From: Nitratidesulfovibrio vulgaris str. Hildenborough
GTDB taxonomy: Bacteria; Desulfobacterota; Desulfovibrionia; Desulfovibrionales; Desulfovibrionaceae
NCBI RefSeq assembly: GCF_000195755.1
Contig: NC_002937.3
Coordinates: 1,800,001 to 1,832,000 of the forward strand
Reading direction: 5' to 3'
DNA length: 32,000 bases
How positions within the stretch are numbered: position 1 is the first letter of the stretch; the number at the start of each line of letters is the position of its first letter. The translations under genes and the position numbers were made by a program. Shown here piece after piece: positions 1 through 32,000 of the stretch. Below the pieces are notes generated by a model. The model worked only from the letters and a program-made list of their open reading frames with translations, was not told where the DNA came from and did not search any database.

Positions 1-259
1 GGGCCACGAGAATGGGGCGCACGATGACCTGCCACGCCAGCGCCACGCCGCACAGAAGCCCCACCACCGACCGCCACGAACGGACGAAGCCGATGACGCC
101 GCCTTGCGACGACTGCACTTCGGCGGTGTTGGTCGCCTGCTGGCCCATGAGCCGCTCGTGCTCCTGCTGCCGTTCGGCGCGGCGATTGGGCAGCATGTCG
201 GCCACACGGTCGACCACGCGGCCCGCAAACCCTCCGGTGAGAATGTCGAGCCAGCCCAT
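1..259 (-). CDS. 3-TM holin-like protein (phage/GTA type), C-terminally incomplete at the window edge
   Basis: Not in the ORF track because it runs off the window. Reverse-strand ATG at 259-257 overlaps (ATGA) the stop of the upstream gene. My translation is MGWLDILTGGFAGRVVDRVADMLPNRRAERQQEHERLMGQQATNTAEVQSSQGGVIGFVRSWRSVVGLLCGVALAWQVIVRPILVA. It has a glycine-rich N-terminus, a charged linker and a WR-x-hydrophobic helix, as in 3-TM holins. Confidence 0.5.
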   Translation of the reverse strand, partial: MGWLDILTGGFAGRVVDRVADMLPNRRAERQQEHERLMGQQATNTAEVQSSQGGVIGFVRSWRSVVGLLCGVALAWQVIVRPILVA

Positions 260-675
260 CACGCCCGCCCGAGGGCCATGTCGCAGCCCCGGCCCACCGT
301 CGCGGAGTCGTAGGGGTGCTGCCCGTTCTCGTGCCTGATGATGCAGGCCACCAGCGCAGGCAGCACACGTGCCACGTCCACGGCTTCGTCAGGTCGCACG
401 CCAAGCCTGTCGGCCACGTGCATGACGTAGGCGTCGGTGTCGTTCTCGGAAGGTGGTGCCCAGCGCGTGATGATCTGGCGTATGGTCTTGAGACCGTGCT
501 TGCGCTGGTAGTTCAGCAGAATGACGCCCATGGCACGGATGCCGTACTCAGGGGTCGAGAAGGTGCAGAAGTCGGGGTCTTGCTGCTCCGGCGTCAGTCC
601 CTTCCACGAGTCGCCGTGTCGGATGTTGCCGGGGTTGTTGTTCCTGATGCCTCTGGGGATTCGCTGGATGGCCAT
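259..675 (-). CDS. Phage-associated conserved protein (RNNNPGNIR-motif family, probable cell-wall/lysis role)
   Basis: ORF 259..861 trimmed to the internal ATG at 675, which is preceded by GGAG. Motifs: IRNNNPGNIRHGDSWKG, FCTFSTPEYGIRA, TIRQIITRWAPPSENDTDAY. Translationally coupled to the downstream holin. Confidence 0.5.
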   Translation of the reverse strand: MAIQRIPRGIRNNNPGNIRHGDSWKGLTPEQQDPDFCTFSTPEYGIRAMGVILLNYQRKHGLKTIRQIITRWAPPSENDTDAYVMHVADRLGVRPDEAVDVARVLPALVACIIRHENGQHPYDSATVGRGCDMALGRA

Positions 676-820
676 GCGCACTGCTCCGCGTTGTCCCCTC
701 CGGCGCGGGAGGCCGCCGCCCGGCCCACCCGGTAAGCGACCTCCCACGCACTGCCTTGGCGCATCTGAGGGGAGGACTCCGATACGCGAACACCCTACCC
801 CCGGCTTTTCTGCCAATCCG

Positions 821-862
821 TCAGGGGATAGGCAGGGCACGTCTGGGGATAGGCAGGGCACG
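821..862. repeat. Two tandem 21-bp direct repeats (tca/tct-GGGGATAGGCAGGGCACG)
   Basis: The 18-nt core is identical at 824-841 and 845-862. It sits in the divergent intergenic region between the lysis genes and higB, just upstream of a TTGACA at 874-879. Confidence 0.8.
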
Positions 863-945
863 CCTACAGCTACTTGACAGGGTTCGACCGACCGCCTAGT
901 TTAACGGATAACAGTAGATGCAAAACGGTAAACGCAGGACGGTAG

Positions 946-1224
946 ATGATAGCGTCATTCCGCTGTAAGGAGACCCGCAGCCTTTTCGACGGCGGCACGA
1001 GCCGTCGCTTTCAGGCGTTCTCCGCAGTGGCCCTGCGCAAGCTCGACATGCTCGATGCGGCGGTAAGCCTGGACGACCTGCGCATTCCCCCCGCGAACCG
1101 GCTCGAAGCCCTCAAGGGCGACAGGCAAGGGCAACACAGCATCCGCATCAACGACCAGTGGCGTGTGTGCTTTGTCTGGCGCGATGGCGCACCGCATGAC
1201 GTGGAAATCGTCGACTACCACTAG
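946..1224 (+). CDS. higB: Type II toxin HigB (plasmid maintenance system killer, RelE/ParE superfamily)
   Basis: 92 aa. FRCKETRSLFDG...RKLDMLDAA..LDDLRIPPANRLEALKGDRQGQHSIRINDQWRVCFVW...VEIVDYH is the classic HigB-like pattern. Directly followed by an antitoxin. Confidence 0.9.
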   Translation: MIASFRCKETRSLFDGGTSRRFQAFSAVALRKLDMLDAAVSLDDLRIPPANRLEALKGDRQGQHSIRINDQWRVCFVWRDGAPHDVEIVDYH

Positions 1225-1233
1225 GAGGCCCCC

Positions 1234-1539
1234 ATGCGCATTCGCACCCACCCGGGCGAAGTCCTGAACGAAGAGTTCCTCAAGCCGCTTGGCGTCACCG
1301 CCCATGCTCTGGCAGTGGCCCTTGGCGTACCGGCCACCCGCATCGCAGACATCGTGCACCAGCGGCGCGGCGTCTCTGCGGATACGGCAGCCCGCCTCGC
1401 GCGCTTCTTCGGCACCAGTGCGGCATTCTGGATGAACCTTCAGTCGGCCTATGACCTTTCCATCGTCGAGCGCGACAAGGGGGCCGACCTCTCGCACATC
1501 CGCCCGCACGCCAGCGTGGGCACTTCCCTCTCGTGCTGA
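1234..1539 (+). CDS. higA: Type II antitoxin HigA (XRE-type HTH)
   Basis: HPGEVLNEEFLKPLGVTAHALAVALGVPATRIADIVHQRRGVSADTAARLARFFGTSAAFWMNLQSAYDL. AGGAGG RBS at 1223-1228. 10-nt gap after higB. Confidence 0.9.
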   Translation: MRIRTHPGEVLNEEFLKPLGVTAHALAVALGVPATRIADIVHQRRGVSADTAARLARFFGTSAAFWMNLQSAYDLSIVERDKGADLSHIRPHASVGTSLSC

Positions 1540-1612
1540 GGCCTCTCTTCCACGCCCTCTGCTGACGCCTCGTGCTGGCGCTCCCGACGCCCGCCTTTCT
1601 CCCCGTTCCAAT

Positions 1613-1636
1613 GCCCCGTCTCCACGGGGCTTTTCT
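1613..1636 (+). terminator. Rho-independent terminator after higBA
   Basis: GCCCCGT-ctcc-ACGGGGC followed by TTTTCTTC. Confidence 0.65.
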
Positions 1637-1735
1637 TCACCCGCCCTCATCCCCCTAGATTTCCATTTTGCACGCAATACAGCGCAACAGTCTGAAATAA
1701 TTGAAATAAAACCGCAGAAAAATTGCTGAATAATT

Positions 1736-1759
1736 GCATATCACAACAGCTTGATATGC
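1736..1759. repeat. Perfect 8-bp inverted repeat GCATATCA-N8-TGATATGC in an AT-rich spacer
   Basis: Read directly. It lies in the ~600-nt gene-free gap 1540-2140 and is a possible protein-binding site. Confidence 0.6.
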
Positions 1760-1925
1760 TTGGCCCTCGTGCCTCTTTGTCACCCTTCAAGCGGTCGCGT
1801 CGTCCTTCCAGCCTCACGAGCGTGAACTTTCCGTGGAATGTGGCCCTCGCAGTCCCTGACCGCTACGCGCCTCCTGCCCCTTCACGCCGGGCACAACGCA
1901 TCCCCAGACTCACGCCACAAACACA

Positions 1926-1955
1926 AAACCATCCGCATGGCGGATGGTTTCTTTT
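1926..1955. terminator. Bidirectional terminator-like hairpin
   Basis: AAACCATCCGC-atg-GCGGATGGTTT (11-bp stem). Followed by CTTTTGG on + and by a T-rich tail (TTTTGTGTTTGT) on -. Confidence 0.55.
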
Positions 1956-2140
1956 GGCGAAGGCCTTCACCTTGACGGCGCACAGCCCATCTATATAGAA
2001 ATTCAACAAGCCAGAACGGCTTGAAATGATGAAAGACTGCCAGCCCTGTGCCCGAGCCTTCGCCTGCGATGCCGAGCTAGGCGTGGTCACGTCAACTCGC
2101 TGCGTTCCTTTGTGCTCACCTTCTTCTGAATGGGGCAGCC

Positions 2141-5100
2141 ATGTTCGAACTCACTGGCGAAGACATCTCCCGCCTGAACGACAAAGACCTCCGAACCCTT
2201 GTGGCCAAGCTTTGTGAGGCAGAGTTGCGGCGTGTCGGGCTTCCGGTATCAGCGCTGACAGCCGGAGGCGACCAGAACGCCCCGGATGGTGGCATTGATG
2301 TGCGAATAGCCCTCCCCCACCACGACAAGGCGACGGACTTCATCCCCAGACCAGACACGGGGTTTCAGGTCAAAGTCCCGGATATGCCGGAAGGCGCTAT
2401 CACCGCAGAGATGTGCCCCAAGGGTGTTCTCCGCCCTGTGATTCAGGAGTTGGCCCGCAAACACGGGGCATACGTCATCGTCAGTTCGCATGGATCAACA
2501 GCGGATGCGCCTCTTAGAAACCGCATTACTGCGATGCAGGATGCGGCCAAGAGCGTTCCTGCTTTGCCAGACCTCCACGTTGATTTTTATGACAGAAATC
2601 GTCTGGCGACTTGGGTCAATCAGTATGCTGGGGTCGCGGCGTGGGTGCAGAAGCAGCTTGGCAAGCCGATGTCGGGGTGGCAATCCTATGGCAACTGGTC
2701 CGGTCACCCCAACCAGATAGACACGGGCTACATATCCGACGCAACGTGCCGCATGTACGATACTCGAAGTGCAAAAGCGGGAAGCCTCACCGTTGAGACA
2801 GGCATAGCCCGTATTCGCGAAGTACTCGCCAATCCGGGCGGTGTTGTCCGTCTCATCGGCCTATCTGGGGTGGGCAAGACACGGCTTGTCGAAGCCCTGT
2901 TCGATGACAGGGTGTTGAAAAATGCACTTAGCCAAGCATGGGTTGTCTACACCGATATAGCACACGAACCCACCCCGCCTCCTCGCGACCGCATCCATCG
3001 CTTCATCCAAGAGCGTCAAAGAGCGATTGTAGTCGTGGATAACTGTCCGCCTGCTGCCCATCGGAACCTCGTTCAAGTCACTTCAGTCCCTGACAGCCCG
3101 GTAAGTCTACTCACCGTGGAGTACGATGTTGGAGAAGATGAACCTGAAGGAACCGAAGTCTTCCGTCTTGAGGCCGCATCCGAGGAAGTCATTGAGCAAC
3201 TTGTCGAGCGAGTCGCACCCGGTATATCCCAAGTAGACCGCCGCAGGATATCTGAATTCTCTGGCGGAAATGCGCGCATCGCACTCGCGTTGATCCGGAC
3301 GATCGACCGCCACGAAAGTGTAGCCCACCTTTCAGATAAGGATCTGTTTGAGCGTCTCTTTCATCAGCGCCATTCAGAAAGTGACACCCTGCTTCGTGCT
3401 GGCGAAGCATGTGCACTGGTCTACTCCTTCGATGGGGAAACAACGGAAGGTCCAGATGCCGAACTCCCCATTCTGGCTCAACTGGCCGACCTTTCCGTCA
3501 ACCAACTGCATCGACATGTCCAGGAACTCAAGAAACGGGAATTGATCCAGCAACGCAGCACATGGAGGGCATTGCTGCCACATGCCTTGGCGAACAAACT
3601 CGCTCAGAGCGCCCTTGAACACATCCCGCCAGCAACTCTCACAAAAGTCATGGTGGATACTGCCCCAGAGCGCTTGCTCCGATCCTTTTCCCGCAGGCTA
3701 GGCTACCTGCACAACTGCCACGAAGCACAACGCATCGTTGGCACATGGCTCGCTGAAGGCGGCCTCTTGGGAAACGTCGCCACCCTATCTCCTCTGCAAT
3801 GGGACATGTTTCACAACGTTGCGCCTGTGCTTCCTGAAGCAGCCTTGGCAGCCATGGAACGGGCCTTCGCATCTCATGACGCCCTCATGATAGTAGACCT
3901 TCACAACCCATACCGGCACGAATGGACATCCCTGCTTTCTAAGCTTGCCTTCGATGCCGCGTTATTTGACAGGGCTGCGGGTCTGCTTGCACGTTTTGTC
4001 ATTGCTGAACCGCAAGGGCACAACAATTCATCTAATGAGCAGTTCACGGGGCTTTTCAAACTCCACCTCTCCGGAACATATGCCTCTGTGCAACAGCGCT
4101 TACAGGTCGTCGACACCCTATTGCGTGCAACGAAAATCCGGACAAAACAGGTCGGTCTCGACGCGTTGAATTCTATGTTAGAGGCTTGGCACTTCTCTTC
4201 TATTTGTCTCTTCGAATTCGGTGCTCGCCCCCGTGACTTCGGTTGGCATCCAAAGAATTACAGTGAGGCCGCAGGCTGGTACCACGCCGTACTCAGTTTC
4301 ATCTCAGAGAGAATGGTCGCTGACGACAACCTTGCCGGTCAACTCGCTTCCATTGTAGCCAATCGTTTTCGTGGACTTTGGGTCAAGGCCCGTATGTACG
4401 ATGAACTTGAATCGTTGGCCACGAAACTAGCGGAAAAGGGAAGCTGGATAGAGGGGTGGGTTAGCATTCGAAGAACACTGAAATATCATGCCTCGAAAAT
4501 GCCAGAAGATACCCTGAAACGACTACAGCACCTCGAAGCAACGCTGCGACCGACGGAGTTGCTGGAGCAAGCCAGGGCCTATGTGTTGCTTCCACAATCC
4601 TTAGCATTCGACATCGTGGAAGCCGAAGGAGAGGATGGGGAAGAGTACGATTACGATGCGCTTCGAAAAGCCGATGATAGAGCTGAAGAGCTTGGGCGTA
4701 TAATCGCGTCAAGGCCTGAAGTCCTTGGCCAACTTCTCGTCGACCTCGTGCGGGGGCGCGAAGCCGGGCGACGTTGGCATTTCGGTGTTGGTCTCGCAAC
4801 AGCTTCAGCAGATATGGATGCGATGTGGCAAACCCTGACATCGGCTTTTAGGTCTGTTCCCGAACAAGAGCGAAACACATTTGTACTGCGGGGCTTCCTT
4901 GCCGGGGCGTCCCGCCATGCAGCCGACAAGGTCGCTGCATTTCTCGACGCCGCTGTCACCGACCCCGTACTTGGTCAACATTTCCTTTATCTACAGTGTG
5001 CCGTTACGATTGATGAGCAGGGACTCCAACGCCTATTTGAGGCACTACGAGTGAATCTCGCTCCTATCGAAACGTTCCGGTGTCTTCCGGAAAACATGAT

Positions 5101-5941
5101 GACCAACACGATATCCCCTACCAATCTCCAGCGATTCCTCCTTGAGTTAGCAGCACGTCCAGATGGAACGGTAATCGCCATCCATATTTGGAGTATGCAG
5201 TTCTGCATTCTGGATGGGAAAAAAAGGATCGTCACACCAGAGCTTATACGCTGCGGGCGTGACCTCCTCATGCGATACGACTTTAAAAATGTGAATACCC
5301 ATGACGAGTGCGATTTTGCAGCGATTTTTCGAGAATGTTTAACTGAAATCGACAGTGATACGTTTGTTCAAGCAATGTGCCACACACTCAATGAGGCAAT
5401 CTCTAATGAAGTGGAGTCTTCATACTACTATTCAGAAATAATTGAAGAACTTTTCATCACTTCACCATCGATTGCGCTGAACACATTCATGCTGCAAGGA
5501 AATGAAAAGATTGCAGAGATAGTTGTGCACTGCCGGTGGGAACATGACGCCTATCCTCTTGAGAAGGTGCCACTGAATACCTTGCTTGACTGGGCCAGTG
5601 AAGAGCCACAAGCGCGATTCCCTGCTATGGCATCCGCGACGCCTCTTTTTACGAACCCGCCTGACCAAGCCGCGAAACTTTCCCCCCTTGCTCTTAGCCT
5701 GATTGATGCCGCGCCAGACAAAGGCACCATGCTTGATTGTTTCCAGCGCAATTCAACCCCAGACAATTGGCTCAACCCCTTCGCTCCATCTCTGGACGAG
5801 TGCAGGGCAGCCCTAGCCCCGCTCATGAATCATCCCGAACCTGTTGTCGCCTCGCGTGCGCGTGAGTGGAGTCAAGAACTGGCAAGAGAGGCTGAACAGG
5901 AACGCTTACGGGAACGCAAGAGAGATGAGCGCTTCGAGTAG
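2141..5941 (+). CDS. Avs-like antiviral STAND NTPase with N-terminal Mrr-like PD-(D/E)xK nuclease domain and long helical C-terminal region
   Basis: 1266 aa. The N-terminus has D49-GGIDV ... GFQ76-V-K78 ... YVIVSSHG (Mrr-type D...(E/Q)xK core). Walker A is LIGLSGVGKTRLVEAL (aa 238-253) and Walker B is AIVVVDNCP (D300). About 900 aa of leucine-rich helical sequence follow, with an AT-rich tail. Confidence 0.65.
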   Translation: MFELTGEDISRLNDKDLRTLVAKLCEAELRRVGLPVSALTAGGDQNAPDGGIDVRIALPHHDKATDFIPRPDTGFQVKVPDMPEGAITAEMCPKGVLRPVIQELARKHGAYVIVSSHGSTADAPLRNRITAMQDAAKSVPALPDLHVDFYDRNRLATWVNQYAGVAAWVQKQLGKPMSGWQSYGNWSGHPNQIDTGYISDATCRMYDTRSAKAGSLTVETGIARIREVLANPGGVVRLIGLSGVGKTRLVEALFDDRVLKNALSQAWVVYTDIAHEPTPPPRDRIHRFIQERQRAIVVVDNCPPAAHRNLVQVTSVPDSPVSLLTVEYDVGEDEPEGTEVFRLEAASEEVIEQLVERVAPGISQVDRRRISEFSGGNARIALALIRTIDRHESVAHLSDKDLFERLFHQRHSESDTLLRAGEACALVYSFDGETTEGPDAELPILAQLADLSVNQLHRHVQELKKRELIQQRSTWRALLPHALANKLAQSALEHIPPATLTKVMVDTAPERLLRSFSRRLGYLHNCHEAQRIVGTWLAEGGLLGNVATLSPLQWDMFHNVAPVLPEAALAAMERAFASHDALMIVDLHNPYRHEWTSLLSKLAFDAALFDRAAGLLARFVIAEPQGHNNSSNEQFTGLFKLHLSGTYASVQQRLQVVDTLLRATKIRTKQVGLDALNSMLEAWHFSSICLFEFGARPRDFGWHPKNYSEAAGWYHAVLSFISERMVADDNLAGQLASIVANRFRGLWVKARMYDELESLATKLAEKGSWIEGWVSIRRTLKYHASKMPEDTLKRLQHLEATLRPTELLEQARAYVLLPQSLAFDIVEAEGEDGEEYDYDALRKADDRAEELGRIIASRPEVLGQLLVDLVRGREAGRRWHFGVGLATASADMDAMWQTLTSAFRSVPEQERNTFVLRGFLAGASRHAADKVAAFLDAAVTDPVLGQHFLYLQCAVTIDEQGLQRLFEALRVNLAPIETFRCLPENMMTNTISPTNLQRFLLELAARPDGTVIAIHIWSMQFCILDGKKRIVTPELIRCGRDLLMRYDFKNVNTHDECDFAAIFRECLTEIDSDTFVQAMCHTLNEAISNEVESSYYYSEIIEELFITSPSIALNTFMLQGNEKIAEIVVHCRWEHDAYPLEKVPLNTLLDWASEEPQARFPAMASATPLFTNPPDQAAKLSPLALSLIDAAPDKGTMLDCFQRNSTPDNWLNPFAPSLDECRAALAPLMNHPEPVVASRAREWSQELAREAEQERLRERKRDERFE

Positions 5942-5961
5942 GTTCCGGGCTATCCCGCAGG

Positions 5962-6105
5962 ATGCATAGGCATAGCCACTCCATGGGAGAGGTCAACGGT
6001 TTCATCCTTCACGTCACCTTCACCATGCGCGGCCAGACGTTCCGCATCATTTCCGCACGGCGCGCCAATGCTCGCGAAAGGAGGAGCTATGAAGAAAAAG
6101 CCTGA
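5962..6105 (+). pseudogene. brnT: 5'-truncated BrnT (DUF497) toxin remnant
   Basis: My frame-1 translation is ...GEVNGFILHVTFTMRGQTFRIISARRANARERRSYEEKA*. It matches only the C-terminal half of BrnT (vvyt.R....RiISAR.A...Er..Y). The frame is closed by a TGA at 5926-5928, inside the end of the Avs-like gene. It overlaps the brnA start as in intact brnTA. Confidence 0.55.
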
Positions 6106-6283
6106 TGAGACCTCCACCCGGCTTTCCCTGGCTGCACTGCGCAAGCAGTCCTCCCGCACCGACTGGCAGCGCGTTGCAGCCCTCACCGATGCAGAGATTA
6201 CCGCAGCCGCCGAAAGCGACCCCGACGCCCTCCCCCTCGACGACACCTTCTTCGATGTGGCGCGCCGTATGCCGCACGACTAG
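6089..6283 (+). CDS. brnA: BrnA-type antitoxin (DUF4415-like)
   Basis: MKKKPDETSTRLS...SRTDWQRVAALTDAEITAAAESDPDALPLDDTFFDVARRMP. AGGAGG RBS at 6079-6084, 4 nt before the ATG at 6089. Confidence 0.6.
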   Translation: MKKKPDETSTRLSLAALRKQSSRTDWQRVAALTDAEITAAAESDPDALPLDDTFFDVARRMPHD

Positions 6284-6317
6284 GCGGCACGAAGCCCCCC
6301 TCCCCCCAAAAACAGAA

Positions 6318-6342
6318 AGCCCCGCTCAAGCGGGGCTTCTTC
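6318..6342. terminator. Bidirectional terminator between brnA and the convergent HTH gene
   Basis: AGCCCCGC-tcaa-GCGGGGCT, flanked by AAAAACAGAA upstream and TCTTC downstream. Confidence 0.6.
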
Positions 6343-6389
6343 ATGACCGACACACGCGTTACCGTAAGCCTCACCGCCACACCGCCCGC

Positions 6390-6608
6390 CTACACCCCAA
6401 CTCCCGCAGCCACCCAGCGTTCAAGCTGCGTCGCCGTGGTCACGGGTCTACCGCCGATGTAGCGCACCGGAAGGGCCGCCTCGGTGATGAGCGGCTTCAG
6501 CACCTTGCGGGTCATGCCCGTGGCCTGTTCAATCTCTTCCCAACCCACCAGCCACACCCGTGGCAAGCGCGCCTCTCGTGCGTCGTGCGTCGCCGTCGTC
6601 TCATACAT
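6390..6608 (-). CDS. Small excisionase/AlpA-like HTH protein
   Basis: 72 aa. WEEIEQATGMTRKVLKPLITEAALPVRYIGGRPVTTATQLERWV resembles excisionase-family HTH. Its start lies 2 nt after the stop of the upstream gene. Confidence 0.5.
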   Translation of the reverse strand: MYETTATHDAREARLPRVWLVGWEEIEQATGMTRKVLKPLITEAALPVRYIGGRPVTTATQLERWVAAGVGV

Positions 6609-6610
6609 GG

Positions 6611-6808
6611 CTAGCCTTCCTCGATGCCCACGACCCGCGTCGCCTCGATGAACGCGCGCAACTGTTCGGCCTCCACGCGGTAAAGCGGCTTGCGCACCGT
6701 CCCCACGTTGCTGGCCACCAGTTGCCCGGTGCGGATGAGTGCCCGCACTCGCTTGGCGTCCAGCGCCAGTGCGCGCCCCACCTGCCTAACCGTGAGCATG
6801 GTCTCCAT
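6611..6808 (-). CDS. Excisionase-family HTH DNA-binding protein
   Basis: METMLTVRQVGRALALDAKRVRALIRTGQLVASNVGTVRKPLYRVEAEQLRAFIEA. This is the in-frame tail of track ORF 6611..7156. Its start (6808 or 6799) overlaps the recombinase stop at 6786-6788. Confidence 0.55.
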   Translation of the reverse strand: METMLTVRQVGRALALDAKRVRALIRTGQLVASNVGTVRKPLYRVEAEQLRAFIEATRVVGIEEG

Positions 6809-7430
6809 GCAGCACCTCCCCGATGTGCAGTACGGCGGCCCGCACCCTTTCGTTGCGGAACGCGAGATAGGCCGTGGTGCTCTTGGGGTCTGCGTGCCCC
6901 AGCGCCTTGACCACCTCGTAGAACGGGTCGACGGGTTCGCCCGACGCCACCCGCGCCAGCATGAACTCGTAGACCATGTTGGCGAAGGTCTTGCGCAGGG
7001 CATGGCACCCCACCTTGCCCACGATGCCCACCGACCCGAACGCCTCCTGCAGGATGCGCCACGCCGTCTCGCGGCGTATGGGCCGGTTGCGGGCGTTGCG
7101 CGACCGAAAGAGAAAGGTGTCCACATGCCACGACCCGGCAGCGTGCAGCGCGTCAATCTGCCGCCAAATGGCCTGACGCGCCACGGGCGCGAGATACACG
7201 GTGCGGCCCTCGCGCTTGCCCTTCATGGCCCTGCGCGGCACAGCCACCTCACGCACTACCAGCCTGCCGCGCACTACATCGCGAATGCGAAGCGACAGCA
7301 TCTCCGAGATGCGGAACCCCGCGTTCACGCCCAGCACGAACAGGCAGTGGTTGCGTACGGCGTGGTAGCCACCAAAGGCACGGGATGCCCGGCGCACCTC
7401 GTCCAGCGTCAGCGGTCGGCAGCCCTTCAT
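6786..7430 (-). CDS. Minimal tyrosine recombinase (catalytic domain only, 214 aa)
   Basis: NAGFRISEMLSLRIRDV (Arg I), HALRKTFANMVY (H-x-x-R), LGHADPKSTTAYL (His/Tyr region). There is no N-terminal core-binding domain. RBS-like AGGGGA lies upstream of the ATG at 7430. Confidence 0.75.
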   Translation of the reverse strand: MKGCRPLTLDEVRRASRAFGGYHAVRNHCLFVLGVNAGFRISEMLSLRIRDVVRGRLVVREVAVPRRAMKGKREGRTVYLAPVARQAIWRQIDALHAAGSWHVDTFLFRSRNARNRPIRRETAWRILQEAFGSVGIVGKVGCHALRKTFANMVYEFMLARVASGEPVDPFYEVVKALGHADPKSTTAYLAFRNERVRAAVLHIGEVLHGDHAHG

Positions 7431-7450
7431 GCGTTCCCCTGCTGCGATTC

Positions 7451-7479
7451 TTGACCCACAATATGCAAAAGACTATGAA
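7451..7479 (+). promoter_or_regulatory. Possible sigma70-type promoter for the Abi-like gene
   Basis: TTGACC (7451-7456), 17-nt spacer, TATGAA (7474-7479). About 35 nt upstream of the RBS AAGGAAG (7505-7511). Confidence 0.25.
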
Positions 7480-7513
7480 TCCTGTTCATTTTCATATCGC
7501 CTTCAAGGAAGTC

Positions 7514-8563
7514 ATGATGGACACGCAGACGCAGCAGCCCCCCGCAGCGAACAGCGGCGACGCGAAGAACACTAGCACCCCCAAGAGAATAAAAGCCTTG
7601 GTAGCGTGGTGGAAAAGCATCGCCAAACTGGTAGCCATTACGATTGTCGTCATCTTTTTAGCCACTATCATCTGGCTCTGCGGAGCACTCGCCACGCACC
7701 ACGGCATCTTCAATTCTAAGGTCAGCTTCGGTGAGTTGGAACAACTCGAAAACACCTTCTCCCCCGTGAATGCCTTCTTCGCTGGTCTCAGCGGCATAGG
7801 CATCATCGTGACCCTCTTCCTGCAACAGACTCAGATATCTGGAGCCAAGAAAGATGCGGAAGAGAATAACGGTAGACTTGAAAAACAACTCACAATTACG
7901 CAAGAACAATTTAAATTAGAAAGATTTGAAAGCATTTTTTTTAACCTACTATCAATACACAACGAAAATTCTAGAGAAATAAGGAATAGTAATTTTAGTT
8001 TTATCAGCCTCGTAAACGATTTAGGAAGTGCAAAAAAAGGACACAATTCACTTTATCAGCAGATCAAAAGCCTAGATGATGCAATAAATTTTATTCCATT
8101 ATCAAAAAAAGAAGCAGCAAAATTCGAATTTGATGAATATTTCAACACAACTGACTACACGATATGCATATTTGCAAGGATATACAAGCAGCACAAGAAT
8201 TCAATTATGCACTACTACAGACACCTCTACCACCTCATCAAATACACTAACAAAACGTTCGACGACGCCCCCGAAAAACGTCGACTCTACATGCGTATCA
8301 TCAGGGCACAATTCACGGCTGCGGAGCACGTAGCTCTCTTTTACAATGCCCTCTACTATGCCGACCCAGAAGACAGAAACGAAGCCCAAGCAGCCGGACA
8401 GCCCGCCCCCGAAGGGCAGCAAGAGAGCACGACGACGCCAGCCAGCAAATTCAAGCGGCTCATTGAACGAAATGAGCTACTGCACGAGATGGACAAGTCC
8501 ATGCTCATCTACCCAGAAATACACGAACATTTTTACGACAAAAAAGCCTATGGCGACGATTAA
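7514..8563 (+). CDS. AbiC-like putative abortive-infection membrane protein
   Basis: Track ORF 7385..8563 trimmed to the ATG at 7514/7517 behind AAGGAAG. Two N-terminal hydrophobic helices (LVAITIVVIFLATIIWLCGALA; FFAGLSGIGIIVTLFL). Then FESIFFNLLSIHNEN and HYYRHLYHLIKY...RIIRAQFTAAEHVALFYNALYY, which I recognise as the putative-AbiC family pattern. Confidence 0.55.
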   Translation: MMDTQTQQPPAANSGDAKNTSTPKRIKALVAWWKSIAKLVAITIVVIFLATIIWLCGALATHHGIFNSKVSFGELEQLENTFSPVNAFFAGLSGIGIIVTLFLQQTQISGAKKDAEENNGRLEKQLTITQEQFKLERFESIFFNLLSIHNENSREIRNSNFSFISLVNDLGSAKKGHNSLYQQIKSLDDAINFIPLSKKEAAKFEFDEYFNTTDYTICIFARIYKQHKNSIMHYYRHLYHLIKYTNKTFDDAPEKRRLYMRIIRAQFTAAEHVALFYNALYYADPEDRNEAQAAGQPAPEGQQESTTTPASKFKRLIERNELLHEMDKSMLIYPEIHEHFYDKKAYGDD

Positions 8564-8577
8564 CACCCCGCCCTGCC

Positions 8578-8979
8578 TCACTGCACCCACGACGGCCTCC
8601 GGCCCTCGTTCAGCGCAGCCCGCAACTCGCGCACCCGCGCAAGGTTGCGTTCGCGCATCTCGTCGGTGATTTCCATCGGCTCATCCCCGGTACGCTGCTG
8701 GTCGAGTTGCGCCCGCACCACCGCCATACGCCGCGCCTCCTGCAATCGCTCGTGCGCCGTGCGAATGTCCGCGCTCGTGGGCCAGAACCGCGAATGTGCC
8801 CGCGCCTCGTCCACCGCGTCGTCGAACTCGCCGCAGGTCATGGCCCGGCAGTCCTTGGCGTAGTCTTCCGCTAGCACATCGATGCTCTCTATCTGCCGCG
8901 ACCGCGGATAATGCAGCGCCAGTCGCACCAGCGCGGCCCGCACATGTGCGGCGGTCAGTTTCAGGTCTCTGGCGTTCAT
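8578..8979 (-). CDS. Hypothetical phage protein (possibly replication-associated)
   Basis: 133-aa ORF whose start is ATGA-coupled to the upstream replisome-organizer-like gene. No diagnostic motif recognised. Confidence 0.45.
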   Translation of the reverse strand: MNARDLKLTAAHVRAALVRLALHYPRSRQIESIDVLAEDYAKDCRAMTCGEFDDAVDEARAHSRFWPTSADIRTAHERLQEARRMAVVRAQLDQQRTGDEPMEITDEMRERNLARVRELRAALNEGRRPSWVQ

Positions 8980-9947
8980 GCGCGCACCTCCTTCTGCTTG
9001 CGGGCCTCCTCCAGCAACCGCGAATACGTATCCGGCTCTCGCCCGGCGTCAGATGCCGCTCCCTGCACGTCGTCCACGTCCGGCGACTTGAGCCACCACC
9101 GTTCGGCAAGGAACCGCTTCAGCCCCGGCGCATAGCCACGCTTCCAGCGCGGTGTCTCGCCCCACTCCTCGATGGCCTGTGTGATGCGTGCCAGCCCCGG
9201 CCACACCCGCCCGGCGCGGAGCATCTTGTACGCATCATGCCCGGCAAGCGGAGCCTCGCAGCGGGCAAGACGGTCGTACAACTCGCGCAGTTCGAGAAAC
9301 TCCATGCTCGCGTCCAGCGCACCGTCGAGCACGTCGGGCGCTTCCGGCTCCACCCTGTCGCCCGACCACTCTTCGGCCTCATGGTGTTCAGGGCAAAGCC
9401 CGTCCCCACCCTCGGGCACGTCTACACGCGCCCGCGCGCGACCTTCGTTCACTGTACTACCTTGGGGTGTAGTATTCTTACTTCTTAACTTCTTAGGAGA
9501 AGGAAGAGGGGTTGACGAACCGTTCCACGCTTTTTCCACGCAATCCAACGCTTCGTTGCGATTCGTTTCCGTGCGGTTGAGCTTGCGCTGCCTACGTGCT
9601 TCGGCTGAGGCCTTCCCTGCTACCGAAGCCGCGACCCTCCGCGCCTCACTGCCTGAAACCCACGGGTTGTGCTCCTCCCAGTCATGCAGGCGAAGCCCCT
9701 CCGCATCTTCGTCAATCCACAGGCCAAAGCAGGTGGCAAAGAACCTCCCCTCTTCCCCCTCCCATCCAGCGGCTAGCTCCACGTCTTCACCATCCATACC
9801 CCGCAAGTTGCCATCAGGCCGATTCTGCGCCGCCCATATCCAAAGGACTTGAAGAGCCATCACGCCCTCAAGACCTAACCGCCTGATTGTCTTCTTTGTC
9901 TTCGGGTGTTGCCAGAAACCGACGGAAATGCGTATGTCCGTATTCAC
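8976..9947 (-). CDS. Phage replisome-organizer-like protein
   Basis: Track ORF 8976..10070. I prefer the GTG at 9947, preceded by GAGGAG (complement of 9957-9962) with a 9-nt spacer. The N-terminus FWQHPKTKKTIRRLGLEGVMALQVLWIWAAQNRPDGNL...ELAAGW...FFATCFGLWIDE resembles Phage_rep_org_N-type domains. Weak assignment. Confidence 0.4.
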   Translation of the reverse strand: MNTDIRISVGFWQHPKTKKTIRRLGLEGVMALQVLWIWAAQNRPDGNLRGMDGEDVELAAGWEGEEGRFFATCFGLWIDEDAEGLRLHDWEEHNPWVSGSEARRVAASVAGKASAEARRQRKLNRTETNRNEALDCVEKAWNGSSTPLPSPKKLRSKNTTPQGSTVNEGRARARVDVPEGGDGLCPEHHEAEEWSGDRVEPEAPDVLDGALDASMEFLELRELYDRLARCEAPLAGHDAYKMLRAGRVWPGLARITQAIEEWGETPRWKRGYAPGLKRFLAERWWLKSPDVDDVQGAASDAGREPDTYSRLLEEARKQKEVRA

Positions 9948-9989
9948 TGTTTTGAACTCCTCGCCATAACTCAACACCAAGGAAATCTC

Positions 9990-10328
9990 ATGCCGGAAAC
10001 AAAACTCGAACTGCCACACAGACCCGCAACGACCATCACCTACGAAGATGACTGGGTGTACATCCAGCAAACGGGCGCATCAGGAGACGTTGATCGCGTC
10101 GCACTGCATTCGGATGACCTTCAAACCATCATTGATTTTCTATGCGACATAGCTGGATTGGAGACTCTCGCCCCTAGCTGGCACTCTCCTTGCGTTGCCG
10201 TTGCTGGCCCTGCCTGTCCGCAGGGCCTTTTTGCTGGCCTACTTCACAGTCCCCCCGGCACGGCCTGTTGCCCCACGCCCACCCGCGCGGGCATCGGCCT
10301 AGCCCCTCCGGGCTTGTGGCCTGTCTGA
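9990..10328 (+). CDS. Hypothetical small protein (end uncertain)
   Basis: ATG at 9990 behind AAGGAAA. The first ~65 aa look protein-like. The C-terminal part is low-complexity and runs through a terminator-like hairpin at 10206-10232. Confidence 0.25.
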   Translation: MPETKLELPHRPATTITYEDDWVYIQQTGASGDVDRVALHSDDLQTIIDFLCDIAGLETLAPSWHSPCVAVAGPACPQGLFAGLLHSPPGTACCPTPTRAGIGLAPPGLWPV

Positions 10329-10416
10329 AATGCGGGCAGTCACGATGCCTCATGCCCAATCCGCCTTTGACGCCACACATCGACCACGGTATCTGCACAT
10401 AGAAAGAGGACTCTCC

Positions 10417-10656
10417 ATGCTACAGGCCGTCACCTATGCCGAGGCCCGCCAGAGGCTTGCGGCCATTATGGACAACGTGTCCGACTCCCATCAGCCAACC
10501 ATCATCACGCGCTACAAGGCGCGACCAGTAGTCTTGATGTCGTTCGACGACTACAACAGCATCATGGAGACGGCACATCTGCTTCAGTCTCCCGCCAACG
10601 CCGCACGTCTCCGCGCATCTCTCGAAGCTGTCAGCACAGTTGATAAGCAGAGCTGA
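10417..10656 (+). CDS. Phd/YefM-family antitoxin (no cognate toxin adjacent)
   Basis: MLQAVTYAEARQRLAAIMDNVSDSHQPTIITRYKARPVVLMSFDDYNSIMETAHLLQSPANAARLRASLE. RBS AAGAGGA at 10404-10410. Confidence 0.8.
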   Translation: MLQAVTYAEARQRLAAIMDNVSDSHQPTIITRYKARPVVLMSFDDYNSIMETAHLLQSPANAARLRASLEAVSTVDKQS

Positions 10657-10661
10657 CGCTT

Positions 10662-11186
10662 CTACCCCCGCCCTTCCCGGCTCGCCGTGTCCCCATGTAA
10701 CCGCACCCACTCCGTGCGGTACTTGGCGCACGTCTGTTCGCATTCGCGCATGTGGTCTTCCATGAGGGCCGCAACCGTGCGCGGGTGCGCCGGGTGCCTG
10801 CCTTCCAGTGTTCGCACCGCTTCGTGCAGCCGTAGCAACGTAGGGTAGTCGTCCAGGCATTCGGCCTCGCACGTCTCCCGGTCGGGGGGCGCTTCGCCCA
10901 CGGGCACAGCCTTCATGCCCAGCGGTTCCAGCAGATAGCCCACCGCCATACGCACCGCCTCTTCCGCCCCTGCCTCCACCCCACGCGCCAACAGCAGACG
11001 CACCCGGTCTAGCGGGTTGCGTTCTGCATCGTCAGAGATGTCGGGGTTGCGGCAGTAACGGCCTATCTGGTTGTGGCCCACAGAGAAGATGCGCTGCATT
11101 CCCGCAAGGCCGAGGGCCTCGCGCAGCGCAGCCATCACCTCCCACGACCGCGCCGGAGGCAGAACTGGGGGGCGAGGCGAGATCAT
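10662..11186 (-). CDS. Hypothetical phage regulatory protein (CII/CP76-like?)
   Basis: Start at MISPRPP (11186), ATGA-coupled to the upstream Cro-like gene. Contains IGRYCRNPD...ERNPLDRVRLLL. Assignment tentative. Confidence 0.4.
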   Translation of the reverse strand: MISPRPPVLPPARSWEVMAALREALGLAGMQRIFSVGHNQIGRYCRNPDISDDAERNPLDRVRLLLARGVEAGAEEAVRMAVGYLLEPLGMKAVPVGEAPPDRETCEAECLDDYPTLLRLHEAVRTLEGRHPAHPRTVAALMEDHMRECEQTCAKYRTEWVRLHGDTASREGRG

Positions 11187-11428
11187 TTCACCCTCGCCAC
11201 AGAGGGCATGGTGGGTGATGATGGAGGGGACGGGGGCCACAGGTCGGGACGGATAAGCGAAAAAGTGAGGCCAAGCCGTTGCATATAGCGAGCAACAGAT
11301 TCAACATCTGGCTCTGCCACACCCCGACAGTGTTTCCAAACAGAGGCTTTAGTCACCCCTGAAAGGTTTGCCATCTGCTCGTAGGTAAGCCCCTTCTCGA
11401 CTCTGAATTTCTCCAGTGCGTTCATCAT
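11183..11428 (-). CDS. Cro/CI-type XRE-family HTH regulator
   Basis: MMNALEKFRVEKGLTYEQMANLSGVTKASVWKHCRG. Track ORF 11183..11473 trimmed to the ATG at 11428. Divergent from a second HTH gene. Confidence 0.65.
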   Translation of the reverse strand: MMNALEKFRVEKGLTYEQMANLSGVTKASVWKHCRGVAEPDVESVARYMQRLGLTFSLIRPDLWPPSPPSSPTMPSVARVK

Positions 11429-11436
11429 GGCTAAAC

Positions 11437-11454
11437 TGTTTACTACGGTAAACA
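11437..11454. promoter_or_regulatory. Palindromic operator candidate TGTTTAC-tacg-GTAAACA
   Basis: Perfect 7-4-7 palindrome in the 63-nt divergent intergenic region between the two HTH regulator genes. Confidence 0.5.
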
Positions 11455-11491
11455 TAAGGTCAAACAAAAACACATCCCAAAGGAAACGACT

Positions 11492-12031
11492 ATGCGCTAC
11501 CCAGAGGGTATGGCTTTACAAAACAAATTTCCGATACTTTGGGATTGTTTCCTTCAGCGCATCAATGACGCGCTCAAGGCGACCACGCAGGAAGAGCTTG
11601 GCCGTCGTCTTGGCGTTGGAAAGAGCGCAATCACCAAATGGCGTCATGGCAGCACCAGAGGGGCCGACCTTCAGGACTTCCTCAGGTATTGCGATGTACT
11701 CGGAATTGATTTTTGTGGAATCATCAACGGCACTCCGACACCGACGTATTCACCGTCACCGTTCGAGATAGCCCTTACCGGAGTGCTGGACAGCTTTCTC
11801 TCCGTCCACAACCTCACGCACGAAAAAGCCGCTTCAAGCCTCTGGCCTGAAACGGCGAACGGTGCAGCCAAACTAGGGAGCATACTCACTGCGAAAGAGC
11901 CACTCACCCCTGAAGTGCTCATGCAGCTGTGCTTGCTGATGGAAGAAGACCCCGGCAAACTGCTGCGCCTTGCCCGTGAACGCGTCCAGCCGGAAGGTGA
12001 GCAAATATCCGGCAACGCCAAGTCCGCTTAG
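11492..12031 (+). CDS. CI-like XRE-family HTH regulator
   Basis: TQEELGRRLGVGKSAITKWRHGSTRGADLQDFLRYCDVLGIDF. RBS AAGGAAA is followed by a 5-nt spacer. Confidence 0.6.
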   Translation: MRYPEGMALQNKFPILWDCFLQRINDALKATTQEELGRRLGVGKSAITKWRHGSTRGADLQDFLRYCDVLGIDFCGIINGTPTPTYSPSPFEIALTGVLDSFLSVHNLTHEKAASSLWPETANGAAKLGSILTAKEPLTPEVLMQLCLLMEEDPGKLLRLARERVQPEGEQISGNAKSA

Positions 12032-12173
12032 CGCTCATCAAGGGCGGAGCAAAGGCAAAGCCACATCGGAAACGCCCTGTGCTGCGCTTGATGAAGCGAA
12101 CATCAGAACCAGATTGAACCAATGCCCTCGTAGGCAACAGAACGCTTACAAGGCTTCAAATTACCACCGTAAC

Positions 12174-12199
12174 GCCCCCGTCAGGGGGGCTATTTTTTT
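12174..12199 (+). terminator. Rho-independent terminator upstream of the dcm operon
   Basis: GCCCCC-gtcag-GGGGGC followed by TATTTTTTT. Confidence 0.7.
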
Positions 12200-12265
12200 A
12201 CCTGCCCTCTGGGTATACTCCCCCCGGTTCAACAACGTTCATAGCAGCCCACACATTCCCATCGC

Positions 12266-13375
12266 ATGAAGCAGCACACGCCCAAACATACGCCCGCCAA
12301 AGCGGTCGACCTCTTCTGCGGTGCGGGGGGGTTCAGTCTTGCCGCCCGCAATCTGGGTATAGAGGTCGTTGCCGCACTTGAGAACAACCACTATGCTGCC
12401 GCGACATACCGCCATAACTTCATAGAAGGCTCCCGCCGCCCCCCCCTGCTCTTTGAGGGCGACATTCTGGCCATATCGCCAGAAGCCTTCATGCAGGCTG
12501 CAAACCTCACTCCCGGCGGAGTCGATATCATCATGGGCGGCCCTCCCTGTCAGGGTTTTTCCACGCATCGCATCAAAGGGGCAGGGATAGACGACCCCCG
12601 CAACACGCTGCTTCTGCGTTACTTCGAATATGTGCAGGCCATTCGCCCGCGCTATTTTCTTGTCGAGAATGTGCCCGGCCTACTTTGGCCTAGGCACGAA
12701 GAGTACCTGCAAAGATTCTACAAACTGGCTACAGAGGCAGGCTACCATGTCTCTCCACCGCAGGTGCTCAACGCACGCGATTATGGCGTTCCGCAAAACC
12801 GAAAGCGCGTTTTCATTCTCGGCACAGCTGGGGGGCACACTCTGCCAGATTGGCCCCCACGCCCCACACACTTCGCCCCTGAAAGCTCTCAGGTTCGTGC
12901 AGAGGGTCTCCCTGCTTGGTGTACAGCAGCACAAGTTTTCGCCACTGAACTGGCAAACGACGACCCAAACGCCATACACCTCAACCATCGTCCAGAAATG
13001 GTAGAGGTGTTCCGCAGCACCCCGCTCAATGGTGGCAGCCGGCAGCAATCATGCCGCGTTCTTCCCTGCCACCGGAATCATAACGGTCATAAGGATGTAT
13101 ACGGCCGCATCAACCCCGACGCTCCCGGCCCGACCATGACCACAGCTTGCACCAATCCTTCCAAGGGGCGCTTTCTTCACCCTACGCAGCACCACGGCAT
13201 CACAGTGCGTCACGCTGCTCGCTTTCAAACCTTTCCGGAGACGTTCACCTTCAAAGGTGGCATCATGGCTGCCAGCGCACAGGTGGGCAATGCTGTGCCC
13301 ATAGACCTTGGCATGGCTGTCATACGCCCGCTACTAAGCGCTTTACCCGCCTGCATAGCACGCCAAAGTCAGTAG
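12266..13375 (+). CDS. dcm: DNA (cytosine-5)-methyltransferase
   Basis: Motif I DLFCGAGG, motif IV GGPPCQGFS (Cys95), motif VI FLVENVPGL, motif VIII QNRKRVFILG, TV dipeptide (GITVRHAARFQTFPETFTFKG), motif X GNAVP. Confidence 0.95.
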   Translation: MKQHTPKHTPAKAVDLFCGAGGFSLAARNLGIEVVAALENNHYAAATYRHNFIEGSRRPPLLFEGDILAISPEAFMQAANLTPGGVDIIMGGPPCQGFSTHRIKGAGIDDPRNTLLLRYFEYVQAIRPRYFLVENVPGLLWPRHEEYLQRFYKLATEAGYHVSPPQVLNARDYGVPQNRKRVFILGTAGGHTLPDWPPRPTHFAPESSQVRAEGLPAWCTAAQVFATELANDDPNAIHLNHRPEMVEVFRSTPLNGGSRQQSCRVLPCHRNHNGHKDVYGRINPDAPGPTMTTACTNPSKGRFLHPTQHHGITVRHAARFQTFPETFTFKGGIMAASAQVGNAVPIDLGMAVIRPLLSALPACIARQSQ

Positions 13376-13415
13376 ACGCTTTTCTTTTTTATCGTGCCTT
13401 GATACAGGACTGGCT

Positions 13416-16361
13416 ATGTTGAACACAGCCAGCTTCCAGACACGCGCCCGGGCCATAGACCACCTAGGCCGTGGGCAGATAGCAGACGCCCCCACCGCCA
13501 TCAGCGAACTATGGAAGAACGCCTACGACGCATACGCCCGAGGCGTTGAACTACACATTCACTCTGGCAACGTCGTCGTCGCCTCTATCTGCGACAATGG
13601 GCACGGCATGGATGCCGAGACCCTTAGCTCGAAATGGCTTGTGGTTGGCACAGAGAGTAAAGTCGCCTCTCCCGTCCCTGTAGAAGACCGCTTCGGTCTG
13701 CCAGAACGTGCCCGACTTGGTGAAAAGGGCATCGGCCGGCTTTCCGCTGCTTTTCTGTCTCCCGTCACACTTGTTGTCAGCAAACGCGTAGGGCAGCCCT
13801 ATGCTGCCCTGCTTGTAGACTGGCGCTTCTTCGAGAACCCATACCTGTTCATCAACGACGTTAGGTTCCCCCTTGTCGAATTCGGAGAACTTAAAGAGTT
13901 TCCTGCGTTGTTTGCGCAGATGTTCGAAGAACTCAAAGCCAATCTGCAATGGGGCTCAGCCTCACCCCATACCGCCCACCTCGCTGCCGCATGGGACAGG
14001 TTCGACGCCATAGAACGCGAACAAAACCCCAATGCCCCCACAACCCGAGAAGCCATTCTGTCACTCTCCCCTGAAGGGCTCATCAAATGGGACCACTTCT
14101 CTCCTTGGTGGCAGTTGATGCACAAGGCAGTAGAGGGTGACGACGTACACGGCACCGCACTTTTTACTATCGGCGCGAATACCGAACTTGCATGCTGGGT
14201 CACTGACGACGAATATGAAAGCCCAGATATACAAAAGGTCAAAGAAACTCTGACCGAAACACTGGTCAGTTTCGTCGACCCGTTTGAAGACACTCCCATC
14301 GCCTTCGACTATGCCGTAGTCGTTCACAAACCCGGCAAAGCTGACTTCATTCCCGTTTCTTCCGAAGAAGTTTTTGACATCCAAGAGCTTCGTAGCCTCG
14401 AACATGTCATCGAAGGCGAATTTGACACCGCTGGCAACTTTCAGGGCAGAATAACGGCTTTCGGCAAAGACCGTGGCGAATGCTTTCTGCCATCTCCATC
14501 AGTTTTCACACAACGTGGCAAGGATAGCGTCGGGCCATTCAGGTTTTGCCTTGGCACGTTTGAGCAAGACAAAAAGAACACTACACACTCAGACGAAGAA
14601 TTCGAGTATCACTCGAGTCAAGTTAATAAATATGGCGGGATATGCATCCACCGTGATGGTCTCCGGGTCATGCCCTATGGGCGTGAGGATGGGGACTTAT
14701 TTAGGATGGAATTCCGCCGTTCAAAACATGCTGGACGAGAGTTTTTTGTCTATCGCCGCAGCTTCGGTCGTTTGGCGATTACCAGTCAGCACAACCCCAA
14801 CCTCAAAGATAAGGCTGGCCGTGAAGGACTGGTTGTCAACAAAGCCCGCCGTGAATTCGAACGACTTGTCATCAATCTGTTGATGTATGTTGCACGCGAA
14901 TATTTTGGAACGGCATCCACTATCCGCAATCAAGAACTCCCTGGCATTCAGAAGGCACGCCAAAGGCAGATGCGGGCAGCAGAAACGGCCCGCAAGCGCA
15001 ACCAGAAGAATTTCGTCCGGGCACTCAAAGAGAAGTTACCCTTGGCGCTTGAAGCCAGCACGCGGGCAGAAGCCGGGGCTGACAAACTGGAACAGACCCT
15101 AGCATGCAAAGCGTACGACGACCTGCCTGCCATCAAGATGGAACTCGACGCATTGCAGGGGCTGCGCGACGACCTGCGCATCCCCAACCGCCCAGATGAG
15201 CTTGGTAGCCAAGAAGAAGACTATAGAAGATACCGCGATGCCTATGCCTTGTTCTGCGCCACCATTGACAAGCTCAAGTCCATGCTCGCCCGGTGTGAGG
15301 CAGAAGGTCTGCTAGGCGACCCTAAACGTATCGCCACATCAAAGTTCTATAGCAACGAAGCGCGCATCTCCAGCCAGATAGGCAAAGCCCTGTCTACCAT
15401 CACCTCTAGCCTAGATGCGCTACGCACCACATGGGAAGAGAACGCCAGAGAAGACAGAACGGCGTACCGGCGCAAGTCCACGGAATTCGTCAGCATGCTC
15501 GAAGCTGGGCAAGGCTTGACCCCGGTACTCGACTACCTAGACAAAGTACACACCGAACTCAGTGACGAACTGAACCTCAAATACGACGGCATCATCCATA
15601 GCCTAGAACAACTCGTCGAAGGTGTAGACCTTGAAGGTGCCTTCTTTCATGTAGATGAGGTGAACCGGTCGCTTGAAGAAAAAGTATCCATGCTCAACTC
15701 TGTGGCACAACTCGGCATCAGTGTCGAAATCATCGGCCATGAGTTAGAAGCACTCGAATCTCAGGTCACGCGCTACCTCAAACTTATGCCCAAAGAGGTG
15801 CGCGCCCTCAAAAGTTACACCCTTGCGTTCGAAGCGCACCGTGCCCTTGTAGACCGACTGCGATTTCTGGCACCTCTGCGAAAAACTTCGTACCGCAGCC
15901 GCATCGCCATCTCGGGTAAAGAGATTGCCAAGTACGTCAAAGAGTTCTTCGGCACCACATTCGAGCAATGCCGCATCCAGTTCGAAGTTACCCCTGCGTT
16001 TGAAGGTTTCTCCATCAGAGACCTACCATCCCGCATCTACCCCACCTTCATCAACCTTGTGAACAATGCTCTCTACTGGGTGCAACGTGGTGAAAGAAGG
16101 ATAATCCGCCTCGACTTTGTGCAAGGCAAAGCCATTGTCGCAGATAGCGGACCGGGTGTTGATGAAGACGACCAGAAGCACCTGTTCGAATTGTTCTTCA
16201 CAAAACGAACCAACGGGCGCGGTGTGGGGTTATACCTCTGTCGCGAAAACCTTGCAGTTGCCCGCCACAGCATCCGCTACGCAACAGATAATGACCCCGA
16301 AGTCCTCGAAGGGGCTAACTTCATCATCGAATTCCACGAGGTTGAACATGTCTCCCGCTAA
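13416..16361 (+). CDS. Double-GHKL protein: N-terminal MORC/HATPase_c_3-like ATPase fused to a C-terminal histidine-kinase core (no TM or known sensor domain)
   Basis: N-terminal Bergerat motifs: ELWKN35AYDA, D60NGHGMD, G102EKGIGRLS, and later GGICIHRDGLRVMPYG (as in prokaryotic MORC-like proteins). A coiled-coil-like middle follows. C-terminal kinase boxes: H-box SVEIIGH775ELEAL, N-box NLVNN884ALYW, G1 D910SGPGVD, F-box FELFFT, G2 G934RGVGLYL. Confidence 0.75.
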   Translation: MLNTASFQTRARAIDHLGRGQIADAPTAISELWKNAYDAYARGVELHIHSGNVVVASICDNGHGMDAETLSSKWLVVGTESKVASPVPVEDRFGLPERARLGEKGIGRLSAAFLSPVTLVVSKRVGQPYAALLVDWRFFENPYLFINDVRFPLVEFGELKEFPALFAQMFEELKANLQWGSASPHTAHLAAAWDRFDAIEREQNPNAPTTREAILSLSPEGLIKWDHFSPWWQLMHKAVEGDDVHGTALFTIGANTELACWVTDDEYESPDIQKVKETLTETLVSFVDPFEDTPIAFDYAVVVHKPGKADFIPVSSEEVFDIQELRSLEHVIEGEFDTAGNFQGRITAFGKDRGECFLPSPSVFTQRGKDSVGPFRFCLGTFEQDKKNTTHSDEEFEYHSSQVNKYGGICIHRDGLRVMPYGREDGDLFRMEFRRSKHAGREFFVYRRSFGRLAITSQHNPNLKDKAGREGLVVNKARREFERLVINLLMYVAREYFGTASTIRNQELPGIQKARQRQMRAAETARKRNQKNFVRALKEKLPLALEASTRAEAGADKLEQTLACKAYDDLPAIKMELDALQGLRDDLRIPNRPDELGSQEEDYRRYRDAYALFCATIDKLKSMLARCEAEGLLGDPKRIATSKFYSNEARISSQIGKALSTITSSLDALRTTWEENAREDRTAYRRKSTEFVSMLEAGQGLTPVLDYLDKVHTELSDELNLKYDGIIHSLEQLVEGVDLEGAFFHVDEVNRSLEEKVSMLNSVAQLGISVEIIGHELEALESQVTRYLKLMPKEVRALKSYTLAFEAHRALVDRLRFLAPLRKTSYRSRIAISGKEIAKYVKEFFGTTFEQCRIQFEVTPAFEGFSIRDLPSRIYPTFINLVNNALYWVQRGERRIIRLDFVQGKAIVADSGPGVDEDDQKHLFELFFTKRTNGRGVGLYLCRENLAVARHSIRYATDNDPEVLEGANFIIEFHEVEHVSR

Positions 16362-18114
16362 TGCTGCAATCATCGATGAAGCCTACATATCCCCCATCAA
16401 AAGCATACTTTTTATAGACGACAAATTTCCAACTCACGCAGACTTGCTCAAGAAATCGCTCACCACCGACACAGAAGAAGAGCATATTGAAGCAAACCTG
16501 CGCGATATTGCTACTGAAAACCAATTTGACCATGAAGAAGACAACACTCACAATGGAAATATAGACATCGAAGAAATACAAGAAGAACATGACCGTAGTA
16601 TAGATGAGCATGTCCTACGATTAACACAATCTTGCAGGGAAAATGGCTACATATTTGACGTAGAAAACAACCTCGAATGCATCGAAAGAGATGAATATGC
16701 TTTTATAAACAAATCAGACCTTGTTGTGCTAGACTACTTCCTAACAGAAGGTGAAGATTCATCTCACGCTCTTAAAATAATACATAGCCTTGCACAATCA
16801 AAAAGATACAATCTAATTATCGTCCATTCTACAAAAGAAAAACAAGACGTTGCATCTGAGATTTTATTCTCAATGAAGAATATTACGTATGAAAATACCG
16901 AACGCGAAGAACTCGCGAATGCCGCTGCTATAGAAGCTATTGTCAATGAAAACATACGTCATATACTAGACGGCTCAGAAGAACATATAAAAACGATATG
17001 CAGCCTTGCTGGTTCAGCATCAAAAGAAAAGGTCATTTATTTCACAAATCAAATAATTAGTAATAATTTTCGGAGTACAACAAAATCTAAATCTGACCTC
17101 GTCTTACAAAGCGATATCGCTTCAAGCACCACTCCATGGATAGCTGCAAAAAATGCTTTTATTGTTGTCACACAAAAAGATATAGCTTCTGAACAAGACA
17201 TCAATAACCTCATACAAGAGCTGAAAACTGCGCTTACGGAATACGACCCGGGAATCATCACAAAGGCACTACATAAATTTGCAAATATATCAAAAGAAAA
17301 CATTTACGAGATTCTTAACTCATCATTCTCAACACCAGAAATCCGTGCTGCGGCACTATTAACAGCCCTTAACGGAATTTCAAGCATAGAGACACATCCT
17401 CACAAGGCTAACATTATCGCAAATAGAATCACACATGCCATACTTTCTGCAGCAAGCACAGGCATTGCATCTAAAGCAGACCAGTTTTGCATAAACTGCA
17501 TTGACTCGCTACAAATAGAAAATGAAGCCACAATCCATAGAGCTTGCACTACTGCTGAGAACGCAAACTGCACCATGGATAAAATCTTCCTTCATGCAAA
17601 CGCCATGGCTTGTTGCGAACAAAAACCTCACCACTACATAACTACAGGCAGTATCTTTACGCAGGAAGACAAATCATGGATGTGCGTAACACCATCGTGC
17701 GACCTGGCTCGAGGTGAAGACTTTAACGCAAGCAAAATAATATTTATAGAAGCCATTAAGCTTACTAAAATTACTGATAGCAACAGAATAGCAAAGGCAC
17801 TCAAAGATGCTCATAAAGGGTTATATATTTTTGTAAAGACTACGACAGGCGTAGATGTGTACTCTCCATACAACGATAGTAAACCGAATCTACACATTGA
17901 TAACTTTTTTATTCGTGGAACAACATTTCTCACCATTGACGACACTATAAGGCTATACACGGTTGAAGCTGACGAAGTGGGATATTCCGTCATGTCTCAA
18001 CAAAGCAACGTCATTGCTCAACTCAGGCCAGACTACGCAAGCAGATTCCTGTCAGAAAAAGGCGCGTGGAAATCCCGCATCGGGGTCGACTTCTTTCAGT
18101 ATAAACCAGAGTAG
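16348..18114 (+). CDS. Receiver (REC)-like domain protein with acidic insertion and uncharacterised C-terminal domain
   Basis: Track ORF 16117..18114 trimmed to the ATG at 16348, a 14-nt overlap with the upstream stop at 16359-16361. SILFID24D25KFP, DLVVLD129YFL and NLIIVHS161T162 reproduce the REC acidic pocket, phospho-acceptor and Thr/Ser positions. aa 30-95 form a D/E-rich insert. aa ~175-588 have no motif I recognise. The gene is strongly AT-rich. Confidence 0.6.
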   Translation: MSPANAAIIDEAYISPIKSILFIDDKFPTHADLLKKSLTTDTEEEHIEANLRDIATENQFDHEEDNTHNGNIDIEEIQEEHDRSIDEHVLRLTQSCRENGYIFDVENNLECIERDEYAFINKSDLVVLDYFLTEGEDSSHALKIIHSLAQSKRYNLIIVHSTKEKQDVASEILFSMKNITYENTEREELANAAAIEAIVNENIRHILDGSEEHIKTICSLAGSASKEKVIYFTNQIISNNFRSTTKSKSDLVLQSDIASSTTPWIAAKNAFIVVTQKDIASEQDINNLIQELKTALTEYDPGIITKALHKFANISKENIYEILNSSFSTPEIRAAALLTALNGISSIETHPHKANIIANRITHAILSAASTGIASKADQFCINCIDSLQIENEATIHRACTTAENANCTMDKIFLHANAMACCEQKPHHYITTGSIFTQEDKSWMCVTPSCDLARGEDFNASKIIFIEAIKLTKITDSNRIAKALKDAHKGLYIFVKTTTGVDVYSPYNDSKPNLHIDNFFIRGTTFLTIDDTIRLYTVEADEVGYSVMSQQSNVIAQLRPDYASRFLSEKGAWKSRIGVDFFQYKPE

Positions 18115-18136
18115 CACATACCCCTCGAATCGATTC

Positions 18137-18162
18137 CTGCCCCGCTCCGGCGGGGCTTTCTT
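18137..18162 (+). terminator. Rho-independent terminator ending the dcm operon
   Basis: CTGCCCCGC-tccg-GCGGGGC-TTTCTT. Identical 26-mer to 19505-19530. Confidence 0.7.
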
Positions 18163-18242
18163 CTTCCTATTCCTGCTGCAATTTTACTAAATCGTCTTTC
18201 TTGTATATCCATATCTGCACACCATCTATGACAGGTGCTCCT

Positions 18243-19118
18243 ATGGGTATTTCCGCACTCTTCCTGTTCTGTCTCATTCTTGGTGGCGGCTTCTACGCCG
18301 GGGTTCAGTGGCAACAACAGCGCACACCTCCCCGTGTGCCTCCCGCGCAGCCCGCGCCCCCTTCATACTCACCCCCACCCTACCTCGAAGACCAACCGCC
18401 CCCGCGCCGACAGCCAGCCCGACGCAAGGCAGACTGGCCATCCTCTTCTAGCCGTCAAACAGAACCAGAACGCTACGAGGCCAAGCTGCGAAGCGACCCG
18501 GTGTTGCTCAACACACTTAAGGCCGAACTTATGGCACGAGAGCACCACCTCATGCGGGTGCTCAACAACTTCATCGAGGGCAACACAGGCCAGCACATGC
18601 AGGCCGACCCGTTCTACCTCTACCCAGAGATTGCCAGCACCAGCCCGGAAGAATTCCTCAACACGCTGGGCACACGCCTTCAGCACACCAACTTCCCCGA
18701 CCTAGCCGACGACGGTAAGGGGTGGGTCTATGTTCTTGCAAACTATGCCATGCCCGGTGTGGTCAAAATCGGCTATTCCACAAAGCCAGCCCTACGCGCC
18801 GCAGAGCTATCCGTCTTGCGCACCGTAGATGAGAACGGGCTTAGCGTGACCAACCGGACATCACTCCCCCGCCCCTTCAAGCTCCAATTCTGTGTGTTGC
18901 GCCCTAACGCTCGCGCTTCAGAGCAGTACATCCATGAACTGCTCGCCCCCTACAACATACGGGAAGAAGGAGGTATGGCAGGTACGGAGTTCTTCGCCCT
19001 GTCAGTAGAGCAAGCTTACGACGCGCCCTACTACACCTTCCCAGATGAAACCTTCCACTTTGCCGCCTTTCACGACTCATGTTTCTTCTTCGGTAGAAAG
19101 GACGACACATTACAGTGA
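18243..19118 (+). CDS. Membrane-anchored T5orf172/MUG113 (GIY-YIG-related) domain protein
   Basis: N-terminal hydrophobic helix ISALFLFCLILGGGFYAGV, then a Pro-rich linker. The C-terminus has GWVYVLANYAMPGVVKIGYSTKPALRAAEL ... SEQYIHELLAPY ... GTEFFAL, typical of the T5orf172 domain. Start uncertain (TTG 18201, ATG 18228 or ATG 18243). Confidence 0.6.
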   Translation: MGISALFLFCLILGGGFYAGVQWQQQRTPPRVPPAQPAPPSYSPPPYLEDQPPPRRQPARRKADWPSSSSRQTEPERYEAKLRSDPVLLNTLKAELMAREHHLMRVLNNFIEGNTGQHMQADPFYLYPEIASTSPEEFLNTLGTRLQHTNFPDLADDGKGWVYVLANYAMPGVVKIGYSTKPALRAAELSVLRTVDENGLSVTNRTSLPRPFKLQFCVLRPNARASEQYIHELLAPYNIREEGGMAGTEFFALSVEQAYDAPYYTFPDETFHFAAFHDSCFFFGRKDDTLQ

Positions 19119-19146
19119 ATCTTTAAATATGAATTAGGAGGTGCTT

Positions 19147-19467
19147 ATGAATCTTTATGATCGTTTTTTTAACGGAGAAATTCAATTGTGGAAAACGTAT
19201 TGGATTGGATTAGTTGCCGTCAACGTCATCACCCAACTCATTATTAAAATATTGTCCAACGCAAATGCTAATTTTATGCTGATATTGATCATGAGCATAT
19301 CACTGCTCCTATGGTCAGCAGCAGCCTTAATTGCCACATGGAGAAGCGCAAAAAAGTATACAGGTTCTATTTATTTCAAATCATTAGCACAAATCGCTGT
19401 TGTATTTGGGTGGATATCTCTTTTCGCAAACTGCAGCGCAGTGCTTGTATATTTTAAAAATCAGTAG
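19147..19467 (+). CDS. Small hydrophobic protein (about 3 TM helices), AT-rich
   Basis: AGGAGG at 19136-19141, 5 nt before the ATG at 19147. Hydrophobic segments: TYWIGLVAVNVITQLIIKIL, FMLILIMSISLLLWSAAALIA, IAVVFGWISLFANCSAVLVYF. Confidence 0.55.
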   Translation: MNLYDRFFNGEIQLWKTYWIGLVAVNVITQLIIKILSNANANFMLILIMSISLLLWSAAALIATWRSAKKYTGSIYFKSLAQIAVVFGWISLFANCSAVLVYFKNQ

Positions 19468-19504
19468 CGCACGCTGAAACGATAAAGGCAAACTCAGTCT
19501 CCCG

Positions 19505-19530
19505 CTGCCCCGCTCCGGCGGGGCTTTCTT
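19505..19530 (+). terminator. Rho-independent terminator (second copy of the 26-mer)
   Basis: CTGCCCCGCTCCGGCGGGGCTTTCTT, identical to 18137-18162. Confidence 0.7.
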
Positions 19531-19837
19531 TCGCCCACTCTGTTTACTCCATGAAACTTTTTCTGCCTTTTTTTGTTTACTATAAGAAACAATCTCCACA
19601 TCAGCCACTCACCACGAGCCGAACACGGCGCGCCTGCGGGCCGCCAAGTAGGGGGAACCGGGGCGGGGCGGTTGGTACCGTCGGGCGACAGGGAAACAGG
19701 TAACGCCGGGCAAGCGGTCGCGGGCTCACCCTCCCAATGAGGATGCGGGGGCACCGGGCAACCCAACCGGGCCAGAACCTGAAACGAACGAGGCCCACAC
19801 AGACGGTCGGCACGATGAAACGCCAAGGAGGACTCTC

Positions 19838-20077
19838 ATGGACGCGTATGCCTACAGCATCAGAGACAAGGCAAAGACCCTCGCTTACGAAGCAAGACGC
19901 TTCCCTGCGGCAGCGGAGACAGCCCTAGCGTGGCTCGACAGGGCAGAGGCTTTTGCAGAACGGCGTGGCCTTTTCCAGTTGGCGGACGAAATCCGCCTCG
20001 CCGCAGCAGAAGCGGCAACGGCGGGAGCGTCTGGCTGGTTCGACGTACCACAGGAGCAAAGCCATGCAGCAGCGTAG
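19838..20077 (+). CDS. Hypothetical small phage protein
   Basis: AAGGAGGA RBS at 19825-19832. 79-aa alanine-rich helical sequence. Confidence 0.5.
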   Translation: MDAYAYSIRDKAKTLAYEARRFPAAAETALAWLDRAEAFAERRGLFQLADEIRLAAAEAATAGASGWFDVPQEQSHAAA

Positions 20078-20240
20078 CATTGCCCCTAGCACCACCTACG
20101 CGCCCGCCCCCGTTGCGATAGCAGCCCACATCATTCGCTACCGCAGCGCCCACACGGGCCGTGTCTACACAGGCGCATCCCTTACCGAAATCTTCAAGGC
20201 CGTGCGGGCCGATATGGAGAAGCGCCATGCAACAGCATAG
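20064..20240 (+). CDS. Hypothetical small protein
   Basis: ATG at 20064 after CAGGAGC. Overlaps the end of the previous gene. In-frame tail of track ORF 19953..20240. Confidence 0.35.
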   Translation: MQQRSIAPSTTYAPAPVAIAAHIIRYRSAHTGRVYTGASLTEIFKAVRADMEKRHATA

Positions 20241-20334
20241 CCTCACGCGCCGCACGCTCTGCGCCGTCGCCATGCTCGCGGCCCTGTTCTGCCTCTATGC
20301 CGCTGGCGACGCTCTCTCGGGGAATGCGCTGTGA
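20227..20334 (+). CDS. Possible 35-aa hydrophobic peptide
   Basis: My translation is MQQHSLTRRTLCAVAMLAALFCLYAAGDALSGNAL. Its stop overlaps (GTGA) the GTG start of the next gene. Too short for the ORF track. Confidence 0.25.
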   Translation: MQQHSLTRRTLCAVAMLAALFCLYAAGDALSGNAL

Positions 20335-20738
20335 CCCGCGAAGAGTTCGACGCTGCGTTCGACCGCATCTACAGCATCACAGAGACGACAACACAGGTCG
20401 CGTTGTCAGAGGTGCTCGGCATCCGGCAATCCAGCGTGTCTGATGCACGCAAGCGCAACTCCATCCCTGGGGCATGGCTCGTCACGCTGGTCGACCGTTT
20501 CTCCGCAAACCCGGCGTGGATCCTCACAGGCGAGGGGCCACGCTACCTGCTGCCCAGCGACTCGCGCGACGAGATGACCCTCTCAGAAGAGACAGTCGCG
20601 AAGATACGCGCCGAAGCCATCGCAGAGGGCCGACGTGCCGCCATCAACGACCTGAATACGGATGACGTCTTTACGCTTGTGCGCGAGCGCCTGCCGCAGG
20701 GCACGGTGCTACGCTACTCAGGCGAGGTTACGGCATGA
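20331..20738 (+). CDS. Phage CI-repressor-type HTH protein
   Basis: TQVALSEVLGIRQSSVSDARKRNSIPGAWLVTLVDRFSANPAWILTGEGP matches the Phage_CI_repr pattern (kR..iP..W......g.np.WlltG.G). Confidence 0.6.
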   Translation: MTREEFDAAFDRIYSITETTTQVALSEVLGIRQSSVSDARKRNSIPGAWLVTLVDRFSANPAWILTGEGPRYLLPSDSRDEMTLSEETVAKIRAEAIAEGRRAAINDLNTDDVFTLVRERLPQGTVLRYSGEVTA

Positions 20739-20977
20739 AGACCGCCCCACGCGGGGCGGATGTGGCCCTCGTCGTCACCTTCCCCCTTGGGGTGGTCGGC
20801 CTGTTGCGAACAGAAGCGGCCCTTATCGGTGGCAGCGTGGCCGAAGTCATCGCCCTGCGTGTCATGTCCAGCCTCGCTGCAGAAGACCTGCTCGGCAAAT
20901 GCGAGCAGTGCGGCGCGCCACTCATACCCGGTTATCCGGGCAGCATATGCCCGGCGTGCGACCCCGCATCCACATAG
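20735..20977 (+). CDS. Hypothetical protein with C-terminal Cys4 zinc-ribbon-like motif
   Basis: ATGA-coupled to the previous gene. CEQCGAPLIPGYPGSICPAC. Confidence 0.45.
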   Translation: MKTAPRGADVALVVTFPLGVVGLLRTEAALIGGSVAEVIALRVMSSLAAEDLLGKCEQCGAPLIPGYPGSICPACDPAST

Positions 20978-20987
20978 CGAGGCCGCC

Positions 20988-21230
20988 ATGCTGAAACTCG
21001 GGCAGGTCGTCGAAACCCGTAAGAGGCGGTGCGTCATCACCGCAAAGAACGGAAGCCATCCGTGGATGTTCACGGCTTCCCCTCTGCGCGAAGACGGCAC
21101 GGTCAACGACGAGCGATGCGTCATCGTCGATGCGCGCCGCCCCGTCTACACCGAAACGGAGTGCGGCATGCAAGCCATGCTCCCCGTGTGGGGCGAAGCG
21201 ACCACCCAAGAGGAATGTAGCCCCGCCTAG
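20988..21230 (+). CDS. Hypothetical small protein
   Basis: Internal ATG of track ORF 20760..21230. MLKLGQVVETRKRRCVITAKNG... No motif recognised. Confidence 0.35.
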   Translation: MLKLGQVVETRKRRCVITAKNGSHPWMFTASPLREDGTVNDERCVIVDARRPVYTETECGMQAMLPVWGEATTQEECSPA

Positions 21231-21371
21231 CCCTCCCACCACCTGCGGCGACCAGCGCGCCTCCTTCCTGCGCGCTGCAACCTCCACCGGTCGCCGCAGG
21301 TATAGGCGAGAAGGCGACATGGCCAGCGGGCGTGGCGTACACGATTAACGCTCAAAGACGAGGAACGAACC

Positions 21372-21635
21372 ATGCAACAGACGCAAGACCAGTTCGACGA
21401 AGCAGTCACCAAGGCATTCCGCGATGCGGCGGAAACACAGCGCATCCTGTCCTTGCCCTACATCACTGCCACAGAGGCAGCCAAGGTCTACCCCATCGGC
21501 AAGTCCACGCTCGACAAGATGCGCGCCAAGAGGACGGGCCCCGTGTACTTCCATGTCTCCGGCAAGGCCAACGCCTTTTATACCCACGAAGACATCCGCA
21601 CGTGGCTCAACAAGCATCGTCAGCGGGTGATGTAG
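21372..21635 (+). CDS. Excisionase/AlpA-like HTH protein
   Basis: YITATEAAKVYPIGKSTLDKMRAKRTGPVYFHVSGKANAFYTHEDIRTWL. GAGGA RBS. Its 3' end is convergent with and overlaps the integrase. Confidence 0.6.
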   Translation: MQQTQDQFDEAVTKAFRDAAETQRILSLPYITATEAAKVYPIGKSTLDKMRAKRTGPVYFHVSGKANAFYTHEDIRTWLNKHRQRVM

Positions 21636-22728
21636 GCAACTCGGGCAGCAACGCCATCGCGTCGTGTTTCGTGTCCGGAGATAGCTTCGAATACCGCTTC
21701 GTCATCTCAAGCGATGAGTGCCCCATCAATACGGCTATCGTATAGAGGGGCACTCCTCGTTGGGCGAGCCACGAACCGAACGTGTGCCGCAACGTGTGAA
21801 AGACGACCTTGTGCCGGGCATCTGTCACGCCGTCGTTGAAAAGCTCATCAGCAACGCGCGAGAACACGGACGAGATGTATCGAACCCTTCCGCCACCTCT
21901 CTGTACGAAGACGAATTCCTTCGCATCCCGGCCAGCGCATCTGGCAGCGAGTATCTCTTTCACACCAGCCGTCATATAGGCGGCCCTCGTGCCCGCCTTC
22001 GCGTCCATGACGTCGATGACCCCGTCCGCCACGTTCACATGCCCCACCTGTAGGCCCAGCACCTCGCCAAGCCGCATGCCGGTGTAAAGAGACAGGTACG
22101 CGATGTCGTGCCACTGACGGCTGCGCCTGTGGAGTGCGTGCAGCAGGCTCGCCGCCTCCGCCTCGGTCAGAAAGCGGAGACGCGCCGCATCGACCTTGGG
22201 CATCTCCACCCCGTCGGTCGGGCTCGTGCCGGTGTAGATGCCCCACGCCACGCACTTCCTGTAGACCTGCCGCACCAGCGCGATTGCATGTCGTATCGTC
22301 TGTGGCGACCGCCCCTTCTCCGCCATCGACCGCTTGAGCTCCTCGATGTGGATGGGCTTGATCCTGTCCATCTTCGCATCCCCGAAGAGAGGGGCGATGT
22401 GGTGCTCGAAGTACCCTCGCATGTGACTTTCAGACGACTTGCCTTTGGCATGAACCGTCAAGTATCGCTCCAGGGCATCGCGAAAGACAGGCATCTCGTC
22501 GCGTGCGATGAACCGCCCGGCCTCGACCTCCTTGACCCGCTCAGCCCGCACACGAGCGGCATACGCGGCGTTGACGCCTTCGCTCTTACGCCCTATTGTC
22601 TCCCACACTTTCTTGCCGCCATGGCGGTAGGCTATGTCGAAGGCGATGTCCTGCTTGCCAGACACCCGGTGAATCACGAGTCTTTCGTATACTCCCGGAT
22701 ACTTAGTAGAGCTTCGCTGACTGGCCAT
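21607..22728 (-). CDS. int: Tyrosine integrase (phage integrase family)
   Basis: Full two-domain architecture. LYTGMRLGEVLGLQVGHV (Arg I), FHTLRHTFGSWL (H-x-x-R), LMGHSSLEMTKRYSKL (His...Tyr). Start moved to the ATG at 22728 behind GGGAGGA (the track starts at 22749). Confidence 0.9.
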   Translation of the reverse strand: MASQRSSTKYPGVYERLVIHRVSGKQDIAFDIAYRHGGKKVWETIGRKSEGVNAAYAARVRAERVKEVEAGRFIARDEMPVFRDALERYLTVHAKGKSSESHMRGYFEHHIAPLFGDAKMDRIKPIHIEELKRSMAEKGRSPQTIRHAIALVRQVYRKCVAWGIYTGTSPTDGVEMPKVDAARLRFLTEAEAASLLHALHRRSRQWHDIAYLSLYTGMRLGEVLGLQVGHVNVADGVIDVMDAKAGTRAAYMTAGVKEILAARCAGRDAKEFVFVQRGGGRVRYISSVFSRVADELFNDGVTDARHKVVFHTLRHTFGSWLAQRGVPLYTIAVLMGHSSLEMTKRYSKLSPDTKHDAMALLPELPTSPADDAC

Positions 22729-22870
22729 AGGTTCCTCCCGTGCTACCACCCTGCTACCACACGATGGAATTCCGGGGCAATGCGGGGAACCGCAAGAAAA
22801 CGTAACAACCTGTTATCAAAAGAATTGAACACACGAAGACGGTACAGGAATCAGCTGAAAACGGCCTTTA

Positions 22871-22920
22871 AGCGCCTCCTAAGCGCTAGGCCACAAGTTC
22901 GATTCTTGTCAGGCGCACCA
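22871..22920 (+). other. 3' fragment of tRNA-Arg(CCU), anticodon arm to CCA: putative attachment-site (attR) remnant
   Basis: AGCGC-ctCCTaa-GCGCT anticodon arm, variable AGGCC, T-arm ACAAG-TTCGATT-CTTGT, acceptor 3' strand CAGGCGC, discriminator A, CCA. No complementary GCGCCTG acceptor strand or D-arm upstream, so the tRNA is not intact. Confidence 0.7.
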
Positions 22921-22928
22921 TGACTCCA

Positions 22929-22961
22929 AAAGGCCGTCTCCTCGCGCAGGCGGCCTTTTTT
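22929..22961 (+). terminator. Terminator immediately after the tRNA fragment
   Basis: AAAGGCCG-N14-CGGCCTTT followed by TTT. Confidence 0.65.
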
Positions 22962-23073
22962 CTTTGCAGCACGGACACGCTCCCGTATTGCCGAGCATGA
23001 GTATGCCGTTGCTTCGGCTATTCTGGTGCGTTAGAGTCCACAAGCGAACACATCCACAACGTGCGAGGCCTTC

Positions 23074-23781
23074 ATGCCCCATCTCCGCTATCTCATCTGC
23101 CTTCTCGGCACTCTACTCCTCACCGCATGTGCGCCGGCCCAGCGCGGTGTTTCAGGCAACACATTCATGTCCCGGTCGCCCGAGTTCACCTTTGTCACAC
23201 CGAAACTCGAGCCGAGGTATTCCGCAACGATTGATGCCATCCTCGCGCAGACGGGCTTCAACAAGGCACCACTCACCTACATGGTCAGCGAGGGCGAGGT
23301 CGAAGGTACACGCGCCGCTGCCATCGTCATCGTAGCCGAGTCCCCCGGAGGCTGGCGCTGGAAACAACTCACCCCCTCGGCAGCACATCTCCTTGGCGTC
23401 TCACACCGGGTGACCATCGCGGGAAAAAGCTTCAACGCCATCAGCTTCAGATATGAGAAAGGGCAGGACTGCTTCGGCATATCCAAAGGACGAGACTGGA
23501 TAGTCAGACGATTCACGCGCCTTGAACGACACGACAGCCAGCAATTGTTCATCGAATACCGGGAATACTCCCCCGGCCACGCCACAGCCGACCGGCTGCA
23601 CGACTTCGAAGAAAGGGCACAGCAGGCATTTGAGCTTTCGTTCAACGCCCCTTCAAGCAAACTCGTGTTCGACTCCCTTGCCGCAATGCCGGGGCTTTCC
23701 CCGCTTCATATCGGAACGCTGATGGGGCCGATGGAGAGAATTCCCCTCCCGTTGTACACACCGAAAACAACGCAGAGATAG
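23074..23781 (+). CDS. Lipoprotein of unknown function
   Basis: Signal peptide with lipobox: MPHLRYLICLLGTLLLTAC. Confidence 0.6.
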   Translation: MPHLRYLICLLGTLLLTACAPAQRGVSGNTFMSRSPEFTFVTPKLEPRYSATIDAILAQTGFNKAPLTYMVSEGEVEGTRAAAIVIVAESPGGWRWKQLTPSAAHLLGVSHRVTIAGKSFNAISFRYEKGQDCFGISKGRDWIVRRFTRLERHDSQQLFIEYREYSPGHATADRLHDFEERAQQAFELSFNAPSSKLVFDSLAAMPGLSPLHIGTLMGPMERIPLPLYTPKTTQR

Positions 23782-23786
23782 CACCG

Positions 23787-23825
23787 CATGAAACGCGCCG
23801 ATGAAGGTCCTCGGCGCGTTTCATG
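23787..23825. terminator. 15-bp perfect hairpin between convergent genes
   Basis: CATGAAACGCGCCGA-N9-TCGGCGCGTTTCATG. No strong U-tract. Confidence 0.45.
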
Positions 23826-23945
23826 TATGAATCCGCAGGGCACTCTGCCCAACACCACGCAGACATTTAGGATGACGGCCACGCAGATAAAGACGCTACG
23901 GCGTGCCCTTAACAAGGGAGGCTTTAACGCGCCATGCGAGGCTTA

Positions 23946-24461
23946 TTACTCGGTCTTACTCACATCACACTGCGACGGTTCAACTGTCTCTCCACACCCT
24001 CCGACCGGGGTGCCCCCAAACGCACCGACCTTCCATGGAAGAAGCTCACGGGCAGCCTCAAGCGCATGACGTTCCACAGACTGGAACCATGCCTCATAGC
24101 CTTCAGTGATGCGACGCCCCTCGTCGGTCAGGCGATAGCCATCGCGATTGCTCCCCTGCTTCTCGACCAGCTTGCAGCCCAACGCCTCTTCGGAATGCTT
24201 GAGCTTTCCCCATGCGGCCCGGTATGACATGCCCAGCGATTCTGCGGCTTTCTTGAGGGAACCGCACTCCTCCACCTTACGCAGCAGAAGAACGCGCCCC
24301 ATGCCGAACAGCATGCCCCCCTCCCTCTCAAGCCAGAGATGGAGACGAATTGTGACATCCGTTGACGAGGTGTCCTGGCTGAATAACGATGATGTTCTAA
24401 CAACACCAGATTGCGGTGGGGGCATAGCGCCTTGCCTCTCGATCGATGTCTTTTGTGACAT
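23946..24461 (-). CDS. ModE-N-terminal-like winged-helix transcriptional regulator
   Basis: LFGMGRVLLLRKVEECGSLKKAAESLGMSYRAAWGKLKHSEEALGCKLVEKQGSNRDGYRLTDEG. ATG at 24461 behind GAGGTG (the track starts at GTG 24470). Confidence 0.6.
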   Translation of the reverse strand: MSQKTSIERQGAMPPPQSGVVRTSSLFSQDTSSTDVTIRLHLWLEREGGMLFGMGRVLLLRKVEECGSLKKAAESLGMSYRAAWGKLKHSEEALGCKLVEKQGSNRDGYRLTDEGRRITEGYEAWFQSVERHALEAARELLPWKVGAFGGTPVGGCGETVEPSQCDVSKTE

Positions 24462-24705
24462 AATGAGCACCTCAAAAAAACCGCCTCCCGAAAATGACGG
24501 AACGCGGCTACAAACCGACGCGTAACCACGCCCCCCAGCACAGGAGGTAGCGTGGACGCCTCATTGCATACACCAAACGATGCAGCCTGAACAGCGTTGC
24601 CACAGCTGCTTGCGAGGACACTGCCCAGTCAAAAACAAGTAGTTATCGCAGAGTTTTGACGGAGAAAATGAAAGCCATCCCCGCTGACTTGGAATCCAGT
24701 GGCGG

Positions 24706-24749
24706 ACAAAAAGAAGAAAACGGGGCCCCCCCGCTGCTGCGAAGGGGCC
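24706..24749 (-). terminator. Terminator-like hairpin after the small peptide gene
   Basis: On the minus strand: GGCCCC-N14-GGGGCC followed by CCGTTTTCTTCTTTTT. Confidence 0.4.
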
Positions 24750-24755
24750 TCATGG

Positions 24756-24848
24756 TCAATGCTTGAGACTCTTTGTGTAAAGAAAGAAACCGATGACTCC
24801 GAGAATCACGACTGCTGCGACGATACAACCAAGGTCAGCGAGACTCAT
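24756..24848 (-). CDS. Possible 30-aa membrane peptide downstream of tetR
   Basis: GGAGG sits 5 nt before the ATG. My translation is MSLADLGCIVAAVVILGVIGFFLYTKSLKH. Followed by a terminator. Below the ORF-track size cutoff. Confidence 0.35.
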   Translation of the reverse strand: MSLADLGCIVAAVVILGVIGFFLYTKSLKH

Positions 24849-24952
24849 GACTACCTCCGCGGAATTTCCGCAGGTTCCGGCAGGCGGCTTATGTCGTCCA
24901 CCATGTTCGCCCTGTGCCAGGGCAACGACCGGCCATATGCCGGTTCACCGTA

Positions 24953-25537
24953 TTACGCATGATGTCCTAGTGCCTTCCCGTAGAATGCCACGAGGTGGGA
25001 CACGACATCATAGTCACGTCTGAACCCTGAAAGCTTCAATCTGGCCAATCCATGGATTGCACCGAGAATCATGAATGCCATTTCATCTGTATCGCTGCAG
25101 ATAAAATCGCCTGATCTCACGCCAGATTCGAGAGTATCGAGAATCGCCATGAACAGGTGTTCATAGAAACCTAGCGACGGCCCCCCCCGTCCACCTACGA
25201 CTTCCACACCTCCCGCCACGCAATCGACACTGACGGCATGCAGAAACAGTGCATCCTGCTGGCATTCATCGATGAACCGGAAGTGATGGACGAAGATTGC
25301 CGCAAGACGCTCAGGCGGCGGGGCAAGACCTGCCGCCGATTCGAGACCCTGCATGTAACTGCCTTCGATTTCGGAGGTAATGGCAGAGAGAGCGGCGTCT
25401 TTTGATTTGAAATAATAGAAGAAAAGCCCCTTGGCCAAACCCGCTTCGGCAGTGATGCGCGCAACGGTGGTAGCGCGTGCACCTTCGGCGGCAACGAGTC
25501 GTTTCGTGGCATCAAGAAGATCCTGACGGCTTTGCAT
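24953..25537 (-). CDS. TetR/AcrR-family transcriptional regulator
   Basis: LLDATKRLVAAEGARATTVARITAEAGLAKGLFFYYFKSKDAAL. Confidence 0.85.
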   Translation of the reverse strand: MQSRQDLLDATKRLVAAEGARATTVARITAEAGLAKGLFFYYFKSKDAALSAITSEIEGSYMQGLESAAGLAPPPERLAAIFVHHFRFIDECQQDALFLHAVSVDCVAGGVEVVGGRGGPSLGFYEHLFMAILDTLESGVRSGDFICSDTDEMAFMILGAIHGLARLKLSGFRRDYDVVSHLVAFYGKALGHHA

Positions 25538-25546
25538 GACGGCTCC

Positions 25547-25580
25547 TTGACCAAGTGGTCAATCTTGACCGTATGGTCAA
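25547..25580. promoter_or_regulatory. Two tandem perfect palindromes TTGACC-N4-GGTCAA (TetR operator candidates)
   Basis: 25547-25562 (TTGACCaagtGGTCAA) and 25565-25580 (TTGACCgtatGGTCAA), centres 18 bp apart. They lie immediately upstream of tetR in the tetR/yccF divergent region. Confidence 0.6.
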
Positions 25581-25785
25581 CAAAAATGACGCCCGACGTC
25601 AAGTGAAAAATAGAACAATAGGACTGCGCCGATCGAAGTGCTTGCATCTCTTGGCAGGTACAACCTTTCGGGTTATCCATCAGATACTGGGTGAACACGT
25701 ACCCGCACTGCACTACAAATCCTGCTACGCCAGCGGTGACGCCTGACGTATGTGACGTTGGTCAGCACACGAACAAGGAGCAATC

Positions 25786-26244
25786 ATGCGCGCCATCGGC
25801 AATCTCATCTGGTTTCTTTTTGGTGGAGTATTCATGGGGCTGGCATGGTGGCTGGCGGGGCTGCTTGCGCTCATTTCCATCGTGGGCATTCCTTGGGCAC
25901 GAGCCTGTTTCGTTATCGGCGGTTTCACCTTCTTTCCTTTCGGCAAGGAAGCCATAGACCGTGAAGACCTCACGGGCAGAGGGGACATCGGAACCGGGGT
26001 GCTTGGAACCATCGGCAACGTCATCTGGTTCCTCTTTGCCGGGTTATGGCTCGCACTCGGCCATGTCGCCTCCGCCATTGCCTGCGCCCTGACCATCATC
26101 GGCATCCCCTTTGCGTGGCAGCACCTCAAGCTTGCAGGCATCGCACTTGCCCCTGTCGGAAAGACCGTGGTTCCTGTGGAAGTCGCAGATGCCGCTTATC
26201 GCTCCAATGCCGAACGCACCATCTACGACATGCGCCGCCGCTGA
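25786..26244 (+). CDS. yccF: YccF-family inner membrane protein
   Basis: Duplicated motif: GNLIWFLFGG...GIPWARACF and GNVIWFLFAG...GIPFAWQHLKLA. AAGGAG RBS. Confidence 0.8.
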   Translation: MRAIGNLIWFLFGGVFMGLAWWLAGLLALISIVGIPWARACFVIGGFTFFPFGKEAIDREDLTGRGDIGTGVLGTIGNVIWFLFAGLWLALGHVASAIACALTIIGIPFAWQHLKLAGIALAPVGKTVVPVEVADAAYRSNAERTIYDMRRR

Positions 26245-26300
26245 TGGATGAAGTCCCCATCTCCGGCTGATCGAGGCCTCGCCTTATCATTGCCCGGACA

Positions 26301-26340
26301 TGCAGACGCACGCTCATCTCCTGATGGGCGTGCGTCTGCA
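26301..26340. repeat. Long GC-rich hairpin (13-bp perfect stem plus 4-bp inner stem)
   Basis: TGCAGACGCACGC-N14-GCGTGCGTCTGCA. The loop contains CATC/GATG. No U-tract. 57 nt downstream of yccF. Confidence 0.6.
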
Positions 26341-27037
26341 CGATAGTGGCAGGTGACCGGTGGGAACAAAGCGCCCTCTCCGAGGCAGGCTTGTCGTTCA
26401 TGTTCCTGCAGGTCGCTGACCGTACAGCCCCCCCACGTACCCTCTTTACCCTGCCCATATGGCTTGGTTGCAGCCATCCGATTGCCGCATACCAATTCTC
26501 CAACACATTGAATCGTCTCGCTACGATAGATAAAACCTCTACGTATAAAGCCCTCACATTGGTAACACGTATTTGACAAATGTGACACGCAAGACTAAAA
26601 GAACCGTGGGCGAACCCGCCCTACCTCGTAACACACAGCCCGAACAGACAATCCACGGGCACAGGATGCGGCGATGGATGTGCTGGTTATCACGGGGCTG
26701 AGACAAAGACGCGTAGCAACGCATTCACAGCTGAAAGCCGACCATCCCGACGACAGCATTCTGGCGAATGTGGGGGGCATGGCAATCCATGCCTCACCGG
26801 GTGATGATGCACACCCTGGCCCTGCGGCTGGCTTGTACGCACGGTCGCCCTCCCCTCACTCCATGACTGCCCCGTCCATTCTTACTCCCTCTTGCTTTTC
26901 TGGAAGAACCGTTCCATACCGCCCGGTTCCGGACACCAGCTCTTCGCACTCGTGCAGAAAACCGGCTGAGCACAATCCCGGTTCCAGAGGCACGTTGCCG
27001 GGTGTCCGCACGACAGCAGACCCATGCGGAGGACACC

Positions 27038-27307
27038 ATGTCCAGTGAACGGTGCAAGCGCGTCGGTGTCGTCGCCATTCTCGTGCGCGACCCGGCGAAT
27101 AACGCTGGGGCGGTCAACACCATCATCAGCGACTTCGGCAGGCTGGTCATCGGCAGGATGGGAGTGCCCTACCGCGAACGCGGCGTGAGCATCATCTCCC
27201 TGCTTGTCGATGGCGATACGGATGAACTGGGAGCGATGACCGGCAGGCTGGGCAATCTGCCTGGTGTCCGGCTACGTACGCTCCTGCTGACCGACGACGC
27301 GGCTTAG
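27038..27307 (+). CDS. TM1266-like ACT-type putative iron-only hydrogenase system regulator
   Basis: RVGVVAILVRDPANNAGAVNTIISDFGRLVIGRMGVPYRERGVSIISLLVDGDTDELGAMTGRLGNLPGVR. GGAGGA RBS. Position immediately upstream of hydG. Confidence 0.6.
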   Translation: MSSERCKRVGVVAILVRDPANNAGAVNTIISDFGRLVIGRMGVPYRERGVSIISLLVDGDTDELGAMTGRLGNLPGVRLRTLLLTDDAA

Positions 27308-27334
27308 CCCCGCCGTCGCGGTGAGGAGACCCGC

Positions 27335-28729
27335 ATGGCAGAGATGAAGGCTACCTGGCTGGACGACGCCGCACTGGAAGCGACGCTCGAGCGCAACGCT
27401 CAAGAAGATGCGGTGAAGGCCCGCGAGGTCATCGCCAAGGCAAGGCTACTCGGCGGACTCGACCTTGACGACGTGGCAACGCTCATCGCCCTCCGCGACC
27501 CCGAACTCGTAGAGGAGATGTTCCAGACCGCCCGCGACGTGAAGGAAGAGATCTACGGTAACCGCCTCGTGCTCTTTGCGCCGCTCTACATCTCGAACCT
27601 GTGCTCCAACGAATGTCTCTACTGTGCCTTCAGACGATCGAACACCGAACTCGATCGCAAGGCGCTGGACATGGATGCCATAGCCGACGAGACACGACTC
27701 ATCGTCCAGCAGGGCCACAAGCGCATCCTGCTTGTAGCGGGCGAATCGTACCCGCGCGAGGGCTTCGACTACGTGCTGCGCGCCATTGATGCCGTCTATT
27801 CGGTACACGAGGGCACAGGCGAGATACGCCGACTCAACGTCAACGTCGCCCCTCTCACCGTCGAGCAGTTCCGCAACCTCAAGGCCCGCGACATCGGGAC
27901 ATATCAGCTCTTTCAGGAGACGTACCACCGGGGCACCTACGCGAAGGTGCATCTGGCCGGCCCGAAGAAGGACTTCGACTGGCGCGCCACCGCCATGGAC
28001 CGTGCCATGGAAGCGGGTATCGACGACGTGGGTATCGGACCGTTGTTCGGCCTGTACGACTGGCGCTTCGAGGTACTCGCCACCCTGCGCCACGCACAGC
28101 ACCTTGAAGAGGCCTTCGGCGTGGGATGTCACACCATCAGCGTGCCTCGTCTCGAACCCGCCTGCGGTTCGGACATGGCGTCGAACCCGCCAAGGCCCGT
28201 CTCCAACGCCGACTTCATGCGCCTTGTCGCCATCCTTCGGCTTGCCGTGCCGTATACCGGCATCATCATGTCCACGCGCGAAAGCGCCGAGATGCGTACA
28301 CAGACGCTGGCCCTCGGCGTTTCACAGATATCTGCCGGCAGCCGCACGAACCCCGGCGGCTATGCCGAGAACGAACGCGAAGAGGCAGCCCAATTCCAGC
28401 TGGGCGACCACAGGTCGCTTTCGGAAGTGATCGCCGATGTGGGCAGCATGGGGTACATCCCCTCGTTCTGTACCGCCTGCTATCGCATGGGCCGCACTGG
28501 GCACGACTTCATGGACCTCGCCAAACCGGGGCTCATCAAGCAGAAGTGCGGGCCCAACGCCCTCGCCACCTTCAAGGAGTACCTGCTCGACTACGGCACT
28601 CCCGAGGCGCGGGCCGTGGGCGAATCGGTCATCGCAGCCGACCTCGGCAAACTCGACGAGAAGACGCGCCGTGTGGCTGAACGACTCATCGCCCGTGTGG
28701 ACGAGGGCCGTCGGGATGTCTTTGTCTGA
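27335..28729 (+). CDS. hydG: [FeFe]-hydrogenase H-cluster radical SAM maturase HydG
   Basis: CSNECLYCAF radical-SAM CX3CX2C motif. C-terminal IPSFCTACYRMGRTGHDFMDLAKPGLIKQKCGPNA. 464 aa. hydE and hydF lie downstream. Confidence 0.85.
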   Translation: MAEMKATWLDDAALEATLERNAQEDAVKAREVIAKARLLGGLDLDDVATLIALRDPELVEEMFQTARDVKEEIYGNRLVLFAPLYISNLCSNECLYCAFRRSNTELDRKALDMDAIADETRLIVQQGHKRILLVAGESYPREGFDYVLRAIDAVYSVHEGTGEIRRLNVNVAPLTVEQFRNLKARDIGTYQLFQETYHRGTYAKVHLAGPKKDFDWRATAMDRAMEAGIDDVGIGPLFGLYDWRFEVLATLRHAQHLEEAFGVGCHTISVPRLEPACGSDMASNPPRPVSNADFMRLVAILRLAVPYTGIIMSTRESAEMRTQTLALGVSQISAGSRTNPGGYAENEREEAAQFQLGDHRSLSEVIADVGSMGYIPSFCTACYRMGRTGHDFMDLAKPGLIKQKCGPNALATFKEYLLDYGTPEARAVGESVIAADLGKLDEKTRRVAERLIARVDEGRRDVFV

Positions 28730-30128
28730 TCAGGACGCCATCCGCATCGAGCACGACTTGCTCGGCGACTGTGCGGTTCCCCGCACGGCCTTGCACGGTG
28801 CGCATACGCAACGGGCGCTCTCCAATGTCGCCCTCAGCGGCCGCCCGTTGCACCCGGAAATCATCAGGGCATTCGGGGCCGTGAAGCGTGCCTGTGCACG
28901 TACCAACATGAACCTCGGCCACCTCTCCCGTGAGGTGGCCGAGGCCATCATCATGGCATGTGATGAGCTTGAAGATGGCGGGTTGGGCGAGCACATCGTG
29001 GTCGACGCACTGCAAGGCGGCGCTGGCACCTCCGCCAACATGAACGTCAACGAAGTGCTGGCGAACCGCGCCGAAGAGATGCTGGGCGGCACGCGAGGCC
29101 AGTACCAGCTTGTCGACCCGCTGGCGCACGTCAATCTGCATCAGTCCACCAACGATGTGTTCCCCACGGCAGTGCGGATTGCGGCATTGCGTCTGCTGGC
29201 GCGACTCGAACCGGCGATTGCCGCACTCCAGTCCGCATTCCAGACGCACGAGGCATCGTTCGCGCAGGTGGTGCGGCTGGGGCGCACCCAGTTGCAGGAT
29301 GCCGTGCCCATGACATTCGGGGCAGCCTGTGGCGCGTGGGCCGAAGCCCTTTCGCGGGACAGGTGGCGCGTGTTCAAGTGTTCGGAGAGACTGCGCGTCG
29401 TCAATCTGGGAGGAACCGCCATCGGCACCGGCATCGCAGCCCCCCGAAGCTACATCCTCTCTGTCGTGGACAGGTTGCGTGAAGACACGGGCCTGCCTCT
29501 CGCAAGAGCAGAAAACCTCATGGACGCCACACAGAATGTCGATGCGTTCGTCGAGGTGTCTGGCATACTCAAGGCCCACGCCTCGAATCTGCTCAAGCTT
29601 TCCTCCGACCTGCGCCTGCTGGCGTCGGGGCCGGGTGGCGGCATCGGCGAGGTCGTACTCCCGCCCGTCCAGGCCGGGTCGAGCATCATGCCCGGCAAGG
29701 TCAACCCGGTCGTGTGCGAGACCGTGGCACAGGCGGCCATGCAGGCAACGGCCAACGACCTTGCCATCACCCTGTCCGCCCAGCACGGTCAGCTTGAACT
29801 GAACGCCTTCATGCCGCTCATCGCTGATGCGCTGCTGCATGGCATCGAGCTTCTCACGAATGCCTGCGACCTGTTCCGTACGCGCTGTGTCGAAGGGTTA
29901 CACCCTGATACGGAAACCTGCGCCCGGCACGTTTCCACATCGACAGCCACGCTTACGGCACTCGTTCCTGAAATCGGCTACGCCGCCGCCTCTGAAATGG
30001 CCCGCCACATGCGCGAACACGGCACGGACGTCTTCGGGGCTGCCAAAGCGACAGGACTCATCGACGAAGACCGGCTTGCAAGGCTGCTTTCTCCTGAACG
30101 TCTCGTGGCACTGGGGTACAGAGGATGA
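28716..30128 (+). CDS. Aspartate ammonia-lyase-like enzyme (class II fumarase/aspartase superfamily)
   Basis: Start at the ATG at 28716 (14-nt overlap with hydG). IEHDLLGDCAVP...HTQRALSN, TNMN, and the lyase signature GSSIMPGKVNP. Confidence 0.8.
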   Translation: MSLSDQDAIRIEHDLLGDCAVPRTALHGAHTQRALSNVALSGRPLHPEIIRAFGAVKRACARTNMNLGHLSREVAEAIIMACDELEDGGLGEHIVVDALQGGAGTSANMNVNEVLANRAEEMLGGTRGQYQLVDPLAHVNLHQSTNDVFPTAVRIAALRLLARLEPAIAALQSAFQTHEASFAQVVRLGRTQLQDAVPMTFGAACGAWAEALSRDRWRVFKCSERLRVVNLGGTAIGTGIAAPRSYILSVVDRLREDTGLPLARAENLMDATQNVDAFVEVSGILKAHASNLLKLSSDLRLLASGPGGGIGEVVLPPVQAGSSIMPGKVNPVVCETVAQAAMQATANDLAITLSAQHGQLELNAFMPLIADALLHGIELLTNACDLFRTRCVEGLHPDTETCARHVSTSTATLTALVPEIGYAAASEMARHMREHGTDVFGAAKATGLIDEDRLARLLSPERLVALGYRG

Positions 30129-31093
30129 CCGCCATGCAGCGCGATGAACTTCTGTATCTGCTCTACGAAGCCCCAGAACAAGAGCTTTTCGCACGGGCCG
30201 ACGCTGTCCGGCGCACTCACAAGGGTGAACATGTCTTCGTACGCGGGCTGATCGAATTCTCCAGCCATTGTGTACGCGACTGTCGCTACTGTGGCCTTCG
30301 GCGCTCCAACTCCGCAGCGCACCGCTACAGGCTCACCCCGCGTGAAGTCATCGACGCGGCCCGTCTCGCCGTCGCAGGTGGCGCAGACACCATCGTCCTG
30401 CAATCAGGAGACGACCTCGCCTGCGAGGCGTCGACCATCGCTGCGATGATTCGCGGCATCCGGGAGGAACTCGGAGTGGTCGTCACCCTCGGTTGCGGCG
30501 AACGCCCCCCACGCGACTATGCCCTGTGGCGTGAAGCCGGGGCCTCGCGATACCTCATGAAGCATGAGACCGCAGATGCGGCCCTCTACGCAAGACTGCA
30601 TCCCGGCAGGACACTGGAACAACGGCTAGAAGCGCTCCGCACGCTGCATGGACTCGGCTACGAGATAGGCTCCGGCTTCATCATCGGCATACCGGGGCAG
30701 ATGCCCGAAGTGCTCGCCGATGACATCCTTCTGGCGCGTGAACTCGGTGTGGAGATGTGCGGTGCCGGGCCGTTCATCCCACAGGCGCAGACACCGCTGG
30801 GTGGCGAGCCTCAAGGGTCCACCGCCCTGGCGTTGCGGGTACTGGCCGCGCTGCGCATCGCCCTGCCCGACGCGAACCTTCCGGCGACGACGGCACTAGC
30901 CACGCTCGACCCCATCGGCGGGCAACGTGACGGACTGCGCGCCGGGGCCAACGTACTCATGCCGGGTTTCACTCCTGACACACACCGGGCTCACTACCGC
31001 ATCTACGACAACAAACACCGCGTGGGTATGGACGAGGCACGCGCAGCCATCGAAGCTGCGGGCCGCACACATAGCCTGCGACGCGAGGCATGA
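30125..31093 (+). CDS. hydE: [FeFe]-hydrogenase H-cluster radical SAM maturase HydE
   Basis: CVRDCRYCGLR CX3CX2C motif. BioB-like fold length (322 aa). ATGA-coupled to the upstream gene and followed by hydF. Confidence 0.8.
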   Translation: MTAMQRDELLYLLYEAPEQELFARADAVRRTHKGEHVFVRGLIEFSSHCVRDCRYCGLRRSNSAAHRYRLTPREVIDAARLAVAGGADTIVLQSGDDLACEASTIAAMIRGIREELGVVVTLGCGERPPRDYALWREAGASRYLMKHETADAALYARLHPGRTLEQRLEALRTLHGLGYEIGSGFIIGIPGQMPEVLADDILLARELGVEMCGAGPFIPQAQTPLGGEPQGSTALALRVLAALRIALPDANLPATTALATLDPIGGQRDGLRAGANVLMPGFTPDTHRAHYRIYDNKHRVGMDEARAAIEAAGRTHSLRREA

Positions 31094-31097
31094 CCCC

Positions 31098-32000
31098 ATG
31101 CAGGACACCCCCAAGGGACTGCGACTGCACATAGGCATCTACGGACGCCGCAATGTCGGCAAGTCGTCGTTACTCAACGCGCTGACCCGGCAGACCGTGT
31201 CCATCGTCTCCGCCACTCCCGGCACCACGACAGACCCCGTGGAGAAGACCATGGAAATGGCCCCCATCGGGCCTGTGGTCTTCATCGACACGGCTGGCAT
31301 CGACGATACGGGCGACCTCGGCCTCATGCGCAGCGACAGGACGAGGCAGATGTTCGACCGCACCGACCTTGCGCTGGTTGCCAGCGAGGGCGATGTATGG
31401 GGAGACTATGAACGCGACCTCGTCGCGGCATTCCGGGAACGCAAGATACCCGTCATCGCAGTGCTGACAAAAGGCGATGAGACTCCTGTCGCGCAGACCG
31501 TTCGCCAATCACTTCTGGCCGAAGGCATCGAATCGGCGGCGGTGTGTTCCACAGATGGTCGCGGCATCGACGCGCTGCGTGCCCTCATGGCCCGCATGGC
31601 CCCGGAACATGCCATCAGCCAGCCAGCCCTTCTTGCCGACCTCGTGCCTGCTGGCGGGCTTGTCATCTTCGTCGTCCCCATCGACCTCGGAGCCCCCAAG
31701 GGAAGGCTCATCCTGCCGCAGGTGCAGGCCATTCGCGACATTCTCGACGGCGACGCCATGTGCATGGTCGTCAAGGAGCGCGAACTCCGCCCTGCCCTCG
31801 ACCGTCTCACGCAACCGCCCGACCTCGTGGTGTGCGACTCGCAGGTGGTGCTGAAGGCCGCAGCCGACACCCCGCCCGGCATCCCCCTGACGACCTTCTC
31901 CATTCTCATGGCACGGTTCAAGGGTGAACTTGAGACACTTGCACGCGGGGCAGCGGTCATCGAGACGCTCGCCCCCGGTGACCGGGTGCTTGTGGCAGAG
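31098..32000 (+). CDS. hydF: [FeFe]-hydrogenase maturation GTPase HydF (3' end outside the window)
   Basis: Not in the ORF track (no stop in the window). My translation is MQDTPKGLRLHIGIYGRRNVGKSSLLNAL...ATPGTTTDPV...FIDTAGIDD...LTKGD, with G1/G2/G3/G4 GTPase motifs. Confidence 0.8.
   Translation, partial: MQDTPKGLRLHIGIYGRRNVGKSSLLNALTRQTVSIVSATPGTTTDPVEKTMEMAPIGPVVFIDTAGIDDTGDLGLMRSDRTRQMFDRTDLALVASEGDVWGDYERDLVAAFRERKIPVIAVLTKGDETPVAQTVRQSLLAEGIESAAVCSTDGRGIDALRALMARMAPEHAISQPALLADLVPAGGLVIFVVPIDLGAPKGRLILPQVQAIRDILDGDAMCMVVKERELRPALDRLTQPPDLVVCDSQVVLKAAADTPPGIPLTTFSILMARFKGELETLARGAAVIETLAPGDRVLVAE

What the first reader, a model, noticed from the sequence alone, without database searches (positions are those of the whole stretch)
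12174..18162. Terminator-bracketed operon dcm / double-GHKL histidine-kinase fusion / receiver-domain effector: candidate undescribed methylation-linked phosphorelay defence system
Seen in the sequence:
- Three co-oriented genes: a C5-MTase with all canonical motifs (12266-13375), a 40-nt gap, a 981-aa protein (13416-16361), then a 588-aa protein (16348-18114) that overlaps the previous gene by 14 nt.
- Hairpin/T-tract terminators at 12174-12199 and 18137-18162 isolate the unit.
- No restriction endonuclease, Vsr, helicase or DNA-binding response regulator is present.
- The unit sits as cargo between regulatory genes of an integrative element that also carries Avs-like and AbiC-like genes.

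Established: prokaryotic MORC/paraMORC-type GHKL ATPases were described by comparative genomics as partners of methylases in R-M-like operons (Iyer, Abhiman, Aravind 2008). His-Asp phosphorelays normally end in transcription factors.

Inference: the MTase marks self DNA. The MORC-like module senses foreign or unmodified DNA. His775 to Asp129 phosphotransfer then gates the unknown C-terminal effector. From memory I cannot match this trio to BREX, DISARM, Druantia, Mza, Gabija, Lamassu or other named systems.
Basis: partly seen in the sequence, partly recalled or inferred. Interest (0 to 1): 0.9.

Follow-up and report, generated by a model that had tools for sequence, protein, structure and literature searches.

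The report
Methylase-linked kinase–receiver operon, already described
This three-gene operon (a cytosine methylase, a MORC-like ATPase fused to a histidine kinase, and a receiver protein with an unknown tail) is real, but it belongs to a family described by comparative genomics in 2021, and what that family does is still untested.

Summary
The three co-oriented genes, the 14-nt overlap, the flanking hairpins and the residues C95, N35, H775 and D129 are all as stated.

The claim that the system is undescribed does not hold. The kinase carries Pfam HEF_HK (PF19191) between two GHKL domains. The receiver protein carries Response_reg_2 (PF19192). Both families were defined by Bellieny-Rabelo et al. 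2021, who reported 91.6% linkage of the pair and an upstream C5-methylase. I recovered the same trio in about 25 loci from Acidobacteriota to Vibrio, including a prophage and a bare trio on a Pantoea megaplasmid.

The closest tested relative is Ambrosia (2025 preprint). Its kinase AbrB is homologous to this one. Its methylase, receiver and HNH nuclease are not.

Two things remain open:
- The receiver's conserved C-terminal domain (residues 423-588) gave a confident model but matched no Pfam family or known fold, and shows no nuclease motif.
- The receiver gene behaves as a recombination cassette. Against a near-identical relative, dS is about 1.3, while the methylase, kinase and downstream gene have dS of about 0.03.

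Most likely this is a restriction-modification-related defence module that signals from His775 to Asp129. The mechanism is inferred, not shown.

The parts
12174..12199 (+). Upstream boundary: G+C-rich hairpin (GCCCCCGTCAGGGGGGC) followed by a T-tract. It is the likely terminator of the preceding XRE gene.
12266..13375 (+). C5 cytosine DNA methyltransferase, 369 aa. The catalytic Cys95 codon is at 12548-12550.
   Evidence: PF00145 E=1.4e-59 and TIGR00675 165.8 bits. Motifs FCGAGG, PPCQ, ENV, QNRKR and GNAV are present. Orthologous MTases sit next to the kinase-receiver pair in nearly all loci.
13416..16361 (+). 981-aa soluble paraMORC-histidine-kinase fusion. This is the 'group 1' HEF_HK architecture: HATPase_c_3 + HEF_HK + HATPase_c.
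13494..13832 (+). N-terminal MutL/MORC/Hsp90-type GHKL ATPase core (aa 27-139). E31, N35 (codon 13518-13520), D60xGxG and G102xxGxG are invariant.
   Evidence: HATPase_c_3 E=3e-12. PMS2/MutL PDB hits at 1e-4. hhalign probability 98.4% to the N-terminus of a BbrUII/HgiDII-family enzyme. Invariant columns.
14628..14855 (+). Most conserved block of the middle region (aa 405-480; IYRDGLRVMPYGR and DKAGREG). I interpret it as the S5/transducer part of a GHKL+S5 module. That is an inference from the motifs, not a tested assignment.
   Evidence: Invariant columns. The same block aligns with Ambrosia AbrB (36% identity, E=2e-7). No Pfam or PDB sequence hit.
15708..15896 (+). HEF_HK DHp/H-box (aa 765-827). 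The phospho-accepting His775 codon is at 15738-15740, followed by Glu776.
   Evidence: PF19191 25.6 bits against a cut-off of 24.1. H775-E776 are invariant in 22 orthologs.
16029..16337 (+). Histidine-kinase catalytic (CA) GHKL domain (aa 872-974) with N-box N880/N884, the G1 box (invariant G912) and the G2 box (G934xGxG938).
   Evidence: HATPase_c E=1.2e-15. PDB sensor kinase 3a0t E=1.5e-12. Invariant columns.
16348..17253 (+). Receiver (Response_reg_2) domain of the 588-aa protein. Key residues are D24/D25, phospho-acceptor D129 (codon 16732-16734), S161 and K277-...-P301. It carries two insertions: an acidic, disordered one at aa 34-85 and a helical one at aa 177-262.
   Evidence: PF19192 63.1 bits against a cut-off of 27. 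Conservation over 152 sequences. Foldseek REC hits with probability above 0.9. Model.
17254..17613 (+). Helical linker region (aa 303-422). It is modelled with low confidence and ends in the invariant N418.
17614..18114 (+). Family-specific C-terminal beta-rich domain (aa 423-588) plus the stop codon. Its fold and function are unknown. Conserved residues: T433, G434, C446, P449, C451 (100%), D452 (D/N), R560, Y563, R566, R577, G579, D581.
   Evidence: Domain model pLDDT 80.7, pTM 0.78. No Foldseek match in PDB or BFVD with E<0.1. No PDB sequence match. No Pfam, NCBIfam, PADLOC or PHROG hit. Present in nearly all of the 150 listed family representatives, out of 970 clusters.
18137..18162 (+). 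Downstream boundary: hairpin GCCCCGCTCCGGCGGGGC followed by TTTCTTCTTC. The same hairpin recurs at 19507-19524 and a variant at 6319-6336, so it is a recurrent module terminator of this island.

Best explanation
The unit is a member of the HEF_HK/Response_reg_2 two-component-like family that travels with a C5 cytosine methyltransferase. Most likely it is a mobile, restriction-modification-related defence module.

Shown:
- It is a tight three-gene operon.
- The MTase has all catalytic motifs.
- The 981-aa soluble protein joins an intact MutL/MORC-type GHKL ATPase (plus a conserved S5-like block and a long helical region) to a complete histidine-kinase core.
- The 588-aa partner has a complete receiver pocket and a conserved C-terminal domain of unknown fold.
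- The trio is conserved across phyla and sits in prophages, integrative elements and defence islands.

Inferred:
- The MTase constitutively marks host DNA. The frequent Vsr neighbours suggest this.
- The MORC-like module is the sensor. It may respond to DNA state or to an infection cue.
- Sensing triggers autophosphorylation of His775 and transfer to Asp129.
- Phosphorylation switches on the receiver's C-terminal domain, which delivers the output.

The nature of that output (nuclease, another enzyme, or DNA or protein binding) is not established. In this lineage the receiver gene is exchanged as a cassette on a fixed MTase-kinase backbone. So the receiver allele is not tuned to the MTase's sequence specificity.
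For: Family assignment: Pfam HEF_HK, Response_reg_2, HATPase_c_3, HATPase_c and DNA_methylase, all above their curated cut-offs. The family is described in PMC8011034.

Catalytic competence: E31, N35, D60xGxG, G102xxGxG, H775-E776, N880/N884, G912 and G934xGxG are invariant in 22 kinases. D24, D25, D129, T/S161 and K277 are 88-100% conserved in 152 receiver proteins.

Conserved trio: MTase + kinase + receiver in about 25 loci from many phyla, often with overlapping genes. There is a bare trio between transporter genes on a Pantoea megaplasmid, and a copy inside a prophage between the terminase and portal genes.

Constitutive methylation: Vsr is adjacent in L003, L007, L009, L021, L022 and L023.

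Defence context in the window: PD-Lambda-4_A, an AbiC/AbiP-like gene, PDC-S57, an integrase and a CI-like repressor.

Experimental precedent: Ambrosia needs the AbrB GHKL residue N40 and the AbrC residue D60 for anti-phage activity, and AbrB is homologous to this kinase (E=9e-15 and 2e-7). Detocs shows that a His-Asp relay can gate a non-transcriptional effector.

The C-terminal domain is a fixed, constrained part of the family: the representatives are full length, dN/dS is 0.13, and C451, N418 and G434 are 100% conserved.
Against: No member of this exact family has been tested for defence in the literature I could search.

The C-terminal domain has no recognisable nuclease or other effector motif. 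The window's E471/K474 pair is not conserved. It has no structural neighbour and no informative fusions in 72 members.

Its divergence tracks the kinase (partial r=0.71), not the MTase (-0.21). Different receiver alleles sit next to a 100% identical MTase. So a classical cognate enzyme that reads the same motif as the MTase is unlikely.

In Ambrosia, methylation did not protect phage, and the authors favour transcriptional control.

In L013 the MTase appears split into two ORFs while the kinase and receiver genes are intact. If real, this argues against a lethal restriction activity held in check by methylation.
Confidence: 0.5

Rival explanations
1. The pair is a regulatory two-component system. 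The kinase-receiver pair controls transcription of the MTase, or of R-M and defence genes elsewhere, and the receiver protein acts as a DNA-binding regulator through its helical insertion or its C-terminal domain. This is the proposal of the 2021 paper and the working model for Ambrosia.
For: The authors of PMC8011034 propose a signalling cascade that controls R-M systems. Ambrosia reporters are induced on infection, and AbrC is described as REC+wHTH. The C-terminal domain has several conserved arginines (R560, R566, R577) and no nuclease motif. The REC insertion at aa 177-262 is a confident helical module.
Against: Pfam, NCBIfam and Foldseek detect no HTH or other DNA-binding domain. In most loci there is nothing besides the MTase to regulate; the bare trio is an example. 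The absolutely conserved Cys, Asn and Gly residues look more like an active or ligand site than a DNA-reading surface. Ambrosia's AbrC is a different, 209-aa receiver that is unrelated to this protein. A dedicated 981-aa ATPase-kinase is heavy machinery for autoregulating a methylase.
Confidence: 0.22
2. The unit is an abortive-infection or addiction module. The receiver's C-terminal domain is a toxin against the host (not a DNA-targeting restriction activity). It is released by phosphorylation on infection or on loss of the element. The MTase serves mainly as the element's epigenetic mark or as an antidote.
For: Detocs works this way. The unit sits on mobile elements next to Abi-type genes. 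Receiver alleles are exchanged as cassettes independently of the MTase. The trio is sporadic and horizontally distributed.
Against: The C-terminal domain shows no similarity to any known toxin or effector domain. Universal coupling to a C5-MTase and the frequent Vsr neighbours point to a DNA-methylation-centred logic.
Confidence: 0.15
3. The unit is an ordinary Type II R-M system whose restriction enzyme is the GHKL protein. This is what HMM-based annotators suggest, because the protein hits PADLOC REase_II and NCBIfam BbrUII/HgiDII.
For: PADLOC REase_II PDLC03419 E=3e-12 and NCBIfam NF050001 E=1.7e-16 on the 981-aa protein. DefenseFinder labels the homologous AbrB as a Type II REase.
Against: The hits cover only aa 12-135. 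The NCBIfam score is 59.9 bits against a cut-off of 550. A genuine family member from a Campylobacter plasmid (E=5e-100 over its full length) shares only its first ~130 residues with the kinase and nothing with the receiver protein. The rest of the 981-aa protein is an S5-like block, a helical region and a complete kinase core.
Confidence: 0.04
4. The adjacency is fortuitous: an orphan Dcm-type methylase happens to lie next to an unrelated two-component pair.
For: A 40-nt gap separates the MTase and kinase genes in the window. MTase subfamilies differ among loci.
Against: The same three-gene arrangement is present in about 25 loci across phyla, often with 4-8-nt overlaps. The published linkage figure is 91.6%.
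Confidence: 0.01

Closest known systems
HEF_HK / Response_reg_2 two-component-like system with upstream C5-MTase (Bellieny-Rabelo, Pretorius & Moleleki 2021, Genome Biol Evol 13:evab024; Pfam PF19191 and PF19192)
   Same: Everything that defines it is present: the group-1 kinase architecture (HATPase_c_3 + HEF_HK + HATPase_c), a Response_reg_2 partner encoded immediately downstream, an upstream DNA_methylase gene, and the paraMORC-like N-terminus. The window's operon is a member.
   Different: There is no difference in architecture. That paper is purely computational. It found no domain in the receiver's C-terminal part and proposed a regulatory role. This window adds a member without Vsr or HNH, and shows the receiver gene behaving as a recombination cassette.
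Ambrosia (AbrR-AbrA-AbrB-AbrC-AbrD; van den Berg et al., bioRxiv 10.1101/2025.09.30.679545)
   Same: It combines an MTase with a GHKL/Hsp90-like histidine-kinase protein and a receiver protein in one cluster. AbrB is homologous to the window's kinase in the GHKL (40% identity, E=9e-15) and in the S5-like block (E=2e-7). An XRE gene lies upstream in both. Ambrosia is experimentally anti-phage and depends on the GHKL Asn and the receiver Asp.
   Different: Ambrosia has an N6-adenine MTase where the window has a C5-MTase. Its kinase is 747 aa against 981 aa. Its receiver is a 209-aa canonical REC protein that has no similarity to the 588-aa Response_reg_2 protein and lacks the C-terminal domain. 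Ambrosia also has a dedicated HNH nuclease, which is absent here. Its proposed mode is transcriptional control.
Detocs (DtcA-DtcB-DtcC; Rousset et al. 2023, bioRxiv 10.1101/2023.01.24.525353)
   Same: It is a defensive His-Asp relay in which a receiver domain is fused to a non-transcriptional effector, and the relay residues are required for defence.
   Different: The Detocs kinase has TPR sensor repeats, not a MORC-like GHKL. Detocs has a buffer receiver (DtcB) and no methylase. Its effector domains are recognisable and swappable (PNP, REase, Toprim, TM), whereas here a single orphan C-terminal domain is fixed across the family.
paraMORC / GHKL restriction enzymes (Iyer, Abhiman & Aravind 2008; NCBIfam NF050001 BbrUII/HgiDII family)
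   Same: Both have an N-terminal MutL/MORC-type GHKL with intact ATP-binding motifs, and both are genomically coupled to cytosine methylases and Vsr.
   Different: Those proteins carry a nuclease or other C-terminal module in the same chain and have no kinase core or receiver partner. Only about 130 residues are shared. Iyer et al. did not describe the kinase fusion.

Membership tests
HEF_HK/Response_reg_2 TCS-like system (PMC8011034) | Kinase-like protein with the HEF_HK DHp domain and a conserved His followed by an acidic residue | tested here: met
   PF19191 scores 25.6 bits against a cut-off of 24.1, at aa 765-827. H775-E776 are invariant in 22 orthologs.
HEF_HK/Response_reg_2 TCS-like system (PMC8011034) | Group-1 architecture: N-terminal HATPase_c_3 + HEF_HK + C-terminal HATPase_c | tested here: met
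   HATPase_c_3 at aa 27-139 (47.1 bits) and HATPase_c at aa 872-974 (58.3 bits).
HEF_HK/Response_reg_2 TCS-like system (PMC8011034) | Partner protein with the Response_reg_2 domain and conserved acidic pocket, Asp, Thr/Ser and Lys | tested here: met
   PF19192 scores 63.1 bits against a cut-off of 27. D24, D25, D129, S161 and K277 are conserved.
HEF_HK/Response_reg_2 TCS-like system (PMC8011034) | Kinase and receiver genes adjacent (within three genes) | tested here: met
   The genes overlap by 14 nt. The same adjacency is seen in all related loci.
HEF_HK/Response_reg_2 TCS-like system (PMC8011034) | C5 DNA_methylase gene in the immediate neighbourhood, typically upstream | tested here: met
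   PF00145 E=1.4e-59, 40 nt upstream of the kinase gene.
HEF_HK/Response_reg_2 TCS-like system (PMC8011034) | Soluble (no transmembrane segments) kinase-like protein | not tested
   I ran no TM predictor. No hydrophobic stretch is evident in the translation.
Ambrosia (bioRxiv 2025.09.30.679545) | AbrB-type GHKL/Hsp90-like kinase protein | tested here: inconclusive
   The first 400 aa of AbrB align with the window's kinase in the GHKL (E=9e-15) and the S5-like block (E=2e-7). The C-terminal 347 aa of AbrB were not available. The lengths differ (747 against 981 aa).
Ambrosia (bioRxiv 2025.09.30.679545) | AbrA N6-adenine MTase | tested here: not met
   The window's MTase is a C5 cytosine methylase.
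Ambrosia (bioRxiv 2025.09.30.679545) | AbrC short REC-type response regulator | tested here: not met
   No BLASTP similarity between AbrC (209 aa) and the 588-aa protein. AbrC does not hit Response_reg_2.
Ambrosia (bioRxiv 2025.09.30.679545) | AbrD HNH endonuclease in the cluster | tested here: not met
   There is no HNH gene between the hairpins or in the flanks. An HNH gene follows the receiver gene only in L020 and L026.
Detocs | Three genes: TPR-containing sensor kinase, stand-alone buffer receiver, and receiver fused to a recognised effector (PNP, REase, Toprim or TM) | tested here: not met
   There are no TPR repeats, no stand-alone receiver gene, and no recognisable effector domain.
BbrUII/HgiDII-family Type II restriction enzyme (NF050001) | Full-length match to the family model above its curated cut-off | tested here: not met
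   The score is 59.9 bits against a cut-off of 550, and only aa 12-135 align. A real member shares only its N-terminal ~130 aa.
MORC/paraMORC GHKL+S5 ATPases (Iyer et al. 2008) | N-terminal GHKL with intact ATP-binding motifs | tested here: met
   E31, N35, D38, D60xGxG64, G102xxGxG107 and G246-T247 are invariant. MutL and PMS2 PDB hits.
MORC/paraMORC GHKL+S5 ATPases (Iyer et al. 2008) | S5-fold transducer domain after the GHKL | tested here: inconclusive
   A strongly conserved block lies at aa 405-480, in the position of a MutL/MORC transducer, but it has no Pfam or PDB hit.

The most novel reading that the evidence does not exclude
The receiver's C-terminal domain (aa 423-588) is a new kind of phosphorylation-gated immune effector. 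It has a fold not represented among the solved or viral predicted structures that were searched, and an invariant Cys451-(Asp/Asn)452 together with N418, R560, R566, R577 and D581. The system discriminates DNA through a MORC-like ATPase coupled to 5mC marking, not through a sequence-matched nuclease. Divergent effector alleles circulate as cassettes on a fixed MTase-kinase backbone, as an arms-race device.
Probability: 0.3. Interest if true: 0.75.

Novelty: new member of a known kind. Interest (0 to 1): 0.45.

Why it matters
The family is widespread: 970 clusters of the receiver protein at 50% identity. It is repeatedly mobile and always tied to cytosine methylation, yet none of its members has been tested.

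If it is a defence system, it would link three things in one operon: epigenetic marking, a MORC-type ATPase (the prokaryotic cousin of eukaryotic chromatin silencers) and His-Asp signalling. It would also add an effector domain of unknown fold.

The practical value of this window is limited. It offers a compact, terminator-bracketed, apparently intact example, and natural allelic variants of the receiver gene on an otherwise identical backbone. Those variants make convenient material for swap experiments.

It also flags an annotation pitfall. HMM tools can label the kinase a Type II restriction enzyme from a match to only its first ~130 residues.

Tried and rejected
1. PD-(D/E)xK nuclease in the receiver tail. 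The window has D452 and E471-x-x-K474 on suitable strands, but E471 and K474 are not conserved across 152 sequences, and Foldseek finds no nuclease fold. Rejected.

2. The tail as a split-off nuclease half of a BbrUII/HgiDII GHKL restriction enzyme. hhalign of a genuine family member against the receiver alignment gives probability 0.3%. This test has low power, because it was a single sequence against a profile. Not supported.

3. The tail reads the same DNA motif as the MTase. Its divergence tracks the kinase, not the MTase, and different receiver alleles sit with a 100% identical MTase. Rejected as a classical cognate pair.

4. In-situ diversifying selection on the receiver gene. dN/dS is 0.18 with saturated dS. 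Rejected in favour of allele replacement by recombination.

5. XRE or T5orf172 as conserved fourth components. Neither is found beside the trio in other lineages. T5orf172 is retained only in the near-identical L032.

6. Informative domain fusions. 72 long family members carry only Response_reg_2.

7. A nuclease hidden in the kinase. The middle region is accounted for by Bergerat-fold motif IV, an S5-like block and a helical region.

8. The word-indexed profile search with A1 added no new homologs.

10. A 3D clustering test of the conserved residues was not possible, because model coordinates are not exposed.

Full report
**1. Observation**

The region holds three co-oriented ORFs at 12266-13375 (369 aa), 13416-16361 (981 aa) and 16348-18114 (588 aa from the ATG). 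A 40-nt gap separates the first two, and the last two overlap by 14 nt. G+C-rich hairpins followed by T-rich tracts lie at 12174-12199 and 18137-18162.

There are two refinements to the context:
- An XRE-type HTH gene (11492-12031) lies before the first hairpin, and a T5orf172/GIY-YIG-superfamily gene (18201-19118) lies just after the second.
- The large neighbour at 2141-5941 is a full-length PD-Lambda-4_A homolog (E=0), not an Avs. The AbiC/AbiP-like gene is confirmed.

**2. What the proteins are**

The first gene is a C5 cytosine methylase (PF00145, E=1.4e-59) with all its motifs.

The second protein has three Pfam domains: HATPase_c_3 (aa 27-139), HEF_HK (aa 765-827) and HATPase_c (aa 872-974).
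- In an alignment of 22 orthologs, the ATP-binding residues of both GHKL modules and the H-box His775-Glu776 are invariant.
- Against the PDB, the C-terminus matches sensor-kinase catalytic domains (3a0t, E=1.5e-12), and the N-terminus matches PMS2 and MutL (E=1e-4).
- The middle region has a strongly conserved block at aa 405-480 (IYRDGLRVMPYGR, DKAGREG). I read this as the S5/transducer part of a MutL/MORC-type module. That is an inference from the motifs and from my knowledge of MutL and MORC. No database hit supports it.
- The PADLOC REase_II and NCBIfam BbrUII/HgiDII hits cover only aa 12-135, and the NCBIfam score is 59.9 bits against a cut-off of 550.

The third protein carries Response_reg_2 (63.1 bits) and nothing else in Pfam, NCBIfam, PADLOC or PHROGs.

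**3. It is already described**

HEF_HK (PF19191) and Response_reg_2 (PF19192) were defined by Bellieny-Rabelo, Pretorius and Moleleki (2021, PMC8011034). That paper reports:
- 91.6% linkage of the two genes in 644 regions;
- a prevalent upstream C5-methylase;
- enrichment of R-M genes, Vsr and HNH nearby;
- the 'group 1' HATPase_c_3 + HEF_HK + HATPase_c architecture;
- a proposed derivation from paraMORCs.

The work is purely computational. It found no domain in the receiver's C-terminal part and suggested a regulatory role. Iyer et al. 2008 did not describe the kinase fusion or the receiver partner. I found no experimental paper on this family. DefensePredictor only lists a HATPase + REC system among its unvalidated predictions.

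**4. Conservation**

The exhaustive profile search found 970 clusters of the receiver protein at 50% identity, 438 of them at E<=1e-30. Nearly all of the 150 listed hits are full length at 560-650 aa.

In 23 genome loci and 4 metagenome loci, the kinase and receiver genes are always adjacent. Where the contig allows it, a C5-MTase is present. It is usually upstream and co-oriented, sometimes convergent downstream, and it belongs to one of two subfamilies.

The XRE and T5orf172 neighbours are not conserved outside the window's closest relative. The accessory genes vary:
- Vsr in six loci (L003, L007, L009, L021, L022, L023);
- HNH in two (L020, L026);
- large ORC/Cdc6-like ATPases in two (L015, L019);
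- GIY-YIG in one (L007).

A Pantoea megaplasmid carries the bare trio, with 4- and 8-nt overlaps, between transporter genes. One copy sits in a prophage between the terminase and portal genes. E. coli prophage records carry remnants. The autonomous unit is therefore the three genes.

**5. The receiver protein**

Across 152 sequences, D24, D25, D129 (100%), T/S161 and K277 (100%) define an intact receiver pocket. The window's receiver domain has two insertions: an acidic, disordered one at aa 34-85 and a helical one at aa 177-262.

The C-terminal domain is conserved family-wide. Its conserved residues are N418 (100%), T433, G434 (100%), C446, P449, C451 (100%), D452 (80%, otherwise mostly N), R560, Y563, R566, R577, G579 and D581.

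A domain-only AlphaFold model is confident (pLDDT 80.7, pTM 0.78). Foldseek finds nothing in the PDB or BFVD with E<0.1 or TM>0.35 for the PDB hits. The full-length model matches only receiver domains. A profile search of PDB sequences finds nothing significant. The 72 longest family members carry no additional domains. The window's E471/K474 pair, which could have suggested PD-ExK, is not conserved.

I therefore cannot call this domain a nuclease. It is an orphan domain under purifying selection.

**6. Relation to tested systems**

Ambrosia (van den Berg et al. 2025 preprint) comprises an XRE, an N6-MTase, a HATPase kinase (AbrB), a REC protein (AbrC) and an HNH nuclease (AbrD). It protects P. 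aeruginosa from phages, and protection is lost with AbrB N40A and AbrC D60A.

From the supplement I recovered AbrB residues 1-400 and full-length AbrC.
- AbrB aligns with the window's kinase in the GHKL (40% identity, E=9e-15) and in the S5-like block (E=2e-7).
- AbrC (209 aa) shows no similarity to the 588-aa receiver protein and does not hit Response_reg_2.

So Ambrosia shares the sensor lineage but not the MTase type, the receiver or the nuclease. Detocs shows that a His-Asp relay can gate a non-transcriptional effector, but it has a TPR kinase, a buffer receiver, swappable known effectors and no methylase. A genuine BbrUII/HgiDII-family enzyme from a Campylobacter plasmid (E=5e-100) shares only its first ~130 residues with the kinase (hhalign probability 98.4%) and nothing with the receiver protein (probability 0.3%).

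**7. A new observation: the receiver gene is a recombination cassette**

The receiver gene has 39% G+C against 53-58% for its neighbours. This drop is seen only in the window's lineage.

The comparison with L032, which has the same four-gene order, gives the following:

| Gene | Amino-acid identity | dS |
|---|---|---|
| MTase | 100% | 0.030 |
| Kinase | 98.8% | 0.033 |
| Receiver | 67% | 1.29 |
| T5orf172 | 95.4% | 0.035 |

For the receiver gene dN/dS is 0.18. dS rises from the last 80 codons of the kinase gene (0.12) through the first codons of the receiver gene and is saturated from about residue 177.

Against Nitratidesulfovibrio oxamicus (L005), the kinase is 88% identical but the receiver protein only 44%. 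DNA identity collapses about 100 nt into the receiver gene.

So anciently diverged receiver alleles have been exchanged by recombination on a fixed MTase-kinase backbone. This is not in-situ positive selection. Across all loci, divergence of the C-terminal domain tracks the kinase (partial r=0.71), not the MTase (-0.21). Both results argue that the receiver protein is not a sequence-matched partner of the MTase. The pairwise correlations are descriptive only, because the loci are phylogenetically related.

**8. Mechanism**

The best-supported reading is an R-M-related mobile defence module.
- The MTase marks host DNA. The frequent Vsr neighbours imply constitutive 5mC on host DNA.
- The MORC-like ATPase is the sensor.
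- His775 to Asp129 transfer activates the receiver's C-terminal domain.

Only the anatomy, the conservation and the genomic context are shown. The signal, the role of methylation and the output are inferred. I put 0.5 on this as a whole. That combines about 0.95 for family membership, about 0.65 for a defence role, and about 0.35 for methylation marking self with the C-terminal domain as effector.

The main rival, at 0.22, is the regulatory model of the 2021 paper and of Ambrosia. Against it:
- no DNA-binding domain is detectable;
- in most loci there is nothing else to regulate;
- the invariant Cys, Asn and Gly residues look like an active or ligand site.

An abortive-infection or addiction variant gets 0.15. 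A plain Type II R-M reading (0.04) and chance adjacency (0.01) are essentially excluded.

One point counts against a lethal, methylation-checked restriction activity. In L013 the MTase appears split into two ORFs while the kinase and receiver genes are intact. I did not verify this.

**9. Verdict**

It is a new member of a family already described in 2021, with a partly homologous, experimentally validated cousin (Ambrosia) and a mechanistic precedent (Detocs).

What remains of interest is the orphan C-terminal domain and the cassette-like exchange of the receiver gene.

Interest is 0.45. Novelty: new member of a known kind.

Noticed in passing
window 16348-18114 compared with L032:4551-6314 and L005:2275-4044: The receiver gene is a recombination cassette. 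It is 67% identical (dS about 1.3, dN/dS 0.18) inside a block where the MTase, kinase and T5orf172 are 95-100% identical (dS about 0.03). Against N. oxamicus the kinase is 88% identical and the receiver 44%. The junctions lie at the kinase 3' end and near the terminator.
   Followed up: yes
window 16350-18000: G+C drops to 0.32-0.45 in the receiver gene, against 0.53-0.58 in the MTase and kinase genes and about 0.6 in the surroundings. This is seen only in the window's lineage (window, L005, L032), not in 18 other loci.
   Followed up: yes
window 6319-6336, 18139-18156, 19507-19524: The same terminator-like hairpin (GCCCCGCTCCGGCGGGGC followed by TTTCTT) occurs after the trio and again after the next gene pair. 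A 2-mismatch variant follows the PD-Lambda-4 gene. That is 3 matches against 0.02 expected by chance. It looks like a recurrent module-boundary element of the island.
   Followed up: partly
I did not look for a PD-Lambda-4 B partner downstream.
   Followed up: partly
window 18201-19118 (+): This 305-aa protein has an N-terminal hydrophobic segment, a proline-rich linker and a C-terminal T5orf172/MUG113 (GIY-YIG superfamily) domain. It matches the PADLOC candidate PDC-S57. It is retained next to the trio in L032 (95% identity) but not in other lineages, so it is probably an independent module.
   Followed up: partly
L013:3843-5036 (Magnetospirillum sulfuroxidans): The MTase upstream of an intact kinase-receiver pair is split into two ORFs (182 + 149 aa) and lacks roughly residues 157-223. 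This is either a pseudogene or an assembly error. If real, the pair can persist without its methylase.
   Followed up: no
L003:5355-11908 and L004: A Vsr + MTase + kinase + receiver block sits as a moron inside a prophage, between the large terminase (GpA) and portal genes.
   Followed up: partly
L031 (Klebsiella variicola plasmid pBM374-1) 3676-8545: This is an Ambrosia-like cluster: an N6-MTase, a GHKL 'ATP-binding protein' annotated in three pieces (frameshifted?), a 168-aa receiver protein that matches NCBIfam NF052378 (LM5578_1851 family response regulator), a 224-aa unknown protein, and an HTH regulator nearby.
   Followed up: no
L015:9817-13806 and L019:4568-8317: In two Mesorhizobium loci a 1250-1330-aa ORC/Cdc6-like AAA protein is encoded directly after the receiver gene. 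In L020 and L026 a 255-aa HNH protein takes that position, and in L007 a GIY-YIG protein precedes the MTase. The accessory genes vary around a fixed trio.
   Followed up: partly
plasmid collection hits H16 and H17 and 25 further Campylobacter plasmids (e.g. L030:2959-6031): A two-gene C5-MTase + BbrUII/HgiDII-family GHKL restriction enzyme unit is common on conjugative Campylobacter plasmids. RefSeq labels the enzyme only 'ATP-binding protein'.
   Followed up: partly
window 8976-10070 (-), 10330-10656 (+), 20331-20738 (+), 21607-22749 (-): The element's backbone comprises a phage-type replication-initiation protein, a Phd/YefM antitoxin with no obvious toxin partner called, a CI-type repressor and a tyrosine integrase. 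No tRNA gene lies in the window, so the integration site is not visible.
   Followed up: no

Follow-up and report, generated by a model that had tools for sequence, protein, structure and literature searches.

Fusion of a MORC-like ATPase with a complete histidine-kinase core in a three-gene methylase operon of Nitratidesulfovibrio vulgaris Hildenborough

A soluble histidine kinase that carries a second ATPase module raises the question of what such a protein might sense and to which output it might pass the signal. This question was studied for DVU1747 of Nitratidesulfovibrio vulgaris Hildenborough (AAS96224.1, WP_010939035.1, Q72B89), the gene of which lies within a window of 32,000 nucleotides (positions 1,800,001 to 1,832,000 of NC_002937.3), this being the whole stretch of DNA that was analysed. 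An earlier note on this DNA had proposed one polypeptide with a MORC-like ATPase module at the N-terminus and a complete histidine-kinase core at the C-terminus. Every motif that it listed was found as described in the 981-aa open reading frame, and the key residues were invariant in an alignment of 58 full-length DVU1747 homologues with 43-93% identity. The start codon is ATG, and an AGGA Shine-Dalgarno-like site is located 6 nt 5' of it. An RNA value for DVU1747 is given in a proteomic-prediction table. The gene and its regions are as follows:

13416..16361, + strand: MORC-like ATPase/histidine kinase fusion DVU1747, 981 aa, soluble
13416..13895, + strand: N-terminal GHKL (Bergerat) ATPase core, aa 1-160 (Pfam HATPase_c_3)
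13896..14306, + strand: helical insertion, aa 161-297 (AlphaFold2 secondary structure)
14307..14840, + strand: beta-rich transducer (S5-like) domain, aa 298-475 (AlphaFold2 strands at aa 298-455)
14841..15620, + strand: long charged helical linker, aa 476-735 (AlphaFold2, conservation)
15621..15899, + strand: DHp-type helical hairpin, aa 736-828 (Pfam HEF_HK, AlphaFold2 helices, conservation)
15900..16358, + strand: kinase catalytic (CA) GHKL domain, aa 829-981 (Pfam HATPase_c)

The N-terminal core was matched by Pfam HATPase_c_3 (PF13589) over aa 27-139 with an E-value of 3.2e-12, above the curated cut-off, and NCBIfam models for the N-terminus of the BbrUII/HgiDII restriction enzyme (1.7e-16) and for MutL (6e-5) also matched the N-terminus. 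Motif I of this ATPase (E31-x3-N35-x2-D38, within ELWKNAYDA at aa 31-39) contains the Glu of the hydrolase type; D60-x-G-x-G64 forms motif II (DNGHGMD, aa 60-66), and G102-x-K-G-x-G107 forms motif III (GEKGIGRLS, aa 102-110). E31, N35, D38, D60, G62, G64, G102, K104, G105, G107 and K466 were invariant in the alignment. Conservation within DVU1747 was highest in the core (median pairwise identity 61%), and the helical insertion was variable within the family (31%). The sequence GGICIHRDGLRVMPYG was located at aa 407-422, and the transducer holds the invariant block YRDGLRVMPYG...NPNLKDKAGREG, which includes K466, a residue that may act as the phosphate-sensing Lys.

The AlphaFold2 model of DVU1747 had a mean pLDDT of 82.7. 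When it was compared with the PDB using Foldseek, the best match was the SMCHD1 ATPase module (6mw7, E 1.3e-10), and further matches were MORC2 with DNA (9cdh and 9cdj), MORC3 (5ix2 and 6o1e) and MORC4 (7k7t). Each of these alignments covered approximately 500 columns at a probability of 1.00 and spanned the GHKL and S5 modules. The Pfam MORC S5 model had no match in DVU1747, and the S5-type transducer was seen by predicted structure only. At the level of the model, a GHKL fold with an S5-like transducer is thus supported for the N-terminal region, the fold on which the earlier reading of this part depended. The sequence identity to MORCs is 10-14%; the protein is termed MORC-like or paraMORC-like here and is not classed among the MORCs proper. 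The MORC-specific sequence motif is absent from paraMORCs (Iyer et al. 2008, PMC2292703).

The linker was predicted to form seven helices of 14-62 residues each and was the least conserved region of DVU1747 (median identity 25%). The stretch RQRQMRAAETARKRNQKNFVRALKEK (aa 515-540), from the region between the two modules that had been noted as charged and probably coiled-coil, lies within a 62-residue predicted helix at aa 502-563.

The C-terminal domain was matched by Pfam HATPase_c (PF02518) over aa 872-974 with an E-value of 1.2e-15, above the curated cut-off. In the GHKL motif, Glu is typical of hydrolysing GHL ATPases and Asn of kinases; the N box of this domain, N880-x3-N884 (NLVNNALYW, aa 880-888), is of the kinase type, with Asn replacing the hydrolytic Glu. 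The G1 box is D910-x-G-x-G914 (DSGPGVD, aa 910-916), the F box is F924/F927 (FELFFT, aa 924-929), and the G2 box is G934-x-G-x-G938 (GRGVGLYL, aa 934-941). N880, N884, D910, G912, G914, F924, F927, G934, G936 and G938 were invariant in the 58 sequences. Judging by its motif residues, DVU1747 appears to possess two catalytically intact Bergerat modules, the N-terminal one of the hydrolase type and the C-terminal one of the kinase type.

Upstream of the catalytic domain, Pfam HEF_HK (PF19191) matched aa 765-827, around His775, with an E-value of 1.7e-5 and 25.6 bits versus a cut-off of 24.1. His775 (nt 15738-15740), the putative phospho-acceptor, belongs to the H-box EIIGHELEAL (IIGHELEAL at aa 772-780), in which H775 and E776 were invariant. 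A dimerisation and phosphotransfer helix had been expected around this residue; the model placed His775 within a helix of 51 residues (aa 739-789), after which come a second helix (aa 799-818) and an alpha/beta domain. Foldseek matched the C-terminal part to the kinase cores of CpxA, ZraS, HK853 and YF1, with a probability of 1.00 for the DHp and CA cores of the first three, and by sequence the kinase part matched ThkA (PDB 3a0t, 1.1e-8) and LvrB. The predicted structure therefore supports the location of His775 in a kinase-type helix of a DHp hairpin. The claim that transmembrane helices and PAS, GAF or HAMP segments are lacking also holds: the highest 19-aa Kyte-Doolittle window was 1.11, so that a transmembrane helix is not expected, and no PAS, GAF or HAMP family was found in DVU1747 at E<=0.1 in the profile search.

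Because HATPase_c, HATPase_c_3 and HEF_HK all scored above their cut-offs, the motif set is far beyond chance, and it is confirmed that DVU1747 is a MORC-type, DNA-clamp-like ATPase fused with a complete histidine-kinase core. The fusion, whose input logic the earlier note considered unusual, is real; it is not unrecognised, since it is the commonest form of the HEF_HK family published in 2021. [quoted passage not shown] They proposed the N-terminal HATPase_c_3 domain as the kinase sensor, tied HEF_HK to paraMORC ATPases, a receiver-like partner and C5 methylases, found HEF_HK genes to adjoin a Response_reg_2 gene with 91.6% linkage, and suggested a role of the pair in controlling R-M systems, "directly or indirectly" (PMC8011034). 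DVU1747 is a group 1 member; its architecture was thus already published, and it adds no new type of system. Experiments on any HEF_HK-family member were not found in the searchable literature. Relatives in this family number in the thousands, with full-length homologues at 38-46% identity in at least eight phyla. [quoted passage not shown]

The genes on both sides of DVU1747 were then considered together with the boundaries of the transcription unit:

12174..12190, + strand: terminator-like hairpin (GCCCCC GTCAG GGGGGC and a T-run) that follows the HTH gene located upstream, by consensus match only
12266..13375, + strand: C5 DNA cytosine methyltransferase of the Dcm type, DVU1746, 369 aa (Pfam, NCBIfam, PADLOC)
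16348..18114, + strand: receiver-like partner DVU1748, 588 aa (Pfam Response_reg_2, PF19192, 2.7e-17)
18139..18156, + strand: strong terminator-like hairpin (GCCCCGC TCCG GCGGGGC and TTTCTTCTT), 25 nt after the receiver-like gene

DVU1746 was matched by Pfam DNA_methylase (1.4e-59), NCBIfam dcm (1.9e-48) and PADLOC MTase_II (4.8e-80), and its motifs are intact (FCGAGG at aa 17, PPCQ at aa 93, ENV at aa 134, QNRKR at aa 177 and GNAVP at aa 341). The gap between the methylase and kinase genes is 40 nt, and the end of the kinase gene overlaps the start of DVU1748 by 14 nt; a GAGG lies 6 nt upstream of the DVU1748 ATG. Terminator-like hairpins around the three genes were found only at 12174 and 18139, which likely form the 5' boundary and the 3' end of the DVU1746-DVU1748 unit, respectively. 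DVU1746, DVU1747 and DVU1748 constitute a horizontally mobile three-gene operon with the kinase in the middle, and its neighbours within the window include PD-Lambda-4, an AbiC-like gene, a Phd antitoxin and integrases. No Vsr gene was found in the window. The operon partners, Dcm upstream and the receiver-like gene downstream, were absent from the earlier note and hold most of the functional information.

The REC-like part of DVU1748 (aa 1-290) contains D24, D25, D129 (nt 16732-16734), S161 and K277 and has two large insertions. Among 113 diverse members of the family, D24 was kept in 112, D/E25 in 110, and D129, T/S161 and K277 in all 113. All five active-site positions fit a receiver (an acidic pair after beta1, a phospho-acceptor Asp after beta3, a Thr/Ser after beta4 and a Lys after beta5), and the distance from D129 to S161 is 32 residues versus 30 in CheY in its standard numbering. 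In an hhalign comparison of the family with six canonical receivers, D129 was aligned to CheY D57 with a probability of 64% and an E-value of 6.4e-5, over beta3-beta4 only. PF00072 was touched weakly by 4 of 78 family members, and a search of the PDB with the family profile found no receiver. The receiver fold is putative; it is suggested by the name of the Pfam family, by the pattern of residues and by the modest match in hhalign. The DVU1748 protein has been seen by proteomics (PMC2685097).

The C-terminal domain of DVU1748 (aa ~291-588) contains the invariant residues N418, G434, C451 and R577, which differ from those of metal-dependent nucleases. The pLDDT of the AlphaFold2 model was 66 overall and 73-91 over aa ~410-575, barring two short dips (57 and 64). 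Foldseek gave no match for this domain, nor did sequence searches of Pfam and the PDB; neither an HTH nor any other output domain of a known kind was found in it, and it resembles no known nuclease. It occurs in 612 clusters at 50% identity, nearly all of which have the same architecture.

The arrangement was compared across 80 loci from Proteobacteria, Planctomycetota, Acidobacteriota, Verrucomicrobiota, Chlorobiota, Gemmatimonadota, Deinococcales and one CPR bacterium. The receiver-like gene was located directly downstream of the kinase gene in 79 loci, the exception being cut by a contig end. A Dcm gene adjoined the pair in 75 loci (62 upstream and 13 downstream). The only other recurrent gene was Vsr, a repair enzyme, which was found in 37 loci, mostly directly downstream; HNH_2 was present near the trio in 6, and no other gene besides Vsr exceeded this number. 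No nuclease was recognisable in most of the 80 loci, Vsr and HNH_2 being the only neighbouring nuclease families. In 59-63 of 68 loci, the GC content of the cassette was 7-9 points lower than that of its distal flanks.

The kinase and the receiver protein co-varied strongly when Dcm was controlled for (partial Spearman 0.83), and it may be stated that the DVU1748-type protein co-evolves tightly with the kinase. Neither kinase nor receiver regions showed co-variation with the methylase beyond shared ancestry (partial 0.04 for the receiver-like protein and Dcm, and -0.13 to 0.11 for sub-regions). The receiver gene was the fastest-evolving part, with a median identity of 25% versus 41% for the kinase. 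It was also swapped by recombination between near-identical cassettes; one relative with a 100% identical Dcm had a receiver protein that was only 67% identical.

The trio may be read as a defence cassette based on a methylation mark, in which a MORC-like clamp loaded on DNA would feed a His-to-Asp phosphorelay that ends at an effector, and a rough probability of one half is assigned to this reading. The architecture and fold, the two active-site types, the operon, the conservation of the trio and of the receiver residues, the co-variation of kinase and receiver, the mobile, defence-type context, and the precedents of GHKL-gated nucleases and Detocs speak for it. The failure to find a nuclease, the missing matches for the C-terminal domain of DVU1748, the lack of co-variation with the methylase and the modest match of the receiver fold speak against it. 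We infer DNA sensing by the ATPase from its structural resemblance and from the adjacent methylase. According to the proposed scheme, DVU1746 would mark the host's own DNA, and the MORC-like module of DVU1747 would dimerise in an ATP-driven manner and close around DNA. The dwell or the hydrolysis cycle of the clamp would differ on unmarked, foreign DNA, and the clamp state would reach the DHp helices by way of the long helical linker, much as signals do in ordinary sensor kinases. The CA domain would then phosphorylate His775, and transfer of the phosphoryl group to Asp129 of DVU1748 would switch on its C-terminal domain, which would target the incoming DNA or the infected cell. The invariance of His775 and Asp129 and the kinase-receiver co-variation give indirect support to autophosphorylation and phosphotransfer. 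A similar, vaguer proposal was made in the HEF_HK family paper (PMC8011034). The stronger claim, that the trio represents a distinct modification-dependent immunity with a phosphorelay-licensed effector of an unseen fold (with invariant Asn, Cys and Arg and possibly a cysteine-based chemistry), a clamp fired by unmethylated DNA and no nuclease fused to or partnered with the ATPase, is put forward only tentatively and is rather doubtful.

Three other explanations have to be weighed. The trio could be an abortive-infection two-component system of the Detocs type, in which the signal for the MORC-like module is a phage protein or replication intermediate and not the methylation state, the phosphorylated receiver kills or arrests the cell, and the methylase is a passenger or a guard against a different activity. 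Detocs demonstrates that a kinase with a REC-effector can be a stand-alone defence system; moreover, the effector domain of DVU1748 is an orphan without nuclease features, and the rapid evolution and recombinational replacement of its gene are typical of an arms-race component. However, a methylase that stays adjacent in nearly all loci across phyla does not behave like a passenger, a DtcB-like buffer receiver is lacking, and PADLOC matched only Type II restriction-enzyme models at the kinase N-terminus; this explanation is considered unlikely. Somewhat less probable still is a regulatory system, in which the receiver protein would serve as a DNA-binding or other regulatory output that governs the methylase or other genes (epigenetic switching) and would neither restrict nor kill. 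This was the reading of the HEF_HK pair favoured in the 2021 paper (PMC8011034); the domain logic is that of a signalling system, the same paper proposes control of R-M systems by the pair, and in most loci no nuclease was found. Nevertheless, the partner has no output domain of a known kind, most loci contain no other conserved target to regulate, a hydrolysing MORC-type clamp would be a costly sensor for simple gene control, and the patchy, low-GC, island-borne distribution suits selfish or defence elements better than housekeeping regulators.

A repair accessory, in which a MutL-like ATPase and Vsr fix T:G mismatches arising from deaminated Dcm 5-methylcytosine and the kinase and receiver give a damage signal, is highly improbable. 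The recurrence of Vsr and the weak MutL profile matches of the DVU1747 N-terminus speak for it, as does the fact that MutL stimulates Vsr in E. coli. However, more than half of the loci, including the one in the window, are without Vsr; Vsr goes with Dcm genes generally, and therefore no link to the kinase is needed; the structure of DVU1747 is nearer to MORC and SMCHD1 than to MutL; and the phosphorelay and the orphan effector would be left unexplained. Two known classes were also rejected for the trio. A classical type II R-M system was rejected, as the methyltransferase is present but searches of DVU1747 and DVU1748 with Pfam, NCBIfam and PADLOC brought up no nuclease family; membership of Detocs was rejected, as there is no second receiver gene in the operon.

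If the stronger claim holds, the trio would insert a signalling step, and with it kinetic proofreading, into restriction, after the recognition of DNA and before the attack. If a phosphorelay joins the MORC-type clamp to an output, the trio would offer a tractable bacterial model of how MORC and SMCHD1 ATPases read DNA state and, after Detocs, a second and mechanistically different case of two-component signalling in immunity; N. vulgaris Hildenborough is a genetically tractable model organism.

Canonical HisKA-type kinases (CpxA, HK853, ZraS and ThkA) share with DVU1747 the DHp hairpin, the His followed by Glu, and the N, G1, F and G2 boxes. Unlike in these kinases, the DHp domain of DVU1747 belongs to a separate Pfam family, the Pro that follows the H-box in HisKA is absent from it, membrane, PAS, HAMP and GAF input modules are missing, and the input is a second GHKL module of the hydrolysing type, approximately 700 residues upstream. 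MORC, SMCHD1 and paraMORC proteins (Iyer, Abhiman and Aravind 2008) have, like DVU1747, an N-terminal GHKL domain with intact ATP motifs and an S5-like transducer, and prokaryotic paraMORCs are located in restriction-modification operons with Dcm and Vsr (PMC2292703). However, paraMORC1-5 as described have no kinase core, their C-terminal additions being RecB-type nucleases, TIR domains and other extensions.

The gating of a nuclease by a GHKL ATPase has precedents in restriction and Shedu systems (PMC2292703; VcSduA, PMC12137116), and defence by VcSduA requires both the ATPase and the nuclease (PMC12137116). The N-terminal GHKL domains of paraMORC3, Shedu type I-D (VcSduA) and BbrUII/HgiDII are homologous to that of DVU1747, and in each the ATPase controls an effector. 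In DVU1747, NCBIfam NF050001 covered the ATPase core only (1.7e-16 over aa 12-135; 59.9 versus a 550-bit cut-off). The N-terminus was matched by PADLOC REase_II at 3e-12; besides this, PADLOC v2.0.0 matched nothing in the kinase and had no match for DVU1748. Whereas paraMORC3, VcSduA and BbrUII/HgiDII have a nuclease fused directly to the ATPase, DVU1747 has a kinase core fused to it, and its proposed effector is separate and would be reached via phosphotransfer. Detocs (DtcA/DtcB/DtcC) is a validated anti-phage His-to-Asp phosphorelay, the His and Asp of which are needed for defence (Rousset et al. 2023, bioRxiv 10.1101/2023.01.24.525353). Its cytoplasmic kinase with a non-canonical sensor phosphorylates a REC-effector. 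The likeness to DVU1747-DVU1748 is in logic only; unlike the trio, Detocs senses through a TPR domain, contains the buffer receiver DtcB, usually acts through a PNP ATP-nucleosidase effector, and has no methylase. HEF_HK group 1 has the same architecture as DVU1747, the downstream Response_reg_2 gene, the upstream C5 methylase and a soluble product without transmembrane helices; the PF19191 and PF19192 models both scored above their cut-offs at the DVU1747-DVU1748 locus, which shows no essential difference from this group.

The ORF at 13416-16361 encodes a protein that exactly matches AAS96224.1 / WP_010939035.1 / UniProt Q72B89 (DVU1747) of Nitratidesulfovibrio (Desulfovibrio) vulgaris Hildenborough. 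It is the middle gene of an operon.

The DVU1746-1748 operon and its borders
12174-12190, strong terminator-like hairpin on one side of the trio
12266-13375, plus strand, C5 cytosine methylase of the Dcm type (DVU1746), catalytic motifs all intact
13416-16361, plus strand, kinase (DVU1747), 981 aa, ATG start
16348-18114, plus strand, receiver-like partner (DVU1748), 588 aa
18139-18156, strong terminator-like hairpin on the other side of the trio

The methylase gene lies upstream of the kinase gene at a distance of 40 nt, and a ribosome-binding-like AGGA is found 6 nt 5' of the kinase ATG. DVU1748 starts at 16348 with a 14-nt overlap with the kinase stop, and GAGG is present 6 nt 5' of its ATG. 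Terminator-like matches within the operon were weaker, with 3-4 G-C pairs. The number DVU1748 was assigned by gene order to AAS96225.1 / Q72B88, a protein that has been confidently detected at the protein level (PMC2685097).

The earlier note had described DVU1747 as one polypeptide with an N-terminal MORC-like GHKL ATPase and a C-terminal histidine-kinase core. All of the motifs that it quoted were found at the given positions, far beyond chance, and the reported lack of TM, PAS, GAF and HAMP segments was borne out: no PAS, GAF or HAMP domain was found by Pfam, and every 19-residue window was too weakly hydrophobic for a membrane helix. In 58 full-length homologues with 43-93% identity, the motif residues of both ATPase modules were invariant. 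The N-terminal module carries E31-x3-N35, and the C-terminal module carries N880-x3-N884, which is the kinase pattern. In hydrolysing GHL ATPases (MutL, GyrB and Hsp90, for example), the glutamate of the E-x3-N motif serves as the general base. Read off the sequence and established knowledge of the superfamily, the two modules look active and of different types. The transducer domain contains an invariant block (R413, D414, R417, P420, Y421, G422, D427, E432, R435, D465, K466, R469 and E470), in which K466 is probably the gamma-phosphate-sensing lysine.

Because a search of PDB sequences with aa 1-760 alone gave only marginal MutL matches (E ~0.04), a structure-based search was needed. An AlphaFold2 model with a mean pLDDT of 82.7 was built from an alignment of 58 homologues.

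Domains of DVU1747 (Pfam matches over the curated thresholds; segments of the AlphaFold2 model)
aa 1-160, alpha/beta ATPase core (AlphaFold2)
aa 27-139, HATPase_c_3 (Pfam, 3.2e-12)
aa 161-297, helical insertion (AlphaFold2)
aa 298-475, beta-rich domain (AlphaFold2)
aa 476-735, seven helices of 14-62 residues each (AlphaFold2)
aa 739-789, 51-residue helix bearing His775, codon at nt 15738-15740 (AlphaFold2)
aa 765-827, HEF_HK (Pfam, 1.7e-5)
aa 799-818, second helix after the His775 helix (AlphaFold2)
aa 830-975, C-terminal alpha/beta domain (AlphaFold2)
aa 872-974, HATPase_c (Pfam, 1.2e-15)

Foldseek against the PDB gave two independent sets of matches, both with a probability of 1.00. The MORC-like set, covering ~500 columns, included the SMCHD1 ATPase module 6mw7 (E 1.3e-10), MORC2 with DNA (9cdh, 9cdj), MORC3 (5ix2, 6o1e) and MORC4 (7k7t), with GRP94 and PMS1 as lower-ranked matches. 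The kinase set, covering ~235 columns, comprised the DHp and CA cores of CpxA, ZraS, HK853, YycG and the YF1 photoreceptor kinase; ThkA (1.1e-8) and LvrB (4.5e-5) were sequence matches of the last 253 residues. Thus, the predicted structure agrees with both folds on which the note had staked its reading, namely, an N-terminal GHKL fold, with its ~500-column matches to MORC/SMCHD1 modules, and a phosphotransfer helix at His775, with its 51 residues and DHp and CA matches.

While the observation and the domain reading of the note were right, its claim that such a kinase is unusual had been overtaken by a publication of 2021 and two Pfam families, HEF_HK (PF19191) and Response_reg_2 (PF19192). 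The kind of protein is already known, and the N. vulgaris copy is an annotated member of a published family. Of 222 sequences, 174 combine HATPase_c_3, HEF_HK and HATPase_c, which makes this the commonest form, and the kinases are soluble proteins. For 91.6% of Response_reg_2 genes, an HEF_HK-type kinase gene is found at a distance of three genes or fewer, and C5 methylases and Vsr are enriched near these kinases (PMC8011034). The same study regarded paraMORC ATPases (Iyer, Abhiman and Aravind 2008, PMC2292703) as the probable stock of the family and the N-terminal domain as the sensor. Literature searches for experimental work, accession numbers and MORC-type phage defence revealed no functional study of any family member. 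What keeps DVU1746-1748 of interest is the proposed mechanism, an effector domain that is an orphan and a tractable host.

The five receiver active-site positions were kept in the DVU1748 family, as judged from 113 diverse members.

Active-site positions of the DVU1748 family
D24, 112/113 members
D/E25, 110/113 members
D129, 113/113 members
T/S161, 113/113 members (Ser in DVU1748)
K277, 113/113 members

Against six canonical receivers, hhalign paired D129 with D57 of CheY, and position 161 with T87, at a probability of only 64%. The domain has two large insertions. The N-terminal part of DVU1748 is likely a receiver.

The C-terminal domain (~300 residues) is restricted to the family itself. 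It was considered whether this domain could be a portable effector used with other sensors; this was rejected, since nearly all of the 612 clusters (50% identity) have the same architecture, with 550-680 aa and the same domain position, and the shorter members look like fragments. The region at aa ~410-575 is predicted to be beta-rich, with per-block pLDDT mostly of 73-91 and two short dips (57 and 64). Foldseek with the AlphaFold2 model of aa 290-588 found nothing similar in the PDB and BFVD (best E 0.044 and 0.041; query-normalised TM-scores <=0.20). Pfam scans of 78 family members gave no consistent family for this domain, its profile had only chance sigma-factor matches among PDB sequences, and hhalign with the kinase profile gave a probability of 0.1%. 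The domain was therefore rejected as the missing nuclease, none of these searches having given a relationship. A PD-(D/E)xK reading of 'PSCD...EAIK' was dropped because E468 was not conserved, only 79 of the 113 members had a basic residue at position 471 (K/R) and the Foldseek matches included no nuclease. N418, G434, C451 and R577 were invariant in the 113 members, and C446, D452, Y563 and D581 were nearly so; on this alignment, the conserved residues are not a metal-dependent nuclease signature.

The conservation of the trio was studied by a profile scan of one genome per species, which yielded 178 loci. The best 80 of these came from Alpha-, Beta-, Gamma- and Deltaproteobacteria, Planctomycetota, Acidobacteriota, Verrucomicrobiota, Chlorobiota, Gemmatimonadota, Deinococcales, Myxococcota and one Paceibacterota genome. 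Among these 80, the receiver-like gene was directly downstream of the kinase gene on the same strand in 79, the exception being at a contig end, and a Dcm gene adjoined the pair in 75 (62 upstream and 13 downstream). The idea of another conserved gene in the neighborhood was rejected, since only Vsr (37 loci) and, rarely, HNH_2 (6 loci) emerged when 1,406 flanking ORFs were clustered. In 59-63 of 68 loci, the GC content of the cassette was 7-9 points below that of the distal flanks, a difference that mobile DNA would be expected to show. A Citrobacter copy gave no match when complete E. coli genomes were searched by megablast, and phage records yielded nothing beyond a truncated kinase remnant beside prophages. 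This copy (equivalent to aa 372-977, 41% identity) is found in the E. coli prophage records AJ304858.2 (CP-1639) and LN997803.1 (phi467), labelled 'remnant integrative element / histidine kinase-like protein' in one and 'SasA' in the other; phrog_8137 of PHROG rests on such fragments.

As for the methylases, 51 of the 62 upstream ones belong to one Dcm lineage, in which the median identity of the variable region was 59% versus 53% for the core; such core-like conservation hints that one target sequence may be common across phyla. Other Dcm types account for the remaining 11 upstream genes and for 12 of the 13 downstream methylases.

In 53 loci with homologous upstream methylases, the median pairwise identity was highest for Dcm (55%), intermediate for the kinase (41%) and lowest for the receiver protein (25%). 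With Dcm controlled, the identities of kinase and receiver co-varied strongly (partial Spearman 0.83), and no co-variation of receiver and Dcm was found with the kinase controlled (0.04). Partial correlations of kinase and receiver sub-regions with the Dcm variable region were about 0 (-0.13 to 0.11), and no sub-region followed the methylase; since whole-region identity is a crude proxy and the pairs are not independent, these values say little either way. In a near-identical relative, found on a contig of a sediment metagenome (L081), the methylase was 100% identical to that of the window and the flanks were 98-100% identical at the nucleotide level. Divergence was found in two patches, nt 14100-14990 in the kinase transducer region (69-93% identity) and nt 16790-18140 in most of the receiver gene (52-83%); the receiver protein was 67% identical to DVU1748. 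The GC content of the receiver gene is 0.39 versus 0.53-0.58 for its neighbors. Together, the mosaic divergence and this GC content look like recombinational replacement of the receiver (effector) allele under an unchanged methylase.

The cassette sits in a composite integrative element or defence island. At 2141-5941 (plus strand), 7 kb upstream, a 1266-aa product gave a full-length PADLOC match to PD-Lambda-4_A (E = 0, 1052 bits), a component of a known anti-phage system; no PD-Lambda-4 partner was present among its scanned neighbors. A small BrnT-toxin ORF follows this gene in the public annotation of the locus (L083). Other island genes lie at 6786-7430 (-), 7385-8563 (+), 8976-10070 (-), 10330-10656 (+), 11492-12031 (+), 20331-20738 (+) and 21607-22749 (-). 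Island products include an AbiC/AbiP-like protein, a protein resembling phage replication initiators (phrog_9474), a Phd/YefM antitoxin for which no toxin is obvious, and two HTH regulators (one of the HTH_3, Cro/C1-like type and one of the CI-repressor type), along with one full tyrosine integrase and one integrase fragment. No tRNA gene or clear att repeats were found around the island.

A transcription unit separate from the trio is formed by 18201-19118 and 19141-19467, both on the plus strand. The former encodes a T5orf172 / MUG113 (GIY-YIG-like) protein whose N-terminal region is hydrophobic and rich in proline, and which is matched by the PADLOC candidate PDC-S57; the latter is a small hydrophobic ORF of 108 aa. 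The T5orf172 gene was rejected as a system member because a terminator-like hairpin intervenes and the gene was absent from 80 of 80 genome loci; it recurs solely beside the cassette of L081, where it is 96% identical. The 26-nt terminator-like hairpin CTGCCCCGCTCCGGCGGGGCTTTCTT occurs twice, at 18139-18156 after the receiver-like gene and at 19507-19524 after this gene pair, and a degenerate copy (73% identical) is located at 6317-6342, after the PD-Lambda-4 region. The hairpin could mark module boundaries in the island, as a repeated terminator or a REP-like element.

Alongside the kinase fold and motif content, operon, conservation and receiver residue set demonstrated for DVU1746-1748, and the demonstrated kinase-receiver co-evolution and mobile, defence-island context, the following mechanism is proposed. 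The DVU1746 methylase would mark self DNA, and the MORC-like clamp of DVU1747 would report unmarked DNA to the DHp by way of the helical linker. His775 would then phosphorylate Asp129 of DVU1748, and the orphan effector would be activated. The weak point of this proposal is that the searches run identified no nuclease and no reader of sequence or methylation in DVU1747 or DVU1748. It is unlikely that the cassette is instead an abortive system that resembles Detocs and responds to an unrelated trigger, and a purely regulatory two-component system is also rather improbable. A repair role linked to Vsr seems very improbable; no Vsr gene is present within the window.

Precedents for the proposed mechanism are provided by GHKL-gated nucleases, namely, paraMORC3/Shedu VcSduA (PMC12137116) and enzymes of the BbrUII/HgiDII type. 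A further precedent is Detocs, a validated defensive phosphorelay (bioRxiv 10.1101/2023.01.24.525353).

Follow-up and report, generated by a model that had tools for sequence, protein, structure and literature searches.

A Response_reg_2 receiver protein as the putative phospho-gated effector of a methylation-linked cassette in Nitratidesulfovibrio vulgaris

What does a receiver-like protein do when it is encoded directly behind a cytosine methylase and a MORC-like kinase and ends in a long C-terminal part without any recognisable motif? The question is raised by a gene in a 32,000-nt stretch of the Nitratidesulfovibrio vulgaris str. Hildenborough genome (NC_002937.3, positions 1,800,001 to 1,832,000; referred to here as the window), which an earlier sequence-only reading had taken for the output subunit of the neighbouring kinase. 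We confirmed the open reading frame proposed by that reading as well as its overlap with the kinase gene, the two genes sharing 14 nt at the kinase stop (Table 1). A GAGG sequence is found 6 nt 5' of the ATG of the regulator gene, and the terminator-like hairpin behind its stop codon likely marks the end of the operon. A perfect 26-nt copy of this hairpin is present at 19505-19530.

Table 1. Features of the three-gene cassette, in positions of the window (aa, residues of the respective protein)
Feature	Position	Strand	Details
C-5 cytosine DNA methyltransferase, first cassette gene	12266..13375	+	PF00145 E = 1.4e-59; TIGR00675
Histidine kinase-like protein	13416..16361	+	981 aa; PF13589, PF19191, PF02518
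Kinase, N-terminal MORC/MutL-type GHKL ATPase, aa 27-139	motifs 13506-13532, 13593-13610, 13719-13745	+
Kinase, DHp domain (HEF_HK), aa 765-827	H775 at 15738-15740	+
Kinase, C-terminal ATPase domain, aa 872-974	N, G1, G2 boxes 16053-16079, 16143-16160, 16215-16232	+
Gene junction	16338..16361	+	GAGG 16338-16341, ATG 16348, kinase stop TAA 16359-16361
Response regulator-like protein, Response_reg_2 family	16348..18114	+	588 aa
Receiver beta1 to alpha4, aa 17-176	16396..16875	+	PF19192 and AlphaFold
Receiver key residues	D24/D25 16417-16422; D129 16732-16734; S161 16828-16830	+
Acidic insert, ~aa 40-92	16465..16623	+	between short post-beta1 helix and helix leading into beta2
Predicted disordered core of acidic insert, aa 55-71	16510-16560	+	pLDDT < 50
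Mainly helical insert in receiver, aa 177-262	16876..17133	+	between alpha4 and beta5
Replaced allele block, ~aa 178-561	16880..18030	+	sliding nucleotide identity vs L028, L031
Receiver beta5 and alpha5, aa 263-302	17134..17253	+	K277 at 17176-17178
All-alpha domain, aa 303-422	17254..17613	+	AlphaFold, pLDDT mostly > 90; N418 17599-17601
Beta-rich domain with C-terminal helix and tail, aa 423-588	17614..18111	+	AlphaFold
Beta-rich domain motifs	TTG434 17638-17658; C446-x-x-P449-x-C451-D452 17683-17703	+
Beta-rich domain motifs	QLRxxYAxR 18019-18045; SRIGVDF 18073-18093	+
Terminator-like hairpin GCCCCGCTCCGGCGGGGC, then T-rich run	18137..18166	+	23 nt past stop codon

The methylase gene lies 40 nt upstream of the kinase gene. 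The kinase matches PF19191 at 25.6 bits (cut-off 24.1), its N-terminus resembles the BbrUII/HgiDII restriction enzyme family (NF050001, E = 1.7e-16), and the region between the GHKL ATPase and the DHp domain is conserved. A comparison of 22 loci showed conservation of the H-box GHE (H775) and of the ATP-binding motifs in both ATPase domains. Related loci were located with a 16-sequence alignment; in each of the 24 distinct loci, the regulator gene was immediately preceded by the kinase gene, which in 18-19 cases had the methylase gene immediately before it. Kinase/regulator overlaps of 8-14 nt, measured on called or annotated genes, were also found in L001, L002, L003, L004, L028, L029 and L031. 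No fourth gene, nuclease or effector was common to the loci compared, a T5orf172 gene being added only in the clade of the window, and Pfam, NCBIfam and PADLOC detected no nuclease domain in the methylase, kinase or regulator proteins. The window cassette is located on an island with an integrase, an AbiC-like gene and HTH repressors; the cassette was also found in a prophage, and PHROG families exist for it. The proposal that the regulator is the partner of the kinase was supported by its predicted CheY-type receiver (see below), and the regulator was the sole candidate output subunit found in the cassette.

Judged by its sequence, the regulator is a member of the known Response_reg_2 family and differs from it in nothing of kind. 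The C-terminal domain is not the orphan it had been called: ~970 protein clusters (50% identity) match the family, nearly all of the best 150 over the full length, and the family is described both in Pfam and by Bellieny-Rabelo, Pretorius and Moleleki (2021; PMC8011034). These authors reported Response_reg_2 (PF19192)/HEF_HK (PF19191) pairs with C5 methylases, with a kinase-regulator linkage of 91.6% and frequent upstream C5 methylases, and did not analyse the ~290-aa output module. The window cassette shares with these pairs both Pfam models above cut-off, the order methylase, kinase, regulator, the kinase architecture HATPase_c_3, HEF_HK and HATPase_c, the D-D/D/T/K residues and the tolerance of loop extensions in the receiver. 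Within the family, the window regulator belongs to a divergent branch (7 other clusters at at least 28% identity in a word-index search; no match to the PHROG model for the family) and is set apart by an unusually long and acidic insert, AT-richness and a recombined effector core. The literature found on the Response_reg_2/HEF_HK family is bioinformatic only, with no experimentally tested member; DefensePredictor lists an unvalidated predicted system combining HATPase and REC domains, which may differ from the Response_reg_2 cassette.

The match to PF19192 covers aa 17-192 (E = 4.7e-17, 63.1 bits against a cut-off of 27), so the receiver call is not due to chance. We confirmed the residues on which this call had first been based, namely D24, D25, D129 (GAC at 16732-16734) and S161/T162 in their SILFIDD, LVVLDY and LIIVHST contexts, and K277 completes the full set of five receiver residues (D24/D25, D129, S161, K277). 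Across 150 homologues, the acidic pair, the phospho-acceptor Asp, the Thr/Ser and the Lys were conserved at 88-100%: D129 and K277 occurred in 150/150 and D24 in 148/150, D25 was near-invariant, and position 161 was T in 144 and S in 6; W264 (144/150) and F271 (147/150) were also well conserved. A receiver fold was indeed predicted by AlphaFold (pLDDT 90.4, pTM 0.87), in which strands and helices alternate in (beta-alpha)5 order and the strands end at the key residues. The segment aa 175-300, which the sequence-only reading had assigned to the output part, belongs to the receiver in this model, with helices at aa 192-240 inside an 86-aa insert preceding beta5, and a strand (270-276) and helix (285-299) that correspond to beta5/alpha5 and bring in K277; the family median for the distance from T161 to K277 is 136 residues. 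The receiver is accordingly modelled as extending to ~aa 300 and the output region as beginning near aa 303. Similar to CheY-like receivers (PF00072), the protein has a predicted (beta-alpha)5 order in which the acidic pair, Asp, Ser/Thr and Lys end beta1, beta3, beta4 and beta5; unlike these receivers, it carries inserts of ~60 residues before beta2 and 86 before beta5 and an extra near-invariant D104 ending beta2. PF00072 gave no match to the regulator at E <= 1 and a sub-threshold one (E = 0.007) to homologue P0042. An hhalign comparison paired D129 with D57 and S161 with T87 of CheY at a weak E = 0.08, and the Foldseek matches to receivers were weak (probability 0.3-0.8, E > 0.1).

In CheY, the spacing from D13 to D57 is 44 residues. 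The corresponding distance from D25 to D129 is 104 residues, 60 above CheY as had been claimed, and the family median is 69, so that ~25 of the excess residues are family-typical and ~36 lineage-specific. The D/E-rich nature of the insert was borne out as well (19 D/E vs 3 K/R in aa 39-92), and it is the most acidic at its position among 150 family members (99th percentile). The insert, which the sequence-only reading saw as a possible autoinhibitor or nucleic-acid mimic, is predicted to be disordered (AlphaFold pLDDT < 50 at aa 55-71) and its constraint is relaxed (pN/pS ~0.6-0.9); in the family, the length from D25 to D104 ranges over 4-108 residues, and more than half of the members have gaps at aa 42-77.

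For aa 303-588, the earlier statement that no motif is recognisable stands. Foldseek returned nothing at E <= 1e-3 for the full-length model against PDB and BFVD and no significant fold match for the C-terminal model against PDB; Pfam, NCBIfam and PDB sequence searches gave no significant match to the output module, nor did Pfam at E <= 10 for 10 diverse C-terminal fragments, and no PADLOC or NCBIfam model matched the regulator. The sole PDB sequence match, a sortase, was discarded as not significant (E = 1.1) and absent from the Foldseek lists. In 10 family members of unusual length, Pfam found PF19192 only and no alternative output domain. Modelled alone, the C-terminal part reached a pLDDT of 92.8, and several of its residues are highly conserved, with N418, G434 and C451 invariant in 150/150 homologues, followed by R577 (149/150), D581 (142/150), C446 (138/150) and P449 (137/150), while position 452 is D in 119, N in 18 and E in 9. 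Probably an active centre is built from N418, T432/T433/G434, C446/C451/D452, R560/R566/R577 and D581, although the output module could also be a scaffold.

A complete receiver beside a kinase would also be seen if the protein were a conventional response regulator acting as a transcription factor in a housekeeping two-component system. However, no known DNA-binding output domain was found, Pfam and NCBIfam detecting no HTH, winged-helix or other DNA-binding domain in the regulator; the protein is acidic (net charge -32), including its output region, in which a simple charge count shows no basic surface. The kinase, moreover, is soluble and has a MORC-type ATPase where a sensor domain would be, and the cassette travels on mobile elements with a methylase, so that we regard a transcription factor as scarcely credible.

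Alternatively, the beta-rich domain could be a divergent barrel of the MazF/PemK/CcdB type, with the effector aborting infection as a phospho-activated RNase or gyrase poison rather than acting as a DNA restriction enzyme. Both of the best Foldseek PDB matches of the C-terminal model were MazF, namely 5cqx_B (E = 0.07, probability 0.84) and 7bye_F (E = 0.12, probability 0.84, TM 0.53 normalised to MazF), the latter recurring in the full-length search; chain 7bye_B matches E. coli MazF by sequence, and the layout of a barrel followed by a C-terminal helix agrees. The domain also contains a pattern, 'G-x-I/V ... hydrophobic strand-P-x-[T/C]', which we take to resemble PemK motifs. These top two structural neighbours are nevertheless weak matches, with non-significant E-values, an rmsd of 8-9 A and TM values of 0.45-0.53 normalised to the target. 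An hhalign comparison of the 150-sequence C-terminal profile gave a probability <= 0.2% against MazF or MazF/Kid/EndoA alignments (PF02452 family; MazF, Kid and EndoA seed sequences with homologues added by search), Pfam gave no PemK/CcdB match at E <= 10 in 10 diverse members, and the beta-rich domain is ~70 residues larger, lacks a counterpart of the R29-type loop and conserves other residues. Overall, the likeness to MazF is a weak structural lead, and a MazF-type toxin appears distinctly unlikely.

The tight linkage to a methylase and the likeness of the kinase N-terminus to BbrUII/HgiDII would suit a divergent PD-(D/E)xK endonuclease in the C-terminal module, i.e., a kinase-controlled Type II-like restriction-modification system, and TPSCD452 is followed after 15 residues by E468-A-I-K471, located on a strand behind an alpha-beta-beta unit. 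This candidate motif was rejected because it is not conserved: the E468 column contains T, K, R, L, V and E, position 471 is basic in 72%, and D452 is D in 79% and N in 12%. No nuclease structure was among the Foldseek matches, and a weak Pfam RE_HindVP match (E = 0.053) in 1/10 members was not significant. Methylase type does not track the regulator either, the two being largely independent (Spearman 0.04), and the effector was exchanged next to a methylase that remained 100% identical (see below), which leaves such an endonuclease very unlikely. From the same independence, the effector probably does not read the target sequence of the methylase.

The regulator gene differs from its partners in base composition, as the sequence-only reading had pointed out. 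Its G+C counts were exact (16/60 at 17041-17100 vs 38/60 at 15121-15180), and the GC3 check that it proposed, run per gene, gave 0.36 for the regulator gene vs 0.59 for the kinase, 0.61 for the methylase and 0.65 for the downstream T5orf172 gene. This agrees with the separate history that had been claimed for the regulator relative to its partners. The difference between kinase and regulator GC3 was +0.23 in the window and +0.21 in the Nitratidesulfovibrio oxamicus locus, with a median of ~0 over 24 loci, so that AT-richness as a family-wide trait, for instance one limiting the expression of a toxic gene, was ruled out. A separate history is also backed by two metagenome cassettes, L028 and L031. 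Over the methylase, kinase and downstream genes, both mostly agree with the window at 96-100% identity, but over 16880-18030 the identity falls to 40-77% (23-60% divergent), with a single 30-nt window at 90%. The regulator is an outlier, with 67% identity where the kinase has 99% and the methylase 100%. Inside the block, synonymous sites are largely saturated (pS 0.5-0.98) and dN/dS is < 1, compared to a pS of 0.12-0.17 in aa 1-90 outside it; in-place positive selection is therefore rejected as the cause of the divergent block. Instead, these alignments indicate that the effector core was swapped by recombination between near-identical cassettes. The regulator gene of the window lineage would have come from an AT-rich donor, and its effector core (aa 178-561) would later have been replaced by homologous recombination, with the kinase-proximal N-terminus and the C-terminal tail retained. 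Replacement of the core only is what counter-defence pressure on the effector would be expected to produce.

Our preferred reading is that the regulator is probably the phospho-gated effector of a methylation-linked defence cassette consisting of a C5 methylase, a MORC-like kinase and a receiver-effector. The methylase would mark the host's own DNA, and the N-terminal MORC-type ATPase of the kinase would sense unmodified or invading DNA, in response to which the kinase would autophosphorylate at H775 and pass the phosphate to D129. Once phosphorylated, the receiver may then, through its alpha4-beta5-alpha5 face, release or assemble the alpha-plus-beta module (aa 303-588), which would act on DNA, RNA or another target as a toxic or restricting effector. 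With less confidence, we propose that this ~290-aa module is an unclassified effector fold that may do the killing or restriction in a widespread methylation-linked two-component immunity, and that it may be exchanged by recombination as a target of phage counter-defence.

The lack of a recognisable catalytic fold or motif would also suit a protein that is regulator or adaptor only. Its C-terminal module would be non-enzymatic, and phosphorylation would alter how that module binds DNA, the methylase or the MORC-like ATPase; on this view, the cassette would adjust methylation or the compaction of the chromosome, or direct a nuclease whose gene lies outside it. Bellieny-Rabelo et al. speculated on a signalling control of R-M systems and reported various unlinked nucleases (HNH_2, Vsr, others) near some family members (PMC8011034). 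However, among sequences that share ~20% identity, N418, G434 and C451 never vary and R577 and D581 hardly do, which resembles what an active site or a ligand site would show; many unrelated genomes carry the three genes as a compact unit of their own, without a shared fourth gene; and the confinement of the replacement to the effector module is easier to reconcile with a target in an arms race than with a housekeeping adaptor. We therefore consider an adaptor unlikely.

Two described systems are related to the effector reading. The paraMORC/MORC proteins of R-M systems (Iyer, Abhiman and Aravind 2008; PMC2292703) share with the window kinase the MutL/MORC GHKL module with intact ATP motifs, a conserved middle region and the linkage to a cytosine methylase on mobile DNA; in contrast to these proteins, which have helicase partners or nuclease domains fused to them, the GHKL module of the window kinase continues into a DHp and kinase ATPase domain and has a receiver partner. 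WonAB is an unrelated system. Closest in probable working is Detocs (Rousset et al. 2023; bioRxiv 10.1101/2023.01.24.525353), which established that kinase-to-receiver phosphotransfer can gate a defence effector and comprises a TPR-histidine kinase (DtcA), a standalone receiver (DtcB) and a receiver-PNP effector (DtcC). By analogy, phosphate would pass in both from a cytoplasmic histidine kinase to a receiver whose fused effector does not bind DNA, and both show effector swapping inside the family. The window cassette is nevertheless not Detocs: it has neither TPR sensor, standalone receiver nor PNP effector, no PADLOC model fits the regulator, and it contains a methylase, which Detocs does not.

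The cassette type is common, its ~970 clusters being spread over many bacterial groups and prophages, and no role of the output domain is stated in the literature found on the family; new in this analysis is the replacement of the effector core between otherwise near-identical cassettes. The resulting natural allele pair, with the same methylase, kinase and flanks and a differing effector core, is directly usable for swaps. If true, the reading proposed here would make this a second His-to-Asp phosphotransfer defence family, independent of Detocs, and the first of them in which phosphotransfer is linked with a MORC-type sensor and with methylation of DNA as a mark of self, and it would bear on how MORC ATPases read the state of DNA.

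The cassette belongs to a described but uncharacterised kind of system. The PF19192 and PF19191 families, to which its regulator and kinase belong, owe their definition to Bellieny-Rabelo et al. (Genome Biol Evol 2021, PMC8011034), who reported a kinase-regulator gene linkage of 91.6% in 644 regions with C5 methylases frequently upstream, and proposed an ancestry among paraMORC ATPases (Iyer et al. 2008). No experimental work on the PF19192/PF19191 family was found in the literature searched, and a 2026 paper presents a predicted, unvalidated defence system with HATPase and REC domains that may or may not be the present cassette. The regulator has no PADLOC model, while both proteins are present in PHROGs as families of unknown function. 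A word-index search returned 16 relatives of the regulator, whereas an exhaustive profile search yielded 971 clusters (50% identity level), of which 441 reached E <= 1e-30. Among the 150 best-matching of these 971 clusters, nearly all were 560-650 aa long and matched end to end, indicating that the C-terminal part, which the sequence-only reading had considered an orphan domain, is not an orphan fusion and that the family has one fixed architecture. The kinase gene was located directly 5' of the regulator gene in all 24 distinct loci examined, and in 18-19 of these loci a methylase gene lay directly 5' of the kinase gene, with no fourth gene common to the 24 loci.

In the window, the methylase, kinase and regulator genes share one direction, and the kinase and regulator genes overlap by 14 nt, with GAGG 6 nt 5' of the regulator ATG. 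The terminator-like hairpin ahead of the methylase fits the three genes being their own transcription unit. In the kinase, the H-box GHE (H775) is conserved, N/G1/G2 boxes are present, and the ATP motifs of the N-terminal ATPase are intact; as the motifs are intact in both proteins, kinase and regulator look phosphotransfer-competent. The island carrying the cassette also encodes a tyrosine integrase, HTH repressor-like genes and an AbiC-like gene, and the last of these may, like a 1266-aa ORF upstream, be a further defence gene.

Features of the cassette and its surroundings (window positions)
Feature	Position	Details
1266-aa ORF	2141-5941	upstream on the same island; Pfam search without match
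AbiC-like ORF	7385-8563	PF16872; local GC down to ~0.45; upstream of the cassette, same island
Terminator-like hairpin GCCCCCGTCAGGGGGGC with T run	12174-12190	~75 nt upstream of methylase start
C5 cytosine methyltransferase	12266-13375	PF00145, E = 1.4e-59
Kinase, 981 aa	13416-16361	MutL/MORC-type ATPase PF13589 (N-terminal), HEF_HK dimerisation/His PF19191, kinase ATPase PF02518 (C-terminal)
Mosaic patch of the L031 kinase	14201-14800	71-84% nucleotide identity, flanks mostly 96-100%; conserved middle region following the N-terminal ATPase
Regulator, 588 aa	16348-18114	PF19192 'Response_reg_2' at residues 17-192, E = 4.7e-17
Codon of D104	16657-16659	
Exchanged block	~16880-18030	identity down to 40-77% (one 30-nt window 90%); recovery from ~18030
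Strong terminator-like hairpin CTGCCCCGCTCCGGCGGGGCTTTCTT	18137-18162	3' of regulator stop codon; first repeat copy
T5orf172 ORF, 305 aa	18201-19118	matches PADLOC candidate PDC-S57
Small ORF, 108 aa	19141-19467	GC 0.36; no significant family match
Direct repeat CTGCCCCGCTCCGGCGGGGCTTTCTT	19505-19530	second repeat copy

All residues, coordinates and base counts of the sequence-only reading were correct on recheck. The AlphaFold model of the regulator was confident (pLDDT 90.4, pTM 0.87) and placed D24/D25, D129, S161 and K277 at the ends of receiver strands, with an 86-aa mainly helical insert between alpha4 and beta5, so that the receiver reaches approximately aa 300. It is followed by an all-alpha domain (303-422) and by a beta-rich domain with a C-terminal helix (423-588). 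An hhalign comparison with CheY was weak (E = 0.08) and paired D129 with D57 and S161 with T87. In an alignment of 150 regulator sequences at ~20% identity, D129, K277, N418, G434 and C451 were invariant, and residues kept at >=90% included D24, D104, D124, T161 (Ser here), W264, F271, P301, C446, P449, R577, G579 and D581. One of these, D104, does not belong to the canonical receiver residue set: this Asp lies in a 'CDVEN' motif where receiver strand beta2 ends and is almost invariant (94%). The D25-D129 spacing is 104 residues, compared to 44 for its CheY equivalent; with a family median of 69, the excess is partly family-typical, and ~36 residues are lineage-specific. Among the 150 relatives, none had a more acidic stretch at this position than the window protein; the stretch was predicted by AlphaFold to be disordered (pLDDT < 50 at aa 55-71) and showed relaxed constraint between close alleles.

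Searches of the output module (aa 303-588) against Pfam, NCBIfam, PADLOC and PDB sequences gave no match. Foldseek found no match at E <= 1e-3 either for the full-length model against PDB and BFVD or for a separate model of aa 403-588 (pLDDT 92.8) against PDB. The top two matches of this C-terminal model were MazF (E = 0.07 and 0.12, probability 0.84; TM 0.45-0.53 normalised to MazF), which remains a weak lead because a profile-profile comparison with two PemK-family alignments revealed no similarity. Across the family, the PD-(D/E)xK-like string of the window protein was not kept, and a nuclease of this type is considered unlikely. An ordinary transcription-factor response regulator is unlikely, since the protein is acidic throughout (net charge -32) and no DNA-binding domain was found in it.

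The sequence-only reading had also proposed an effector subunit with a history separate from its partners; the effector role is probable, and the separate history was borne out by both GC3 and mosaicism. GC3 was 0.36 in the regulator gene, compared to 0.61 in the methylase, 0.59 in the kinase and 0.65 in the downstream T5orf172 gene. Family-wide, kinase and regulator genes had equal GC3 (median difference -0.003, 24 loci), the exceptions being the window (+0.23) and a Nitratidesulfovibrio oxamicus locus (+0.21), so the AT-richness reflects clade history and is not a family property. The three cassette genes of a prophage locus (L002, 3910-9908, flanked by terminase and portal genes) were all AT-rich (GC3 0.34-0.37 vs 0.84 for phage genes); here, the entire cassette, and not the regulator gene alone, is foreign to the element carrying it.

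Two metagenome cassettes (L028/L029 and L031) contain the same four genes, i.e., methylase, kinase, regulator and T5orf172, and were mostly 96-100% identical to the window at the nucleotide level over the methylase, kinase and fourth gene, except for one 71-89% patch within the L031 kinase gene. Over the first third of the regulator gene, identity was 77-93%; it collapsed in the block that follows, which starts right behind helix alpha4 of the receiver and ends shortly ahead of the C-terminal helix. Synonymous differences within the block were saturated (pS 0.5-0.98, compared to 0.12-0.17 for aa 1-90) and dN/dS was < 1; the block is an allele replacement by recombination and did not arise by rapid in-place change. 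The main kinase contact in two-component systems is receiver helix alpha1, and the N-terminal part holding alpha1 was kept outside the exchange, as was the conserved tail. Taken over all locus pairs, the regulator diverged faster than the kinase, with the window/L028 pair a clear outlier (kinase 99%, methylase 100%, regulator 67%), and methylase and regulator identities did not track each other (Spearman 0.04).

L028, L029 and L031 likewise carry the T5orf172 gene 3' of the regulator gene, a position in which the other loci lack it. In the product of this gene, an N-terminal part that is hydrophobic and rich in proline precedes the C-terminal T5orf172 domain (PF10544, GIY-YIG-related). The small ORF beyond it encodes hydrophobic stretches and forms a second AT-rich patch in the GC-rich island. 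Because the hairpin sequence recurs as a perfect 26-nt direct repeat bracketing both genes, the arrangement resembles the insertion of a two-gene module beside the cassette terminator.

Family membership, intact motifs, operon structure, mobile context and the mosaic are directly supported. We consider it somewhat probable that the cassette forms a methylation-linked kinase-to-regulator cascade activating an effector module, in which we infer DNA marking, sensing, phosphotransfer and effector activation. The methylase would put a mark on host DNA; the kinase protein, through its MORC-type ATPase end, would sense unmodified DNA; H775 would be phosphorylated and hand the phosphate to D129, and this would free or assemble the alpha-plus-beta module as the effector. 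Any specific effector activity is much less probable than this overall picture. Detocs is a precedent for a defence system wired in such a way, although the cassette lacks every feature of Detocs membership. The family and cassette type were already known (PMC8011034); the present analysis adds correct domain boundaries, a list of invariant output-module residues, the lack of a fold relative for this module and the replacement of the effector core by recombination. An effector swap does not require another methylase; the methylase's target sequence is therefore probably not what the effector reads.
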